Assembly (NCBI RefSeq): GCF_964355755.1
Contig: NC_092676.1
Location: 20,974,871 to 21,038,870 of the forward strand
Length of the DNA: 64,000 nucleotides
Direction: 5' to 3'
From: Antedon mediterranea
Taxonomy: Eukaryota > Animalia > Echinodermata
The notes below the pieces were generated by a model. That model did no database searches, was not told the origin of the DNA, and worked only from the letters and a program-made list of their open reading frames with translations. A program made the position numbers and the translations under genes. This document shows, one piece after another, positions 1 through 64,000 of the stretch (its first letter is position 1; the number at the start of each line of letters is the position of its first letter).

Positions 1-496
1 ATAATTTAAAAATATATAAACGTCGTAGTGGTGTATCGTTACATGTACTTTACTATTTCAATCGACTATGACAGTGAGAGTTTTAACAAAGTACCGTATT
101 AAATCGTAAATGTTTTACTGTATTTAGTGGTATATTATTTATAGGCCTATAAAACATTAAAAACAATATTTCGTTACTGAGTAGAATATATTTTAAAATA
201 TTTCCTCTTTGTACCTATCTTCTTCCCCCATCCCTCAACCCTTAATGTTACATACAAAACACAAATTGGGTTTGTTTAAATGAGTCCAAATAAAAAAATT
301 TGACTCATTTTGTTTCTCTCTCGGAAGTAATTCCCAGGGTGCTAATTTTGGTTGACTACATAAATCATTGTGTATATTTATTCGTTTCTGTAAACGACAA
401 TGTATTATACCGTAGTCCCGCGGTACGTACATTTGAAATCTCCATTTTTTTCTCGCTGGAAATACTGTGTATTCGAGAACCATCTGTGGGCACGAC

Positions 497-533
497 CTAG
501 ATGGTACGCGAGCGAAGCGAGCGTGCCATCTAG
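497..533 (+). mobile_element. Helitron-like 3' terminus (GC-rich hairpin ending CTAG)
   Basis: CTAGATGGTACGC...GCGTGCCATCTAG inverted repeat around CGAGCGAAGCGAG, ending CTAG followed by T; 5' end not located. Confidence 0.4.
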
Positions 534-561
534 TAGGTTAAATTAAATTAGGTTACATTAA

Positions 562-905
562 AGATGTATTGTCCCCCTGGAAAAATAATTCTTAAAAACA
601 TTTTTGTTGAATATTCCATTTTAATGTAACATAATAGTTATCCACTTGGACTAAAAATTGGATCGAAAAAAAATGTATTTACCTGAAAAAATGTAATTTA
701 AAGCAAAACATGGTCAAATTGGCTGCCAGCCAATGGATTTTTGGTGGAATTTAACCATTTATTTTGTCATTTTATAATTGAAAACAATATTTTTTCGTTT
801 TTTTTTCTATGGAAGTGATTAACTTTATTAAAACTACAAAATAACATATTCAAAGTTTGATTGAATTAATCCTCATTTTTCATGTTTTTGGGGAACAATA
901 CATCT
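562..905. mobile_element. Non-autonomous TIR element (MITE), TTAA-flanked, Kolobok-like
   Basis: TTAA|AGATGTATTGTCCCC ... GGGGAACAATACATCT|TTTA; same family at 4580-4806 and 57249-57506. A TTAA target with purine-purine termini fits Kolobok. Confidence 0.75.
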
Positions 906-909
906 TTTA

Positions 910-1575
910 GGAATTTGGTCTGAAAGTAAAGAAGGAAGGTTTACAGCGTGTCAAAGCTCATCCGTGTTATGCTTGCCAACACTATCAATGATATACTTAA
1001 CATGGTATTTAACATTATGTCACCATTGTATGTTAGCGGTTGAAAGATACCTGGCAGTGTTTCACCCATTTTATCACATTGGAAAAGTAAACAACCGCAT
1101 GTTAATGAAGTGGATATTTGCTTCATGGCTTTTTGTATCTTCTACACCTCTTCAAGTAATATATATCCAGTATCCTTTTGATATGTACTTGCAAGCAATA
1201 ATACCAACAAGCATGTTGATGATGCTTTGCTTCATTCATTTTCGAATCTTTGTTAAAAGTAGACAAACTTTGCGTCAAATCGCAGTGACACAGGTGTCGC
1301 TTGAGGATTCTACTGCCGCAAATTCTAGAAAAAACTTCAAAGCTATAAGAATGACTTTGTTGATTCTGATTGGTTTTATATGCTGTGTTTTTCCCGCTGT
1401 TGCGATAAGTGTACAGACACTAACTGGGAGCTTTCAATGTGCCAGTATGCTGGTAGGATATGCTTTGTTTTATTTTAATTCAGCGCTCAATCCAATTATC
1501 TACATTGCTTTAAGTCGGCCATTTCGAGAGGGATATGTTATAATATTGAAAAGAAGATTTCAATTTGTTAAATGA
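910..1575 (+). pseudogene. 5'-truncated rhodopsin-family GPCR (TM3-TM7), paralog of the downstream cluster
   Basis: Open frame from GIWSES (910) through CHH...VERYLAV..P and NSALNPIIY to the stop at 1575. TM1-TM2 are absent and a MITE abuts the frame. It could instead be a spliced gene whose 5' exon lies outside the window. Confidence 0.65.
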
Positions 1576-1913
1576 CTATTAACAAAAGATGGGCATACAA
1601 AGCTGCAAAGGAAACAAAAAAGAAGAAATTAATAAAATATGAAAACCGATTTGTAATCGTATCGCTTACCACTCTGGTAATAAAACGCGATTTCACTCTG
1701 ATCGATATGATGTGTTCCTTGATTGTCAGTTGATATTGGAATCTATAATGTATATGTATGGCTCTTTAATTGCATTTTTGACGAAGACACCGAGTTATAT
1801 CAGATATCAGTTAGTCATAAGCTGCAGTAGCAGAAGTTAGTATAATTAAAGTATTCTTATTTGTATTCTTAATTCTTGATTTATTACTGCAAGTTTTTAA
1901 AGTGCATTAAGTA

Positions 1914-2819
1914 ATGATGACGAACAACACTACCACCAATGAGGATCCAGTACAGTGCGTTTACACCGGTTGGAGCTTGGGCATTTTTATTTTAATCACG
2001 TTAATAATTTTAGCTGGCAACTTTCTTGTTATAAATTCCATTGTGAATATCAATGCATTAAAAACAACTACCAACACACTGGTGGCCAGTTTAGCAGTTG
2101 TTGATCTTTTAACCGGTTTGTATGGCATCCTTCTTATGGCTGTGACTACATCAGAAGGTATTTGGTTCGAGACAGAGGGAACTGCTGTAACGTGCTTATC
2201 AAATGCTCCGTTGTTATGTCTCTTGTGTACATCAATAATGACGTTATTATGGTGTCTTACATTGTTCCACCACGTTCTATTAGCACTTGAAAAATATCTG
2301 TCTATTTTCTACCCATTCTTTTGTCATAAAAATATGACCCAGCGATTGACCATAAAGATTATTTTATTTACTTGGTTGTTCAATATATCTTTAACTCCGT
2401 GGACGGTTATATATCGAAGATCAATACTGTTTAGGTACGCTCAGTCTGTAATTACTGTATCTTTGTCAATTTTGTTTTGTTTTGTTTATATTAGAATTTA
2501 TTTAAAGGCTAAGGAAACTTTGCGCCAAATAGCGTCGATGCAGTCAGCAGTGGGAAACCAAACGAGAAAAATTAGCAATTTTAAAGCGAGTAGAATGACA
2601 TTTCTAATTTTGTTTATTTTCTTTATTTGCTTTCTTCCTGTCAATGTAGTTACTGTAGTGACATTGTTGGGTGTATTTGAATGTAAATTTATGTTAATAA
2701 GTTATGCATTATTATATTTGAATTCTGCTATAAATCCTGTTGTATACGCCATTTGTAGTGAGGCGTTTAGAGATGGATACGTTGTGTCAATTAAAAGAAT
2801 GTTTTGCTGTGACAATTAA
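1914..2819 (+). CDS. Intronless rhodopsin-like (class A) GPCR, 301 aa
   Basis: 7 hydrophobic segments; GN (TM1), LAVVD (TM2), LEKYLSIFYP (DRY-equivalent), CFLP (TM6), NSAINPVVY (TM7). Confidence 0.93.
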   Translation: MMTNNTTTNEDPVQCVYTGWSLGIFILITLIILAGNFLVINSIVNINALKTTTNTLVASLAVVDLLTGLYGILLMAVTTSEGIWFETEGTAVTCLSNAPLLCLLCTSIMTLLWCLTLFHHVLLALEKYLSIFYPFFCHKNMTQRLTIKIILFTWLFNISLTPWTVIYRRSILFRYAQSVITVSLSILFCFVYIRIYLKAKETLRQIASMQSAVGNQTRKISNFKASRMTFLILFIFFICFLPVNVVTVVTLLGVFECKFMLISYALLYLNSAINPVVYAICSEAFRDGYVVSIKRMFCCDN

Positions 2820-3373
2820 TATAGTACGTTTTTTAATTATAGAAAGTGAAACACATTGTATAGTATAAGTATAAGTAGTATGTAAGTATTTAGTATAAGT
2901 ATTAATTATAACTCTCCTTAATTACTCTTCTACCACGAAACCCTAAAGCACCGTATGAAATTCAGGTTTCAATATTCAATTACAACTTTCCTTTTTATTT
3001 CGTATTCACATCCGTACAAGCTACAATTTTAAAGATATAAATATATTTAAAAAAAGACACTGGTATCATTATCATCTCAGGATTATTTTGTAATATTAAG
3101 CAAAAAATTTGATTTACCCTTTTCCAATTTCAAAAAGTAACCGTGTATCTTTAGCTAAGATAATGAAAGCCTAAATTAATGTTGATTGACGTGTTGTTTG
3201 TTTTCTGTCAGTTGATATGGAAATGAATAATGCTTTTGAATATCTTTTAATTGCATTTTCAAATTAAACCTGTTCATCATCGAGATGACATAACGTTATA
3301 CGACTCATTCAAGACTGTAACCAACTAGAAACGTTCGTGATAATCGTGAAATATTAGTGTAAATTACCCAAAA

Positions 3374-4279
3374 ATGACTAACAACACCACCAGAAGCGAG
3401 GATGCACCATACGAACAATGCATGTACACAAGTTGGAACCTGGGCATTTTTATTTCAATAACGTTAATAATTTTACCAGGAAACTTTCTTGTTATATATT
3501 CCATTGTGACTATCAATGCATTGAAAACAACTACCAACACACTGGTGGCCAGTTTAGCAGTTGTTGATCTTCTGACCGGTGTTAATGGTATCCTTTCTAT
3601 AATTGTACTCTCAACAGAAGGTATTTGGTTCGAGATTAACGGAACTAATGTAGTATGTTTATCAGATTCTCCACGTTGTATCCTGTCATTCGCAGCGCTA
3701 AGCATCTTGTGGAGCCTTACATTATATCATCATATTCTATTTGCAGGTGAAAAATATCTGGCTATATTCTACCCTTTCTTTTGTCATAAACATATGACCA
3801 AGCGATTGATGGTGAAAATTATTATTTCAACTTGGTTTTGGAGCATAGCTGTTTCGCCGTTTATGGTTATGTATCGAGCAATACCATTTTCTTTGTACTT
3901 TCAGTTGATTTTAACATTATTTGTGTTTGTATTGCTGTCTTATGTCTACATAAGAATTTACAGAAAGGCTAAGGAAACTCTGCGCCAAATAGCGTCGATG
4001 CAGACAACAGTCGGAAACCAGGCGGGAAAAATCAGCAATTTCAAAGCGGCTAGAATGACGTGTCTAATTATGTTTATTTTCTCTATTTGTTTTACTCCTG
4101 TCAGTCTGATGAATATTTTGACGTTAATTGGCCAATTTGAATGTAAATTTGTATTAATAACGTATGCGGTACTATATTTAAATTCTGCTATAAATCCTGC
4201 TGTATACGCCATTTGTAATCAGACGTTTAGAAATGGATACGTTGTATCAATCAAAAGATTGTTTCCATTAAACCGGTAA
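3374..4279 (+). CDS. Intronless rhodopsin-like GPCR, 301 aa, close paralog of 1914-2819
   Basis: Same motifs (GN, LAVVD, GEKYLAIFYP, NSAINPAVY); long stretches of nucleotide identity to the previous gene. Confidence 0.93.
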   Translation: MTNNTTRSEDAPYEQCMYTSWNLGIFISITLIILPGNFLVIYSIVTINALKTTTNTLVASLAVVDLLTGVNGILSIIVLSTEGIWFEINGTNVVCLSDSPRCILSFAALSILWSLTLYHHILFAGEKYLAIFYPFFCHKHMTKRLMVKIIISTWFWSIAVSPFMVMYRAIPFSLYFQLILTLFVFVLLSYVYIRIYRKAKETLRQIASMQTTVGNQAGKISNFKAARMTCLIMFIFSICFTPVSLMNILTLIGQFECKFVLITYAVLYLNSAINPAVYAICNQTFRNGYVVSIKRLFPLNR

Positions 4280-4579
4280 ATATATAAATGTAGCAAGTTT
4301 AGAATCCAGTTTTCATTGCGGGTACCGATAGATCGATGTATGTTATTTACTTGTCTCTTGAGACAGACGGATGCAACAACAAAAATCAGTGACCGTGTTC
4401 ACCATTCACACTTTGGCTAGGTGGAAACACTTACCAATACAATTTCAACAATCTTCTATCTATCTAAGTGAATAACATTTAAGGGAAATACTCATATTTA
4501 TTGAGTTAAGTGAAATATTCAATATTTAAGGAAAGTATTTCGCAATATTTTGTTGTTACCGCGATAATACGTACTTTAA

Positions 4580-4806
4580 AGATGTAGCCTATTGTCCCCC
4601 TGAAAAAAATGTTTACCTCAAAAAACTAAAATTTAAAGCAAGGCCATATACATGGCTGCAGTCGCATGCTCAAGTTAGGGTTTACCGACCAACCAACCGA
4701 CTAAAAATAGTAAAATTGGCTCCCAGCCAATTGATTTTTAGTTAAATTTAACCGTTTGTTTAGTCTTTTTATAAGTGAAACGTTGATTTTAGGGGACAAT
4801 ACATCT
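4580..4806. mobile_element. Kolobok-like MITE copy containing a nested HINE-like fragment
   Basis: TTAA|AGATGT..ATTGTCCCC ... GGGGACAATACATCT|TTAA; the internal ~4637-4705 segment resembles the reverse complement of the element at 16932-17013. Confidence 0.75.
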
Positions 4807-6921
4807 TTAACACGCGAACTTATCGAATATGTTCCTTATAAAAATAATTCAGATGTGAATTGTAATAGTTTATTACGTTTATTTGTTCATGTCACAGATA
4901 TACACACCTAATGTTTTACACTTTGTTTAAATAAATTAAATTTTTAGTACTAGATTTAGTTCATTATGCATAATTAGGATTTTAATTTAATAACAAATTA
5001 ATTAAACAATCGTATATTTTTCAATACAAAAATACTATTAATATTTTACTATGTTGTGACTCAGATTTAGCAGATTGTTATTATTACTATCATCAAATCA
5101 GTTACTTGACGTAACAGGTAAATTATTACTGTATCTTAACATTATTATTGATATGTTTTATAATATAGAAAGCAAGCACAATTAACACAAATATTCGTTA
5201 TCTCAGTATTTTGTCGTTGTCGTATTTAGTCACCAAATAAAATGTTTGTGATAATAATGTTTACAAAAATAGAACATAAAATAAAATGAACAGCAACGAG
5301 ATAGTGTATAATTTTCTATTATGAGTGATATCGATTATTTCTATTATAAAATAGAAAAATAAGTGCAACCGATTTCTACAGTCTATAGTCTTATTGGCGG
5401 CGATTTAAAAAAAATGTTGACATTATGTGTCACACCTATAATTGCATTGGGACTGATTTTTTTTTCGTAGATGAGTTATAAATGCAAAACAAAATTATGA
5501 AGTATTCATTTCATACCGAACATCATTATATCTCAATGCGCATGCCAAATCAAAGTGCAGTGTCTTCATCCATACCCGATAAAAAAACATGTACATTTTG
5601 GTAATTACAAGTTTGTCAAAGATAATAAACTAATTGCTAAAATGTTCAGAATAACGAATCATATTTAATTGAAAAGTAATATCAGAAAATTAACGAAAAA
5701 TCTTTCAATCATCTTCTAATTACAGTACCAATATTTTTTATTAAATGCTGTAATTCGACACGAGTTTTGACTACGACAAAATAAATATTCGAACAATGAT
5801 CGATACCTTAAAATCTTTTATTCACTTGAATATTGTTTCCACTCTGTATCAATCTCTGGAGTACACACTTAAAACACAATTAAGAGTATAGAGTTTCCAT
5901 CCTTATTATTCTATCTAAATCTAAAACATATATAAAATACTAATAATGATTATAATAATGAACGAAAGAAATATAATACAATCCAGAATTCGGTACGTGT
6001 ATCTTAAATTTACACGCTATTTTTAGATGATAAATTTAACTGTAGTAAATAAAGGCTGCTTTTAATAGGTTAATGTCAATTTATTAAATGTTTGTGCCGT
6101 GTGTGTTAATTTGTTGACCATTTTTTTTGTAATCCTATTCTTTACTGTTGTTATAGCTACCATTACCGTTTCTAATCACCGATTGCGTTTATACGGTCAA
6201 TAATATTAATCGGATTTCTTAAAACCTCATTAGTTTCTTATATAGTTGTATAAAGTAAGGCCTGGATGTATATAGTAGGTAGATCTAGAGTTGGATGATT
6301 TATCTTGTAATGGTTGTATCGTGCATCACATCAAGGTAACTCCGCCTAAACTACAGGATCTGATGAATATCCAGCTATAGTACATTTATTAAAGATTTGA
6401 CATTATTGTAAGCTATTTGATGTAGTATGCCTGTCTAGCTCCAAATTGGGTAAGAGTTTGCAGACAACTCAAACTTTTGAGTTGGGTTAGGGCGGACTCA
6501 ACAAGTTTTTCTTATTTAAATGGACTACTTAACTTGATTTGTGTCCGTTTGAGATCTAAATGTGGAGCCGTCTTTAAATTATCAGATGAACAAGGATTGC
6601 TTTATTTTTGGGGATTACAGTTCAGTATTGTCAAGTCCATTGCAGCATCTTCGAAAAAATGTTTTTGTTTTTGTTTTGTAGTTTGAATTGATTGTTTACA
6701 TTAGACATTATTGTTGAAGGTTTAGGCCTATATGCAATTTCCAAAATTGATATTGATTTTGAAGTATCAGGAAATTGAATCAGATGTCAGTTTCCATTCA
6801 TACATAACAACTTTGCCAAAAGGCTGAAATACGGTAGTTATTATATTTCAGGAGAACATTTTTATTCTGATTATGAATTGTGTGGAGTTAAAATCGTACA
6901 TTTTCTTCTAAATTGTTTACA

Positions 6922-7833
6922 ATGACCAATTACTCATATATAGACGATATTGGTGAGAGTCAACAATGCTTCTATCCAATTTGGTGTTTGTTGATTCTAG
7001 GTATAACAACAGTACTTGTTATTGTGGGTAATGTTCTAGTAATACTCGCCGTCTTCTCAACTGACAGTCTACAAACCGTGACCAACACGTTAGTTGTAAG
7101 CTTGGCGTTTGTCGATTTCTTGTCTGGCTTGACCGGTTGTCTGATCATAGCGTCAATGGCAACAGAAGGAATCTGGTTTGAAAACGACGAAGGAACAACT
7201 TTAATATGTCCTACCCTATCTCCACTATGCCTCACATCATTAGCGTCTTCTTTCACCGGACTTTGCTTAACAATATACCATCATGTACTTTTAGGCCTAG
7301 AAAGATATTTGGCTATTTTTCATACGTATTTTCATCTGGAAAGAATCAACAAGCGATTGATGCTGAAGATTATCCCTCTCGTGTGGATTTCAAACTTAAG
7401 TTTAATTCCTTTGGTTCCGTATTATTACGCAGAACCTTTGGTATTATACATTGAGATTGCTATTGGAGTGTTTGTGCTGACGCTACTATGTTTCATGCAT
7501 TTAAGGATCTTTGTTGAAACTAGAAAGACTGTACGGGAAATAGCAGCAATGCAAGTATCTAACCACCAAGACTCGAAGAAACAACCCAAGAAAAACTATA
7601 AAGCTATCAGAATGACGTCATTTATTATGTGCGGTTTCTTCTGTTGTTCTATCCCCATTACTGTAGTCAATTCGTTGACCCTTTTAGGTTTATTTACGTG
7701 TAATAGCATATTAATATCTTACGTTTTATTTTATTTTAATTCAGCTTTGAATCCAATAATATATGCGGCTTGTAATCAATCGTTTCGGAAAGCTTTTATT
7801 ACAATAATAAAAAGAAGATTTCTGGATTATTAG
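6922..7833 (+). CDS. Intronless rhodopsin-like GPCR, ~303 aa, more divergent paralog
   Basis: ATG at 6922 (MTNYS...); GN, LAFVD, LERYLAIFH, NSALNPIIY; EGIWFE loop shared with the cluster. Confidence 0.92.
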   Translation: MTNYSYIDDIGESQQCFYPIWCLLILGITTVLVIVGNVLVILAVFSTDSLQTVTNTLVVSLAFVDFLSGLTGCLIIASMATEGIWFENDEGTTLICPTLSPLCLTSLASSFTGLCLTIYHHVLLGLERYLAIFHTYFHLERINKRLMLKIIPLVWISNLSLIPLVPYYYAEPLVLYIEIAIGVFVLTLLCFMHLRIFVETRKTVREIAAMQVSNHQDSKKQPKKNYKAIRMTSFIMCGFFCCSIPITVVNSLTLLGLFTCNSILISYVLFYFNSALNPIIYAACNQSFRKAFITIIKRRFLDY

Positions 7834-8071
7834 CACAATCTTGTTGAAACATCATACGAAATTGAGCTGATTGGTGATATTTATACGCATTTAACACGTG
7901 TAGTAGAACTAGATATAACAACCCCACATAGTAAAACGAAAGTTTAAAGTTGCAGAGGTTCAAAACTTATTAATTTATATAAAATATTCACCAACAATTA
8001 CTTCCTTTTAGAATAGATATAATCTCATTTCTTTTCATAAAATTAAAACGTATTTAAATGTTCGTATCTTA

Positions 8072-8190
8072 AGCTCTGTCTACACTATCAAACTAGAAAA
8101 AAAAAGTGTGATGTGCCCAAATATAGTAGTGATATATGGGCACATCACATTTTGTTGTCACATAAAGTTTGATGGCGTAGACAGAGCTTA
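8072..8190. mobile_element. Short MITE family with TIR GCTCTGTCTACACTATCAAACT (PIF/Harbinger-like)
   Basis: Terminal inverted repeats, TAA/TTA flanks, internal CACTACCATATTTGGGCA units; further copies at ~17845-17990, 41702-41812, 44778-44926, 47908-48045, 59945-60080. Confidence 0.75.
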
Positions 8191-8839
8191 AGACAGGACA
8201 TTTTTACTTAATTGAGAAATCCTGTATAAATATATCTAGGCCTATATAGTACATTTTCATAAAACAGTAAAACATTGGGATTTGTCTGTTGAGCATGCAA
8301 TAATGTTATGTCATCATATTAAAAAAAAACATATTTAGTGTGCTTATATGCTTGTTTATTAAGATAATGTGTATTGATTATATTATTAATACATGTTTTC
8401 ATCTGTTGAAGATTTAATGTATAAAACATGCAGTGCATATTAACGATTTGTAATTTATTGTCAGTAATTTAATCTGAACATTATTGTTAGTTTTTTTAGA
8501 TTTTCTTATAGTAAGTACTACTTTTTTAGTTTAGATAAACTTCATCGGTGTGTATAAAATTTTGATGTATTTCGAGTAAATACTCCGGAAAATATTTCCT
8601 AAGAATCGAATTATGTTCTTCCAATCATACGAAACTGGGCTTCAAGTCTTCCCTGCTGATATCAACATACTACTCGACTCTCGGTGTTCATTTTAAAAAA
8701 TACAACAAACAAAATTTGTTTGTTGTATTTTATTTAATAAATTTATTTATTTAATAAATAAACAAAAACACTCGGAAACTGAGTGAAGTACTTTGCACAA
8801 TATTGTCACAGAGGGCGCATATTTATATTTTGGCCCATG

Positions 8840-9663
8840 TTTTTAGTCGCGTGGAAGCGACTCTATAGTTCACTATGTCGGTCGGTTGGTCGGTCTGTCT
8901 GTCTGTCGGTCTGTCTGTCGGTCTGTCGGTCCGGTATCACTATGCGTTTTATCGCTTTCTGACCTTATCTTGATATCAGTTTAATCTAGCTAGGTCAATT
9001 TTTCACAGTATATTCCTTATGGCCAGGAATCAATGTGGTTATGTTTTCACGGTGCGCAATAAAAAATCACGCGGTCTACGCACGATTTAACGAAATCTCG
9101 TTTGTAATCATATCTTCACAACCATGAATCACAATTAAATAAAATTTGGTACTCATAAATTTCAGGACATAAATCATCATATGGCAATACAATTACGTGC
9201 GTAGCGCATGTAACGCATGCGTACGCGCACTTAAAATTTTCAAAATTTATTTTCGATGAAATAAGAGTACGTTTCAGGCCATTTTAAGCGTTTACAAAAT
9301 TGCCATGAGTGCGCATATTTTTGCGCGCGCACTGCGCGTTAAATGTTGTTGCGCACTCTTTTTGCCCGATTTCTGTTTTCTTGACTTACTTTTCAACTCG
9401 AAATTACGTTATACGAGCACGTCAAAAGTGACAGGCTACGCACGTGTAAATTAAAAAAATATAAATGTTTTTAACATTTCAACATTTTTAAACATGTTCA
9501 GTAATTTCGGTCAGTATAGTTCACTATGTCGCTCGGTCGGTTTGTCTGTCGGTCTGTCTGTCTGTCGGTCTGTCTGTCGGTCTGTCTGTCGGTCTGTCGG
9601 TCTGTCTGTCGGTCCGGTATCACTATGCATTGTAGCACGCGACTTAATGGCTGTTGGCCTTGT
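8840..9663 (+). mobile_element. DINE-1/HINE-like non-autonomous Helentron element
   Basis: T-rich ends, subterminal inverted repeat AGTCGCGTG / CACGCGACT, 5' partial IR (AGTCGC..GCGACT), two GTCG/GTCT microsatellite blocks (8877-8930, 9528-9613), short 3' end GGCTGTTGGCCTTGTTTT. Confidence 0.75.
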
Positions 9664-9907
9664 TTTATTTGTGAAGTTATTAATTAACCGATTTTCTTGA
9701 ATTTTAATAGGTATGTTCTGTAAGTATATACCTATTTACACCAACATTTTGAATGATAACTTGAAAATTTTCGGTGCTATAGTGCAAACAAATAAACAAA
9801 GCAAGTACTGTACTTAGTAAGTAAAATATATATATAAAACCACTCATAGTAATGATTACTGAATAATTATTATGCATTTAATACACGCCAAATCAATAAA
9901 GATACAA

Positions 9908-9923
9908 TAGCGCCCTCTAACGG
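9908..9923. promoter_or_regulatory. CTCF-like motif TAGCGCCCTCTAACGG upstream of the Frizzled-Kunitz gene
   Basis: Reverse complement CCGTTAGAGGGCGCTA resembles the CTCF core; the TAGCGCCCTCT core recurs upstream of the TBC and RPS10 genes. Confidence 0.45.
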
Positions 9924-10259
9924 AATTCTTTATTAACTTAATTGAGTTGGTAAGCGTAAAGCACACTTTTGTTCGCAACAATTCACAAGTAAAACTCAAC
10001 GAAACAATCTGTGATTGAAACTCGTCGTTGGAAAAGTATTAGGATAACAATATAGGTCAACCACCGAATCAACTACATTGTTAGCATTCATTGTTTACCC
10101 TTTCGTCACTTGTGTACAAAGTGTGTGTGTGGCATCAAAAGAAAGTTGAAAATACAGTTTACGGAGTGGATACGTCACAGAAAGTAGCAATCTTAAATTC
10201 GAAGTCTTTTTTAAACGTAGGCCTATCGTTACAGTTTTGCGGTAACTAATCTTTTCGCG

Positions 10260-13200
10260 ATGGAAGTAATAACATCAGTTTGGAGAATATACTTATTAAC
10301 CCTCTGCATTGGAGTGAATTCTGCTTCAAAGAAAAATCGAAATTTAGAAACGTGTGAAGATTTAGCCGTATCAAATGTGTGTTCAGATGCTGGCTTACCA
10401 TACTCTTCCACCCGTTTTCCCAATGACTTCAACCATTTCGATATACGTACGGCTGATGATGTACTTCTTGAAGAATATTTGCCACTGTTTAACTCAGGAT
10501 GTTCGGAATATATCCGACCATTTGTGTGCTCCGTATTCTTTCCCGAGTGCCGTCGTAGAAGAAGGGAAGAGAGTATAAGACCATGTAGAGAACTTTGCCA
10601 AAAGGTAAGAATAACGATTTGTCAAAACAAGGTAAAGTTAAAATTTAAGTAAAGAGATACATTTTCAGCTTCAGTTTATTTTTATTTAAAAACACACTGT
10701 ACAGCAAAATAGTCTATATTTATTTGTCATCCACTATTACTTACGAACTTGCAATCAATTACATTATTTAGGCCTACTATTTTGATATAGGGCAGTACTG
10801 TTAGTTGCCTTTTGACTGCCTTTTTAGCTGTTCCATCAACAATGTTCTGTATGTTTAAATACTATAGCTTTAGTTTATTTTAGTTTAGTACTGGAGTTTT
10901 CTCACTATGTAAATATTGTGGAATATTTTATTATAGGCCTACTGATATGTTGTGCAATAACGAATATAGGCCTATAGGAATATAGGCCTATGTAATTTTA
11001 ATGTTCAACTTGTAAGCGTATGGTAACTACTTGAAATGTGACGGATAAAACAAGAACCTTTTCTGACAATATGCAAATAGAACAGTTATTGCATTCATTA
11101 CTGAGCACAAAGACAAGAGTGTTTAGTTCTAACAAAACGAATTAAGAGCCACTTAAGTGAAGTGGAAATGGGTCCGTTGTTTGCACACCCTCTGCGTTTA
11201 ATTGGTTTCACTAATTAGGTACTTTAATTCTTTAGACTTTAACTCATGAAACGGTGAGTGTTTTTTCCCTATTGAGATTGCATAAAGGCGTGTTTTACTT
11301 CAAATCAGGTGGGTTTCCCAAGTCAGAAATTGGAAACTTCAAAGACTGGTCAACTTTTGTCCTCCATGATTCAACAAAATATCTAGACTACTTTATTTAG
11401 ACATCATGGTTTATTAATATCGTATACAGTCTAAATGTACCAGAGCTATTTCAATTATTTCCATGATGGATGTTCTAAACGCGATACTGAGTAACATTAC
11501 TTTTTTTTTGTGGAAAAATTGAACAAATGAACCTTTTTTTAATGGTACTGTTTAATCTTTTCTCACACACCCAAATAACGAGACGTCTTTGTTTTTATGA
11601 CATAAGGTTAGAATTAGGTTATAATAAAACATCATAACAATTTCTGTTAATGGATTTAACCGCATATTTAAAAGCTACAAAATAAAAGTTCACCTATAAA
11701 CCTGAGCAAAGTAATAACATGTGTTTAGATGTAATTTTGTTATTCGCATATATTTGCTACCAAAACTCCTATGTCAAGGACTGTATGGCCGTACATTGCC
11801 ATAAAATATAATGAATTAATTGAATATCAAGATAGGCAGAAAATGTTTAGCTGTGTACTGCGTGTTAGACAAGAACTAATTGTTGTGTGAATTTGTAGGT
11901 GAGAAACAAACAATAGTTTTTTCTGATAAATAAAATTTAATATAAAAATATTAATATTTAAAATAACTATTATTACTTGATGTTTCGATCTCCTGTCATT
12001 TGCATAAAGATTTAAAACCCCAGCGTTTTGTCAACTCAAGATAAAACATTGTTTGTAGAAATACCAGAATCTAACAGTAATTGATTTCGACACGAAACAC
12101 GTTCCGCTGTCAAGAGAGTTAGCTTTAAGGGCTGTGCTTACCAATTAAACAATTGCCTTTTATTGGGACTATTGTCAAGGGGTACTTTTCATTTGAACGA
12201 ACTGTACTTAAGGGGGGTTAAGTTTAATTACTTGTCAGGGCCAAATTATTTCGCACCACCTCCCCGGTTCCACTACAAGCGTCACCATCTCTGAGAAAGT
12301 TTATTACAGATATAAATATACTTTGATTTAAATTCCCAGACAACAGTCAATTATAACACATATTGTTATTTATTTAAAAAAATGATAATACTGACTGTGG
12401 TATACAATTTACACTTGTAAACAATGCGGATTTGAACGCGATATTATTGGTTCACACTGAGTTATTTTGAACTAGACATGTATTAAATATATATTTATTA
12501 TTTATGAGTTAGTTTGACTTTGAATATTTGTACTATTCATGGTGTGAACATGATTTATGTTTTGAACTATGATAAACAACATAATATACATGAACGAAAG
12601 AAATACATGATATGATTTAGATACATTATACCAACTTGAGATGTGAATGGTGAGAATGACTCTAATGACTGGGTATACCACTGGCCCTTGCTGGGATAGA
12701 AATTCTCCGGGGGTCTTAATTCAGCACCAATTGGAAGCTTAGGAAACATCTTTAAAAATCTAAATTGTTATTGTCATGTTTAGAGCATGAACCACTTCAG
12801 CGAATTTGTATTTAAATCACAACTGAAATTTATAAAACATTAGGCCTATATAAGCTCATAACATTATACACATTAAACACGGGTAACATTATTACCATTT
12901 TGTGTGATGTCAATCAAAACAAGTGTAACGTAACATATTCAATTAAACAAATAAGCAACAGTTTGTGGTGATAAAATGAGTGTAAATTTGTTTTCATTGC
13001 TCAGGTGTGTTATTTAACGGTAAATTTAACTTCATTTTACACAAGAGATAAAAATCACTGAACTATCATAATGAATCATGGGATGGTTTATGATATAGTA
13101 ATTGATATTGGGAGAATAATATGCATTGTTATACATTTATTAAATATAGTTAGAGACACGTCATTTGGGTTGGATACACACGCCCATTAAGTCATTTTGA

Positions 13201-16200
13201 TGATGATTTTGATAATCATGATAAATATGTGTACCTGTCCAATCTAAAGTTCGTGATGACTTCTCTTTTACCCGATTACGGCGTAAAGAAGGCTGCATTT
13301 GGCTTTCGCAAAAATATTATTCTGAAAAATAAAATAAATAATCTGGAAAATTAGCTGAATGGCTAAAGAGAAATTAAGGGTGCCTGTTACCAGTTTGAAG
13401 TATCGGTTGTGTGTGTGTTACACAGGTCGGAGAGAGGGTAGACATTTTGGGTCATGATAAAGGTCGATGATGATGGTGATGTCGTAATGATGATAGGTCT
13501 TTAACATCATGAACGCATGGTTGGAACATGGACCTAAAATTAGATTTATAGATCTATAATCTAATATATAGGTCCATAGTTGGAAACCAAACCGGTAAGA
13601 CCCATGTTTCACATGGTTTTTAATGAATTCAGACCGAATAAACAACAGTGTTACTTGGCAAGCTAGTGTATTTTTTCAATCTAAGGTACTTTGTTTTATA
13701 GATTTAATTGCAGTACCTGTACACACCGTCAATATTGTCGTCTCGTTGGTCAGACAGCATGTATAGTATTAGCAATGTTAGCGAGCGGAACTAATTTGTT
13801 TGAATATGGTACTTTATTCATCGCATTGTGCAAAGTTTTGTTGGCGTGGCGAGGATTATTGTTAATTATTGTTTACCAATCACCAAAATTAATTAAATTC
13901 ATGTACATGATTAGGCTGCCAATCACGATGTTTGTTACGTGCGGTATGACATAGTTAAGTTTGTTTTCTAACACTTATTTTTTTGTTGACATTGTTGAAA
14001 CAGTGGGGAATGAACTACTTAAGTGCACTGCAAATAATAAGTCGAAAACTTAATTAAAGCGTGGCGGAGTATCAAACATAAATGACGACGCCGTCAGTTT
14101 GCTTGGTTATCGTCTAGGCCTAGGCCTATAGATATTTGAGAAAAAAAATGACTGAACAACAGAGATTATGTCTCGCTATGTACCGAAACCGTTGTAACAT
14201 ATATTTATCATAATACATCAAGGAATGTTTACTGGAGGATATAAACGAATTTTATACAGAAAGCGACGACTACAGTTAGGCCTAAACTCTACTTAATTCT
14301 CAATGGCCAGCCTTATGCTTAAAAGCAGTTAGGTTGCTTTGAATATGAATCATCGGAACTTTCCGTGTGATTTAATTTTCAAAATGTTTTCTGCTGTTAA
14401 ATGAGACATTTGATAAGTGCAATCTCCCCTTCCCTCCACCCTGCGTGCATACATACCGGTACCATAGGCCTACTACACAGATACAAGCAGGCCTACAATA
14501 TGCACTACGCATACGTACATTTAAATCAATACAGAATCAATCGTTTTTATTTAAGTATTCATTGTAATCCTAATAACTTAACACTTTCTCTAATTTCATA
14601 TTCAGTCTTTTCAAAACGTCATTGTTGTCTCATACAATTTCACACGCTGACTTACTTGTCTGTGGTTCCAACAACAATAGTACGTGATGTATCGAATTAT
14701 ACACTTATATCAAGTTTCTTGGTACAATATGTCTATATTGTATATAGAAGCTTTCTTATATTAGTGTATTGTACTGTCAAATGACATGAGGCTGATCCCA
14801 AGACATTTATTGTTAATATACCAAAGTTAGAACAACTTAGGCCTTACGTGTGTCTTTCAACAAGAAGCCAAATGGCCTAGAGGGTAATTCCTGAGCCGAA
14901 TCTATATTCTCCTTGGTGAAACTCGTGTCCTAATTAATTTGTTGAAAGTTTGATAAACATTTACGGTAACTTGTAAATTCTTTGCTATAGGCCTATAGGC
15001 CTACTATCCAACCTGGTCTCCCTAATTTCATTGTTTATTTATATATTGAAATAGAAATGAAATGAACATTATTGAAGGATTTTCCCAAATACAGTGTACT
15101 CCATGACATGTGCCGGAAATGAAGAAGTTTTAGTTTTTCCAGTATTGTTAGTGTATGAGAAACATGTAAACCTGACCTGTATTTGGGATGCTCCGCAGAA
15201 TAAAGATAAAGATATGAACCTTTAAAATCATAGTATACCGTATTAGGTACGATTGCCAGGGAAAATACTCATGGAACTTGTACTATGTCAGTATTGACAT
15301 GGGACGTGCGTCGAAATTATATGGACCATCAAGCAACCTATGTGGGCTTCCGAATTAGTTTTCTAACTACCCCGTAAGGAAATCACATTCTTGTCATACA
15401 AGACCTGGTCTTTTGTAGATCTCTAGGCAAATATCTACCGCCCGGTCGTTACACCAGTTTAGCTAACATAACAAAACGCAAGTTTGTTTCAAGGGACGTA
15501 TTTTGAACCAAGTTTGTTGCACGCTCGAATGCAATCGAAAATTAGATGTCACATCGGTCATTAATTCCAACGTATGTTGGCCTACTGGTGGTCCCTAATA
15601 AGGAGTAATATCCTTTGATTTATATTCGTTACCATAACAATTTAAATAACCGACAACCCGACAAACGTTACCGCCACTAAGCATAACCAAAATATGGTAT
15701 TTTATATTTTTAAGGTTTGTGAAACGACATATGTTCTCCATGGAAAACATTGTTTAATGTCATACCTATATTATTTTTTTATTTGTAAATGTTCAGCCGA
15801 TTCTTAGTACTGTATATTATGTATATTATATTATTAGGCCTATAGGAATATTTGTGTTTAACAAGTATTTGGTAGTAACCTAAACCTTACATGATACAGA
15901 CACCACATGTGATATAAATGAGATGCTGTTTTACTACCAGATGTGGAGATACTACAGTCGGAATCGGGTGAAATTTTCTAGATTTCGTTTGTCGTGGTAT
16001 TATATTGAATCATATGTCTCGTCTTTATAACTTAATTTTCTTTTGTGTCATCCTGCCTGAAGGTTTTTGATAACGGGAATTAAAATTTAATTTTCTCGTG
16101 CCCCAGGCTGGCCATATAGACACCAATGCTTATAGGAGTAATCCAGTATTCAAAATATATTATGTGATCGAAAAAAATACACAGTAACATTAATTCGTTT

Positions 16201-19200
16201 AAATTCAAAGTAAGCAAAAACCGTGTATGTGATATAATTAGATTATGGTTTGTTAGCTGTGCCCCGGTGGTCATAAGGACCATCCAGTGTGATGGTTAAT
16301 ATATCTCCGTTTGAATAGCAGGTACGTTTGCATTCAATCATGACGTCATAAGTGTTGGTAAAGTATAAGTAATTCTACTACAAGATTTATCCCGATTTCA
16401 GAAAAATTTCATTCCTATAGCTTAGTTGTCGATTTTTAAATAAAGTTTGATCAGCACGAGTCTCGTTTTACGTTTTTTTTTTATTGTTAACGTATTAAGC
16501 CTAACTGTTAATTGTTGACAATGAGTTACGATACATAAAATGAGAAAGAAAAAAATATTTGAATTCTTTTTCCCCTGGTTATTTGCTGTTTGTAATATGT
16601 GTATTCCTTATGTTTATGTTATTTAAACAGTGAAATTGAAAAAAAAAATATATATCACGAGTCTTGTTAACCAAAAATATATTTCAACAACACAATAGGC
16701 CTATGTTCTGTACAACATACAGTCTGTAGGCCTACATCATATTTACAGTTAAAAACAATCGACGCCTTTTATTTATATCGTTTCCTGTATACAGACAAAA
16801 CATAATTATACTATATTGATAAACTCAGTATCGTAATAATTATGTTTTTGTAAAAGGTTAACGTTATTGAACCATAACAGAAATGTTTACAGTATGAGCG
16901 GCACTCGTTTAAGGAGTGCCGATCGAATTGCTTTTTAGCTCACTATGTCGGTCGGTCGGTAAACACTAAATCAAATTTGCGCACGCGACTGCAGCCATGT
17001 ATATTGCCTTGTTTTTTCTTCATTGACAAACAGAAACTGCTTTATGACAGACAACAGTAGTATTGGCCAAACAGTATAGTTGCCATAGATAATTATAGTA
17101 TAATATATCTATATGGTAGTTGCAGATATACCGTTTACAAATATTCAAATATTGTTCTTATACCAATTATTAAATTTCGAGCAAAATGTATTATGAAGTT
17201 AGAAGAATATCGTAAACTACTTTTCGTATCCTTGTATTTATATAGTTGTTAGTGATTGTCAGTGGAAAATGAAGATGTAACTGACAAGTATTTTTGGCAA
17301 TTCGGCCTAAGGCATTAACACTGAATGGATGTAACAACACAGATTAATTCCGATAGGTTTACATCTTAACCAGGTGTAGCATAGCTCCAGGTCGCTGTTT
17401 GGCTCATCTTGATCTGATTTAAAGTAGCGTGTCAAACACTTTATCATTCTCTCTCCTCCCGCTCTCTCTCTCTCTCCCCCACTCTCAATTTTGATTTGGT
17501 ATTAGCAGACAGATCTCCCTGCTTACATTACCAACTGGTAAAAGAATGTGAATTGAATTGCTTACGGTATTTCAAATTTAGCCTATATAATATAATTTAC
17601 GCTTGTGCGAATCTACTTATATTTAAACCTGTTTAAACACGTTTTTGTATTGGACGTATATAAACACATAGGCGTGTATCTCAATGACATGCGATAGTCA
17701 GTTAGAATGTATCTAGCGACAGTTGCCGTATCCGGTGCTATAATATAAACCATCGGCACTAATCGGAGCTCATAACGAATATTTGAATAGATTCGCCATT
17801 TTATAGTGGAAAAACGCGCTTTACACGTGTCTTCGTAAAGATTAAAGTCTGTCTATACTATCACACTTTATGTGCCCATATGTGGACATGATGATGTCAT
17901 GTCACTACCATATTTAAGCATATCATCACTACCATATTTGGGCACATCACACTTTTTTGTCAAACTAGTTTGATGAGTGTAGAACTTTAATTTAGAGTTT
18001 AATGGATACGGTACCAATATATCAGCAGTAAATACGTATCCATTATATGAATATCAAGTATCAACGTTACTAAAATACACCTGTGTTACGTTAATACAGA
18101 TATCATTCTACTATTCTCTGTAAATACATATAGTAAGTTTATATTGTGATTATAAGGATCATAAAGTAATACTTAATTATTGCTTCAAGCTGAGGGGTTG
18201 TGACGTTTGAGATTCGCGTAACCGGCAGTGAGGCCCCGCAGAGGAATATTTGACTTATTTTCAATCGCAGTATGGCACGCCGGAAGACGACGTTGTGATG
18301 GGTGGTTCTTGTCAATTATTTTTTATGTGAATGATGTTTAGATGTTTATGACAATTGTAAACATGATTTATGATTTTTATGTAATTCTACCATGATGATG
18401 ACAACATGATGATACTCTTACAAATATTTACAATTATTTTATAGCTCCATGTCGATACCTAGAAATGAATATTTACTAATGAAATAACATGATACCAATT
18501 GAATAACAGCGTGTGGTAGTTTAAACAAAGATATGTCACGGTAATTTTATGGTAATTAAGACGGTGTCAAACACGGCTGGAAGGTTCCAAGATCGTGACA
18601 GTAAAAATAATGATAGAATTTTGATATAATGTTGATGATCATGACAAGTTAAAAAATACAGTGCAAGTAGGGGCCTAATTAGTAGCGTTTTTGCAGAGCA
18701 CAATTTTATTATTTGTAAGAGCAAAAATTATCATTTCACCTTATAGGCCTCGTGTCAAGTATTTCGTTTCCATGTTTCATGTATGTGTCAGGCCTACATT
18801 ATCTTTGTACTCTTGTGACAAGAATAAGAATAACTTAAATAGTAGATGATTACAAAGAGTAAACAGTTTTGAATCTAAGCTTTTTATTTTGCAGGCACGA
18901 GAAAATTGCAAACCAACATTTTCAAGCTATGGGCAGAGCTGGCCCGCAGTGTTTGAATGCGATAGATTTGAACCATACAAGCCAAAGAGGTCGCGGAAGA
19001 AAGGCAGTGACAACTGCTTCAACTATATGCCCCCACCACCAGGTAAGATTAGACGCCACACCTGTGTCTTGTGTTTGATAGGTGTTTTGGTTTATGCAGT
19101 TGGTAAGGGGTATGTTTGGTTTTTAATACATTGTACGGGTGTTTATCCATGTTAAAATAGGGTGAAATATTGGGGTTAATAGCAATAAAGGTGATTGTAT

Positions 19201-22200
19201 AATAAGGTGGTATAATTAAGAATTGGGTGCAGATCACTGTTATTTAGTAGGCCTAGTAATAATATTATTGATAGATATTACGTAGGCCCTATTTCGAATG
19301 CATTGCTTTAACATTTCAAGTAATTTTTTTGTGCTATTTTATAAACAATTTACAGTGTGAAAAGAACCTAATTTTTACATTAATTTAACCTCTTTTCACT
19401 GCAGAATATTATAGCCTTTTATTTTTATTTTCAATTGTTTCTTTAATTTCATTTTATTTAATACATACAGTAACAATTTGACGACGTATTTCTACATTCA
19501 GCCAAAATATTACATATCGTGTATTTGACCTCATACAGTACAACACTATTAAACCTAAGCCATTGTAATTACTATACGTGTCGACAAGGCTGCTCTATGC
19601 CCTTATTGTTTCACCCTTCTCCTAAATCTAATAATCACGTTTATTTAATCCACCGCGGGATGTTGATTATAAAATTATTCCTTGTATATTACTTCATATA
19701 AACATCAACAGAATCGAGATGTCCCATGCGGTTTTGTAATGTAATTATATTAAGTTAAATTATAGCATTATGTCGGAATTAAATGTGATAAAACAATGTA
19801 AATTGTGTTATTTTGAAATCAATTTATACTAGGAAAAATAACCATTTTAAACAATTTCAGGGTATGATTGTTTCAAAATTGTTAAATAAAATTGTTTTAT
19901 TGATTAATAAGTTTAATTGAAACGTTCCGCAGGCACGCAGAAGGACACTATGATAAGGTGTACTGATTAATTGAAAATTATCATCTACCTTCAGGAGGTG
20001 TCGAGGACAAGTGCTTTGTTTGCAATATCGCTATGGGGTTTTGCTAATTAGACCTACCTGAAAAAAAAACTTCAAAAAGGGCCGAAATTATAGATACACA
20101 GTTAGGAGACTTTCCAACTGAGTTTGGGCATGGAGGTCTTTTTTATACCCCCATGGTTTGGGCAGGTTTCAATCTTTGTTGTTATAGGGCCTGAACATAC
20201 AAAGTGCTTGTGGCTTAATGCGACCTTTCTTATGAGCATGACCAGAATGACTAAGAATTGGGTGCAGATCACTGTTATTTAGTTTCTTTCCAGGATCTAT
20301 TAGAGCCTTAAATATGATGTAGACTTTTTTTTGTAATGTTCTTGTTTTTTGAGTTCGTGTTGTGTCCGTTGGATATTGTGCTCCGCCAACAGAGCAAACA
20401 GAATTTCTATGTTTTTCCTAAAACAAATGATAATAAATGATACTTGACTTGACTTGACTATTGGACTCAATAGCTGTGTACTCGCGCGGCGTGTCGTGAA
20501 AGCGAACACTCGCTATTATTTTATATTCAATACATAATGCCTTATTGGTAAAAGGTTTCGTTTATAAATACGCATAACCAACCATTAAAAGGACCATAGG
20601 CCTACTGTAATATTATGAAATCATCTCTTAAGCGAAATATCTGTATTTGGGTGCACATGCTATTAACACGTTTAAGTTCAAAGAGTTCATTATACAAATT
20701 ACCTCACCCAACGAACGAATGCAAACCCTTCCAATTTAATTTACCAAAAGTATGGAACCGATTAATACTACTGCATAACCTACTTATTGGGCGAACAAAG
20801 CAACTTCACACCCCTTAACTTGATATTAATTCTCCAAAGCTAGGGAGATAACTCGGTCACTAAGTTGAGTTATTCAATCAATCACATTTACTTTTTTAAT
20901 GTGAATACGCCTAGGCCTATACAAAAGTACTGTATATAGTCTTATACTTTTGATATCGTAACTATAACCATGAACTTGTTGGTACTCCCCAGTGTCTGCC
21001 GCGTCTCCAATTTATCTAAACAACAAAATGATAGGTTTTTCGTTTATGAAATCATAAAAATACACGACCATACAGAAGTAAGATGCGAATCTTTCGTATA
21101 AAACACATTTTTATTTTATGAACTGACATTTGTGTTTAAGAACTGTAGCTATTTTCTAAAACTTGAAACGTATTTGGTGTTGCTAGGCCTATTAGTAATT
21201 ACTATAGTCTTTTTTCATTTATATGTAATTTTACTTTCTATGGACCAGAGATTCCGAAATAAAAGACTGAATAGAAGATTGATTATATAAATATTTAAGT
21301 TAAACCATAATCAATAACTGCTCTTTGCTCCAAAAGACTTTTGTAGCCAGCCTGCTGATATTGGACCGTGCAACAGACTGACTGGAAAGTTTTTCTTCGA
21401 TGAAAATGCTCAGATATGCCGTTCGTTTACGTACGGTGGCTGCGCTGGAAATAGAAATCGTTTCGAAACAAAAGAAGATTGTCAATCCGTTTGTATGAGA
21501 CAGAAAACAGGTGACCACTGATTGCGGATTGTGGATTGCAAAATTAGAATTAACACCTTTAGATGTTTGAAGTGACATAATCTACTAATCTGCATTTTAA
21601 TTAATCTTTTTCCTTCATCCAGCATCTTGCTTTCCCGTAGTTTTAAAAGTATATGGAGAAGCACAGCCGTAACTTGTTAGTATTACTTAACATGTTTTTC
21701 AACAGAAATGATTGATGTGGTACATGTGTGAAGCATTTAATCCGGTGTTATACAATATAAGCTAAATGCATGTTAACCCCGTTGTATAATGCCACATTTT
21801 GGTATGATGACAATTCAACGTTATCGCAACTTTTTATACACTTATTTACTTATGAAAGTGTATTATATCCACATATTTATTAATTGTTTGCTTTTTTCTT
21901 AACCACGGAGGCCCAGATCAACTCATTGTTGTTCTTCCTCGGGGCGGTGTACACACACAAAATAATATTATATTGTTGTTATAGAGGCTAAATTATTGTT
22001 ATTCGGGCGTGTGGCGCAGTGTGTTTGACGTTATACTACTAACGTGAGATCGAGGTTCGAATCCAACTCTCGCCGCATTGCTTAAATTGTATCCTTAGGC
22101 AAGATACTTTACTTACGTTTGCCTCTCTCCAACAGGTGTATAAATGGGAACCCGGTTAGATAAAGATACAACTTTGCACTGATTACTAGATGCATATGGG

Positions 22201-25200
22201 AGTATGTTTCCATATGTGTTTGATAAAATGACTCTTCAGCGTTTAGAGGTTTCACAACATTAGGCGCTATATAAATCAAGGATATTATATTATTATTATT
22301 AAGTATATAGTTTATTTAAAACAAAACTTTTACAATTGTGGACGAATAAAATGTCAACACCAAGAGTGTTGCATCCAAGTGCACCAAGGCCTGATCAATA
22401 ATAAAGACAAACAACAAATACCTTGTCATACATTTAATATAACATAATGTTATAGGCCACGTACAGAAGCTTCGTTGTGGTACATTGTACTGAACTAGGT
22501 TAATAGATACCTCATGCATGTCACGAACTACTTTGTGATACAATTATATGCAATTAGAACGATACAACTTGTTACTGTTTATTGAAACATTATGTGATCT
22601 AGGCGAGATACTACCACACTCTATTATTACATTATTATCGGTAATGGTGTTTAATAGTATTGCTTTATGGTACCGTCAACATGATGGCACAGTTTGTTCG
22701 TATTGTTCTAATTCTTTATTATTAATAACCCAATTATTGCACGGCTAAAACTTGCACGAAATCCTAATCCATGATATATTATGCCTTATATATATTATAT
22801 TTTATTACATATCAATTGGTTACTTCAATCATAACAACCGGTTGGTGTGTTGGGTGTTGAGAGCTAATTTCAATAATATACTGATCACATCATCAAAATA
22901 GAACCATTTTAGTGGACACATTCTGGACCCAATAAAACCTCCTTTAATAGGCGTGTCCCCTGAATAAGGGTTGACCATAATTGCCCTTCGTTTGTTTTAC
23001 GGGAACGTTTTCCTTAATAGTAGAGGTTCTATGCTCACTGTATACCTATTTTATTACAAGTTTGTTCAAACGTAATTATAGTGTTCGTGTCACTATTTTT
23101 CAGAAGGAAATAACCGCCCGCGAAGACCCGTTACAGAGCCGACAATAGAACAAGAAACACGTGAACAGGACAGAACGTTCCAAGATGAAAACAAAGCAAC
23201 GACTAAAGCAGACGTCTTTCCCACAGTACCTTCTGTTCCACCACTGATTGTCTATCCGCCTGGAAACCACCTAGTGAAGGAGTATGGATCGGTAACTTTA
23301 AAATGTCAAGCATCAGGACCGCCGCCAATAGAATATTCCTGGAATCGACTTGATGGCCCGATGCCAGAAGAAAAGTAAGATCATGCCATGACCAAGTTTT
23401 TAAAACCTAAACTGTACCTAAACTGTTACTGTTCTTGTAGCCGTCTTCTTCTGAAGTCACATGGCCGTCATTGACGGATACTTAGTTGACTTCACTGCTG
23501 GTGTACTCGAGATCTACGTTTATGCCATACTATACACTTTTATTTAATTTTTTTATTTATATAATATTGAGATTATTGTATTCGAATTTATTGTCAATCC
23601 ATGTTATATTCTGAAAATACACAAACTTCTTCCTAAAGTATACACTTTATCAAACATCTTGTATGATGGTCGTGATTATCAAGTAACTAAAGGTCATCAC
23701 TAGGCCAACATATGGAAGTTATGCTGAAGAAATAAGGTCACGTATTTGCCCAGAAAGTTCACTTGTCATAATTGTATATTCCTTGCTTTTTTATAAATTA
23801 TTTTTATATTTAGAATAATGAAAGAAGAAACGTTTGGTCCTGAAGGTTTACTGATCATTGTAAATATGACGTCAGAAGACGCGGGCGAATATTTATGTAC
23901 AGCTGAAAACTTTGAGGGTATTGTTGACTCAATTGCTAAAGTTACCATTTACGGTAAGTTGTCTTTTAACGTTTGAATATATATTCGATCCCGCGAATCG
24001 ATGTTTAATGAGCTCTGATTGGTGCACTTATTTTTCCAAAAAAGGACGATGGAAATGAACACACATGCGCATAATATACGCAGATGGATTCACCTATGTG
24101 GTGGAAAGCATGCTTTAACAAAGCTAGCCTATATTACTCATATACGTTTTGCTTAATATAGCAAAATAAATGTTTGACGACTTATTTTTCTGTTTTTCGA
24201 AATTTGTAATTTTGTTTTCTTGATTTTATTTTGTAGCTGATGTGAAGATATCATCAACATCACGTGTCCTAAACGTGTTAGAAAACGATCGCATAGAAAT
24301 TGTGTGTAATGCAACCGGGTTTCCAGAACCAAATGTATATTGGAGAAGGAAGGCGTTTCCGGATGAAATACTAACAACGTGCGTAATAATTGTGTGTTTC
24401 AAATCACTGAAATTCGGTGTTGAATATCACATAATTCAGTTTCGGCGCATGCGCAGACAATAACCTTATTTTGACTCAATAAGAAGTAAAATAACTGTAT
24501 TTATCTTAATTGTTTCAGTGGTAACGATCTTATAATAGACGCTGCTCAATCAGATGATACCGGGGCCTATGTTTGCGAAGCCTCGAACGTCTATAGCAAG
24601 GCTTCCCATGAAGTACAGGTGGTCGTAAGTGGTAAGGCATCCCAGGAATGAATAAGCCTCTTCTTTAATGCAGCAATCTAGTTCATGATTAACGGGAGAG
24701 GGAGACTGACCCACTGTTGGTGTCCAGTTCGCCGTAGTACACTTTCTAACCGGATAATTAGTTAATACTTTATTAGATTTAATAAACTGTGTTGTTTCTA
24801 TTTTGTAACACCTGTATAAGTTGTGAAATTTAACCGAGTTAATGTTATTAGCATGTGTTGTGAATTGCATATGAAAAGTAACAGTTACTATTATACACAT
24901 ACTAAAGAATACTTAACTAATATTATTTATAAATGTGTTTTTTTTCATAGTCCAAATTTGGATCAATCTTGATGCCTCTTTCTATCTCAAGTATGGAGTT
25001 ACCTCCGCAATACAATGCGTCTTAGAGGGTTATCCAGCTATTGAAGTAACATGGTTTAATGAAAATCAAAACAAAACTGTTCCTATCGAAAGGTAACCAA
25101 TGTCTTTATAATCCCACAATTTAGTGCAAATGCTTTTACTCTTTTAGTTCGCTTTTACAACATTGCAGTCGTTTAATATTTTCCCTCCTTTTGTTTGCTA

Positions 25201-28200
25201 TAGATTCAGTAACAGAGAAGCGTTTTTAATAGATAAACATATCTACCGAGTCACATCTACTCTTCTATTTCACAATGTCACCGATATGGATTCTGGAAAA
25301 TATAGTTGTTATGGAAGCAATGTTGCAGGGAAGAAGCATCGTTCAACAGAAGTACTTATTTCAGGTATTTTAATTCAATAATTCTGGTAATTAACCCAAT
25401 CTACCGCATTTGACAGCGTCGTACGACGAGGCATGACGAGTCATTTCGTCGGGAGAAAGTTACACATGTCTCGTCGGGATTCAACTTTGAAGTTTCGTCG
25501 GGACTCGTTGTAGGACGATGTCTGAGTTGGTCTTAACAATATGTGCACCCAGGCTTATGAATTATATATATCATTATTTCGTTTTAATATTCAGGAGAAG
25601 ATTGTCCAATTCCGGAAGATGTTGGAAACAGTGATTTAGGGGTAGAAGGGATTCGACATGGATCAAGACACGTGTACACGTGCAAGAAGGGTTATACAAT
25701 GGTTGGAGTGCCTATACTACAGTGTGTCAATGGAAAATATAACGAGAAACCACCAAGTTGCTTTGGTAAGACAGGATCACTTGCTGAGCTTGACTTCATA
25801 TCTACGTATAGGCCTACTGTTGTTTTACTATATTAATATTTTCGTATGTTAAAAGAAAACGAAAAAAAAATAGGAAAGCGACGAAGAACAGAAAAAACGA
25901 TAAAACAAAAATAAGGACATTTTACACGTAACATAAAGAATTTTAATAATCAAATAATCAAAGAAAATTCTCGTATTTTAATGACTAGGCCTATACCATT
26001 TCGTGTCCCATGTTTTAAATCTTGTTTCATCATACTGACATTTTAAAATTAATTTCCAATTTGTTACGATATAAATATACGATATATTTTAAGGATACTG
26101 ATTTTTGTTTTGACTATTGGAACTTTTGACAGTTTTGCATTTCTAAACTATTGTATTGATTTATAACCAATCTTGTTGTACCTTGTACTATTTTACTATT
26201 TTACTATTTTAAAATAATATAAAATATTGCTTCTTAGAGTATTTTCTAACTAAATAAGATAAATTCAACACAAATAAAGACATTTGAACAATTTACAGCC
26301 GATTGTGGAAATCAATCGAGGTTTATGGGTACACATGACTACCTACAACATGGCAGTACTGGCAAGCTGTTATGTCATGAACATCTAGGCTACTATCTTG
26401 GTGGGAGTGGTCATGTTAGCTGCCTGAATGGAACCACTATAGGCGATTCAAAATGCTATAGTAAGATGCTATCAGATGTATAGTTTAAAGGCCCATTTAC
26501 ACTAGGTGATACCTGAAACAAAGGAAATTTTATAAGTTTTCATCCTAGAACTATAGAATAACCATCTATGCTGTCTTTGATGAAAATGATGTTTTCACAC
26601 GTCCAATTAAATGACGTCATGATTAGTATGAGCAATAATATAGTGACAAGACAACTTATTGTTTTATTATTATCATGACGTCATTTGATCAAAGACAGCG
26701 TAAATGATTATGCTATAGTTCTAGAACAAAACATTTTCTAATTTCTTTTGTTTTATACAAGCAAAATGTATGTTTTATCTATTTATCGTCGATCGTTATA
26801 GTTCTAATGTAAATCGGCCTTAAGACATACAGTAGGCCTAGTTCCTGAATTATTATTTCAGAGAAACCTAATCTCTCTCGACCCTGATAATTTGAATATC
26901 ATTATTCGTAATCATTTATCATGACACCTGTTATTTCAAATACGATATCGTTACATATACATACTATGTAAATGATTTAGGACACTTAATGATAACTAGG
27001 TTGTGCTTACCTCGAAAATGTTTTTAGAAATAAATTATAGTTGTTTGTACATAATATACAGTCAGTAAATGTTAATTGCACATTACGGATACACCTATTA
27101 ATTGAAATGCATTTTAAACAAGGTCGTCTCTTATAAAGAAATTAATGAATGTAAATGATCTATGATATAGAATTAATATACCAGGAACATGTTTATAAAT
27201 ATAATTATTGTTACTTTTATTATATTAATTTTAGAGCCACCATCATTTCAAGAAAGGCCAGTAGATGATTACGTAATTGAGAACCGAGATATTATGTTGA
27301 AGTGTATCCCCGGTGCTGATGATTCGATTATCACGTGGTACAGGGGTGAAAATGAGGTCAGGGATACGCATTTAGATGCCATAAAATTCATATGTCAGCT
27401 TTCGCTTGGTGACAGTCTGCTGCCGGAGTTTTGTGCTACTCCTCCCAAGTTGCAAGTTACTAACAACCGCTTTAGCTCTGGCTTGGTATGTGCTCGTAGG
27501 TTTGCCTTGTAAGTAACATTAAAATCGGCACTCCCGCAACTCAAGATCAACCCGTTGAGAAATGGAATTTCCGAGAAACGTCGCTTTAATAATAATATTT
27601 ATGACGTCAAACGTATGACGTCATTGATTAGTCAACTTTCAGCCAATCAGATTAATTTACTGTAGATGTCTTCCCTAACTTGGGGCAATAGTCCGACTTG
27701 GACGCACGGGTGACGCTACGACATAGGCGTAACGCAAGCGAGTCGACAAATCACAAGCGATAGTTCGGATGATCCATCGCGTCCGTGATTGGTCAAATTA
27801 CTTTGCGTCCAAGCCTAAAGACTGACTTACAATAGATTTGTTGCGTTCGTGTCGAACGAATTTAATCGTAGGCCTACTGTAAAGTACTGTATATCGGAAC
27901 CTCTCACTGTTACTTCTATTCATTGTAGAAGTTACATTTACGACGTCAATCGTGAGTATGAAGTAATCACTCGAAATTAGTGAGACGTAGTTATAGTGTA
28001 ATGCTTACTTTAACCTTCCCTTCTTTAACTAACTTTGAATATTATGCTGATTTAGCAAGGTGGCTTGAATTGCTAACGCCAATTCTGTGTGTGCTTGCTT
28101 GTTTTTGACGTTGATTTTACACTTACAATTGTATAAACATTATTAAGACCTACTACAGTAGTTATAACCATTGTAGTGTTAACTGTATTAACATATACAA

Positions 28201-31200
28201 GCCGTGTACCTTTGATATCTACTACGGTTGCCAATAATACCTGTGTGATCAAGGCAATCTAACAACAGGACGCTGAGCTCGCCTTGCCGAGAGAGGAACC
28301 CGTAACAGTGTCTGACTGCAACAAATGCCAACAGTACTGTACACATTCTTCGCGGCGGCGCGTGGTAGGGTGATCGTGTCACAGCCACAGATAAAAACTT
28401 TGATCTAAGGAGCTCAGCATCTTCTTGTTATATTGCCTTGGTTTAACACATTTTCGTTTAGTCAGAAAAGTAAAACTAATGTAGGCCTAATTTTAGAAAA
28501 ATGAAATATTATTTTTTAAAGAAAATACCATACGTGTATACGAGTATAACTCAAGAAAGTGTCCGAAGTAATATCATTATGAATAGTTTATATATATGCA
28601 TAAATATCTAAACGCCCTATGTGACAAAGGTATCATTCAATAATACAGGAGCAAATAAAAATCTACCTGTGAGACTTGTGGGGTTATATTAATTTAATCA
28701 AACACGATTTATTGTAGATGTTACTGGATGAGAAGACGGACGAACAATCGAGGATTTCGAAGGCTATGAATGGATCTGTGTTGATTATCAAGGGGGCAAC
28801 AGCCCAGGACGCTGGCCCCTATACTTGCAAGATTTCCAATCCGGTCGGTACTGCTACCTCAACTGCCCGTCTTACGGTCATTGGTAAGTTGGTCGGCAAG
28901 TTAACATATCCACGTTGCTATTATTTTAATATCTTTTAACTATTAATTTTCTACTATATCAGTGCTTAGGTGATATACCAATTTCAAGATCCTTTCTAGC
29001 CGTTTTAGTTATTTGAAATGTACTGTAGGTGTGACTTAAAGTAGGCCTACTATGTGACATGCGTCATTTGTGATGTGATCGGAAATGTGGGAATGGATTT
29101 GTGTTTTAATATCAATGTTTATCATCTATATTTATTATTTCAGGAGAGAATCGTTTGCCACACATTGTGGAACCACTCGATCCTATAACTGTATATGCTG
29201 GAGAGAACGTTCAGCTAAAATGCGCGAATAAAGGTGATCCAGCCCCTAACGTAACCTGGCTCTTTGAAGCTGCCCCTATCACAACTGGTCATTCTGATAC
29301 GCTTATTGTAGACTCGACACTCTTTATCACCAAGTCAGAAGCTAAGAATTCTGGGAGATATACATGTGTTGCTACCAATACGTATGGAACAGATACTGCC
29401 AATTTTACGTTAACAGTTTTAGGTAAGAGCCGCTTGTAGGACCAAGCCCGTAGCCAGAGGTTTGACAAAAAATAAAGACTGACAGCAAAAGCACTAAAAT
29501 ATGAAAATTATTTTAGGCTAGGCCTACATCTATCTTTTCTTCAGTTGCTTATGCTTGTCCTCGCCCTTTTTGCGGAAAAATATACAGACAAACATTTATA
29601 TTAATATATCTTTTATAGTCTACATAGGCTACACTATAAACAACTAGGCCTATAGCCAGATTAACTAATTTCAACTAAAGTATGTTCTTTTCTTTTCTAT
29701 AGAACCTTCAACTGAGCCACCTTCTCCGCCAGAACGAATTGGATATGTAAAAGACCCAGAAAGTCAACTGAGGGCGTTGCTAATGTGTCCATACGGTGGC
29801 AAAGCCGAAGAAGCTGTTCGCTGGACATTCGATGACGGGGATCTAAAATCTACGTTACGACACTACACCGTCACTAACCGTCGTCTCATCATCCACGACG
29901 CCGATGAGTCGGATAACGGCATTTATACGTGTACTGTACACACAACTAAAGGGATTCAAACCTTCAGAACCATTTTGACCATCACCCCGTCAGGTATATA
30001 GCTGTAATTAAAACAGTTTTTGTGTAGTTTTATGAGATCTAGTGTTCGTATGTAGTGGTATATTTTGTGATTAATATATATAACTGGAACGTTTGTTCGT
30101 TTTTCTCTGGCTTTAGACGCAATTCAACAGAAAGGATTAATATATTCCGGTGAAGACGAGGTTCTATCCGATTCTGGGTTCACAAATCCATCTGCAAGAC
30201 CAGCGGAAGAGTCACCCGAGTTCCACACGACAACCATTGCTACCCCTCCTGACTACACAGAACCGCAAAAGAAACATCCCACTAAGCCTTCGCTGAAACA
30301 GGCAGACAGTGCGCCAAAAGCTTCGTCAGATTGCAGTCCTTGTTCCGGTAGGCAAAAATAAGTACTATTATTCTTTTACCGTAGGCTATTTGGAGACTGC
30401 GGAAAACTTGTGTCCACACCTCAAAGACACCATTGAAGTTTAACCAGAGTTAAAAACGCAGTGTACTTGTAATTTGTATCTTTCTTTGTGACTTTTAAGT
30501 TATTTTAGTACATTCTCTTCTCTTTTTAGAGCCTAAAATCAAACCACGCAGACGCGATATCAACGATACCGGCCTACCTGATTATTTTCGTGGATGGGTT
30601 GATGTTCAGGGACAAGGTGCTGCAAATGATTATTGCCGGTAAGTTGTGCAAGTTTCCAGTTAAACGATACATTTGTAATTAAATTAAAAGTACTAAACTT
30701 CTAATAATTGTTTTATTTGAGTTTCTGAATGGTTTTCAGTGTGTATATTCCTATTTGCCCGTGTTAAGACATTACTGATCCCCAGTTAGCGGTGATGGTG
30801 TATCCCCATACTTCGGTTTGGTGCTAGCTTGATGTTTTTGTCTCTTCCTTTTGGTTTCCTCTCTTTATCTTTATTGTCGAACGCATATAGACATCGTTTA
30901 TTTGCGCTATATAAATCTATCATTATGACAATTTAAGCGTTTTATATAATACGTTTTTGTGTACTGAACAAAATAAATTGCGTCATGATGGTGTCGTTTT
31001 AGGCACTTTCTTATTTGGCATGACGTTGTGATGTCATATCGACGTATAATAGTAATTGACATCCTCTAGATTCAGTATCATCCTCATCGATTGTAATTGT
31101 TTAGCCTCGGATATCTTTCCTATGATAGATTGATTAACCCGAGTCCTAACCAATTGATGCTTGCGTGTGCGTTAGCGGGTACACAGGGTGAGAGCCAGTA

Positions 31201-31635
31201 CAACTACGTGTCGACGTCGAATCTCGACCCAGGGTACAAGGAAACATCGTACATGAAAGATGAAGACGGAGATGGGAAGGATGATTACTGCAGGTGAGAC
31301 AAAATACCAAGCCAATCTAAGTCACAGATTGATAAGAAAACGAAACTAAACTTACCGGTACTCTATCCAAAACAAAAGAAATAGACCTTATATAATGTAT
31401 GGTACTGTGTCGTATTGTTGATTACGGTTATTATTGTTTTTATTAAAGATGTGTTGGAGCGGGAAGAGAAATGTACGTTTGGTGTATGAAAGCGTCTGAA
31501 GACGGCTTTGTAGGCAAAGCGGCTGGTGGCAGGGCCTGGCCAAGCCAATACACGTTCGTGGCACCAGGACCTCGAAGCGTACTACGCAAGTGCAGAAAAA
31601 TAAAAGTTGATCCGTTCTTCGGCCAACCTGTATGA
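10260..31635 (+). CDS. Secreted mosaic protein: SP - Frizzled CRD - Kunitz - Ig x3 - Sushi/CCP x2 - Ig x3 - linker - DYCR/FG-GAP-like repeats (~1172 aa)
   Basis: 19 GT-AG exons with consistent phases, total 3519 nt: 10260-10604, 18895-19042 (Fz CRD); 21337-21510 (Kunitz, FTYGGCAGNRNRF); 23104-23374, 23814-23953, 24237-24378, 24519-24631, 24951-25092, 25204-25364 (Ig1-3, DxGxYxC); 25595-25765, 26299-26460 (CCP); 27235-27356, 28718-28883, 29144-29422, 29703-29993 (Ig4-6); 30117-30347, 30530-30638, 31129-31293, 31449-31635 (stop TGA). No TM segment. Confidence 0.85.
16932..17013 (+). mobile_element. Short HINE-like element related to 8840-9663
   Basis: TTTTTAG..CACTATGTCGGTCGGTCGG...GCACGCGACT...GCCTTGTTTT. 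Confidence 0.6.
22005..22300 (+). mobile_element. tRNA-derived SINE with CORE/Deu-like central domain and LINE-like tail
   Basis: A box TGGCGCAGTG, B box GGTTCGAATCC, central GTATCCTTAGGCAAGATACTT...CAGGTGTATAAATGGG, 3' GCGCTATATAAAT followed by (TAT)n. Confidence 0.8.
26488..26821. mobile_element. Harbinger-like MITE
   Basis: TIR AAGGCCCATTTACACTAG / CTAATGTAAATCGGCCTT plus internal inverted repeats; related TIRs at 36628-36809. Confidence 0.6.
28249..28441. mobile_element. MITE, TIR CAAGGCAATCTAACAAC..CTGAGCTC
   Basis: ~33-bp imperfect TIRs; a second copy in the opposite orientation at 40523-40732. Confidence 0.7.
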
Positions 31636-33258
31636 TTGTTAAATAGAGCTCTTTTAAGACTTTGTAAATATCTATATATGTGTAAATTATTGTTTTTATG
31701 TTTGAATCCCTTCAGGATAAAAAATATACATTTTGTTGAACATTATAATGTCTTCTAAAATTAAGAAAACGTTTTCTGACCGATCAGAAGATCCGACCAG
31801 TATGTATACGACTTTTAGAGAGAGTCGGAGTCGAAAGAGTAATAGAAGTTTATTCATGTGAGGGAACCGAGATGGCTTTACAATACATACAACATGTATG
31901 TAGTGAATGTTTAATTTAAAAGATTGTTTTATTGTTCGGAGGCTTGATTTCTGCTCTTTGTACGTTTTCGTCTCCAACCTTTCAAAGTTTATTCTAGAAA
32001 TGTAAACATGTTTAGGTTGAGCTAAAATTACTCAATAATATGTGAGCCTGATTAGGTAAGGCTTACATGATGTCATTATATACATAATTTATGTTAAAGT
32101 TATTATTAAATCTATACCTCTTGTAGGAATGTTCAATGTAGCTATATTACACAGATAAAAATCATTGTCAACACATTACATGCGCGCTTATTTGTCTATA
32201 GCGCCTACCTATGTGATATGAGTACAGTATTTGAGAGAGGCAGCCTGCTAATAAAAATAGGTCCAGCTCAGGGATGATTTTAAAAATGTTTTTATTCAAG
32301 AGTTGTTAAGAATATCGAGGTAAAAGCAAATAAAAGAGTGAAGTCAAGATGCTTACTTTGTATTGTAATTTTGTGTCTATTATTATTATAAAAACGTTTG
32401 CGAACAAAAGCGAGAAAAAAAAGTCATTGAAATTTCACTAACTTCGGAATATATTAATATTTATTTTAGGATGAAAAGTTCCAATGATGACATAATAAAT
32501 ATTTATAACTATTAACTGATGAATAATGGTGGTGGTAGGTCCGATCCGACGATTAAAACATTTTACTACTACAGATAAATGTAAATAATTTTAAATATAG
32601 CGCCCTCTTTTTTGAATGTGATGGCGCCCGCTTTTAAATTTCACAGGAAGTTTTCGTGTTCAATCAAGCATGTAAATGGCAACAGGGATTGGCTCAGACT
32701 CAGTTTGGTATTTGAAAAAAAAAAGGAGTTAGCAGCAGGTATGTTATTAAATTATATAGACCTAGGCCTATACAGTATTATCAAGTTTAAAAAAAATATA
32801 AATTGTCTTTTTGTCTAGGTTAGATTTAGTCTAGAGTATGTTAAACAACACTCGTGGGATGTCGTATACGCAGGCGTAGTTAGCTGGCCAGTGTGTAGGC
32901 CTAGTAAGTACCACTCTCTATTTAAGTGCACACCGCCGACCACCCGACCAGCACCAGGCAGGCAGTATGCTGCGGGGAGAGAGGCTCTCAACGACTATAC
33001 CGGGAATCCGTTGCAATGCATCCATACCTCACCGGTCTAGCTAGGCTACATTGTTAGGCATATGCCTATTAGTTTTTTCTATCTTTTATTTCAGCTGTGG
33101 AGTGGGTCATGCAGGAGGACAGGATAGATGAGTGAGATTCATTATAAATGATGTAACATTTTAAATGGGAAGTTTAGTTTATTAATAAACAACAAAACGA
33201 AATATTTTATCCAGTACTGCTGTCCTACTACTGTACTTCTACTAGGCCTACAACCAAA

Positions 33259-36200
33259 ATGGATGAACTAGAAAATAAGAGTGAACTAACATACTTTACA
33301 AGTAAAGAATGCAAAAGAAATGAAACACTGAAAAAACCAAAAACATACCAACCAAACTATGAAACTCAACCAAATACTAGTGATACTTTAGTACTTGAAC
33401 CAGAAGGCGAAAACTGTGAACCTTTGGTACAACTTAATGACGTAATTGTAGAGTCCAACATAGCAAATGTACAACTCGAAGGCAACCGCAATACATCTGG
33501 CATACAACCTCCGGAATTTGAAACCACAGAATCGTATCCAGAACGAAACAATTCATCTGAAACATTTGTTGAACTGGACAAAGCCGATGAAAACAGAATG
33601 CAAACTGAATGTAAAGATGATTGCAACAAAAATGAAAACATGATGGAATCATGTGAAACCATACAAGTAAATTCCGAAACCAATGAACTGCCAGAATTCA
33701 ATGACATTGTAAATTTAGACAGTGAAAACATTTCAATGTCTTCAGAATCAGAGGTGAAACCCATTAAACTTTTAAAATGCGAAACCGATGAATTTCCAGA
33801 ATGCGAAACCGACGAACACCTGGAATATGAAACCGATGAAAATCGGGAATTAAAAGCACACAGAGACACCCCAGATAGTGAAACGTTTGAGCATCTGGAA
33901 TTAGAAACCAATGAAAATCTGGAGTTAGTAACCGATGAAAAACCAGAATGTGATAAAGACGATGGTATGATCTATGATGAGTATGGTTTTGCGTGTGTGG
34001 ATGCCAAAAATGACACGATTGAACGACAACATGAATATACCAAAAGGTGATGAAAAACATTTTGCTAATTTTAAATAAGGATGGGTTGGAAGGTTATACA
34101 ACATAATTAATTGTTCATTCTCCCTTAATTAATTGCACTTTTAAAATCATTCAAATGACCATCAATTTGTGTATGGTTCTCATTTTTGACAGTATGAGGC
34201 CTAATATCTAATAAAAACCTCCTGTTTTTGTGGCAAACAAGAGACTTACTGTATTGCATTGGAAAATATGGAAGATCAATTACCAATATTGTCAATCTAT
34301 CAAAAATTAAATATTTATTTCCTTCAATTACAATTTACAGCAAAGATGGAAACAAATCTATAACAACAATGAAATGTATTACTGTAATAAGGTTTATAAG
34401 GGCAAAATACTATCATTGTTCAGCCGGAATGACTATAAAATGAAGGAACTATGGTTATTGGTAACTTTGCTCTAAATGTTGTTTTGTCTGTTCAACCTCA
34501 TTGACTATAAATTAAAAAAACAAATTAATATACAGGCTAAAATGAAGCCATACAAAGAACAGGGTGGAGTCAGGCAAACAGACATAACCTTTAACTTAAT
34601 AAATATAAATTAAAATCAAGTTAAGTTATCAGAACTATACACAATTAATGAATTTTATTTCAATTTACAGCGCCCTGTCAGAATCTCAACAACAAGCACT
34701 ATCCAAGTTTCTTGATCAGATTTCAGGTGATATTGATAACAAATCCCTAGGTAAACTGCAATCACACATCCGTAGAGGAATTCCACACCATTTGAGAGGG
34801 AAGCTATGGAAAGCTGTTTTGGGAATAAATAAGCTACAGGCTTCAAGCAAATTCAATTATTTGGTATTTACAGTTAATTTGTTTAATAAAAAGAGGTCAA
34901 TAGGTTGATCTTGACAATTTGAATACTGTATATGATTTGTCTTTTGTATTCGTTTAGCTCTATGAAAGGAAATGTCTTTCTTCCGTAAAATCTGTTTGGC
35001 TGGTATCAATAGGACAATAGCACTAAAGATAATTTCTCCATAAAATAGTAATTATATTAAGTGCTCAGAAAGAAAGACTTTGCGAAAATGCACCCGATTC
35101 CCAGTGCTGTGTCTCCACATACTGTACTATCTATTGATGTAGGTTACTGTTAACTTGGGATTTTAATAAGCATTTTTGCACCATTAGAACCCATATTAAG
35201 GAAAGGGGACACCTTGGGCTCAACAAAGTGTCCCCACAATAGAGGTTGGTTGTAGTGTTAAGTATTTCCCCTCTTTTGTTTAACACAGGAAGTGTCCCCT
35301 GTCTGAATAGGGTATCTCAAAGTTCTATTGTGTGTTTGTGTGTTTGTTTGTTTTATTTTTATACTGGGTGACCTCTTCAGTCAAAGACTGATCTCCCAGA
35401 GGGCCCAGTTGGTGATCAGTGGCTATGATGTACTAATACACCGGGGTAACCCCCTATTCGTCTCCAAAGATGTACTAGGTTCTTTAAAGTGCACACGAGC
35501 AAGTTGTGTACACTGGACCTACGGTTTATAGTCCTTATCCGAGAAAACTCGTTCTACCACCAGAACCATGGAGTGAGTGAGCCTCGAACCCCTGCCGATG
35601 TTATGGCTACGTGATTACGGTTCCACTGTCTTAACCGCTCGGCCACTCACTCACTCTGTACACTATTGATTAATTTTTTTGAAAACCAATATGTATGGTC
35701 TATACTGTATAAAGGATGTTTGCATTTCAGTAGTTCTTATAATACAATAACTAAAAGTTTTGTACTTACTGGTACTGACATACTGTACATGTCAAAGCAA
35801 GTAAATTCTAATACAAATTGTGTATGTTTTTGTTCAAACTGTCTAACTACAAAGCAAGTAATATACTTGACAAATGATTAAATAGTAAAATATTTGCAGT
35901 TACTGTACCCTCAAACCTTGACTGAACAAGTGCTGCTTTTATGTAAATTCCAAGTTCAATAAACACCACAGACAAAACATTATAGCACAGATCTTATTAA
36001 CAAGCATTATCAATCGCAAATCTCCACTTGTTTTTCAGTTGAATGTTCAGTTACTGCGGCAGCAGTTAGTGGACCTAAATATCAGCGAATATTGCTCTAG
36101 TAAATTAGCGTCCGACAGTTTAGACGACTACAACGTGGAGTTTTATGAAAAGTCGCATATTCCAGTCACCGTTATCCGTCAAATCTCTGTAGACGTCGGT

Positions 36201-39200
36201 ATGTAGCCTTGAATTATTTTGTGTTATGGTCAACATCTTTATTTTGCATTAATATTGTAAAAAATATTTTTATAATGCATTATTCATTATTAGAATTATA
36301 CATAAAAAGAACTACATGAATATGATTAATACCCTATTGTAGTAAATATATTATATTAAAAAATATACAGGACAGTAAATTAAATATATAATGATTCACA
36401 ATCAATACTAATTTAATATGCTATTGTTAACAGTACAGTAATTCTTGAATTATAAATAAGTATTTTAACCCAAGGCCGAATGTAAAAAACATGTTGTGCA
36501 GTGTACACTAATTAAATTATTATTCACACAGAATAAATCTAAACTAATTACTAAATATTCTCTCAAAAGGCTAAACTAGCAAAAGTAAAAAAAAAAGCAA
36601 TGAGATCATTTTACTGTAGTGGGTATAAAGGCCAGTTTACACAGACGAACGGTAACAATAAACGGAAAACCGCGTAGCTTGTCCCACGAAGAATCTGTAT
36701 CTAGTATCTAAGCGTAAAAAACATCCGCGATATGTGTAAATGGTCATAAGGAATAATATAGATTCTATATTTTTATTACCGTTACTGCCAGTCTGTGTAA
36801 ATTGGCCTTAAAGTGTAAAAACACCATCAAGACCCTTATTCCAATCCACCCCAATTTTTAATTTGCGATATATCTTTTTACCTTGACTTTAGATCGTACG
36901 TTCCCACTTCATCGTAGATTTCGTGGCAATGGGGTAGAGGGCGTTGAGGGGCGGGCAGCATTGTTTCGTGTTCTTGCTGTTTATGCCAGATACAACCCAG
37001 CTGTTGGCTACTGCCAGGGTAAGAATATTGCTTATGGAATATGATTATTTACTGTAAGCCCTCCAATATAACACCAGATAGAGGGTGGTAAGGGAGAGGT
37101 CAAGAGGGAACAATATGGAGCGCATGTGATGTATTGAGGGAGGATTCATACCAACTACAACGAACAAACCTGTGTTGTCATTTGTTTATGTCTGAGTCCA
37201 TAATATATAATAACCAACATATGGACGATAAAAATGTGATTTCTAAATCTATAAACTATGTTAATAGCCAGTCTTAAAGTCTTAAAAACAAATTGAGAGT
37301 TGGCTATTATATTATCAAATAAATATTTATATTTTTTTTAATTGTAGGTATGTCTTATATAGTCGGAATGCTCTTAATGAATCTAGATGAAGTTGATGCA
37401 TTTTGGGTAATGGTCGTGTTATTTGAAAAGGCCAAGTATCTGTCGGGCTACTTTAACTCATCCATGGGCAGGTACAGATACTTTGAATTGCATAGTTTAT
37501 AACATAAACAATAAATTGTAGAGGCATAGTTGTTATGTCTGTGTAACATACAATATACAGACATTCACTAGTATAGGAGTATTACGGTACCATAGAAATT
37601 TGGAGACTTTCGCATTGCTTATTTTGAGTTCCATTTTCCATAACTTTTTGATGAAATTTTTTTACATATCTTAATAGTTTTATGGAATAAAATGATTTTG
37701 ATTGATAACAACAAAAATTATGCAAAAATTGTATGCATTCTTTAGACATACTGTAGAAGAACCTCCCTACTCTTCCTTTCCGACACTTTATTGTGGGGAC
37801 ATCATCACTATTAAAGAGACATTTTCCCATGAAATTAACAAAAGACAATATATGGCCATGGCCAACCACTATTCAGAGGCCAACCAAAAAAAAGAAAAAG
37901 AGAAGAGAGAAAATGCCCTTTTATTAATAGGGATTCTACTGCACTTTAATATTTAAATCTACTCTTTACTTAATATCCCTGTTTTTCTTAATAAATAAAT
38001 GCATCTAATCTACATAAATATATTAAAAATATTGTCTCCATATTTAAATCAACAGTATTTAAATTACTCGGTTTTACTTTTCATATAATACCATACGTTA
38101 TGTTTAATGTTGCAGAATACAGCGTCATGCAGAGGTTTTTAAATGTCTACTTAAGCAAAGAAAGCCATTACTGTATAGGCATCTGGTAAGCTAATTCAAC
38201 TCATTAAATATGTTTTTGCTGTTTATTCAAATTGACAATCGTGAAATAAGGCCTATCTATAATAATTATGTTTTTAGTCGAAGAATATATTTTTTAATTT
38301 TCTTTTATCCACTTATTTTCATTTCAAATATCTATTTTGTCTAAGTGATGATTAAAACACACATAACAATTATTATGTAATGCCCATGACTTGATTGATT
38401 GTATATATTCGAGTTGTAGTTCTCTTCTCTAATGTCAGTTTATCCAAGTAAGCTAGCACTTATAGACTACCATCAACACCTCATGTGTAATTAGTTACAA
38501 GTTTATTTAGTCAAATTACCAAGAACTATAACATTTTTCACTGCACTGATATTCATGTAAAAAATGCATGCCCAGTACAAAATAAACACACAATGTTCCA
38601 TATAAAAATGTAGAAAGTAGAGTTTGTGAATAATAATCATATTAGTTATTGAGAGACTCAAATATATTAATTCAAAACAAGTTAATTTCATTATAATTTC
38701 ATCCTTGTCAATGCATTGTTTGATCTATTGATTTCTATTGATTATCATTATACTACTATTTAAACAGATTGATTGAAAATCCTAGTGCATTTTAGGAAGG
38801 ATACCATATTGATTTTTGCATAATGCAACAAGTACTACACATTAAAGCTTAATATCATTGTTTTCCTCAATAAATAAATGTGTCTATTCTAATCTACACC
38901 AAACATATAGATATAATATTAATAATACTGTCTTCAATACACAATATATACCATATTAAAAATACCGTCTCCACTACACAATATATATTAAAAATACTGT
39001 CTCCACTAGACAACGCAAGGACAAAAGCGCAACGCAAGTAATTTGACCAATCACAACATGAATTGAATGAATTGTGTTTGTTCCACGGACTTGCGTTGCA
39101 CTTAAATATTTTAAATTTAACAAAAGTGAATTACCTGTTACGTAAACAAAATTATCCTTCGTGGGCGTTGATATTTCCTGTACAATAGGCTTAATTTGTG

Positions 39201-42200
39201 GACTTCCTTGGATAAAGCGACAAACAGATAAAAATGTGTTGAAAGCAATTACTACTGTAGTTGCTTACAATGTGAATAATTACTTCACCTGCTCTTTGTA
39301 ACAAATAATTCACTTAGTAATTGATAGCTAAATTGATTTTCTCTTAGATGTATACCTACAAAAATCCACAGTAGCAAAACTGTTACTGTATGATATGTTT
39401 TATAGATTATATTTTACCAAGAAGTTCCCACTTTGGCCCATGGTTCCTTCTCAAGGGCTGTCAAGTATTTAGTTAACAGTTGGTGGATTTTTATTCTAAA
39501 AAACCTGTCCATATATAAAGTTAATTATAATGTATTATAATTATAAATGGTCGAAGGAAATTATAAATGGATAGTATAATGTTATGTATGTGATTGTGAG
39601 ATTACCAAGAAGTTCCCACTTCTGTGTTGTGCCTTTGGCCCATGGTTTCCTCTTGAGCTGTCAAATTTTTAGTTAACAGTGGGTGCATTTTTATTCTAAA
39701 TAATCTGTCCATATACAGTTACCATATTAAATGTATTATATTATAAAGGGATAGTATAATGATTTGTATACTTAGATTATTACATTATCAACCATAGTCA
39801 ATACTTCTATTGACTATGTATCAACTAAACATTAGTATGCATAATGTCCAACATAGTTTCACTGCATTAAACTTAATATAACCTGACCTGAATCATTATC
39901 AACTTACTTGTTATGCAGTGCATGTGACCAGAGTCATTATCAATCAACTCACGCAAACCAATGCATATCTATGCTGCACTATATAGTGATCGACACTATT
40001 GTCATGGATTTTTTTTGTGCTTGCCAATCCACAATTGTGCCTGTTTTGAATCTATTGCTCAGATCTCAAAATGAAAGGTTAATTGTGAATATAAATTCAT
40101 GTACACTTTTTACCCATTTGATTTTGTGACATATGGCTGGCAATCTGAATTTTAATATTGGATTGTCACCTCTTTCATCATAGACCGTACCTACCTTTAT
40201 AAGTACTCAATTTCATACAAAATTTGAATATATTATTGTTGAGACAATTCTTTTTCATGCATTTCATTTAATTTTATTTGTTGTTATTTTCATAGGAGAA
40301 AGTTGGTGTCCATCCATTAATGTTTATCACTCCATGGTTTATGTGCCTGTATACATCATTACCATGTTGGGACACAGTGCTATCAATATGGGATCATCTT
40401 ATAATGCAAGGTACAGTAATTCTTACTGTTTTTCACATATGTCTCTGTATCTCTATCACAACTATTCTTCACTTGTCTATGTTGTACCAGTGTTTATTTT
40501 GTGTAATTGTACCTGTATAAAACCAAGGCAATCTAACAACAGGATGCTGAGCTCCAGAGATCAAAGACTTTATCTGAGGCTGCGAAACGATCATTCTACA
40601 CCCTTAGCAGACACTGCTCGAAGAATGTACATACTGTTGGTATTTGTCGCAGCCAGACATAAGATCAAAGGATTGTTACTATTTCTTATCTTGGCAAGTT
40701 GAGCTCAGTGTGCTATTGTTAGACTGCCTTGATAAACCAAGATAGACCATTATACTATAATGGTCACCTCTAAGCATTTCACATTTCCAGTCACTTGACA
40801 GGTACTGTAAAAGAATAAAGAAAATTCATATTTTATTTTATTTTAATTTATTCGGTTTCAAAATAAGATTACACAGGACAATAGGTAGAGTAGTATGGCA
40901 TTATATACATTGCACCAGAACTGTTTCATTTTTCATGAGGGGTGTCTATGTGGAATAATTCTGTAGTAAACGAACATTCAGATTAATTCAAATAACTTAT
41001 ACTTTTATGTGTTTAGGAGTTACAGTTATTTTTCGAGTTGGCCTCGCATTGTTGGAAATCATTGAAGATAAAATTATGTCCACCACAGATATGTCACTGA
41101 TCTTGCCTTCCCTACTTCATGTGCCAGTGGCTTAGTGAGTACCTATACATATTTTTCATGCTTTAAAAATTAGTTTGGTATAAACTACTTTTCTGTATAT
41201 TGCTGTGTTTTTTCTACTAGGAGACCGAAGACCTGTTTACACTAAGCATGATAAAAAATGATACATTTTTTATTGACGTTTGTTATCATTCTAGTATAAA
41301 CAGGCTTTTAGAAGACCGCAAACTGTTTATCATGGATGTGGCTGAGTTTAAAGAAAGTTATTGCTTTAAACTTGCTCTAGTAAAATTGAAATTTTAATAA
41401 ACCATACAAAGGAATCATGAATCCATTTTATAATTAGAATTCAAATCAAGTAGTGGTTGTATTTTTTACAGTGCAAAGTCAGATAGCTTATTACCAGTAC
41501 TCTGGGAGACGACAGTCCATCGGTGGGAGATTGACAGCATACAAGCTATTGTTGATGAAGAGATTGAGAAAGCGAAACAAGGTAAGAGGTAAACTAGTTC
41601 AAGAAGGGTTAATAGTGGTTGCAAAACCAGTAGAAACTATATTGGCCTAAATTACATACAGGTTTGAAAGTGCACATTAACAAAATCTTCAGGATCCTAA
41701 AACCCTGTCTACACTATCAAACAGCAAAATGTGATGTGCCCATATATGCACATGCTGATGTCATATCACTACCATATTTGGGCATATCACTACCATATTT
41801 AGGCACATCACACACAACACAATGATATTTCCAATGAAGCCGCAATTATTGCCAGACATTGCTTAATGTGCACTACACTATTATTGTAACCACAGCTACG
41901 TTTGTAAATTTGTATTTTACTACGGATCGCACCGGTCATATATCTATCCTGTACAAGTCTTGTACAGTCAACTCTCCCAATACCGGACACCTTTGGGCCG
42001 GCCAAATAAGTCTGGTTTTCGGAATGTGTTTTTAATGGTAAAAATAAATTTGGGACCTTTTGGTCCTCAAAAAAAGTCTGGTATTGGGAGAGTTTCTGGT
42101 TTTCAGAGAGTCCGGTATTGGGAGAGTTGACTGTACCTCTTTGATCATATACTATATTTAATTGTTTATATTGACAATGTTTTTGCACTTTTTGATTTGC

Positions 42201-45200
42201 ATTTCAAATGCTACACACTTGTACTACACTATTACAATATTCATTCATTTTTTTTAATTCATGAGCAAAATGTGCATTTTGTTTTGCTTGTTTTATTCAG
42301 CATGGTTTTGCAATGCTTTTGTGTGTGTTTATGCAATTTACCAATATTAAAAAGTTTTTTCCAACTTTACAATTAATAACAATTAGGGTTTTCCTATAAT
42401 TTAATATAGTTACTTATATTATATGGATTTAGAGACTTTAGATAATAATAATAGTTAAAATGAAAAACATACATATAATAATCAACTTTGTCTGGATAGA
42501 CCAACTACACAGAAAATATATTCAGTTCTATATGGCTAATAGAAAACATAATGAAAATGTCAGAAGTCGCAATATGAAGGATGATATCCAATTAAGTGTA
42601 ATGTACAGTCAGAATCTTACCAATCTAGGTTAACCATAACCCATTTAATACACAGGAAAAACAATATTAAAAACATAAAAAAAAAAAAATGTTCACAAAT
42701 AGTAGATAATTCAGTTTTATTTTTACGGAATATTATAAAATATTGTTTATGTTGTTTTTTATTTCTGAACTCAAATCAATTTTAGTTTTAAATATTTCTA
42801 ATTTTTTATTTATTGTTTTTGCTCTATGTTAGTAGATGTTATGATTGTTTGTTTTCTTTACTCTTTTTACCCTTTCTTTTAAATTTTCCTCCTTGTTGCT
42901 AAGATTAAGAACACATTTAGGAATGTACTTTAGAGACACAGACATCTTGTGAATGTTGCTTGAGTATTTCAATTTCTATCACCTTCTTGTACTGTGCTTT
43001 TTCTTGAAAGAAATTGTATGTTTTTTAAGAATATAGATTTATTGAATTGGTGGAGGAAAGCTTCCTTGTCAAAAATGATTCTATTGCAGAGCCCGTTTTA
43101 GTATTAGTCCAGTAGAATACATATTAGTTAAATTACTACTATCAATTTGTTATACTAAGTTGGACACTTAGTGAAATGTGTCTTTCTTTCCATTGCCTCG
43201 ATGTAGCCTCTATGTGTGTGAAGGCCTTAAAACGATGGCGAAGAGGAGGCAGATTGCAACAACTGGCCCTGGAGCCTAACTTTTTTCATGGCGATCTGGC
43301 AGCTCTCTCCTCCAATGCTGTCGCTGGTAACTGTTGCATACAGTAACTCACGGCAACACTTCTTCTCTGTTGTAAATGTTCTCTCAGAAAAAATTACTGA
43401 AATATACGTGTTTACCATTGTAATCTAGTATTATAATCTCAGTACTACAAAACCATATTTTTTCCTTTGTGATCAGTAATCCATATTACTAATATGTGTT
43501 TAGGTGGTGTTCAGGCAGGTTTAATTACTATGGAGAAATTTAAATTACTTTTGTGTGTTTTTTTACAGTAAGTTCCCTAATTCCAAATTTAAAACATGTG
43601 CCATTAACTAATGGTTGTTTTAGCATATGCCATTTTTCTCAGCAAATAAATCTTTATACCTGCAGGAGAAAATTCCAGTTTATAAACCAGTTATAAATTT
43701 CTAATCAAATCCATTTGAAATTAACTGGTTTTACTGTAATTTGGTTATTGTAGTAACTGGTTTACTGGTATAAACTGGTTAAATATTCCAATTGATTATC
43801 ATTAGTGTAAAACCAGTTTAAAGCATGTCATTTGGTTACTAATATTCAGAGGTGTCTGGAACTGGGAATTTTCTTTATTAACTAAAGTAGACACTAGAGT
43901 ACATTTTACAAAGTTCTTATTTCCTAGAATATTAGAAAATTGAATAAAAAAACATATATATTTTGTAGAAAGTAGAATATCATGAATCAAATTCAGTTTG
44001 CAGTTGGAAATATTTAACACAATTAAAATGTACTTATGTATTATATATTTATAGGAATTTAATTATATTTATCTAAATAGGCTATTTATTATTATGAACT
44101 TCACTTAAAATTTAAAGTTTATTTATTTTTATGGTATCATATATCTTATTTTTATTGCTATAACTATACTATATTACGACTAAACAATATATTAATATAT
44201 TACCTACATTGTAAACAAATTATGTGTTAGATAATTAGTACAATACTAGAATACGATGCTATAGAGAGGTTGGCATCAGTTCCCACAAATCGTGGGCAAG
44301 TAGAATTAATGTAGCATCAGTTTTCACATGCTGAGGGCAAGTAGAGATTAAATTTCCATAATCACTAGTAGTTTCATAGATAACAAAAATATATAAAACA
44401 TTGTATATCTAAGATTGAAAAAGGTCACCCCAAACATCATTTTAAGTCAACCCTTCTGGTAAACACTTAGATTGTAAACTTGGGTGAGGAGGCAGTGGGG
44501 TGTAAGGGGAAGGGGAGTGGATGTAAGGGGAGAGTGAATCTTTGTAAATAAAAATGCTAAAATAATGTTCAATCATTTGCATTTTATTTTGACAAATATA
44601 AAATGTTTTAAGATTATAAATCAAGGAAAATAAATACTACCTGCATACACAAGTAAAACAAAAATATTTATTTTTTCATTGTTCCCTCACATATAATTTT
44701 CATAATTGATAAGGAGCTTACATGTAACGTATATAACCTTGCTCCTTCAGTTTGTACCTTCTGACTCCCCTCTTCTTAATCTCTGTCTACAGTATCAAAC
44801 TTTATGTGATGTGCCCATATATGGACATGAGGAGTCATATCACTACCATATTTAAGCATATCACTACCATATTTGGGCACATAAAACTTTTTTGTCAAAC
44901 TAGTTTGATAGTGTAGACAGGGCTTTAGATTAGTCATGTCATGCGAAATACTATACCCATAATGCATCATGCACTATTTAAGACCATAATTACCATTAAC
45001 ATATCTTCGCATCATATCATACCCATACATTCATATCATTTCCCATAATGCATCATGCGATATCCACTGGCATGGCTTGTTTCATAATTTATTGAACTAT
45101 TTTTCAAAAAGCAATTTTATTTATTCTTATGAAATTACTAACAATTTGCATGATGGGCACTTGCAAAGAGCACAAATTGTATCACCATTACTAACCCTCA

Positions 45201-47823
45201 ACACTTGGCACTTTGATGCTTGCATTGACATCAAACATGGAATATTATCTGTCGGTGTGTGTGTCTGATACAGGTCGCAAGAGAGCTCTGATGGCAGATG
45301 AATATGAGCAAAAATCAAAGAGGCACAAGACAAACGCAGCAGAAGGTTAGTGTGGTTTTTGATTCAGTCAGATTACATCTTAAAGATATATTCTTCCCTT
45401 AAAAAAAACACAAAAAAAAAACTGGACAGACAATGGGATTCTGGTTTAACAGTTATCTCCAAAAAAAACCCCCAAAATTGTAATTCACAACAATGCACCA
45501 AAATTCTTTCCTACAATTTTGAAAACTGGACTTTCCAGTAAACCACAATTTGGCTTGGTATTGTGCAATTGTAGGTTGCACTGTTACTGATCTTAATACT
45601 ATTGAATTATACTACTGTGTATTTGCCTTTAAGGTTCATTGTTCAAGAGAATCGTCAACATCTTTACCCCTGCTAGTCAAAGACAGCAAGGACCATCATT
45701 GGGCAATAAATCACAAGTAGTAGCAACTAAAAAGAGAAAAGAGCGCCATCGCAAGTACCCAGGACATGTGGTCACCAGACAACAGACTAACCAAAAAGAA
45801 CAGGACGAAGTTTCATCCACCGAGAGACGTTTAAGTTCCGTCTCGATCTCGCCACCACCGAAAGAGAATGACGAGACGACAAATCCTTTGGCGTTTCAGA
45901 GCAAAGATATAACAATGAAAGCAAGTATTTAGATACCTTTTATCCCCTGTAATAAAATGTCAATTCAGTTACAATTCATTATGTGAACTTTTGCTGTAAA
46001 CCTCACTTTTACTTTGAAGACAAAGCTAATTTATGTCATTACTTATTTCTATACTACTGTATATACTTAGGCTCCATATGACACCAGGTATAGAGGACGG
46101 AATACAGGAAAAAACAACAGTGGAAATTCCAAAGCTTTACACACAGGGTAGGTGAGATTATTATACCCTTTTCATACCTGCAAAAAGTTAAACAAAGCAA
46201 CATCTTGCATAGTTAAAACAATTTTCTGGAAAAACAAGGGACCCCTGTGAAATCTCGAGAGAATTACCAGAAAATTCAAGAAAAACACTGATGAGAGACC
46301 TGTTTTTGTTTCGAGAAGTCCTGAGTTAAGATAAGATAACTTTTATTGATCCTCAAAATGGAAATTCATTGCTCGTCATAATAACAAAGAAAACACAATA
46401 AAAACAAATATAGCATAAAACCATTCATATAAAAACATCTAAAAAAATACAAGATAATATTATCTTCTTGACTTCCTGTTGTATGTACTGGATGATACCG
46501 GAGGGAGTTGTTCCTGCGAGCACGGTGCCCTGTTGTGAAACTGACCAATAATCATAGTAATCTAATAGCACTAAAAACTATGTTTTCTCCCGAGATTTCT
46601 CATGGTTCATGTATGATCAAACCTGGTTATAACTTGTTAAAAGTTATAACAATATATGCAGGTGTGAAAAGGGTATTAGAGGCATATCACATGCTAACTT
46701 TCTCTTGTTCTTGTTATTTAACTCCTGCTAAATTTCCAACAAAAACAGTAAGGTTTGAACATACACAGTTTAGTAAACCTTATTATTATACTCAATTCTT
46801 ATTAGATTCAAAGTTTATTATTTATATTTTATTTTTCTTGAATACTAACTACTTCAGTAGGGATGTAACCTTAAGTCCAAAGTCAACAAGAAGATGTTCC
46901 AAAGGCTTCCAATTTGATGGCGTACGTCGTAGTCCAAGAATCAGCAGTACAGACTATAGATCTAGGCTGGAGAAAAAGACCCTAGAAAACTGGAAGAATC
47001 CATTTAACACGCCCTCCAACAGAAAGCTGATAAGCAGGTAAAAAATAGAGACTCCTGGAGAGCAAACAGGGGAATCCCATAAAAAAATAATATGTATAGA
47101 ATAATATTCCTACCTGTACACTAGCCCAACTTGCTTATGACTGACTGATTTTCTAAACTAATGCTAAAACCATGCCCAAAATTATGGAACGCCTCCTCTG
47201 CCTTCAATTTTGTCGATAGGTGGCGGTATAAATTACACAATATTTGACTGCATGACGATTGGTGTGTACTGCATGACGATTGGTGTGTACTGAATGACGA
47301 TTGGTGTGTACTGCATGACGATTGGTGTGTACTGCATGACGTTTGGTGTGTACTGCATGACGATTGGTGTGTACTGCATGACGATTGGTATGTACTGCAT
47401 GACGATTGGTGTGTACTGCATGACGATTGGTGTGTGCCGAAAAATGCTAAAAACACATGAGGCCTCCAGCATTGGAGGGCCACTTGGGGTTCCTAAGCCA
47501 GGGGCCTCAGACCTCTGCGTTAATTGCACCACTGATTGTAATATTTCATAATTACTTTCTTTGTAGCTCAGCAAAGGTGCAACATGCTTTCAAGATGTTT
47601 CATACACCAACACCATTGAGAAATAACCAGGTACTGTAGATACATCAGTTTGTAGTTACAAACACCATATTAGCATACTTATAGTCTGCCATTTGTGTAA
47701 AATGATTAACATTGTTTGTTTTCTTACAAGCAGGGACGTTGTCTGCAGCCCAGTCCGTTCTTTTCCAGTCCAGAGATTGAAATGAGTACAATAGATACAC
47801 CAAGACAACCTCAAGATCCATGA
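33259..47823 (+). CDS. TBC-domain Rab GTPase-activating protein (~858 aa; EVI5/USP6NL/TBC1D10-like clade)
   Basis: Exons 33259-34046, 34671-34863, 36039-36198, 36893-37018, 37348-37471, 38116-38185, 40296-40410, 41017-41134, 41472-41581, (43207-43326 optional), 45274-45345, 45634-45920, 46071-46147, 46858-47037, 47567-47630, 47731-47823. Motifs DEYGF, RRGIPHHLRGKLW, arginine finger IxxDxxRTFP, glutamine finger YCQGM, WFMCLY..WD. Probable non-coding exon ending 32738. The 3' exons are less certain. Confidence 0.85.
35330..35652 (-). mobile_element. tRNA-derived SINE (MetaSINE-like)
   Basis: Minus strand: GAGTGAGTGGCCGAGCGGTTAAG (A box) ... GGTTCGAGGC (B box), GCACACTTTAAAGAACC core, (CAAA)n tail. 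Confidence 0.75.
36628..36809. mobile_element. Harbinger-like MITE
   Basis: TIR AAGGCCAGTTTACACAGAC / GTCTGTGTAAATTGGCCTT; a related partial copy at ~54757-54950. Confidence 0.65.
39410..39770. repeat. Intronic tandem duplication (~190-bp unit x2)
   Basis: TTACCAAGAAGTTCCCACTT...GGATAGTATAATG repeated with divergence at ~39414 and ~39602. Confidence 0.75.
40523..40732. mobile_element. MITE, second copy of the 28249 family
   Basis: CCAAGGCAATCTAACAACAGGATGCTGAGCTC ... GAGCTCAGTG..TTGTTAGACTGCCTTG. Confidence 0.7.
41965..42133. mobile_element. Tc1/mariner (pogo/Tigger-like) MITE
   Basis: TA|CAGTCAACTCTCCCAATACCGGAC ... GTCCGGTATTGGGAGAGTTGACTG|TA: perfect 24-bp TIR and TA target duplication. 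Confidence 0.85.
46165..46676. mobile_element. MITE with TIR TACCCTTTTCATACCTGCA
   Basis: TACCCTTTTCATACCTGCA ... TGCAGGTGTGAAAAGGGTA. Confidence 0.6.
47247..47436. repeat. 21-bp minisatellite (ACTGCATGACGATTGGTGTGT) x ~9, intronic
   Basis: Directly visible tandem array between TBC exons. Confidence 0.95.
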
Positions 47824-49243
47824 ATTGACAACTTTGACCAGGCTGAGGCTTAAGTAGCCCTAGGCCTACTAGTGATTGCTTTGTGTGCAAGAGTATTTAT
47901 TATATAAAGCTCTGTCTACACCATCAAACTTTATGTGACAAAAAATGTAATGTGCCCATATATGGACGTTATGGTGTCATATCACTACCATATTTGGGCA
48001 CATCACACTTGTTGTCAAACTAGTTTGATAGTGTAGACAGAACTTAAGATGTCTGTTTGATGCCTTCATTTTGATGTGATAAATAACACTTTGGTTTGTA
48101 GAACAATTAGTACTTACTAAAAATAAACTAAATGGCTGTGGTGAATCCATAGTAATTGATATTATATACATATTCAATAAGGTGATGAATATTTATCACC
48201 ATCATTGATGAATATTCATTATAATGATGAATATTCATTAAGATGATGATACATATCATGGTAATGATCACTGCAATTGTAATATAATTTTAACAGTACT
48301 TTACTAAATTTTATATAGAGATAAATGAAAAGGTTTATGCAAAATGGACACAGAGGAACCGTTGTAAGAATAAATTAAGTAGGCCTTCTGCAATAAAAGG
48401 TTTAAACAGTAATAAACTGCTCTTGGTACCAATAGACCTTTCCCATTTGGTTCTAAAGAAAAGGTAGATACGCAATTAAAGTAGTGCAGATACAGTGGTA
48501 CTAAGGTTTTACATTTCCATATAGGTGAATAAATACAATATTATGAATTAGGCAATGTTTTGAATGCAGCAGAATTGGAAAGTTTTATTTTGTATACGGA
48601 TCGTTACTGTTCTTGCTTCTAAAGAGGGCAGTTATACATTGAAATATATTTTGGGTATTTTGTGAAGATGGTAGGAACCAATCAAATCAAAGTTTAATCT
48701 AGATCAGGAGAAACCACAAGCATATTTCGGTAGTACTTTGTCAGTACTATACTAATGTCCATTGCATTGATTCACTATACTTCAGTTTGTTGATTCCTAA
48801 CCAAACAGATTTCAATGACATTTTTAGGATTTGGATTGTATAAGGTAACTTTTTTTTGTAGTCACATAGTGTGCCATGTACAGTAGTTTAATACAATTGC
48901 TGTGCGTGTAGTATGTCGTTATTACTTAATAAATATGAATTACAGTATGTCATATTGCTTTTGAAATATCTGAAAATCATACATACATTTTAAAAAACAA
49001 CTCGAGAGTCATCCAGTTAATCTGCTTTGGTGGACTTGACAATTGGCAAAGCTGTAAATTGTTAACAAAAAATTAAGAAGAAAACAAATTATTGCCTACA
49101 ATTATGTCGCGCTTTTGGTTGTTTTAATTAGAAACAAATACGCATTTTTGTTAGTACGATAATTAAATAAAATCTGAAAAACTATTTTATATTTAAAACT
49201 TTATAATTTTGATATAATTGTGATGAGAGACTGAATTTTGATG

Positions 49244-49304
49244 TAGCGCCCTCTATTATTGTATCTGCCTCTTTTTAATGGTGGACACACATTCGTGAAT
49301 TCAG
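49244..49304 (+). promoter_or_regulatory. RPS10: RPS10 promoter: TAGCGCCCTCT motif, TCT/5'TOP initiator and non-coding exon 1
   Basis: CCTCTTTTT at 49268-49276 fits the ribosomal-protein TCT motif; donor CAG|GTAGAA at 49304/49305. Confidence 0.7.
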
Positions 49305-50161
49305 GTAGAAATATCCTTACAATAAAATCAATCAACATCCGTGTTTGTAGCACCACTTTTGTCGAATAAATTGTTTATTTCATGTTATTATGTGTTGTGT
49401 TACGTTTTAGATTTAAAATAATCACAATATTTTGTCTAAAAACATTTTTTTCGGCAGTAGATTGTCCGCAATTATTTTTTTCTTGGGAGGCCGAATGTGC
49501 GTTGTGTACGTACGTTCAGCTGACTGACTAAAAAAGAAGCCTAGCTAGGCCTGGCCTAGGCTGGTAGTTGAAATATTCTGTTTAAAACAAACCTATCTTT
49601 TCCGTTGATTCATTTTCTTTTCCTATGTGACTTTGTTATCGTACCGATAAGGCTAGAGCAGGCCTAGCTAGGCCCCCAGTAGTAATGCCCAAGTCAAGTG
49701 CGACTGTTGCTGCGGGGGATTTCCGTTGAGAATGGCGTGCTGGACACGGGCGATCCTAGGCCTAGCTTACATGGAGGCCTACTAGACTTAAAAAAGGATA
49801 GACTAGTAGATTTGGCCCATATGTTCTAATTAGGCTAGGCCTAGTCTTCTGTTTTAATCAGCCTAGTCTTCTGTTTTAATCCGCCTAGGCTTAGTACTGT
49901 AACAGTGTAGTACTATTATTGTATTAATATAACTAGGCCCTAGCTATAGTAGAAGTCAGGTTTGTAAAGTTGTACAGTACATCTTTTACTATACTACTGG
50001 CCTAGCTAGCTAGGCCCAAGGGTAGGTAGCCCTACAATTTTCTAATATAGCCTAGTAAACACTACATAGGTGTAGTAAAATTGTAAATGAGGAAATAAAT
50101 TTACTAAAACTGGCACAATTGATTGACATCTTTTTTCTTAACCTACCTTTCTTTTTTTAGG

Positions 50162-52596
50162 ATGTTGATGCCAAAGAAAAACCGTGTTGCCATTTATGAA
50201 CACTTATTCAAAGAAGGTGTAATGGTAGCCAAGAAAGACTATACTCTGGCAAAACACCCAGAACTAGATGTTCCTAACCTTCAAGTTATCAAAGCCTTGG
50301 GTGTAAGTATTTTGATTTATTGCAAAGAAGATTGTACATGCTCACTTTTTTCTAATAATACAGAAAAATATATTATTATTTTATTCTTTTTATTAATTAA
50401 ATATTTAACACTAATGTGTGTCAATGTTTAAAAAAATAGAAGCTGGTTGGTTTATCGGTTGGCTTTCTGTTTTTATTACCTGAAACATATTTTATAAATT
50501 CTAAAACCTTTTGTTTTTTATTTTGTGCTATTTTTTAGGCACTATAGTATCAGAACAACACATTTTTTTAGAGGAGGGAGTGGGATATCCCTACACTTTG
50601 TTGTGTCTGAAATGTGTCTGCTTAATAGAGTTCTACAGTTTTTTAAACTTATATGTATATATTACGCTCCTCTACTTTCTGCTATATTCATATATAGTAT
50701 GTTGTTTTGTAGAGCACTCTTCATTTCGAAACGGTGCATTTTTGTTGTGAATACTATTAGCATTTTGCAAAGCACGCTCGTTGAGCTTGTGCACTCTTTG
50801 TGTTCATAATCAGTGTACCATGTCCCGCATACCTGGCTCAGCCTATATATTGTGCCAGTTCTGCGGTACATTTCATTTAGAAACCTGAGCTGCACTGACG
50901 AGATCTAATAAGATCGAAACAGTACTGTCTCCAGTATATATATATATAATGTATATTTGAATGTAAATATATAATGTATATTTGAATGTAAATTTATTGT
51001 AGTCTTTGAAGTCCCGTGGCTATGTAAAAGAACAGTTTGCTTGGAGACATTACTATTGGTATCTGTCAAATGAAGGTATCCAGTACTTGAGAGACTTCTT
51101 GCACCTTCCACCAGAAATTGTGCCATCAACCCTCAAACGACAGGCAAGACCAGAGCAGTCAAGACCACGACCCAAAAGTATGTCAATTTCTGTTATACTG
51201 TAGATGAAAAATGATAATTTATTTTATGAGGGTGGTCCATCCAGCTGAAGCTGACCCTAACAAAATATATCATGACAAGACAACAATTAAATGGAATGGT
51301 TGAAACATGCATTGGTTTTATCTGATTTAAAATAGCAACAGTTGATTCGCAATTTTCATTGAGGACCTGCCCCGGCAACAGACAATGCTGCTAATTGCAA
51401 AATACGCTCTATGTGATTGGCAGCATTGCGTTAGCATGGGCAACCACATTGGATAACCGTTTGATCTCATAGCCAATGAGTCAATCCTTGTATTATTTTG
51501 TCCTTTTTGTTTTTAATTGTAGGTTTTGACAACCGTGGTCCAAGTTCAGCCGAAGCAGGCCAGAGAGATAGTTACCGAAGAGGACCAGGTGAGTGATTCT
51601 AAATATAGTAGCATTGCAATATACAGTAGACCCTTCATTTTAAGTACTGTACGAGACCAAAAGACCAGGCCTACCCTCACATCTAGCTAGGCCTAGCCTA
51701 CTATAAAAGTATATGCAGGCTGTGTGATATTTTATAAAGAAAAAATCAATGCTCTTGTATTTTCTATCAATAAAAACAGTCCTGCTGTAGGGGGCACTGC
51801 ACAGCCATGGCTTATGGTCTGCTGTTTATAAATTGCACCCTCAGTATAAGAAAATTAAATTACTAAAAATGATGATGTCATCGATCATTTTATGTGTATG
51901 TGTAGGGGGTTACCCCGGTGAACTGGTTCACACAATAGCCCCTGTATCAGGAGGATTACCACCTATCTGATAGGACAGTGATTAATTTACTATTGGTAAT
52001 CCTTGGCCACATTGCCTAAAGACATAAAATAAATATGTGTATGTATAATCTATGGAACATTAAATCAGGGTACGTAAAACAAAGCTTCTACTGTACTTAT
52101 TGTTGCTTGGAATACAAGAATATGACTTTCCAGACATAATTTTGCAAGAAAGGAAATAGTGGACATTTAGAAATATGTCAATTAATACAATAACTAATGT
52201 AACCTTTTTTACAGCTGGTGGCGGACCAGACAAGAAGGGTGAAGCCGGTGCCGGAGCCTCTCCTGCATTTGAATTTGTACGTAAATGTTTTTATTTATTG
52301 CTGTATACTAAAATTATTAGTAGTAGCCCCAGCCCCTTCTACATTTTGAAACATCCAAATTTAATTTTACAATTTTAAGACCCTGGTGTGTGTCTCTCCA
52401 CTCCTCCATATTCAAACATTTTAAAATGTAATCTGAATTTGAAACTATGCCTTGGTTCTAAACCAACAATGTGCTAAGGAAGGATAATTTATAATTGTTT
52501 TCTCACTCTACAACTCTGTCGACAATATCTTGAATGTTTTTGCTTTTTTTATTTCAGAAAGGAGGATATGGGCGTGGTCGACCAACACAGCAGTAG
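50162..52596 (+). CDS. RPS10: 40S ribosomal protein S10 (eS10), 160 aa
   Basis: [26 protein letters not shown]...[34 protein letters not shown]...[19 protein letters not shown]. Exons 50162-50302, 51003-51177, 51523-51588, 52215-52276, 52558-52596; AATAAA at ~52651. Confidence 0.97.
50660..50934 (+). mobile_element. Retrozyme-like repeat unit in RPS10 intron 2
   Basis: Near-identical to 62849-63116; ends in a hammerhead ribozyme followed by (TA)n. Confidence 0.8.
50890..50934 (+). ncRNA. Minimal type I hammerhead ribozyme
   Basis: CTGCA-CTGACGA-GATCT-AATA-AGATC-GAAA-CAGTACTG-TC-TCCAG: intact core, 5-bp stem II, palindromic stem III, GUC cleavage site after 50929, one mismatch in stem I. Confidence 0.8.
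51289..51451 (+). ncRNA. Candidate intronic H/ACA snoRNA
   Basis: Strong 3' hairpin (TGCCC/GGGCA lower stem; 17-bp upper stem 51383-51399 / 51412-51428; internal pocket), ACA at 51446-51448, ~70 nt upstream of the 3' splice site in a ribosomal-protein intron. H box is imperfect (TGAGGA). Confidence 0.45.
51901..52045 (+). mobile_element. 5'-truncated SINE 3' end
   Basis: Starts with AGGGGGTTACCCCGGTG, shared with the SINE at 35330-35652; ends AAATAAA; flanked by direct repeats TATGTGTATGT. Confidence 0.55.
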
Positions 52597-55500
52597 AATT
52601 CATGGTAGCATCAATTCCAACATCTGTAAATTTTTATTAATTATGTGACAAAATAAAAATAAACAAAAGCTCAACATGTGAAAACGACTCTTTCTTCTTT
52701 ATCTTGTTGATAATGAAACATTTTTATGTACCAAACCAATTACTTTTTTATTATGTCGATGGTTTAATCTTGTTTTATAAATGAAATTTATATATCATCT
52801 ATTTCTCACATGCTGACATTGTTGCTTGTAACATTTTGAATCATATACAGTAATGTGTAAATCATGGATGTATATGATGAATCTCCTGCCAATTACTGTA
52901 CATCGAATACATGATTTAAAAAAAAAAGAGAAAAACGATGTGGACGATCCCACTCCCATAATAGGGAGGGATAATATCAAAACCAATCATTTTTTTTTTC
53001 TCCCAGCGCTTTGGGACAATCTTTTGATAGTACCTGTATAAGCGCTATATAAATCGAACAACATTATGAACGAACGCAATATATATGACGTCCGTAAGCG
53101 AAAGACAGATCGTCTCGTTTTTTGACAATTAAGTTTTTTGGAAAGTGTTAATAAATGTGCACCCTACGATGAATGCATTATGCTACCTGTTGCTGTACGT
53201 CGCATGAATTATTTTCTTTTAAAAACTGACCCAACTGCGTCCGCGTTTAAATGTACAAAGGCATAATAACACAAAAGTATGATTTCCATTTTTTGAGCGA
53301 AAACTGCGGGAAAACGAAATTCGAATATTGTAATCGCACAGTCTAAAAGCCGTTTGGGCATTACGTTTTTAGATCTGTGCACAACTGCGACTATTAATCG
53401 CTGTACGCGATGCTATTATTAGAAGATATAAAAAGGTTTCTTTGCCGTTTGTGTTCACATTTCATAGTTATTTCTGGTGTTAAAGATTTTTCCAGGCTAT
53501 TTCGAAATGAAATGAATGTCAAACGTTATTTCCGGAACTATTTCAATACTTGCTTATGTGTGCTCTTTTTCTATCATATTGTGCAACTTCATAGATACTG
53601 GTGTTTTCGTCAGATTAAAAAGTTTCACTTCCTTGACAGACTTAATTATGTTTGTTTATTATTTCTACAACAATTTGGTTTGGCTACGTGCTAACTGTAA
53701 ACACAGCATTGTTCTTGGGCCTTTAATTTTCATTTCTTTCATTCGCTAATTACTCTCAATTACGTATGACCACAGTTATTTTATGGCATAATAGTTTCTT
53801 CAATCTTAATCCTTTAATGGATACAACACAACACGATCATCCTGTTATGACACCGTTTATGAATCCACATTTTAGTAACAATATATAGGCCTCTGTATGA
53901 CACCACCACCAACAATTCAGGGTTCACATTTTAACGGGCAAAACATTTCTATTGATCATACATTCTAATAATTATCGATTTCTCCATTTGTTTCATAATT
54001 TTTTGGTATTTTTAGTGTGCTACACTATTTTGTTGGAAATAAGCATTTTCTTATCAGTGGGGGATTTTGTACACAAGTTGTAATGGGAAGCATTTTTAAA
54101 AAATTAGGAAAAATAAACGGTGTGGTATTTTAACAAATATTATCAAGTGACTAAATATATGTAATATAACTTGAATTTTACGTTTCTGGTGTTTTTTTTA
54201 TTAACTTCATTTTTAATTTTTATTTTCATGCTATAGCAAAAAATATTCACTGTATACCCACCAATTTTTTTCACTTTCTAGGGAGTCACCGGATATGGTA
54301 ATAAACCATTGGTTAAACTACCTAACTACTGAAAAAAATAGCACAATTTTGCCAAATTTTGCATTTGGCAACTTTAATGGAAATTCAAAAGTCACTTTTT
54401 TTGTCGTGATTTCTATTACACATCTCTTTTATGAACATTTAGCCAGATATTGTATTCAAAATTCATGCCTGTACCTGAGCTTTAACTTACGTCGTACGTT
54501 GGGTGTGCGCGAATATTTTTTGTGAACTGATTACATTATTGTATCTCGGTATTTCACCTAATAATTTGTCAAAATAACAAATTAAAATCTAGTTCATTTT
54601 GTATACATACACTTTACATACATTACTCGTTCTGAATGGTATTAAAAAATATTTTTTTAAATTCCGGATTTTTTCTAACTCCGCTCAGTATAGCTTACAT
54701 AAGTAATAGATATGTTCACGCTCAGCGTGGTCCTCACTCTGTTGTTTCATAAAACGTGGCCAATTTACACAGACGAGCGATAACGTGGCCAAAATAATTG
54801 TAAAGGCCAATTTAAAAGTAATACAAATATAGAAGCTTATGTTATTTCTTATGACCATTACACAAAACGCGGGGCGGGCGGACGATTTCCGCTCAGGACA
54901 GATACAGATTCTACGTGTGGGACAAGCTATGCGGTTTTCCGGTTACTCTCGCTAAATTTACCTTTAAGCCATTTTAAAAGCGGATTTATCGGACGTTAAA
55001 AAGTTTTGTATTTGGATTTTTTTTGGAAAATTATTGTTCAGATTTGGTAAACAAGCGGTGTATGGGTGTAATCCATAATGACCTGAAGTAAGGCTAAATA
55101 TAGCAACAACAAACGCAGTATTTCGCAAACTTCGGTAATTATAAAATATGGTGTTTGTAATCAAAGGGATTTTTTTTATTTAACTTGAATAGACAACGAG
55201 ATAGCATTTTAAATGAATTGCTTTGTGTATTGTTAACCAGTCTTACAAAACGTGTCATAAAAAGGTAGGCCTAAGGGTAATTTCATTGTCGCCACTTTCA
55301 AATAATACCTTTTCTGTATATATTTAGTAGCCTATATGCCTATATATATTATATCTAACGGCAATTTACTGAACAATTTAAATGCTGTGAGTATCAGTGG
55401 CTGGATATCAATGGAGATACAAATAAACTAAGCAAAAAGCTCAATCAAAACGATAAAATAAAACATCCAGAAAAACACTATAGCCCTAATTCAGAGAAAG

Positions 55501-55664
55501 TAGAGTACTTGGATATGACGGCGAATATAACGCAGACAATTGCTATATATCCAGTAGATTTGAAATTTATTTTATTAACATAATATAATATACTTCCCGA
55601 AGTTTCTTTGGATGGATGATGATGGATGATTTATGAAACCAAACACAATAAACATTTAAGATTC

Positions 55665-55688
55665 GGGACTTTCCCCAATGACGCAATT
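55665..55688 (+). promoter_or_regulatory. NF-kappaB site plus adjacent C/EBP-ATF-like site upstream of the death-domain receptor
   Basis: GGGACTTTCC (canonical Ig-kappa B sequence) followed after 4 nt by TGACGCAAT, ~570 bp upstream of the ATG, which is itself preceded by a splice acceptor. Confidence 0.6.
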
Positions 55689-56245
55689 CACACAGTATTG
55701 ATAGCATAATAATATCCGTCTGTTTTGCTGTAATTCTTTAAGTCTGGTATTAAGTAATGTTAACAATCCCAGATGCTGTAATGTTACTATTTTTAATATG
55801 CCTAATTCTAGTTTAAATATTCACCGTATTGCAACTTGAACATTAGTATTATTATTAAACTACAAGAGAAAGTTAGTAAAGATAGTGCGGTTACTGCAGT
55901 CAAGGTTTTCCATTGTAAGTAATGTTTTCCATTGTAAATAATGTTTTTTAACTTGTTACATAATTACTACTGTAAATGTATAATGCAAAGGTATAACGAT
56001 ATTTTAAGACATGACCCAGAGCATGTCAAAGCCCGATAATCATCCTGTATTTTTCAACAGGGAGCCTATATGTAGTCCTACTCTCGTTATGATAGACAAA
56101 CGAACTAATTTGGTATGATCAATTGCATTAAAAGGCCCGTCTGAAAATGAGGCGTCATAATTTGAAGTAAATTGTTTCTCGTTCTATTAAATTCTAGCTT
56201 AGAGTAAAACAAAATCAGAACAAAATTTTATATTTTTTATAGATT

Positions 56246-59200
56246 ATGACGCCTTTAAAAATCGTTTACTTCTGTTTACTTGCAATCAGTATGGTCAACG
56301 GAGTGTGTAGTATGCCTACAGGTCACAATTCTGGATCGGACATCCTAAATATCATTGGACCAAGAAATAATTGTTCATCTGTGAGACTGTGCGATCTTCA
56401 TCATTATGAACTAGCTTTAACAGCGACTGAAATCAACAGGTTTCCTAAAGAGCCGATTTCATGTTATTTAAATAAAAATCAACAAATTAGGTAAGATTAT
56501 TATAATATTAGTAAAAGGTTTTGCCCTACTCTGACGTTTGTACTTTATACTGGCTTGCTAGTGATCATGATGTCGTGGGTTCGAGCCGGACCCGAGAATT
56601 TTTGCGCAAGTAGGTCTACTCTCAATGTACTTAGTAGTACAAATTAGAGACTGACGAAATGGTACTTCACAGTATCTACAAACAATTACAGTTATTATAT
56701 TATAGAGATATTGATAATCATAATAATATTGATGATGATTGATAATGATATGCTTATTATACATGTTTCGATTAATGAGGAATATCTTCATAGAGATTGA
56801 TTTTTAAAAATAAACTAAACTACCTCAATATTGTATCATATTTTTACAGATACTACATTTGTCGCAAGTGCTCTGTGTGTGAACCGTTATCTGCTGTTCT
56901 TCTTGAATGTGGAAGAAAACACGATACAATCTGCTCCAATCATTCAAAAGGTAATTTCAAAACATAATTTTGTACTAAATAATTCTTACCTTAGCATTAA
57001 AATTCTGAAGTTGCTTTGATAGACTCGAGTTCTGGTCGCTAGGGCGGCCGGATGTGATGGAGGAGAGGAAGCTTCTTTAGTGGAAAAAAAACCACTATAA
57101 ATTCACTTTTAATTTATCGCATTTTAGAAAGCAGTGGGAGGGGAAGACGGTTCGTCGGCTACGAGCCTTCGTCATTCCCCTCAAATATTCATATTATGCA
57201 CATATAACCTAATCAATGTTTAATACCATAGAATATATTGTTAATTAAAGATGTATTGTCCCCCAAAAACATGACAAATTAGGAATAATTAAATTTGAAT
57301 AGGTTATTTTGTAAAAAAAGTTTTCACTTATAAAACGACAAAATAAATGGCAAAATTCAACCAAACAATTATTGGCTGGCCAATTTTAATGTTTTTTGCG
57401 TTAAATTATATAGATACATTTTTTGGTCAAAGTGAATAACTATTCAAATGGCATATTCAACAAAAATTGTTTAAAGAATTATTTTTTTCAGGTGGAACAA
57501 TACATTATTAAATATTGTTTTTTTAACAGTTGAGTCAAGAGGCACCGTTGCATCTTCAATAAAAAGCTTGTCCACATTGACCATCGAAGAAACAATCCCT
57601 GTGGATGCAAATACAGAAAATAAAGATAGTAAACGGTCGCTATATATCATTGTTACTGTTGGTGTAGTCTTTCCAAATGTGATTCTTGTATATTTCTATA
57701 TCACGCTAAGGAGATGGTTAGTTATACTTTCTTATTTTTACTTTTATGTTGAAACCTGACATGCGAACGAAAAACAATCACTTTAGTTATAAATCTAACG
57801 TAAGCCTATGTATACGCTATGCAATGGTGGTATAATGCCATACAGACTGGAAAATAATAATGGTATTAAGAAAATATTGTCCAAAACGAAAAGATTTGAA
57901 CACGAAAACTTTAAAGAAAATATACTATTAACTGACCGTTCAATGATGCGTACTATATTGCACGCTATGTGAGCCACAATCGTCTAATCAAATCACAGGA
58001 ATTGTTTAATTACATAAGTTATAAATTCACATTCTTTTGACAAAATAATAGCTTCTTTCAAACGCGTCATGGATAGGTCTATACTTGATAAATATTTTGT
58101 TTACAGTATTATGAATATTTAAAATAACTATGATGTAGGCCTACGCAGTAATTTTGAATATCAAATTATTCCTCTTTCAGGAAACGTCTTTTCAAAAGAA
58201 TTTGTGCAACAGCAAAGCTTACAAATGAATCCACTGTCAGCGTAATTCCCGCATCGTCTGAAAGAACATCAGTGGGAGTAACCACAACTTGCAATGTGTC
58301 TTTAGGAGGCACAGCCACTACTCCGATGACTATGATAACAAGCACTAAGAAGACATCATACAATCCATTCTGGCTTGAAATGAAAGCAACCATTGGACCA
58401 GAAGGTGGTGTTGTCAGTGACCCTAGATCTGGCGTGAACCTGATTATTCCACCCGGTGCTATTCCAGAAACTCACCCCAAACAAGAGATTATCGTCCGAG
58501 TTGCACTTAAACCATCTAATTTTGGGCTTAACCAGCAAAAGGATTTAACTCTGCTAGGACCAGTGGTTGAGTGTTTGTCGCCTGGTTTAGCAGAATTCAA
58601 CTCTAATGTCACTTTGGTGGTGCCACATCGTGCTAAACTCAACCCAGACTGGAAGTTCCAGGTTCTACATTCCGAAGACAAGTACTCGGATCCCGTTTCC
58701 AAGTTTCGATGGACAGTAACAAGTTCTAATCACGATGCGAAACATGGTGTGCACTTTGAGGTTGACGAAAATTTCTTTAGGATCAAAACAAGTCACTTTA
58801 CAACATACACATGTGCTGGGAGCTGTTCTAGAAAGGCGCCCTTGAATTTGCAGGTTGTGGTGTATGGGGACTATGTTCATATTGACGGGAGGAAACAAAC
58901 AGTCGATCTACGGTGTTACGTCTGTGATACAATAAAGGATTATTCTCATACATTTCGTGTTAACGAGCGCAATGGTCCTCTGTGTGTACCACGACCAATC
59001 AACCATTTCTTTGACAAAAAGACAAAGAAAATTGAATTGTTTTTTCCAGAAGATGATTTTGGAACAGACTTCCAGTGGACATCTGAGACGTTTAACGATT
59101 CTCTTCCGAATTCAAGGGTAATTATCAATATTGATCAGTCACCATTAACACCGTTATCAGAATAAACATCATCATGATAAACATCATCATGATACACATC

Positions 59201-60715
59201 AGCATGCTCAACACAAGCATGATAAAAACCATCATGATCAACACCATCATGATCAACACCAGCATTATCAACACAAGCATGATCAATACCAGCATGACCA
59301 ACACTAGCATGATCAACACTAGCATGATCAACACCATCATGATCAACACCATCATGATAAACACCATCATGATCAACAACATCATGATGAACACTATTAT
59401 GATGAACACCAGCATGATCAACACCAGTATGATCAACATCATCATGATTAACACCTTCGTCATTAACACCATCATGATCAACACCATCATGATCAACACA
59501 TATTGAACTCATTTTGCTAAGTTTATTGATTACACATTTATAAGAAATATCTTTGAAGCACGTAGCCCGATGTTGTTCAGAGGCGATTCCACATTACGAG
59601 GCCTTCACACTGAAACCTAAAGACGAGGGAACACGGGTCGACAGTTTAGAGATGACATTGAAAATTGTTGCGAATGGTTTAACAGAAATCATTGGTCCAA
59701 TAAGGATGATTACAATGGTACGTTATACGAATAATATTGTAGTTGTTTGAAATCTATAAACTACAGTATAAAATCTAATTCATGGCAGTGTTAAACTAAT
59801 GATATATTAAGTTGTAAGTACTCATTGTTAAACTAATAACGCAAATAGACAAAACTGAATGTGGAACCTTATTGATCAAATTAATGAATTTTTTATTTAG
59901 GATACTGGACGATCTCAATCACCAGCTAACTATACAGGTAGGCCTATGTGACATTAATTTAAAATAAGAAAATGTCACAAAAAATGTGATGACATCAGAC
60001 ATGATGATATCATAACACTACCATATTTGGGCATATCAAAACCATATTTGGGTACATCACACTTTTGTTCAAACTAGTTTAATTTAATGTCGTATGCACA
60101 GCTAATCCTTATATTTAAAATTTACATAAATGTGAAATAGTTATCTTCCTGTATAATGACGTTACTGTTCTAAAATCATATACCATGTATTCCCGTAGTG
60201 CATCCCGTATTGCGGGGATACCTAGAATTTTAGAACGGCGTAACCTTTTATGAAATGTATGCATATTTACATAATTATGATGCGGCGTTGATACTTCGAG
60301 GTATTGCTTCCAACGCATCTCCCTTTTATGTCTACACAAAATAGCATAAAGTAAAACTTTGCATCATTACATTATTGTATATAATAATAAAAATAATGTT
60401 TTTTGTTTAAATATAGATATTGTGAGTAACGAAACATTAAGAGAAATTTCACGAGAGATTCCCAGAGATAAGTGGAAAGATGTCTACCGCACATTACATG
60501 ACTTTGCGAAGTTTGAAGGAAGCGCGAACATTGATATTGAAAATATCGAGCACAACAATCAATCAGAAATGGGAGAAATGAAATACCAGGTATTGATGCT
60601 ATGGCGTACTAAAGCGGGCAGACAAGCTACGAAGACTGCATTAACGCAAGCCCTCAGGAGCTGCCAACTTAACAGTATCGCAGACGATTGCATCAAATTA
60701 GAGAGCACAATATAA
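56246..60715 (+). CDS. Type I membrane death-domain receptor: SP - TNFR-like CRD - TM - ZU5 - UPA-like - Death domain (~654 aa)
   Basis: Exons 56246-56490, 56850-56950, 57530-57716, 58181-59117, ~59559-59717, 59901-59937, 60417-60715 (1965 nt, in phase). CRKCSVC...ECGRKHDTIC (TNFR CRD pattern); TM SLYIIVTVGVVFPNVILVYFYITL followed by RRWKR; ZU5 IGPEGGVV...GVNLIIPPGAIP...GPVVEC..PH...TSHFT; death domain ISREIPRDKWKDVYR...YQVLMLWRTKAGRQATKTALTQALRSCQLNSIAD. Confidence 0.85.
57249..57506. mobile_element. Kolobok-like MITE (third copy, inverted relative to 562-905)
   Basis: TTAA|AGATGTATTGTCCCCCAAAAACATG ... GGAACAATACATT. Confidence 0.7.
59165..59500. repeat. 15-bp minisatellite (ATGATCAACACCATC/AGC) x ~22, intronic
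   Basis: Visible tandem array filling the intron between the ZU5 and UPA exons. Confidence 0.93.
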
Positions 60716-60762
60716 TTACATTCCATATTGTAAGCCTAGTTTATCGTTTGTGTTTATATTGT

Positions 60763-60942
60763 AAAGCTTAGTTCCCACTAGCGACGCGTAAGAAAATGCC
60801 CTTCCAATAATGTTGTTATCCCCGCCTGCGTAAAATCAAACCTACGATGTATTGCGTCGTCGGTTCCCATTTGTGATATTACGCAATACAACACTTTCCG
60901 TCGACACGTCACTGCGTTGCGTTCTAGTGGGAACCACGTTTT
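60763..60942. mobile_element. Harbinger-like MITE
   Basis: AAAGCTTAGTTCCCACTAG ... CTAGTGGGAACCACGTTTT. Confidence 0.6.
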
Positions 60943-61459
60943 AGTACAGACAGACATGAACAGAACAGAACACATCTTGTGAATTGTTGTGACGACGTTA
61001 GGTTAATCCAGTTACCCCAAATAGGGGTGTTTTACGTGCTGTATACGGGTCGTCCCTGCTTAAACATTACCAAGACCTTATATTGATCATTTTGAATTAA
61101 AAATACAAACAGTGACCAAGCTAAAATTTAATTCAATCCATGTAAGCCATTTTGTAAATGTTCTTCATTCCCTTGTTCCGTTTATTACATTGTCTCCCCT
61201 ACCGATACATTGTTTTATTGCAATTAGTCTACGTTATTAAAACACTTATATATACCAATTGTTCTATTCAAATAATTCTTTCTAGGAAATGTTCTTAGAC
61301 ATCAGTGTGTACAGTAAAAGCTTTTAATCACATCATGATGTAGGCTCATTTATTTATTTTTGTTTTTTTCCATAAAACTTACAGATACCAAACAATTGGG
61401 CGGCATTGGTTGATTGATTCTCTATACAAAGATAATAATAACAATATTATTCAAGTAAT

Positions 61460-61745
61460 TTTCTTTTGGATGATCCAAAGTCAAGCTTTCGCTGGTCAAC
61501 GACGCAGTTAATCGTGAGTGAGTCTCTGTGACCATGAGGAACCTCCATGCTGTGACTTGGACTTGTTACCATTAGATCTCGTATTTGGTATAGCGCCATC
61601 TATGGAACGTTCAGGTTTACCCAAATGGGATTGTCGGGGCCTCCTCTTTAGTAAGTTGTATAATTTTGGGAGTTCCAAACCGCCGTCTTCTCTGTTCATA
61701 GTGTTAGTTAATTAAATAACACTATGAACAGAGACGACGGCGGAG
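61460..61745 (-). mobile_element. Penelope-like retroelement 3' fragment with inverted 5' duplication
   Basis: Minus-strand peptide MNREDGGLELPKLYN resembles the NRDxG..L...Y end of Penelope GIY-YIG domains; downstream CGAAAGCTTGAC hammerhead-like remnant; palindrome at 61680-61743. Confidence 0.65.
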
Positions 61746-62796
61746 TCTGTCCATGATAACATTACATTTTTTGAATGCATTCTTACCGTAATTGTTTACC
61801 CTATTTAAAAATAGAAGTTTTGCCTGTGACGTCATTTATAACAATTGCTTCTCCAGTGAAGTGAATTACGACATTGTCGGGGTTTTCCGTAAGATTTAAA
61901 TAGATAGCAAAATGTTAGATAGCAAACAATTAGATAGCAAATAATCGGAGAGGGTAGGGAGGGATGGTGCTGAAAGCGAAGCGAAAATCACTTGCCAGAG
62001 GGTCAGGTTGCCGCCAAGAGCGAGATTTACCGAAGCAACGGCGTTCTAGCGTAATTTGAGACCGTTTTAATATATTTTAGAGGCGAGTTTTTAAAGTGCA
62101 AAAAATACCTAAGAATATTAAAAGTTTGACTGACAGGTAAAAAAAGCTACGCCGATGAACGAATTACTAAAAATCGTAAAAAAATCCTCTTATTTTAGGG
62201 TAAAGTAGGCCTACGGATATTGCGCCTCTTTTCATCCATCAACGAATGTTCTCAGTTTAGAAAATTTGAGCGTATCTCAACATTGAATAATTGACAATAA
62301 TTTTCAGTGACAAGTATTTTTATATAGGCAAAAAGTGTGCATCTTCGACTGGTAGTTGTTGATATCATTTAAGCCAACAAACGCGAAATTATTACTGGTC
62401 ACTGATCCTACTTTTTAACTGAGAGGTATCAAGTGCATTTTGTTTAGTCCGTAGTAATTAGTACAGTCTTTTTGTTTATTTTTAATTCATTTATGTGTAA
62501 ATTTACTTTGTATGGACCAGAGATTCCGAAATAAAAGATTGAATGAATAAAATAAATGAATAACCAAGAGGACGGCATTGTTCATTGTCCTCTTATTGAT
62601 ACCCAATATAATATGGTTTTACAGATTTTAACATAAAGATTCATCAATATAACTCTATATATCTTTATATTTTGCAAAGCACGCTCGTTGAGCTTGTGCA
62701 CTTTTTGTGCTCATAATCAATGTACCATGTCCCGCATAACTGGCTCAGCCTATATATTGTGCCAGTTCTGCGGTACATATTATTTCGAAACCTGAA

Positions 62797-62841
62797 CTGC
62801 ACTGACGAGATCTAATAACATCGAAACAGTACTGTCTGCAG
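62797..62841 (+). ncRNA. Minimal type I hammerhead ribozyme
   Basis: CTGCA-CTGACGA-GATCT-AATA-ACATC-GAAA-CAGTACTG-TC-TGCAG: intact core, perfect stem I, one stem II mismatch. Confidence 0.8.
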
Positions 62842-63071
62842 ATTGGATATTACGCTCCTCTACTTTCTGCTATATATAGTATTTTGTTTTGTAGAGCACT
62901 CTTCAGTTCGAAACGGTGCATTTTTTGTGTGAATACTATTAGCATTTTGCAAAGCACGCTCGTTGAGCTTGTGCACTCTTTGTGTTCATAATCAGTGTAC
63001 CATGTCCCGCATACCTGGCTCAGCCTATATATTGTGCCAGTTCTGCGGTACATTTCATTTCGAAACCTGAG

Positions 63072-63116
63072 CTGCACTGACGAGATCTAATAAGATCGGA
63101 ACAGTACTGTCTGCAG
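63072..63116 (+). ncRNA. Type I hammerhead ribozyme with mutated core (GGAA for GAAA)
   Basis: CTGCA-CTGACGA-GATCT-AATA-AGATC-GGAA-CAGTACTG-TC-TGCAG: perfect stems; the core substitution is predicted to impair cleavage. Confidence 0.7.
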
Positions 63117-64000
63117 ATTGGATATATATATATATATCGAAACTTCACATAAACCATTTAAACGATTTGTTACGAAAATGACGTTCCAAAACACTATTTT
63201 ACAATCCTACTTTTAAATTGTCCCGGCCCCCCGGCTGTCGTGTCTGTAGTGTCGTATTGAAAATTGCTTTGGGAATAATTAGAACCAAAATGCAAAATAA
63301 GAATTGTTATTATAATTATTTAGGAATTATAGCCATACTCACCTGTGGTGGCGCCAGGTTGGAATAGGTGAGGGAAGGGGGTTGTTGCTAGTACGTGAAG
63401 AAATTTTCGTAAATGGTTCACTACACGGGGTTTCGACGTGCGGAATGCATTTCATACACGTTTAAGATTTATTCATTGAAAATCAAGTTCTTTAATGAGG
63501 TAGAGTAACATATGTTAAAATCTGTAAAACCATATTATATTGGGTATCAATAAGAGGACAATGAACAATGCCGTCCTCTTGGTTATTCATTCATCATTCA
63601 TTCAATCTTTTATTTCGGAATCTCTGGTCCATACAAAGTAAATTTACACATAAATGAATTAAAAATAAACAAAAAGACTGTACTAATTACTACTGGACTA
63701 AACACAATACACTTGGTACCTCTCAGTTAAAAAATGACCAGTTATAATTTCGCGTTTGTTGGCTTAAATGATATCAACAACTACCAGTCAGAGATGCACA
63801 CTTTTTGCCTATTTAAAAATACTTTTATCACTGAAAATTATTGTCAATTATTCAATGTTGAGATACGCTCAAATTGTCTAAACTGAGAACATTCGTTGAT
63901 GGATGAAAAGAGGCGCCATATCCGTAGTTCTATACTTTACCCTTTGATAGACTATGTAAGAGGAACGAAATAATCTAATTTTCATTAAAAATGTTTGGGT

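What the first reader, a model, noticed from the sequence alone, without database searches (positions are those of the whole stretch)
56246..60715. TNF-receptor/UNC5-PIDD hybrid death receptor
Seen: signal peptide, a TNFR-type cysteine-rich repeat (CxxCxxC...C....DTIC, on an exon the ORF track reads in the wrong frame), S/T stalk, single TM, then ZU5, UPA-like region and death domain. Known: ZU5-UPA-DD is the signalling module of UNC5 (Ig/TSP ectodomain), ankyrins, PIDD1 and UNC5CL, while vertebrate death receptors couple TNFR CRDs directly to a DD. I know no characterised receptor combining a TNFR CRD with ZU5-UPA-DD. Inference: an invertebrate innate-immune or apoptosis receptor class linking TNF-type ligand sensing to a PIDDosome- or inflammasome-like output.
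Basis: partly seen in the sequence, partly recalled or inferred. Interest (0 to 1): 0.85.

Follow-up and report, generated by a model that had tools for sequence, protein, structure and literature searches.

The report
TNF-type receptor with self-cleaving death tail
This feather-star gene encodes a single-pass membrane protein with a TNF-receptor-like outer domain and a ZU5-UPA-death-domain inner tail that is predicted to cut itself; the layout recurs in other marine invertebrates, was once tabulated for corals, and likely relays an outside signal to cell-death or immune pathways, which is untested.

Summary
The gene is real. It has seven exons and matches RefSeq XP_071956937.1 of the crinoid Antedon mediterranea. 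Intron-skipping contigs join the signal-peptide, cysteine-rich (CRD), transmembrane and ZU5 exons. ZU5 and death domain (DD) pass Pfam cut-offs. The UPA is shown by a family profile and a model (UNC5B, Z 23.2). The CRD has the six TNFR cysteines but scores below Pfam's cut-off. Correction: the spliced contigs use an acceptor giving 659 aa, not 654, and the window's allele has lost that acceptor. It is not a one-off. CRD+ZU5+DD proteins occur in a sea urchin, a brittle star, an acorn worm and a brachiopod. A 2016 supplementary table lists ten CRD+ZU5 entries among 40 Acropora TNFRs, two with a DD, without comment. The PIDD-type autocleavage motif HF(S/T) sits at the expected site in 39 of 45 aligned relatives. 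Best reading: a death receptor whose pre-cut tail releases or clusters UPA-DD on ligand binding. Ligand, cleavage and output are untested. My searches found no paper describing the class. This scan's earlier notes hold other ZU5-UPA-DD fusions, not this one. It is a new variant of known kinds.

The parts
56246..56490 (+). Exon 1 (coding): ATG, predicted signal peptide (about residues 1-22), N-terminal part of the CRD with C43, C49, C73
   Evidence: X5 contig covers 56136-56490 and ends at the donor; X9 contig joins it to exon 2
56850..56950 (+). Exon 2: CRD core C86-x2-C89-x2-C92-x9-C102-x7-C110
   Evidence: Pfam TNFR_c6 E 2.6e-6, 28.2 bits, under the 29.4 cut-off; C49, C86, C89, C92, C102, D107, C110 invariant in 11 of 11 aligned CRD proteins
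57530..57716 (+). Exon 3: S/T-rich stalk and single transmembrane helix (about 57640-57711), followed by basic RRWKR
   Evidence: hydropathy; helix in the paralogue's model at pLDDT 80-88; joined to exon 4 in X5 and X9 contigs
58181..59117 (+). Exon 4: S/T-rich juxtamembrane linker, ZU5 domain (about 58362-58820), first two thirds of UPA
   Evidence: Pfam ZU5 E 1.3e-15; family profile and fold match to UNC5B, ankyrin-B, CARD8 and NLRP1 FIIND
58794..58802 (+). His383-Phe384-Thr385, predicted autocleavage site (HF/T)
   Evidence: HFT or HFS in 39 of 45 aligned sequences that cover the site; aligns to the Gln-Leu-Gly of UNC5B
59165..59499 (.). 15-bp tandem repeat (22 copies) in intron 4; the RefSeq model translates part of it (725 aa), probably an annotation workaround
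   Evidence: TRF; P0001 sequence; contigs skip it
59543..59543 (+). Variant base at the exon-5 acceptor: window A, other allele G
   Evidence: G read in X1 and X8 DNA contigs; the AG one base on gives a stop at codon 494
59544..59717 (+). Exon 5: end of UPA (59559 is the in-frame alternative acceptor left to the window's allele)
   Evidence: joined to exon 4 at 59544 in X5 (paralogue transcript) and X9
59901..59937 (+). Exon 6: 37-nt linker
   Evidence: GT-AG and phase; the gap between the exon-5 and exon-7 pieces in the 1268-nt X5 contig fits 37 letters; not listed as its own piece
60417..60715 (+). Exon 7: death domain and stop
   Evidence: Pfam Death E 1.3e-8; six-helix model at pLDDT 81-96, Z 14.7 to FADD DD

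Best explanation
[quoted passage not shown] Step 1 (shown): the exons are spliced into one CRD-stalk-TM-ZU5 message, and the tail folds as ZU5-UPA-DD in the model. Step 2 (predicted, about 75%): after folding, Thr385 attacks the Phe384-Thr385 bond as Ser does in PIDD1, and the two pieces stay bound, with ZU5 holding UPA-DD quiet at the membrane. Step 3 (inferred, about 50%): a trimeric TNF-family ligand clusters the receptors through the CRD. Step 4 (inferred, about 70%): clustering or release lets UPA-DD oligomerise, as UPA does for NLRP1 and CARD8, and recruit a death-domain adaptor, leading to caspase activation or NF-kB. FADD/TRADD/RIPK1-type adaptors are my first guess; the data do not single one out. 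The two Antedon paralogues have near-identical tails and diverged ectodomains, which would give different inputs to one output.
For: Splicing. Domains. The six CRD cysteines and the Asp before C6 are invariant with two ordinary TNFR-DD proteins. In the ESM Atlas, all ten best family-bearing feature hits for the ectodomain share one family or clan, and the listed rows carry TNFR_c6 (scores 0.78-0.85, leads only). The layout is conserved: TNFR_c6+ZU5+Death in Lytechinus, Amphiura, Saccoglossus and Lingula; TNFR_c6+ZU5 in Ptychodera and Lymnaea. Antedon and Amphiura align collinearly from the CRD loop through the TM to the ZU5. The motif position holds only Thr (27) or Ser (12) after His-Phe in 39 of 45 sequences; Ser, Thr or Cys is the nucleophile in this chemistry (PMC9162469 section 6; PMC3210808 passages). 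Paralogue identity: 41-45% in the N-terminal ectodomain, stalk and TM, 79% in the CRD core, 95-98% in UPA and DD. UPA promotes death-fold filaments in NLRP1 and CARD8 (PMC11874512 passages).
Against: The window's CRD is below Pfam's curated cut-off (24.0 and 28.2 bits against 29.4). It has a 36-residue stretch between C1 and C2 and was modelled poorly (pLDDT about 48-64), so its fold is unconfirmed. There is only one CRD. Its best PDB matches are p75NTR (E about 0.5), a receptor for neurotrophins. Close relatives of the tail lack a CRD (Branchiostoma, a second Lingula protein, Owenia, two hemichordate proteins), so the tail can work without it. Six of 45 relatives have lost the motif. No clear TRAF motif lies in the juxtamembrane region. 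The window's own allele has lost the exon-5 acceptor, and the distal junctions were seen only in the paralogue's and organism B's contigs. No functional data exist here.
Confidence: 0.5

Rival explanations
1. It is a p75NTR/UNC5-like developmental or dependence receptor: it binds a non-TNF ligand (neurotrophin-like or a membrane protein) and its ZU5-UPA-DD opens by a conformational change, with cleavage incidental.
For: The CRD's top PDB and Atlas structure hits are p75NTR (all weak). The best overall fold match is the autoinhibited UNC5B tail. No TRAF motif was found.
Against: HF(S/T) is kept in 39 of 45 relatives while UNC5B lacks it. The ZU5-UPA tree separates the family from canonical UNC5 (100/99). 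Paralogue duplication with ectodomain divergence is more typical of immune receptors (general knowledge).
Confidence: 0.2
2. It is a ligand-independent, UNC5CL/NLRP1-like tripwire: the pre-cut tail is freed by proteolysis or degradation of the membrane-bound part, and the CRD serves only for assembly, trafficking or as bait.
For: CRD-less relatives with the same tail and an intact motif exist. CRD-bearing members do not form one clade (4 changes; AU p 0.0185). UNC5CL keeps TM, the module and autoproteolysis without an ectodomain (PMC10084454 passage). The fold matches the CARD8 and NLRP1 FIIND at Z 18.0.
Against: The CRD is the best-conserved part of the ectodomain between paralogues (79% against 41-45%) and is kept from crinoids to brittle stars and urchins.
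Confidence: 0.2
3. The window's copy (or allele) is a decoy or a decaying duplicate: loss of the exon-5 acceptor gives a protein cut off before the death domain.
For: A at 59543 removes the acceptor used by all contigs seen, and the neighbouring AG shifts the frame to a stop at codon 494. RefSeq needed an odd 725-aa model. The X5 contigs over the tail come from the paralogue: all 8 amino-acid-changing differences match it.
Against: An X1 contig and an X8 contig carry the intact G, so this is one allele or an assembly base, not the gene. An in-frame acceptor at 59559 remains. No other stop or frameshift exists. The front half of this copy is present in spliced contigs.
Confidence: 0.1

Closest known systems
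Acropora digitifera TNFRSF+ZU5(+Death) proteins, e.g. 07000Acd and 02522Acd (Quistad and Traylor-Knowles 2016, PMC4979521, Table S1)
   Same: CRD, then ZU5, then a death domain about 240-260 residues further on, the room a UPA needs
   Different: Listed as CDD rows only; the main text never mentions ZU5. No UPA, TM or cleavage motif is noted and no function given. I did not have their sequences, so kinship with the crinoid family is untested. None of the 13 S. purpuratus TNFRs in that table has a ZU5 row.
Death receptors of the TNFR superfamily (TNFR1, Fas, DR3, p75NTR)
   Same: Type I topology, six-cysteine CRD, C-terminal DD that superposes on FADD, TRADD, RIPK1 and TNFR1 DDs
   Different: One CRD with a long insert; a 310-residue ZU5-UPA module between membrane and DD; predicted autocleavage
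UNC5CL (ZUD)
   Same: TM + ZU5-UPA-DD with autoproteolysis (PMC10084454 passage); an UNC5CL cluster is among the Atlas's top feature hits (0.87, lead only)
   Different: UNC5CL has no ectodomain. Orthology was not tested: no labelled UNC5CL was in my trees.
UNC5A-D netrin receptors (UNC5B, PDB 3g5b)
   Same: Type I receptor with a ZU5-UPA-DD tail; best fold match (Z 23.2, 282 residues)
   Different: Ig-Ig-TSP1-TSP1 ectodomain absent; UNC5B has no HF(S/T); separate branch in the ZU5-UPA tree
PIDD1; NLRP1 and CARD8 (FIIND)
   Same: His-Phe-nucleophile motif at the end of ZU5, followed by UPA and a death fold
   Different: These are cytosolic; PIDD1 has LRRs and two ZU5; NLRP1 and CARD8 end in CARD and use SF/S. 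Here the nucleophile is Thr and the module hangs from a membrane receptor.

Membership tests
TNFR superfamily | At least one extracellular CRD with six conserved cysteines | tested here: met
   C49, C86, C89, C92, C102, C110 and D107 invariant in 11 of 11 aligned proteins, two of them ordinary TNFR-DD receptors; definition from bioRxiv 10.1101/2021.12.26.474206 part 1
TNFR superfamily | CRD reaches the curated TNFR_c6 threshold or folds as a CRD | tested here: inconclusive
   E 2.6e-6 to 5.4e-5 but 24.0-28.2 bits against 29.4; relatives from Ptychodera (35.9) and Lingula (30.2) pass; model pLDDT about 48-64 there; Atlas structure rows under the naming bar
TNFR superfamily | Single-pass type I membrane protein | tested here: met
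   N-terminal hydrophobic stretch, one TM, basic residues after it; by hydropathy and model only
TNFR superfamily | Binds a TNF-family ligand (or neurotrophin, for p75NTR) | not testable with these tools
   No Antedon ligand sequence was in hand; needs a binding assay
Death receptors (TNFR subgroup) | Cytoplasmic death domain | tested here: met
   Pfam Death above cut-off; Z 14.7 to FADD DD, 12.3 to TNFR1 DD
Death receptors (TNFR subgroup) | Recruits FADD/TRADD and triggers caspase-8 or NF-kB | not testable with these tools
   Adaptor DDs tie in fold score
UNC5 netrin receptors | Ig-Ig-TSP1-TSP1 ectodomain | tested here: not met
   No Ig or TSP1 hit in the 150-residue ectodomain; a true UNC5 in the hit list shows them (P0063)
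UNC5 netrin receptors | ZU5-UPA-DD cytoplasmic supramodule | tested here: met
UNC5CL | TM plus ZU5-UPA-DD with no ectodomain | tested here: not met
   A CRD ectodomain is spliced on
UNC5CL | Orthology of the ZU5-UPA module | not tested
   No labelled vertebrate UNC5CL was among the sequences held
PIDD1 | LRRs and two ZU5 domains, cytosolic | tested here: not met
   One ZU5, no LRR, one TM
Autoproteolytic ZU5 proteins (PIDD1, UNC5CL, FIIND) | H/S-F-nucleophile motif before the last ZU5 strand | tested here: met
   HFT at 383-385; 39 of 45 relatives HF(S/T); lies between strands 375-382 and 385-391 of the model
Autoproteolytic ZU5 proteins (PIDD1, UNC5CL, FIIND) | Cleavage occurs | not testable with these tools
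   Needs expression and immunoblot

The most novel reading that the evidence does not exclude
An old, overlooked class of invertebrate death receptors, present in echinoderms, hemichordates, brachiopods, molluscs and probably corals, wires TNF-type ligand binding directly to a PIDD/NLRP1-type self-cleaving ZU5-UPA switch, so that an outside cytokine releases an oligomerising UPA-DD fragment. Vertebrate UNC5CL would be its ectodomain-less remnant.
Probability: 0.3. Interest if true: 0.8.

Novelty: new variant of a known kind. Interest (0 to 1): 0.58.

Why it matters
In vertebrates, ligand-sensing death receptors and self-cleaving ZU5-UPA sensors (PIDD1, NLRP1, CARD8) are separate systems, and what triggers PIDD1 or UNC5CL from outside is unclear. 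A natural receptor that joins a ligand-binding CRD to such a module would give a ligand-controlled handle on how a pre-cut ZU5-UPA-DD is switched on. It also adds a branch that surveys of TNFR evolution have passed over: several members carry UniRef names such as 'Netrin receptor UNC5' or 'uncharacterized'. The value is tempered because ZU5-UPA-DD is often shuffled in marine invertebrates and the combination was already tabulated for a coral.

Tried and rejected
No whole genome was held, so synteny, the paralogue's locus and Antedon TNF ligands could not be examined. Word-index homologue searches found only crinoid proteins; the HMMER search of cluster representatives reached further. The first AlphaFold run on 5 sequences was usable only for the DD (mean pLDDT 37.8); the 47-sequence run replaced it (70.8). 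No RNA holder was listed on record; X5 and X9 are treated as cDNA only because their contigs skip introns at GT-AG borders. I rejected the deep X5 contigs as evidence for this copy's tail, because they match the paralogue. I rejected the RefSeq 725-aa insert as coding, because contigs skip it. The TRAF-motif scan gave only short matches in the stalk or inside ZU5. Pfam UPA found nothing in the crinoid proteins. No TNFR structure appeared in the fold lists, but that region was low-confidence and barely tested. No complex was predicted: no native ligand or adaptor was in hand. Quistad et al. 2014 (PNAS), Heinz et al. 2012 and Liao et al. 2014 were not held; any of them may mention CRD-ZU5 proteins. 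bioRxiv supplements were closed and could hold architecture tables.
Full report
Gene model. The window holds seven GT-AG exons on the + strand: 56246-56490, 56850-56950, 57530-57716, 58181-59117, 59559 (or 59544)-59717, 59901-59937 and 60417-60715. The exon-4 peptide is 100% identical to RefSeq XP_071956937.1 of Antedon mediterranea, a crinoid (P0001). A paralogue lies on a contig of the same length, presumably the same chromosome (P0002/P0003).

Splicing. Nine runs hold the stretch, none on record as RNA. I laid five of them (X1, X5, X6, X8, X9). X5 and X9 give contigs that skip introns. An X9 contig (organism B) joins exon 1 to exon 2. A 565-nt X5 contig with no mismatch joins exon 3 (TM) to exon 4 (ZU5), and so does an X9 contig. 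The first 68 letters of the X5 contig are not listed, but its depth of 6.89 appears at 56892 and 56894, and 64 and 4 letters at that depth reproduce the bin means 2.81 and 0.18 exactly. I therefore infer the exon 2-3 join. Both runs join exon 4 to 59544, which gives 659 aa. The window has A at 59543; one X1 contig and one X8 contig read G, which makes the acceptor canonical. On the window's allele the next AG shifts the frame (stop at codon 494) and 59559 is the in-frame fallback. The deeper X5 contigs over the tail belong to the paralogue: of 21 listed differences checked, the 8 that change an amino acid all match P0002. So the distal joins of this exact copy are inferred from the paralogue and organism B.

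Domains. ZU5 and Death pass Pfam cut-offs; TNFR_c6 is significant but under its cut-off. In an alignment of 11 CRD-bearing proteins, C49, C86, C89, C92, C102, D107 and C110 are invariant. C49 is thus the likely first cysteine, with a long loop before C86 that Amphiura shares. C43 and C73 occur together in both Antedon copies and not in Amphiura, and may form an extra bond (inference). Atlas hits for the ectodomain point to TNFR_c6 but stay below 0.9. A profile of 47 relatives matches UNC5B across ZU5-UPA (E 2.4e-28) and ankyrin-B across ZU5-UPA-DD. The model of the paralogue (90-98% identical in the tail) has pLDDT mostly 70-96 from residue 240 on. It superposes on UNC5B (Z 23.2, rmsd 3.0, 282 residues), ankyrin-B (18.3), CARD8 and NLRP1 (18.0 each). 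Its DD matches FADD 14.7, TRADD 14.3, RIPK1 14.0, RAIDD 13.9 and PIDD 13.0.

Cleavage motif. His383-Phe384-Thr385 (58794-58802) lies before the last ZU5 strand, where PIDD1 cleaves at HF/S and CARD8 and NLRP1 at SF/S (PMC3210808, passages; PMC9162469, section 6). In alignment A2 (47 rows, chosen by me from the hits; 2 do not cover the site) 27 read HFT, 12 HFS and 6 something else. Exchange between the two hydroxyl residues is what a working nucleophile would show. Cleavage itself is not shown.

Distribution. The profile search found 209 representatives at E up to 0.001 and listed 150. I scanned 96 of the 150, plus 8 cluster members, with Pfam, and ran a cysteine pattern over every protein held (13 matches). 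CRD+ZU5+DD: Antedon (two genes), Lytechinus pictus, Amphiura filiformis, Lingula anatina, and Saccoglossus kowalevskii, whose model shows no TM. CRD+TM+ZU5 without a detected DD: Ptychodera flava (model ends inside ZU5) and Lymnaea stagnalis. The same tail without a CRD occurs in Branchiostoma, a second Lingula protein, Owenia and two hemichordate proteins. Anneissia, Acanthaster and Patiria models start at or near the TM or later and may be incomplete. Only 20 hits were looked up for names, so coral members among the rest cannot be excluded.

Trees. On ZU5-UPA (21 rows chosen for known source or architecture) the echinoderm proteins group together (88/89, not starred), crinoids apart from the rest, next to hemichordate, amphioxus and lophotrochozoan proteins (86/90). 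All are separated from canonical UNC5 (100/99); sampling is biased by my own query. A quick 61-row tree agrees. CRD presence needs 4 changes, and one clade of the 6 CRD-bearing rows is rejected against 9 others (AU p 0.0185; the test was run after the tree was seen, and long branches are present). The ectodomain has thus been gained or lost more than once; which, the tree cannot say. Other hits carry ZU5 with RHD, caspase, NACHT, FN3 or Ig domains, so the module is readily shuffled.

What is known. Quistad and Traylor-Knowles 2016 (PMC4979521; I read the main text, parts 1-2 of 4, and supplement parts 1, 24, 25 of 28 plus a search of the whole file) list 40 Acropora digitifera TNFRs. Ten entries have a ZU5 row and two read TNFRSF-ZU5-Death in order; no other of the 18 species has a ZU5 row. 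The main text does not mention ZU5. Ten literature searches, covering ZU5 or ZU-5 with TNFR, coral, invertebrate, amphioxus and sea urchin, showed no paper describing such receptors. I judged most from listings; one search listed 40 of 45. Passages of PMC8195603, PMC7654579 and bioRxiv 10.1101/2024.07.27.603686 held nothing on it. The library lacks most subscription papers and three directly relevant ones.

Mechanism and verdict. I favour a death receptor with a pre-cut, autoinhibited tail: ligand clustering through the CRD frees or concentrates UPA-DD, which recruits a DD adaptor (0.5 overall). Rivals are a p75NTR/UNC5-like developmental receptor (0.2), a ligand-independent tripwire (0.2) and a decoy allele (0.1). 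It works like a cross of a death receptor and UNC5CL/PIDD1. It meets the sequence definition of a TNFR-superfamily death receptor, with the CRD fold unconfirmed, and fails membership of UNC5, UNC5CL and PIDD1. Interest 0.58.

Noticed in passing
window 59543: The window's allele has lost the exon-5 splice acceptor that other contigs carry; this probably explains the odd low-complexity insert in the RefSeq model XP_071956937.1.
   Followed up: partly
window 57640-57711 and P0002, P0004, P0005, P0007, P0009: An Asn sits inside the TM helix in 6 of 7 echinoderm proteins inspected (not Lytechinus) and in none of 7 non-echinoderm ones; it could drive helix pairing in the membrane.
   Followed up: partly
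P0001 against P0002: The paralogues are 95-98% identical in UPA and DD but 41-45% in stalk, TM and N-terminal ectodomain, which suggests gene conversion of the tail or diversifying ectodomains.
   Followed up: partly
window 865-7833: Four tandem single-exon rhodopsin-family GPCR frames (7tm_1); the first, at 865-1575, covers only part of the domain.
   Followed up: no
window 10221-30361: Exons for a Frizzled cysteine-rich domain followed by several Ig domains on the + strand, possibly one secreted or surface protein.
   Followed up: no
window 33178-46000: An acidic low-complexity frame followed by exons that look like a TBC (Rab-GAP) domain by recalled motif; no Pfam hit on the single exon frames.
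   Followed up: no
window 50123-50431: First coding exon of ribosomal protein S10 (PF03501).
   Followed up: no
window 57245-57490, 59998-60066, 60760-60945: High-copy interspersed repeats inside introns 2 and 6 and just downstream of the gene (very high contig depth).
   Followed up: no
P0122 (Batillaria), P0125, P0161 (Dendronephthya): Other ZU5 fusions among the hits: two Rel dimerisation (IPT) domains + ZU5; ZU5 + caspase; Ig + TM + ZU5-UPA-DD with HFS.
   Followed up: no

What the first reader, a model, noticed from the sequence alone, without database searches (positions are those of the whole stretch)
62668..63122. Hammerhead-ribozyme retrozyme family: 275-nt tandem units predicted to yield circular RNA
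Seen: a non-coding repeat in partial tandem, each unit ending in a type I hammerhead (stem I CTGCA/TGCAG, CUGACGA, stem II GATCT/AGATC, GAAA, palindromic stem III CAGTACTG, GUC site), cleavage sites 275 nt apart, and a third near-identical dispersed copy in RPS10 next to (TA)n. Each copy has a different single lesion (stem I, stem II, core), so the consensus is a perfect ribozyme. Known: animal non-LTR retrozymes are ~170-400-nt tandem repeats with minimal hammerheads that are processed to circular RNAs. Inference: a recently mobile retrozyme family, or the pseudo-LTR of a Penelope element, probably undescribed in this lineage.
Basis: partly seen in the sequence, partly recalled or inferred. 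Interest (0 to 1): 0.85.

Follow-up and report, generated by a model that had tools for sequence, protein, structure and literature searches.

The report
Feather-star retrozyme with coral-shared hairpin
These are damaged copies of a young, 275-letter, protein-free jumping element in a feather-star genome that carries a predicted self-cutting RNA motif, likely spreads with a borrowed Penelope-type enzyme, and shares a second small predicted RNA hairpin with its coral counterparts.

Summary
In detail: two hammerhead motifs 275 nt apart (cuts after 62836 and 63111), a third copy in an RPS10 intron, each with a different lesion. Contigs of public runs show the family majority has the intact motif. 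The host is a crinoid. The family looks like a non-LTR retrozyme, but mainly dispersed: depth rises about 17-fold from 5' to 3', copies share a 3' end about 10-14 nt past the cut site followed by AT-rich DNA, and head-to-tail joints are a small minority. The RPS10 copy is absent from a related organism's intron, so insertion is recent. These are Penelope-type insertion marks; no RT or GIY-YIG ORF lies in the window. A circle is not shown, and this locus is predicted to be a poor source of one. New point: coral retrozyme-like units and a third family share stems I and III and a bulged hairpin in the unit body, with compensatory changes, although a review says such repeats have no conserved motif. 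Verdict: new member of a known kind, with one testable extra.

The parts
62669..62846 (+). Copy 1: 5'-truncated unit (3' 178 nt), of a different sub-variant than copy 2
   Evidence: three of its differences recur in other family copies
62797..62841 (+). Type I hammerhead motif 1; predicted cut after 62836; C.C mismatch in stem II at 62819
62847..63121 (+). Copy 2: full 275-nt unit
63072..63116 (+). Type I hammerhead motif 2; predicted cut after 63111; core GAAA reads GGAA (63099)
63122..63137 (+). (AT)8 tract at the 3' end: target or tail
   Evidence: same kind of 3' end in loose ends
62679..62703 (+). Bulged hairpin shared with coral-type units (copy 1)
62954..62978 (+). Bulged hairpin shared with coral-type units (copy 2)
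50659..50934 (+). Copy 3: one-unit monomer in the RPS10 intron, from unit position +11 to +5 of the next turn
   Evidence: empty site in run X12
50772..50796 (+). Bulged hairpin (copy 3)
50890..50934 (+). Type I hammerhead motif 3; C.C mismatch in stem I at 50931; distal stem I strand missing
   Evidence: lesion present in an X1 contig with 0 differences
50935..50948 (+). (TA)n tract after copy 3, followed by a candidate 8-nt target duplication

Best explanation
The three copies belong to a high-copy, recently inserting, non-coding 275-nt repeat with a predicted type I hammerhead, which is likely a non-LTR retrozyme pasted into AT-rich sites by a Penelope-like (PLE) RT/endonuclease acting in trans. 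Shown: unit, intact majority motif, 5' truncation with a common 3' end just past the cut site, TA-type flanks, some head-to-tail joints, an empty orthologous site. Inferred: intact tandem loci are transcribed and self-cut to 275-nt monomers that a host ligase may close to circles; the PLE enzyme nicks AT-rich DNA and starts copying about 5-14 nt 3' of the cut site, so the template must have an uncut or re-joined cut site (circle or multimer, not a cut linear monomer); most copies stop early, some make one unit (copy 3). The tandem here joins two different sub-variants and is predicted to be a poor source of circles. The bulged hairpin in the body is predicted to be a cis-signal, most likely for the mobilising protein.
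For: Motif and lesions. Majority intact. Stem II changes on both sides across three families: 2 of 4 pairs, 97% of 132 cells paired (11 distinct rows picked by me from 118 loci plus the window). X1 summed depth 1,876 in the first bin to 32,563 near the hammerhead against 25-39 on RPS10 flanks; loose ends behind 50934 begin ATTGGAT in X1, X6 and X12. Head-to-tail joints in X1 (depth 323.9), X5, X4 and X12. Empty RPS10 site in X12 (skip of 337, depth 203.5 against about 190 on the flank). Coral-type relatives behave alike: 52 of 84 copies stop matching the next unit 8-9 nt after the cut, 41 of 52 measured copies extend under 200 nt upstream, 49 of 90 run into a TA-type microsatellite within 16 nt, 3 of 21 unit starts are one-unit 5' ends like copy 3. 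Unit folds well, z -3.07, 0 of 200 shuffles. No ORF over 78 aa. 5' truncation, partial tandems and microsatellite bias are PLE traits (PMC8557442 passages); AT-rich nicking and internal start were shown for an anole PLE (PMC11167929); retrozymes derive from PLE pLTRs (bioRxiv 10.64898/2026.07.22.740005).
Against: All three Rfam scores are below the gathering score. The minimum-energy fold of each copy pairs the CUG of the core with the palindrome instead of forming the active fold. Both ribozymes of the tandem are damaged. Copy 1 differs from copy 2 at 9 of 173 positions while copy 2 differs from copy 3 at 3 of 173, and three copy-1 letters are shared family variants, which does not fit one enzyme running 1.65 turns round one circle. 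Eight of nine Xenopus retrozyme dimers did not cleave in vitro, and hammerhead cleavage was not needed for insertion by the anole PLE. No PLE partner was identified: the hairpin descriptor had 0 hits away from hammerheads, including beside the PLE fragments in the coral loci. Summed contig depth is not a copy number (tool note).
Confidence: 0.72

Rival explanations
1. The unit is simply the 3' pseudo-LTR of an autonomous Penelope-like element elsewhere in the genome; the copies are its 5'-truncated insertions and never form an independent RNA.
For: The 5'-to-3' depth gradient, fixed 3' end and partial tandem are what truncated PLE copies give. No genome was held to exclude a parent; only about 20 of over 200 loose-end rows were shown per call.
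Against: No RT or GIY-YIG ORF in the window (tblastn best E 0.38). Upstream of the unit start the contigs shown go back to the previous unit. The hammerhead is canonical (helix II 5 bp, helix III with palindromic loop), whereas animal PLE pLTRs carry minimal ones (PMC4209133). In coral loci the PLEs next to such units have their own 3' ends and are separated by microsatellites or flank DNA.
Confidence: 0.13
2. A non-autonomous PLE derivative that is copied from linear, uncut read-through transcripts; the ribozyme is kept but circles are rare or irrelevant to spreading.
For: Mixed-variant tandem; cleavage not needed for PLE insertion in vitro; most tested Xenopus dimers inactive; tandem joints are a small share of the family.
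Against: The core stays invariant in over 95% of depth in three runs and stem II covaries across families, which points to selection for cutting; the coral family of the same size class is expressed as circles (PMC7229834); one-unit monomers bounded at the priming point occur in both hosts.
Confidence: 0.13
3. A local satellite or duplication with a chance hammerhead-like motif.
For: Rfam scores below threshold.
Against: 0 of 100 shuffles, covariation, dispersed high-copy family and empty site.
Confidence: 0.02

Closest known systems
Metazoan non-LTR retrozymes (coral Acropora millepora, mussel, axolotl; Cervera and de la Pena 2020, PMC7229834; vertebrate survey bioRxiv 10.64898/2026.07.22.740005)
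   Same: Unit of 275 nt, GC 41%, no ORF, canonical type I hammerhead with short palindromic helix III, tandem and monomer copies, well-paired predicted fold. Stems I and III are letter-identical to a 241-246-nt family in coral DNA, the size class reported for coral retrozymes.
   Different: Crinoid host (no paper found); here mostly 5'-truncated dispersed copies; cleavage and circles untested; whether the coral family I fetched is the published A. millepora one could not be checked (supplement unreadable).
EN+ Penelope-like elements and their pLTRs (PMC4209133, PMC8557442, PMC11167929)
   Same: 5' truncation, partial tandem, fixed 3' end downstream of a hammerhead, AT-rich or (TA)n targets.
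   Different: No ORF, canonical rather than minimal hammerhead, no inverted 5' copy of the unit.
Rfam Hammerhead_HH9 / Hammerhead_1 (clan CL00010)
   Same: Best model on all three copies; same CUGCA/UGCAG stem I and topology.
   Different: 22-29 bits, below the 52-bit gathering score; HH9 membership is not met.

Membership tests
non-LTR retrozyme | Canonical type I hammerhead in the unit | tested here: met
   majority intact
non-LTR retrozyme | Unit of about 170-400 nt, GC under 50% | tested here: met
   275 nt, GC 0.41
non-LTR retrozyme | Head-to-tail copies in the genome | tested here: met
   window tandem; go-back joints in X1, X4, X5, X12; a minority of the family
non-LTR retrozyme | No protein-coding capacity | tested here: met
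   longest stop-to-stop frame 78 aa
non-LTR retrozyme | No PBS or PPT | not tested
   no search was run
non-LTR retrozyme | Highly self-paired monomer | tested here: met
   -78 kcal/mol, z -3.07; prediction only
non-LTR retrozyme | Target duplication longer than 4 bp when present | tested here: inconclusive
   8-nt AT-rich candidates at both loci; low complexity
non-LTR retrozyme | Self-cleavage in vitro | not testable with these tools
   bench test
non-LTR retrozyme | Expression as linear and circular monomer RNA | tested here: inconclusive
   only contigs were available; they cannot show ends, strand or level
'active' retrozyme locus (Li et al. 2026 definition) | Two consecutive units with complete hammerheads | tested here: not met
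   this locus: stem II mismatch and GGAA core; other loci unknown
PLE pseudo-LTR | Adjoining RT/GIY-YIG ORF | tested here: not met
   window only; genome not held
PLE pseudo-LTR | Minimal hammerhead (long helix II, no real helix III) | tested here: not met
   against PMC4209133
PLE pseudo-LTR | 5' truncation, partial tandem, AT-rich targets | tested here: met
PLE pseudo-LTR | Inverted 5'-truncated copy of the element | tested here: not met
   the flanking inverted repeat has no match to the unit
Rfam Hammerhead_HH9 | Gathering score 52 bits | tested here: not met
   29.2, 22.4, 21.8 bits

The most novel reading that the evidence does not exclude
Crinoid, coral and a third host's retrozymes are one lineage (very old, or moved between marine hosts) held together by a conserved two-part RNA: the hammerhead plus a bulged hairpin 110-140 nt upstream of the cut that is the recognition signal for the Penelope RT, which primes just past the re-joined cut site of a circle. 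The hairpin would be the first conserved cis-motif of animal retrozymes and a handle to find their unknown mobilising enzyme.
Probability: 0.35. Interest if true: 0.65.

Novelty: new member of a known kind. Interest (0 to 1): 0.42.

Why it matters
Animal retrozymes are known, and how they are mobilised is still open. This family adds an echinoderm case with a datable insertion (filled and empty RPS10 intron). The useful extra is the shared hairpin: a review states that metazoan retrozyme repeats show no conserved motif pointing to their partner (PMC7761336). A motif with compensatory changes across phyla can be mutated in binding or TPRT assays and used to search for the partner PLE.

Tried and rejected
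Sequencing runs: no RNA holder listed. X6 is RNA by its spliced RPS10 joint and holds pieces of the element; no head-to-tail joint was listed for it, none for X13, and one of depth 22.8 for X5, whose kind is not on record; all are contigs of unknown library type, so this says nothing for or against a circle. X4 holds element pieces without RPS10 cover: trace DNA or another host, not resolved. Local alignment of the unit body to coral units alone was not significant (120 and 143 of 1000 shuffles as high); significance came from the L026 family (0 of 1000) and from the doubled 11-mer and hairpin tests, which were designed after seeing the data. PLE ORFs near coral units (L062 RT and GIY-YIG; fragments in 8 loci) were examined in 6 loci and rejected as the parent. 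The flanking inverted repeat was rejected as part of the element (copy 3 lacks it). Protein atlas gave no answer. Supplements of PMC7229834 (too large) and of the bioRxiv preprint (closed) were not seen; they list retrozyme sequences and may already show the hairpin or an echinoderm family. Earlier findings by sequence and by place: none.

Full report
Observation. The stretch 62669-63121 holds a 5'-truncated unit followed by a full 275-nt unit and (AT)8; a third copy lies at 50659-50934. Each ends in a type I hammerhead motif: stem I CTGCA/TGCAG, core CTGACGA, stem II GATCT/AGATC, GAAA, palindromic CAGTACTG and a GTC site. Lesions are as reported: C62819, G63099, C50931. The motif is far above chance (0 of 100 shuffles). 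Rfam's HH9 model hits all three but below its gathering score. The palindrome can pair between two copies (10 bp, -13.4 kcal/mol). That the GGAA change is strongly harmful rests on recalled hammerhead mutagenesis, not on a call.

Host. The RPS10 exon 51003-51179 is 100% identical to the eS10 of the feather star Antedon mediterranea; among the 120 hits listed of 969, the next full-coverage hits are 90%.

Family structure. I laid 7 of the 20 runs listed; all are contigs. In X1, which matches the RPS10 flanks without a difference, flank depth is 25-39 while summed depth on the unit rises from 1,053 to 30,697 and from 1,876 to 32,563. The tool warns that summed depth is no copy number; I read it as hundreds to about a thousand copies, most of them 5'-truncated. 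Loose ends after the hammerhead start with ATTGGAT and run into AT-rich, unrelated DNA in X1, X6 and X12 (about 20 of over 200 rows shown). The head-to-tail joint has depth 323.9 in X1, roughly ten times single copy and a lower bound. The majority hammerhead is intact: position 63099 reads A in all listed depth (62 contigs in X1), so the copy-2 lesion is private or an assembly error; the copy-3 lesion is confirmed by an X1 contig.

Recent mobility. X12 (a different organism code; 19 other letters and 9 gaps in 400 nt of intron) has a contig that skips 337 nt at the RPS10 site at flank depth, while carrying the family and tandem joints. X7 holds the filled site in another sample: its contig carries copy-3 letters and runs on into the RPS10 intron flank. 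An 8-nt target duplication is possible at both window loci but the sequence is AT-rich.

Relatives. About 90 have the same stem I; most are a family of 241-246-nt units with a different stem II, and five loci form a third family 84-88% alike over 44-54 nt. An ORF beside one unit has only stony corals among its named hits (one locus tested), and the size fits the coral retrozymes of PMC7229834 (220-245 nt; Results parts 1-2 of 3, Discussion and Methods read; supplement unreadable). Stem II changes on both sides across the three families. The coral family shows the same insertion marks: 52 of 84 copies end 8-9 nt after the cut, 41 of 52 extend under 200 nt (a rough BLAST measure), 49 of 90 run into TA-type repeats, and 3 of 21 unit starts are free 5' ends at the same point, like copy 3.

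Shared hairpin. An 11-mer occurs twice in the coral unit and twice, with one mismatch each, in the window unit (0 of 2000 shuffles). Its second copy is the 3' side of a hairpin with a 4-bp outer stem, a 4-5-bp inner stem and a 2-nt 3' bulge, which free folding gives in all three families. On 12 chosen rows, 98.8% of 84 cells pair and 3 of 7 pairs change on both sides (4 of 500 shuffles); the rows are related and two of those changes are the crinoid lineage alone, so this is support, not proof. The descriptor is absent from 5000 shuffles of the unit and occurs exactly three times in the window; in 773,576 bases of fetched loci all 52 hits lie near a hammerhead on the same strand. PMC7761336 (10 passages) states that metazoan retrozyme repeats show no conserved motif that points to a partner. 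Rfam has no family for it.

Mechanism. Shown: the anatomy and insertion marks above. From papers: PLE insertions are 5'-truncated, partly tandem and biased to microsatellites (PMC8557442, 12 of 27 passages); a purified PLE nicks AT-rich DNA, starts inside the RNA and does not need hammerhead cleavage (PMC11167929, parts 1-2 of 4); retrozymes co-occur with and derive from PLE pLTRs, and 8 of 9 dimers tested did not cleave (bioRxiv 10.64898/2026.07.22.740005, parts 1-3 of 5); animal PLE pLTRs carry minimal hammerheads (PMC4209133, part 1 of 4 and passages). Inferred: since copies run 5-14 nt past the cut site, the template had an uncut or re-joined site; one-unit monomers fit one turn round a circle but also microhomology at ATAT. 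Against a single-circle origin of this tandem: copy 1 is 9 of 173 from copy 2, copy 2 only 3 of 173 from copy 3, and three copy-1 letters are shared variants. I put circles for the family at about 0.6 and for this locus at about 0.15 (judgement).

PLE linkage. No RT or GIY-YIG ORF among 35 ORFs of 100 aa or more (6 window ORFs scanned in Pfam; tblastn best E 0.38). PLE fragments lie in 8 of the 118 loci; in the 6 examined they have their own ends, which fits shared targets.

Novelty. Searches for 'hammerhead ribozyme' with 'crinoid' gave 0 papers and 'retrozyme' with 'echinoderm' 2 records of one PLE paper; the library is incomplete and key supplements were not seen. The scan already holds 78 findings with these words in at least 10 genomes (unchecked AI notes). 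This is a new member of a known kind; the hairpin is the part worth following.

Noticed in passing
window 62197-62635 and 63511-63943: A 440-bp inverted repeat (413 identities, 15 mismatches) encloses the tandem. Its middle (about 63590-63660) is a separate high-copy short repeat, also at 21170-21272; the rest is low-copy. A transcript across it would form a long hairpin with the retrozyme in the loop.
   Followed up: partly
window 63016-63027, 62906-62914, 63058-63066: A-box-like and B-box-like matches inside the unit, the A-box about 40 nt before the second B-box-like site: a possible Pol III internal promoter; patterns recalled, no chance test.
   Followed up: no
window 62926-62927, 63099, 63498: Window letters seen in no contig laid, including X1: private haplotype or assembly errors at this locus.
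   Followed up: partly
run X4: Element pieces up to 100% identical and a tandem joint, without any RPS10 cover, under another organism code: trace DNA or a second host.
   Followed up: no
L062:509-3588, L016:1332-3028, L004:1962-2794: Coral retrozyme-like units sit directly beside PLE RT/GIY-YIG remnants, often via microsatellites.
   Followed up: partly
L026, L061, L079, L099, L103: A third hammerhead family from one metagenome record set, closer to the window family than the coral one; host not determined.
   Followed up: partly
window 865-7833: Cluster of four intronless rhodopsin-family GPCR ORFs (one scanned: 7tm_1).
   Followed up: no
window 58158-60715: ZU5-domain ORF, a 15-nt-period tandem array (59165-59499) and a Death-domain ORF.
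   Followed up: no
window 61680-61743: A 64-nt near-perfect palindrome.
   Followed up: no
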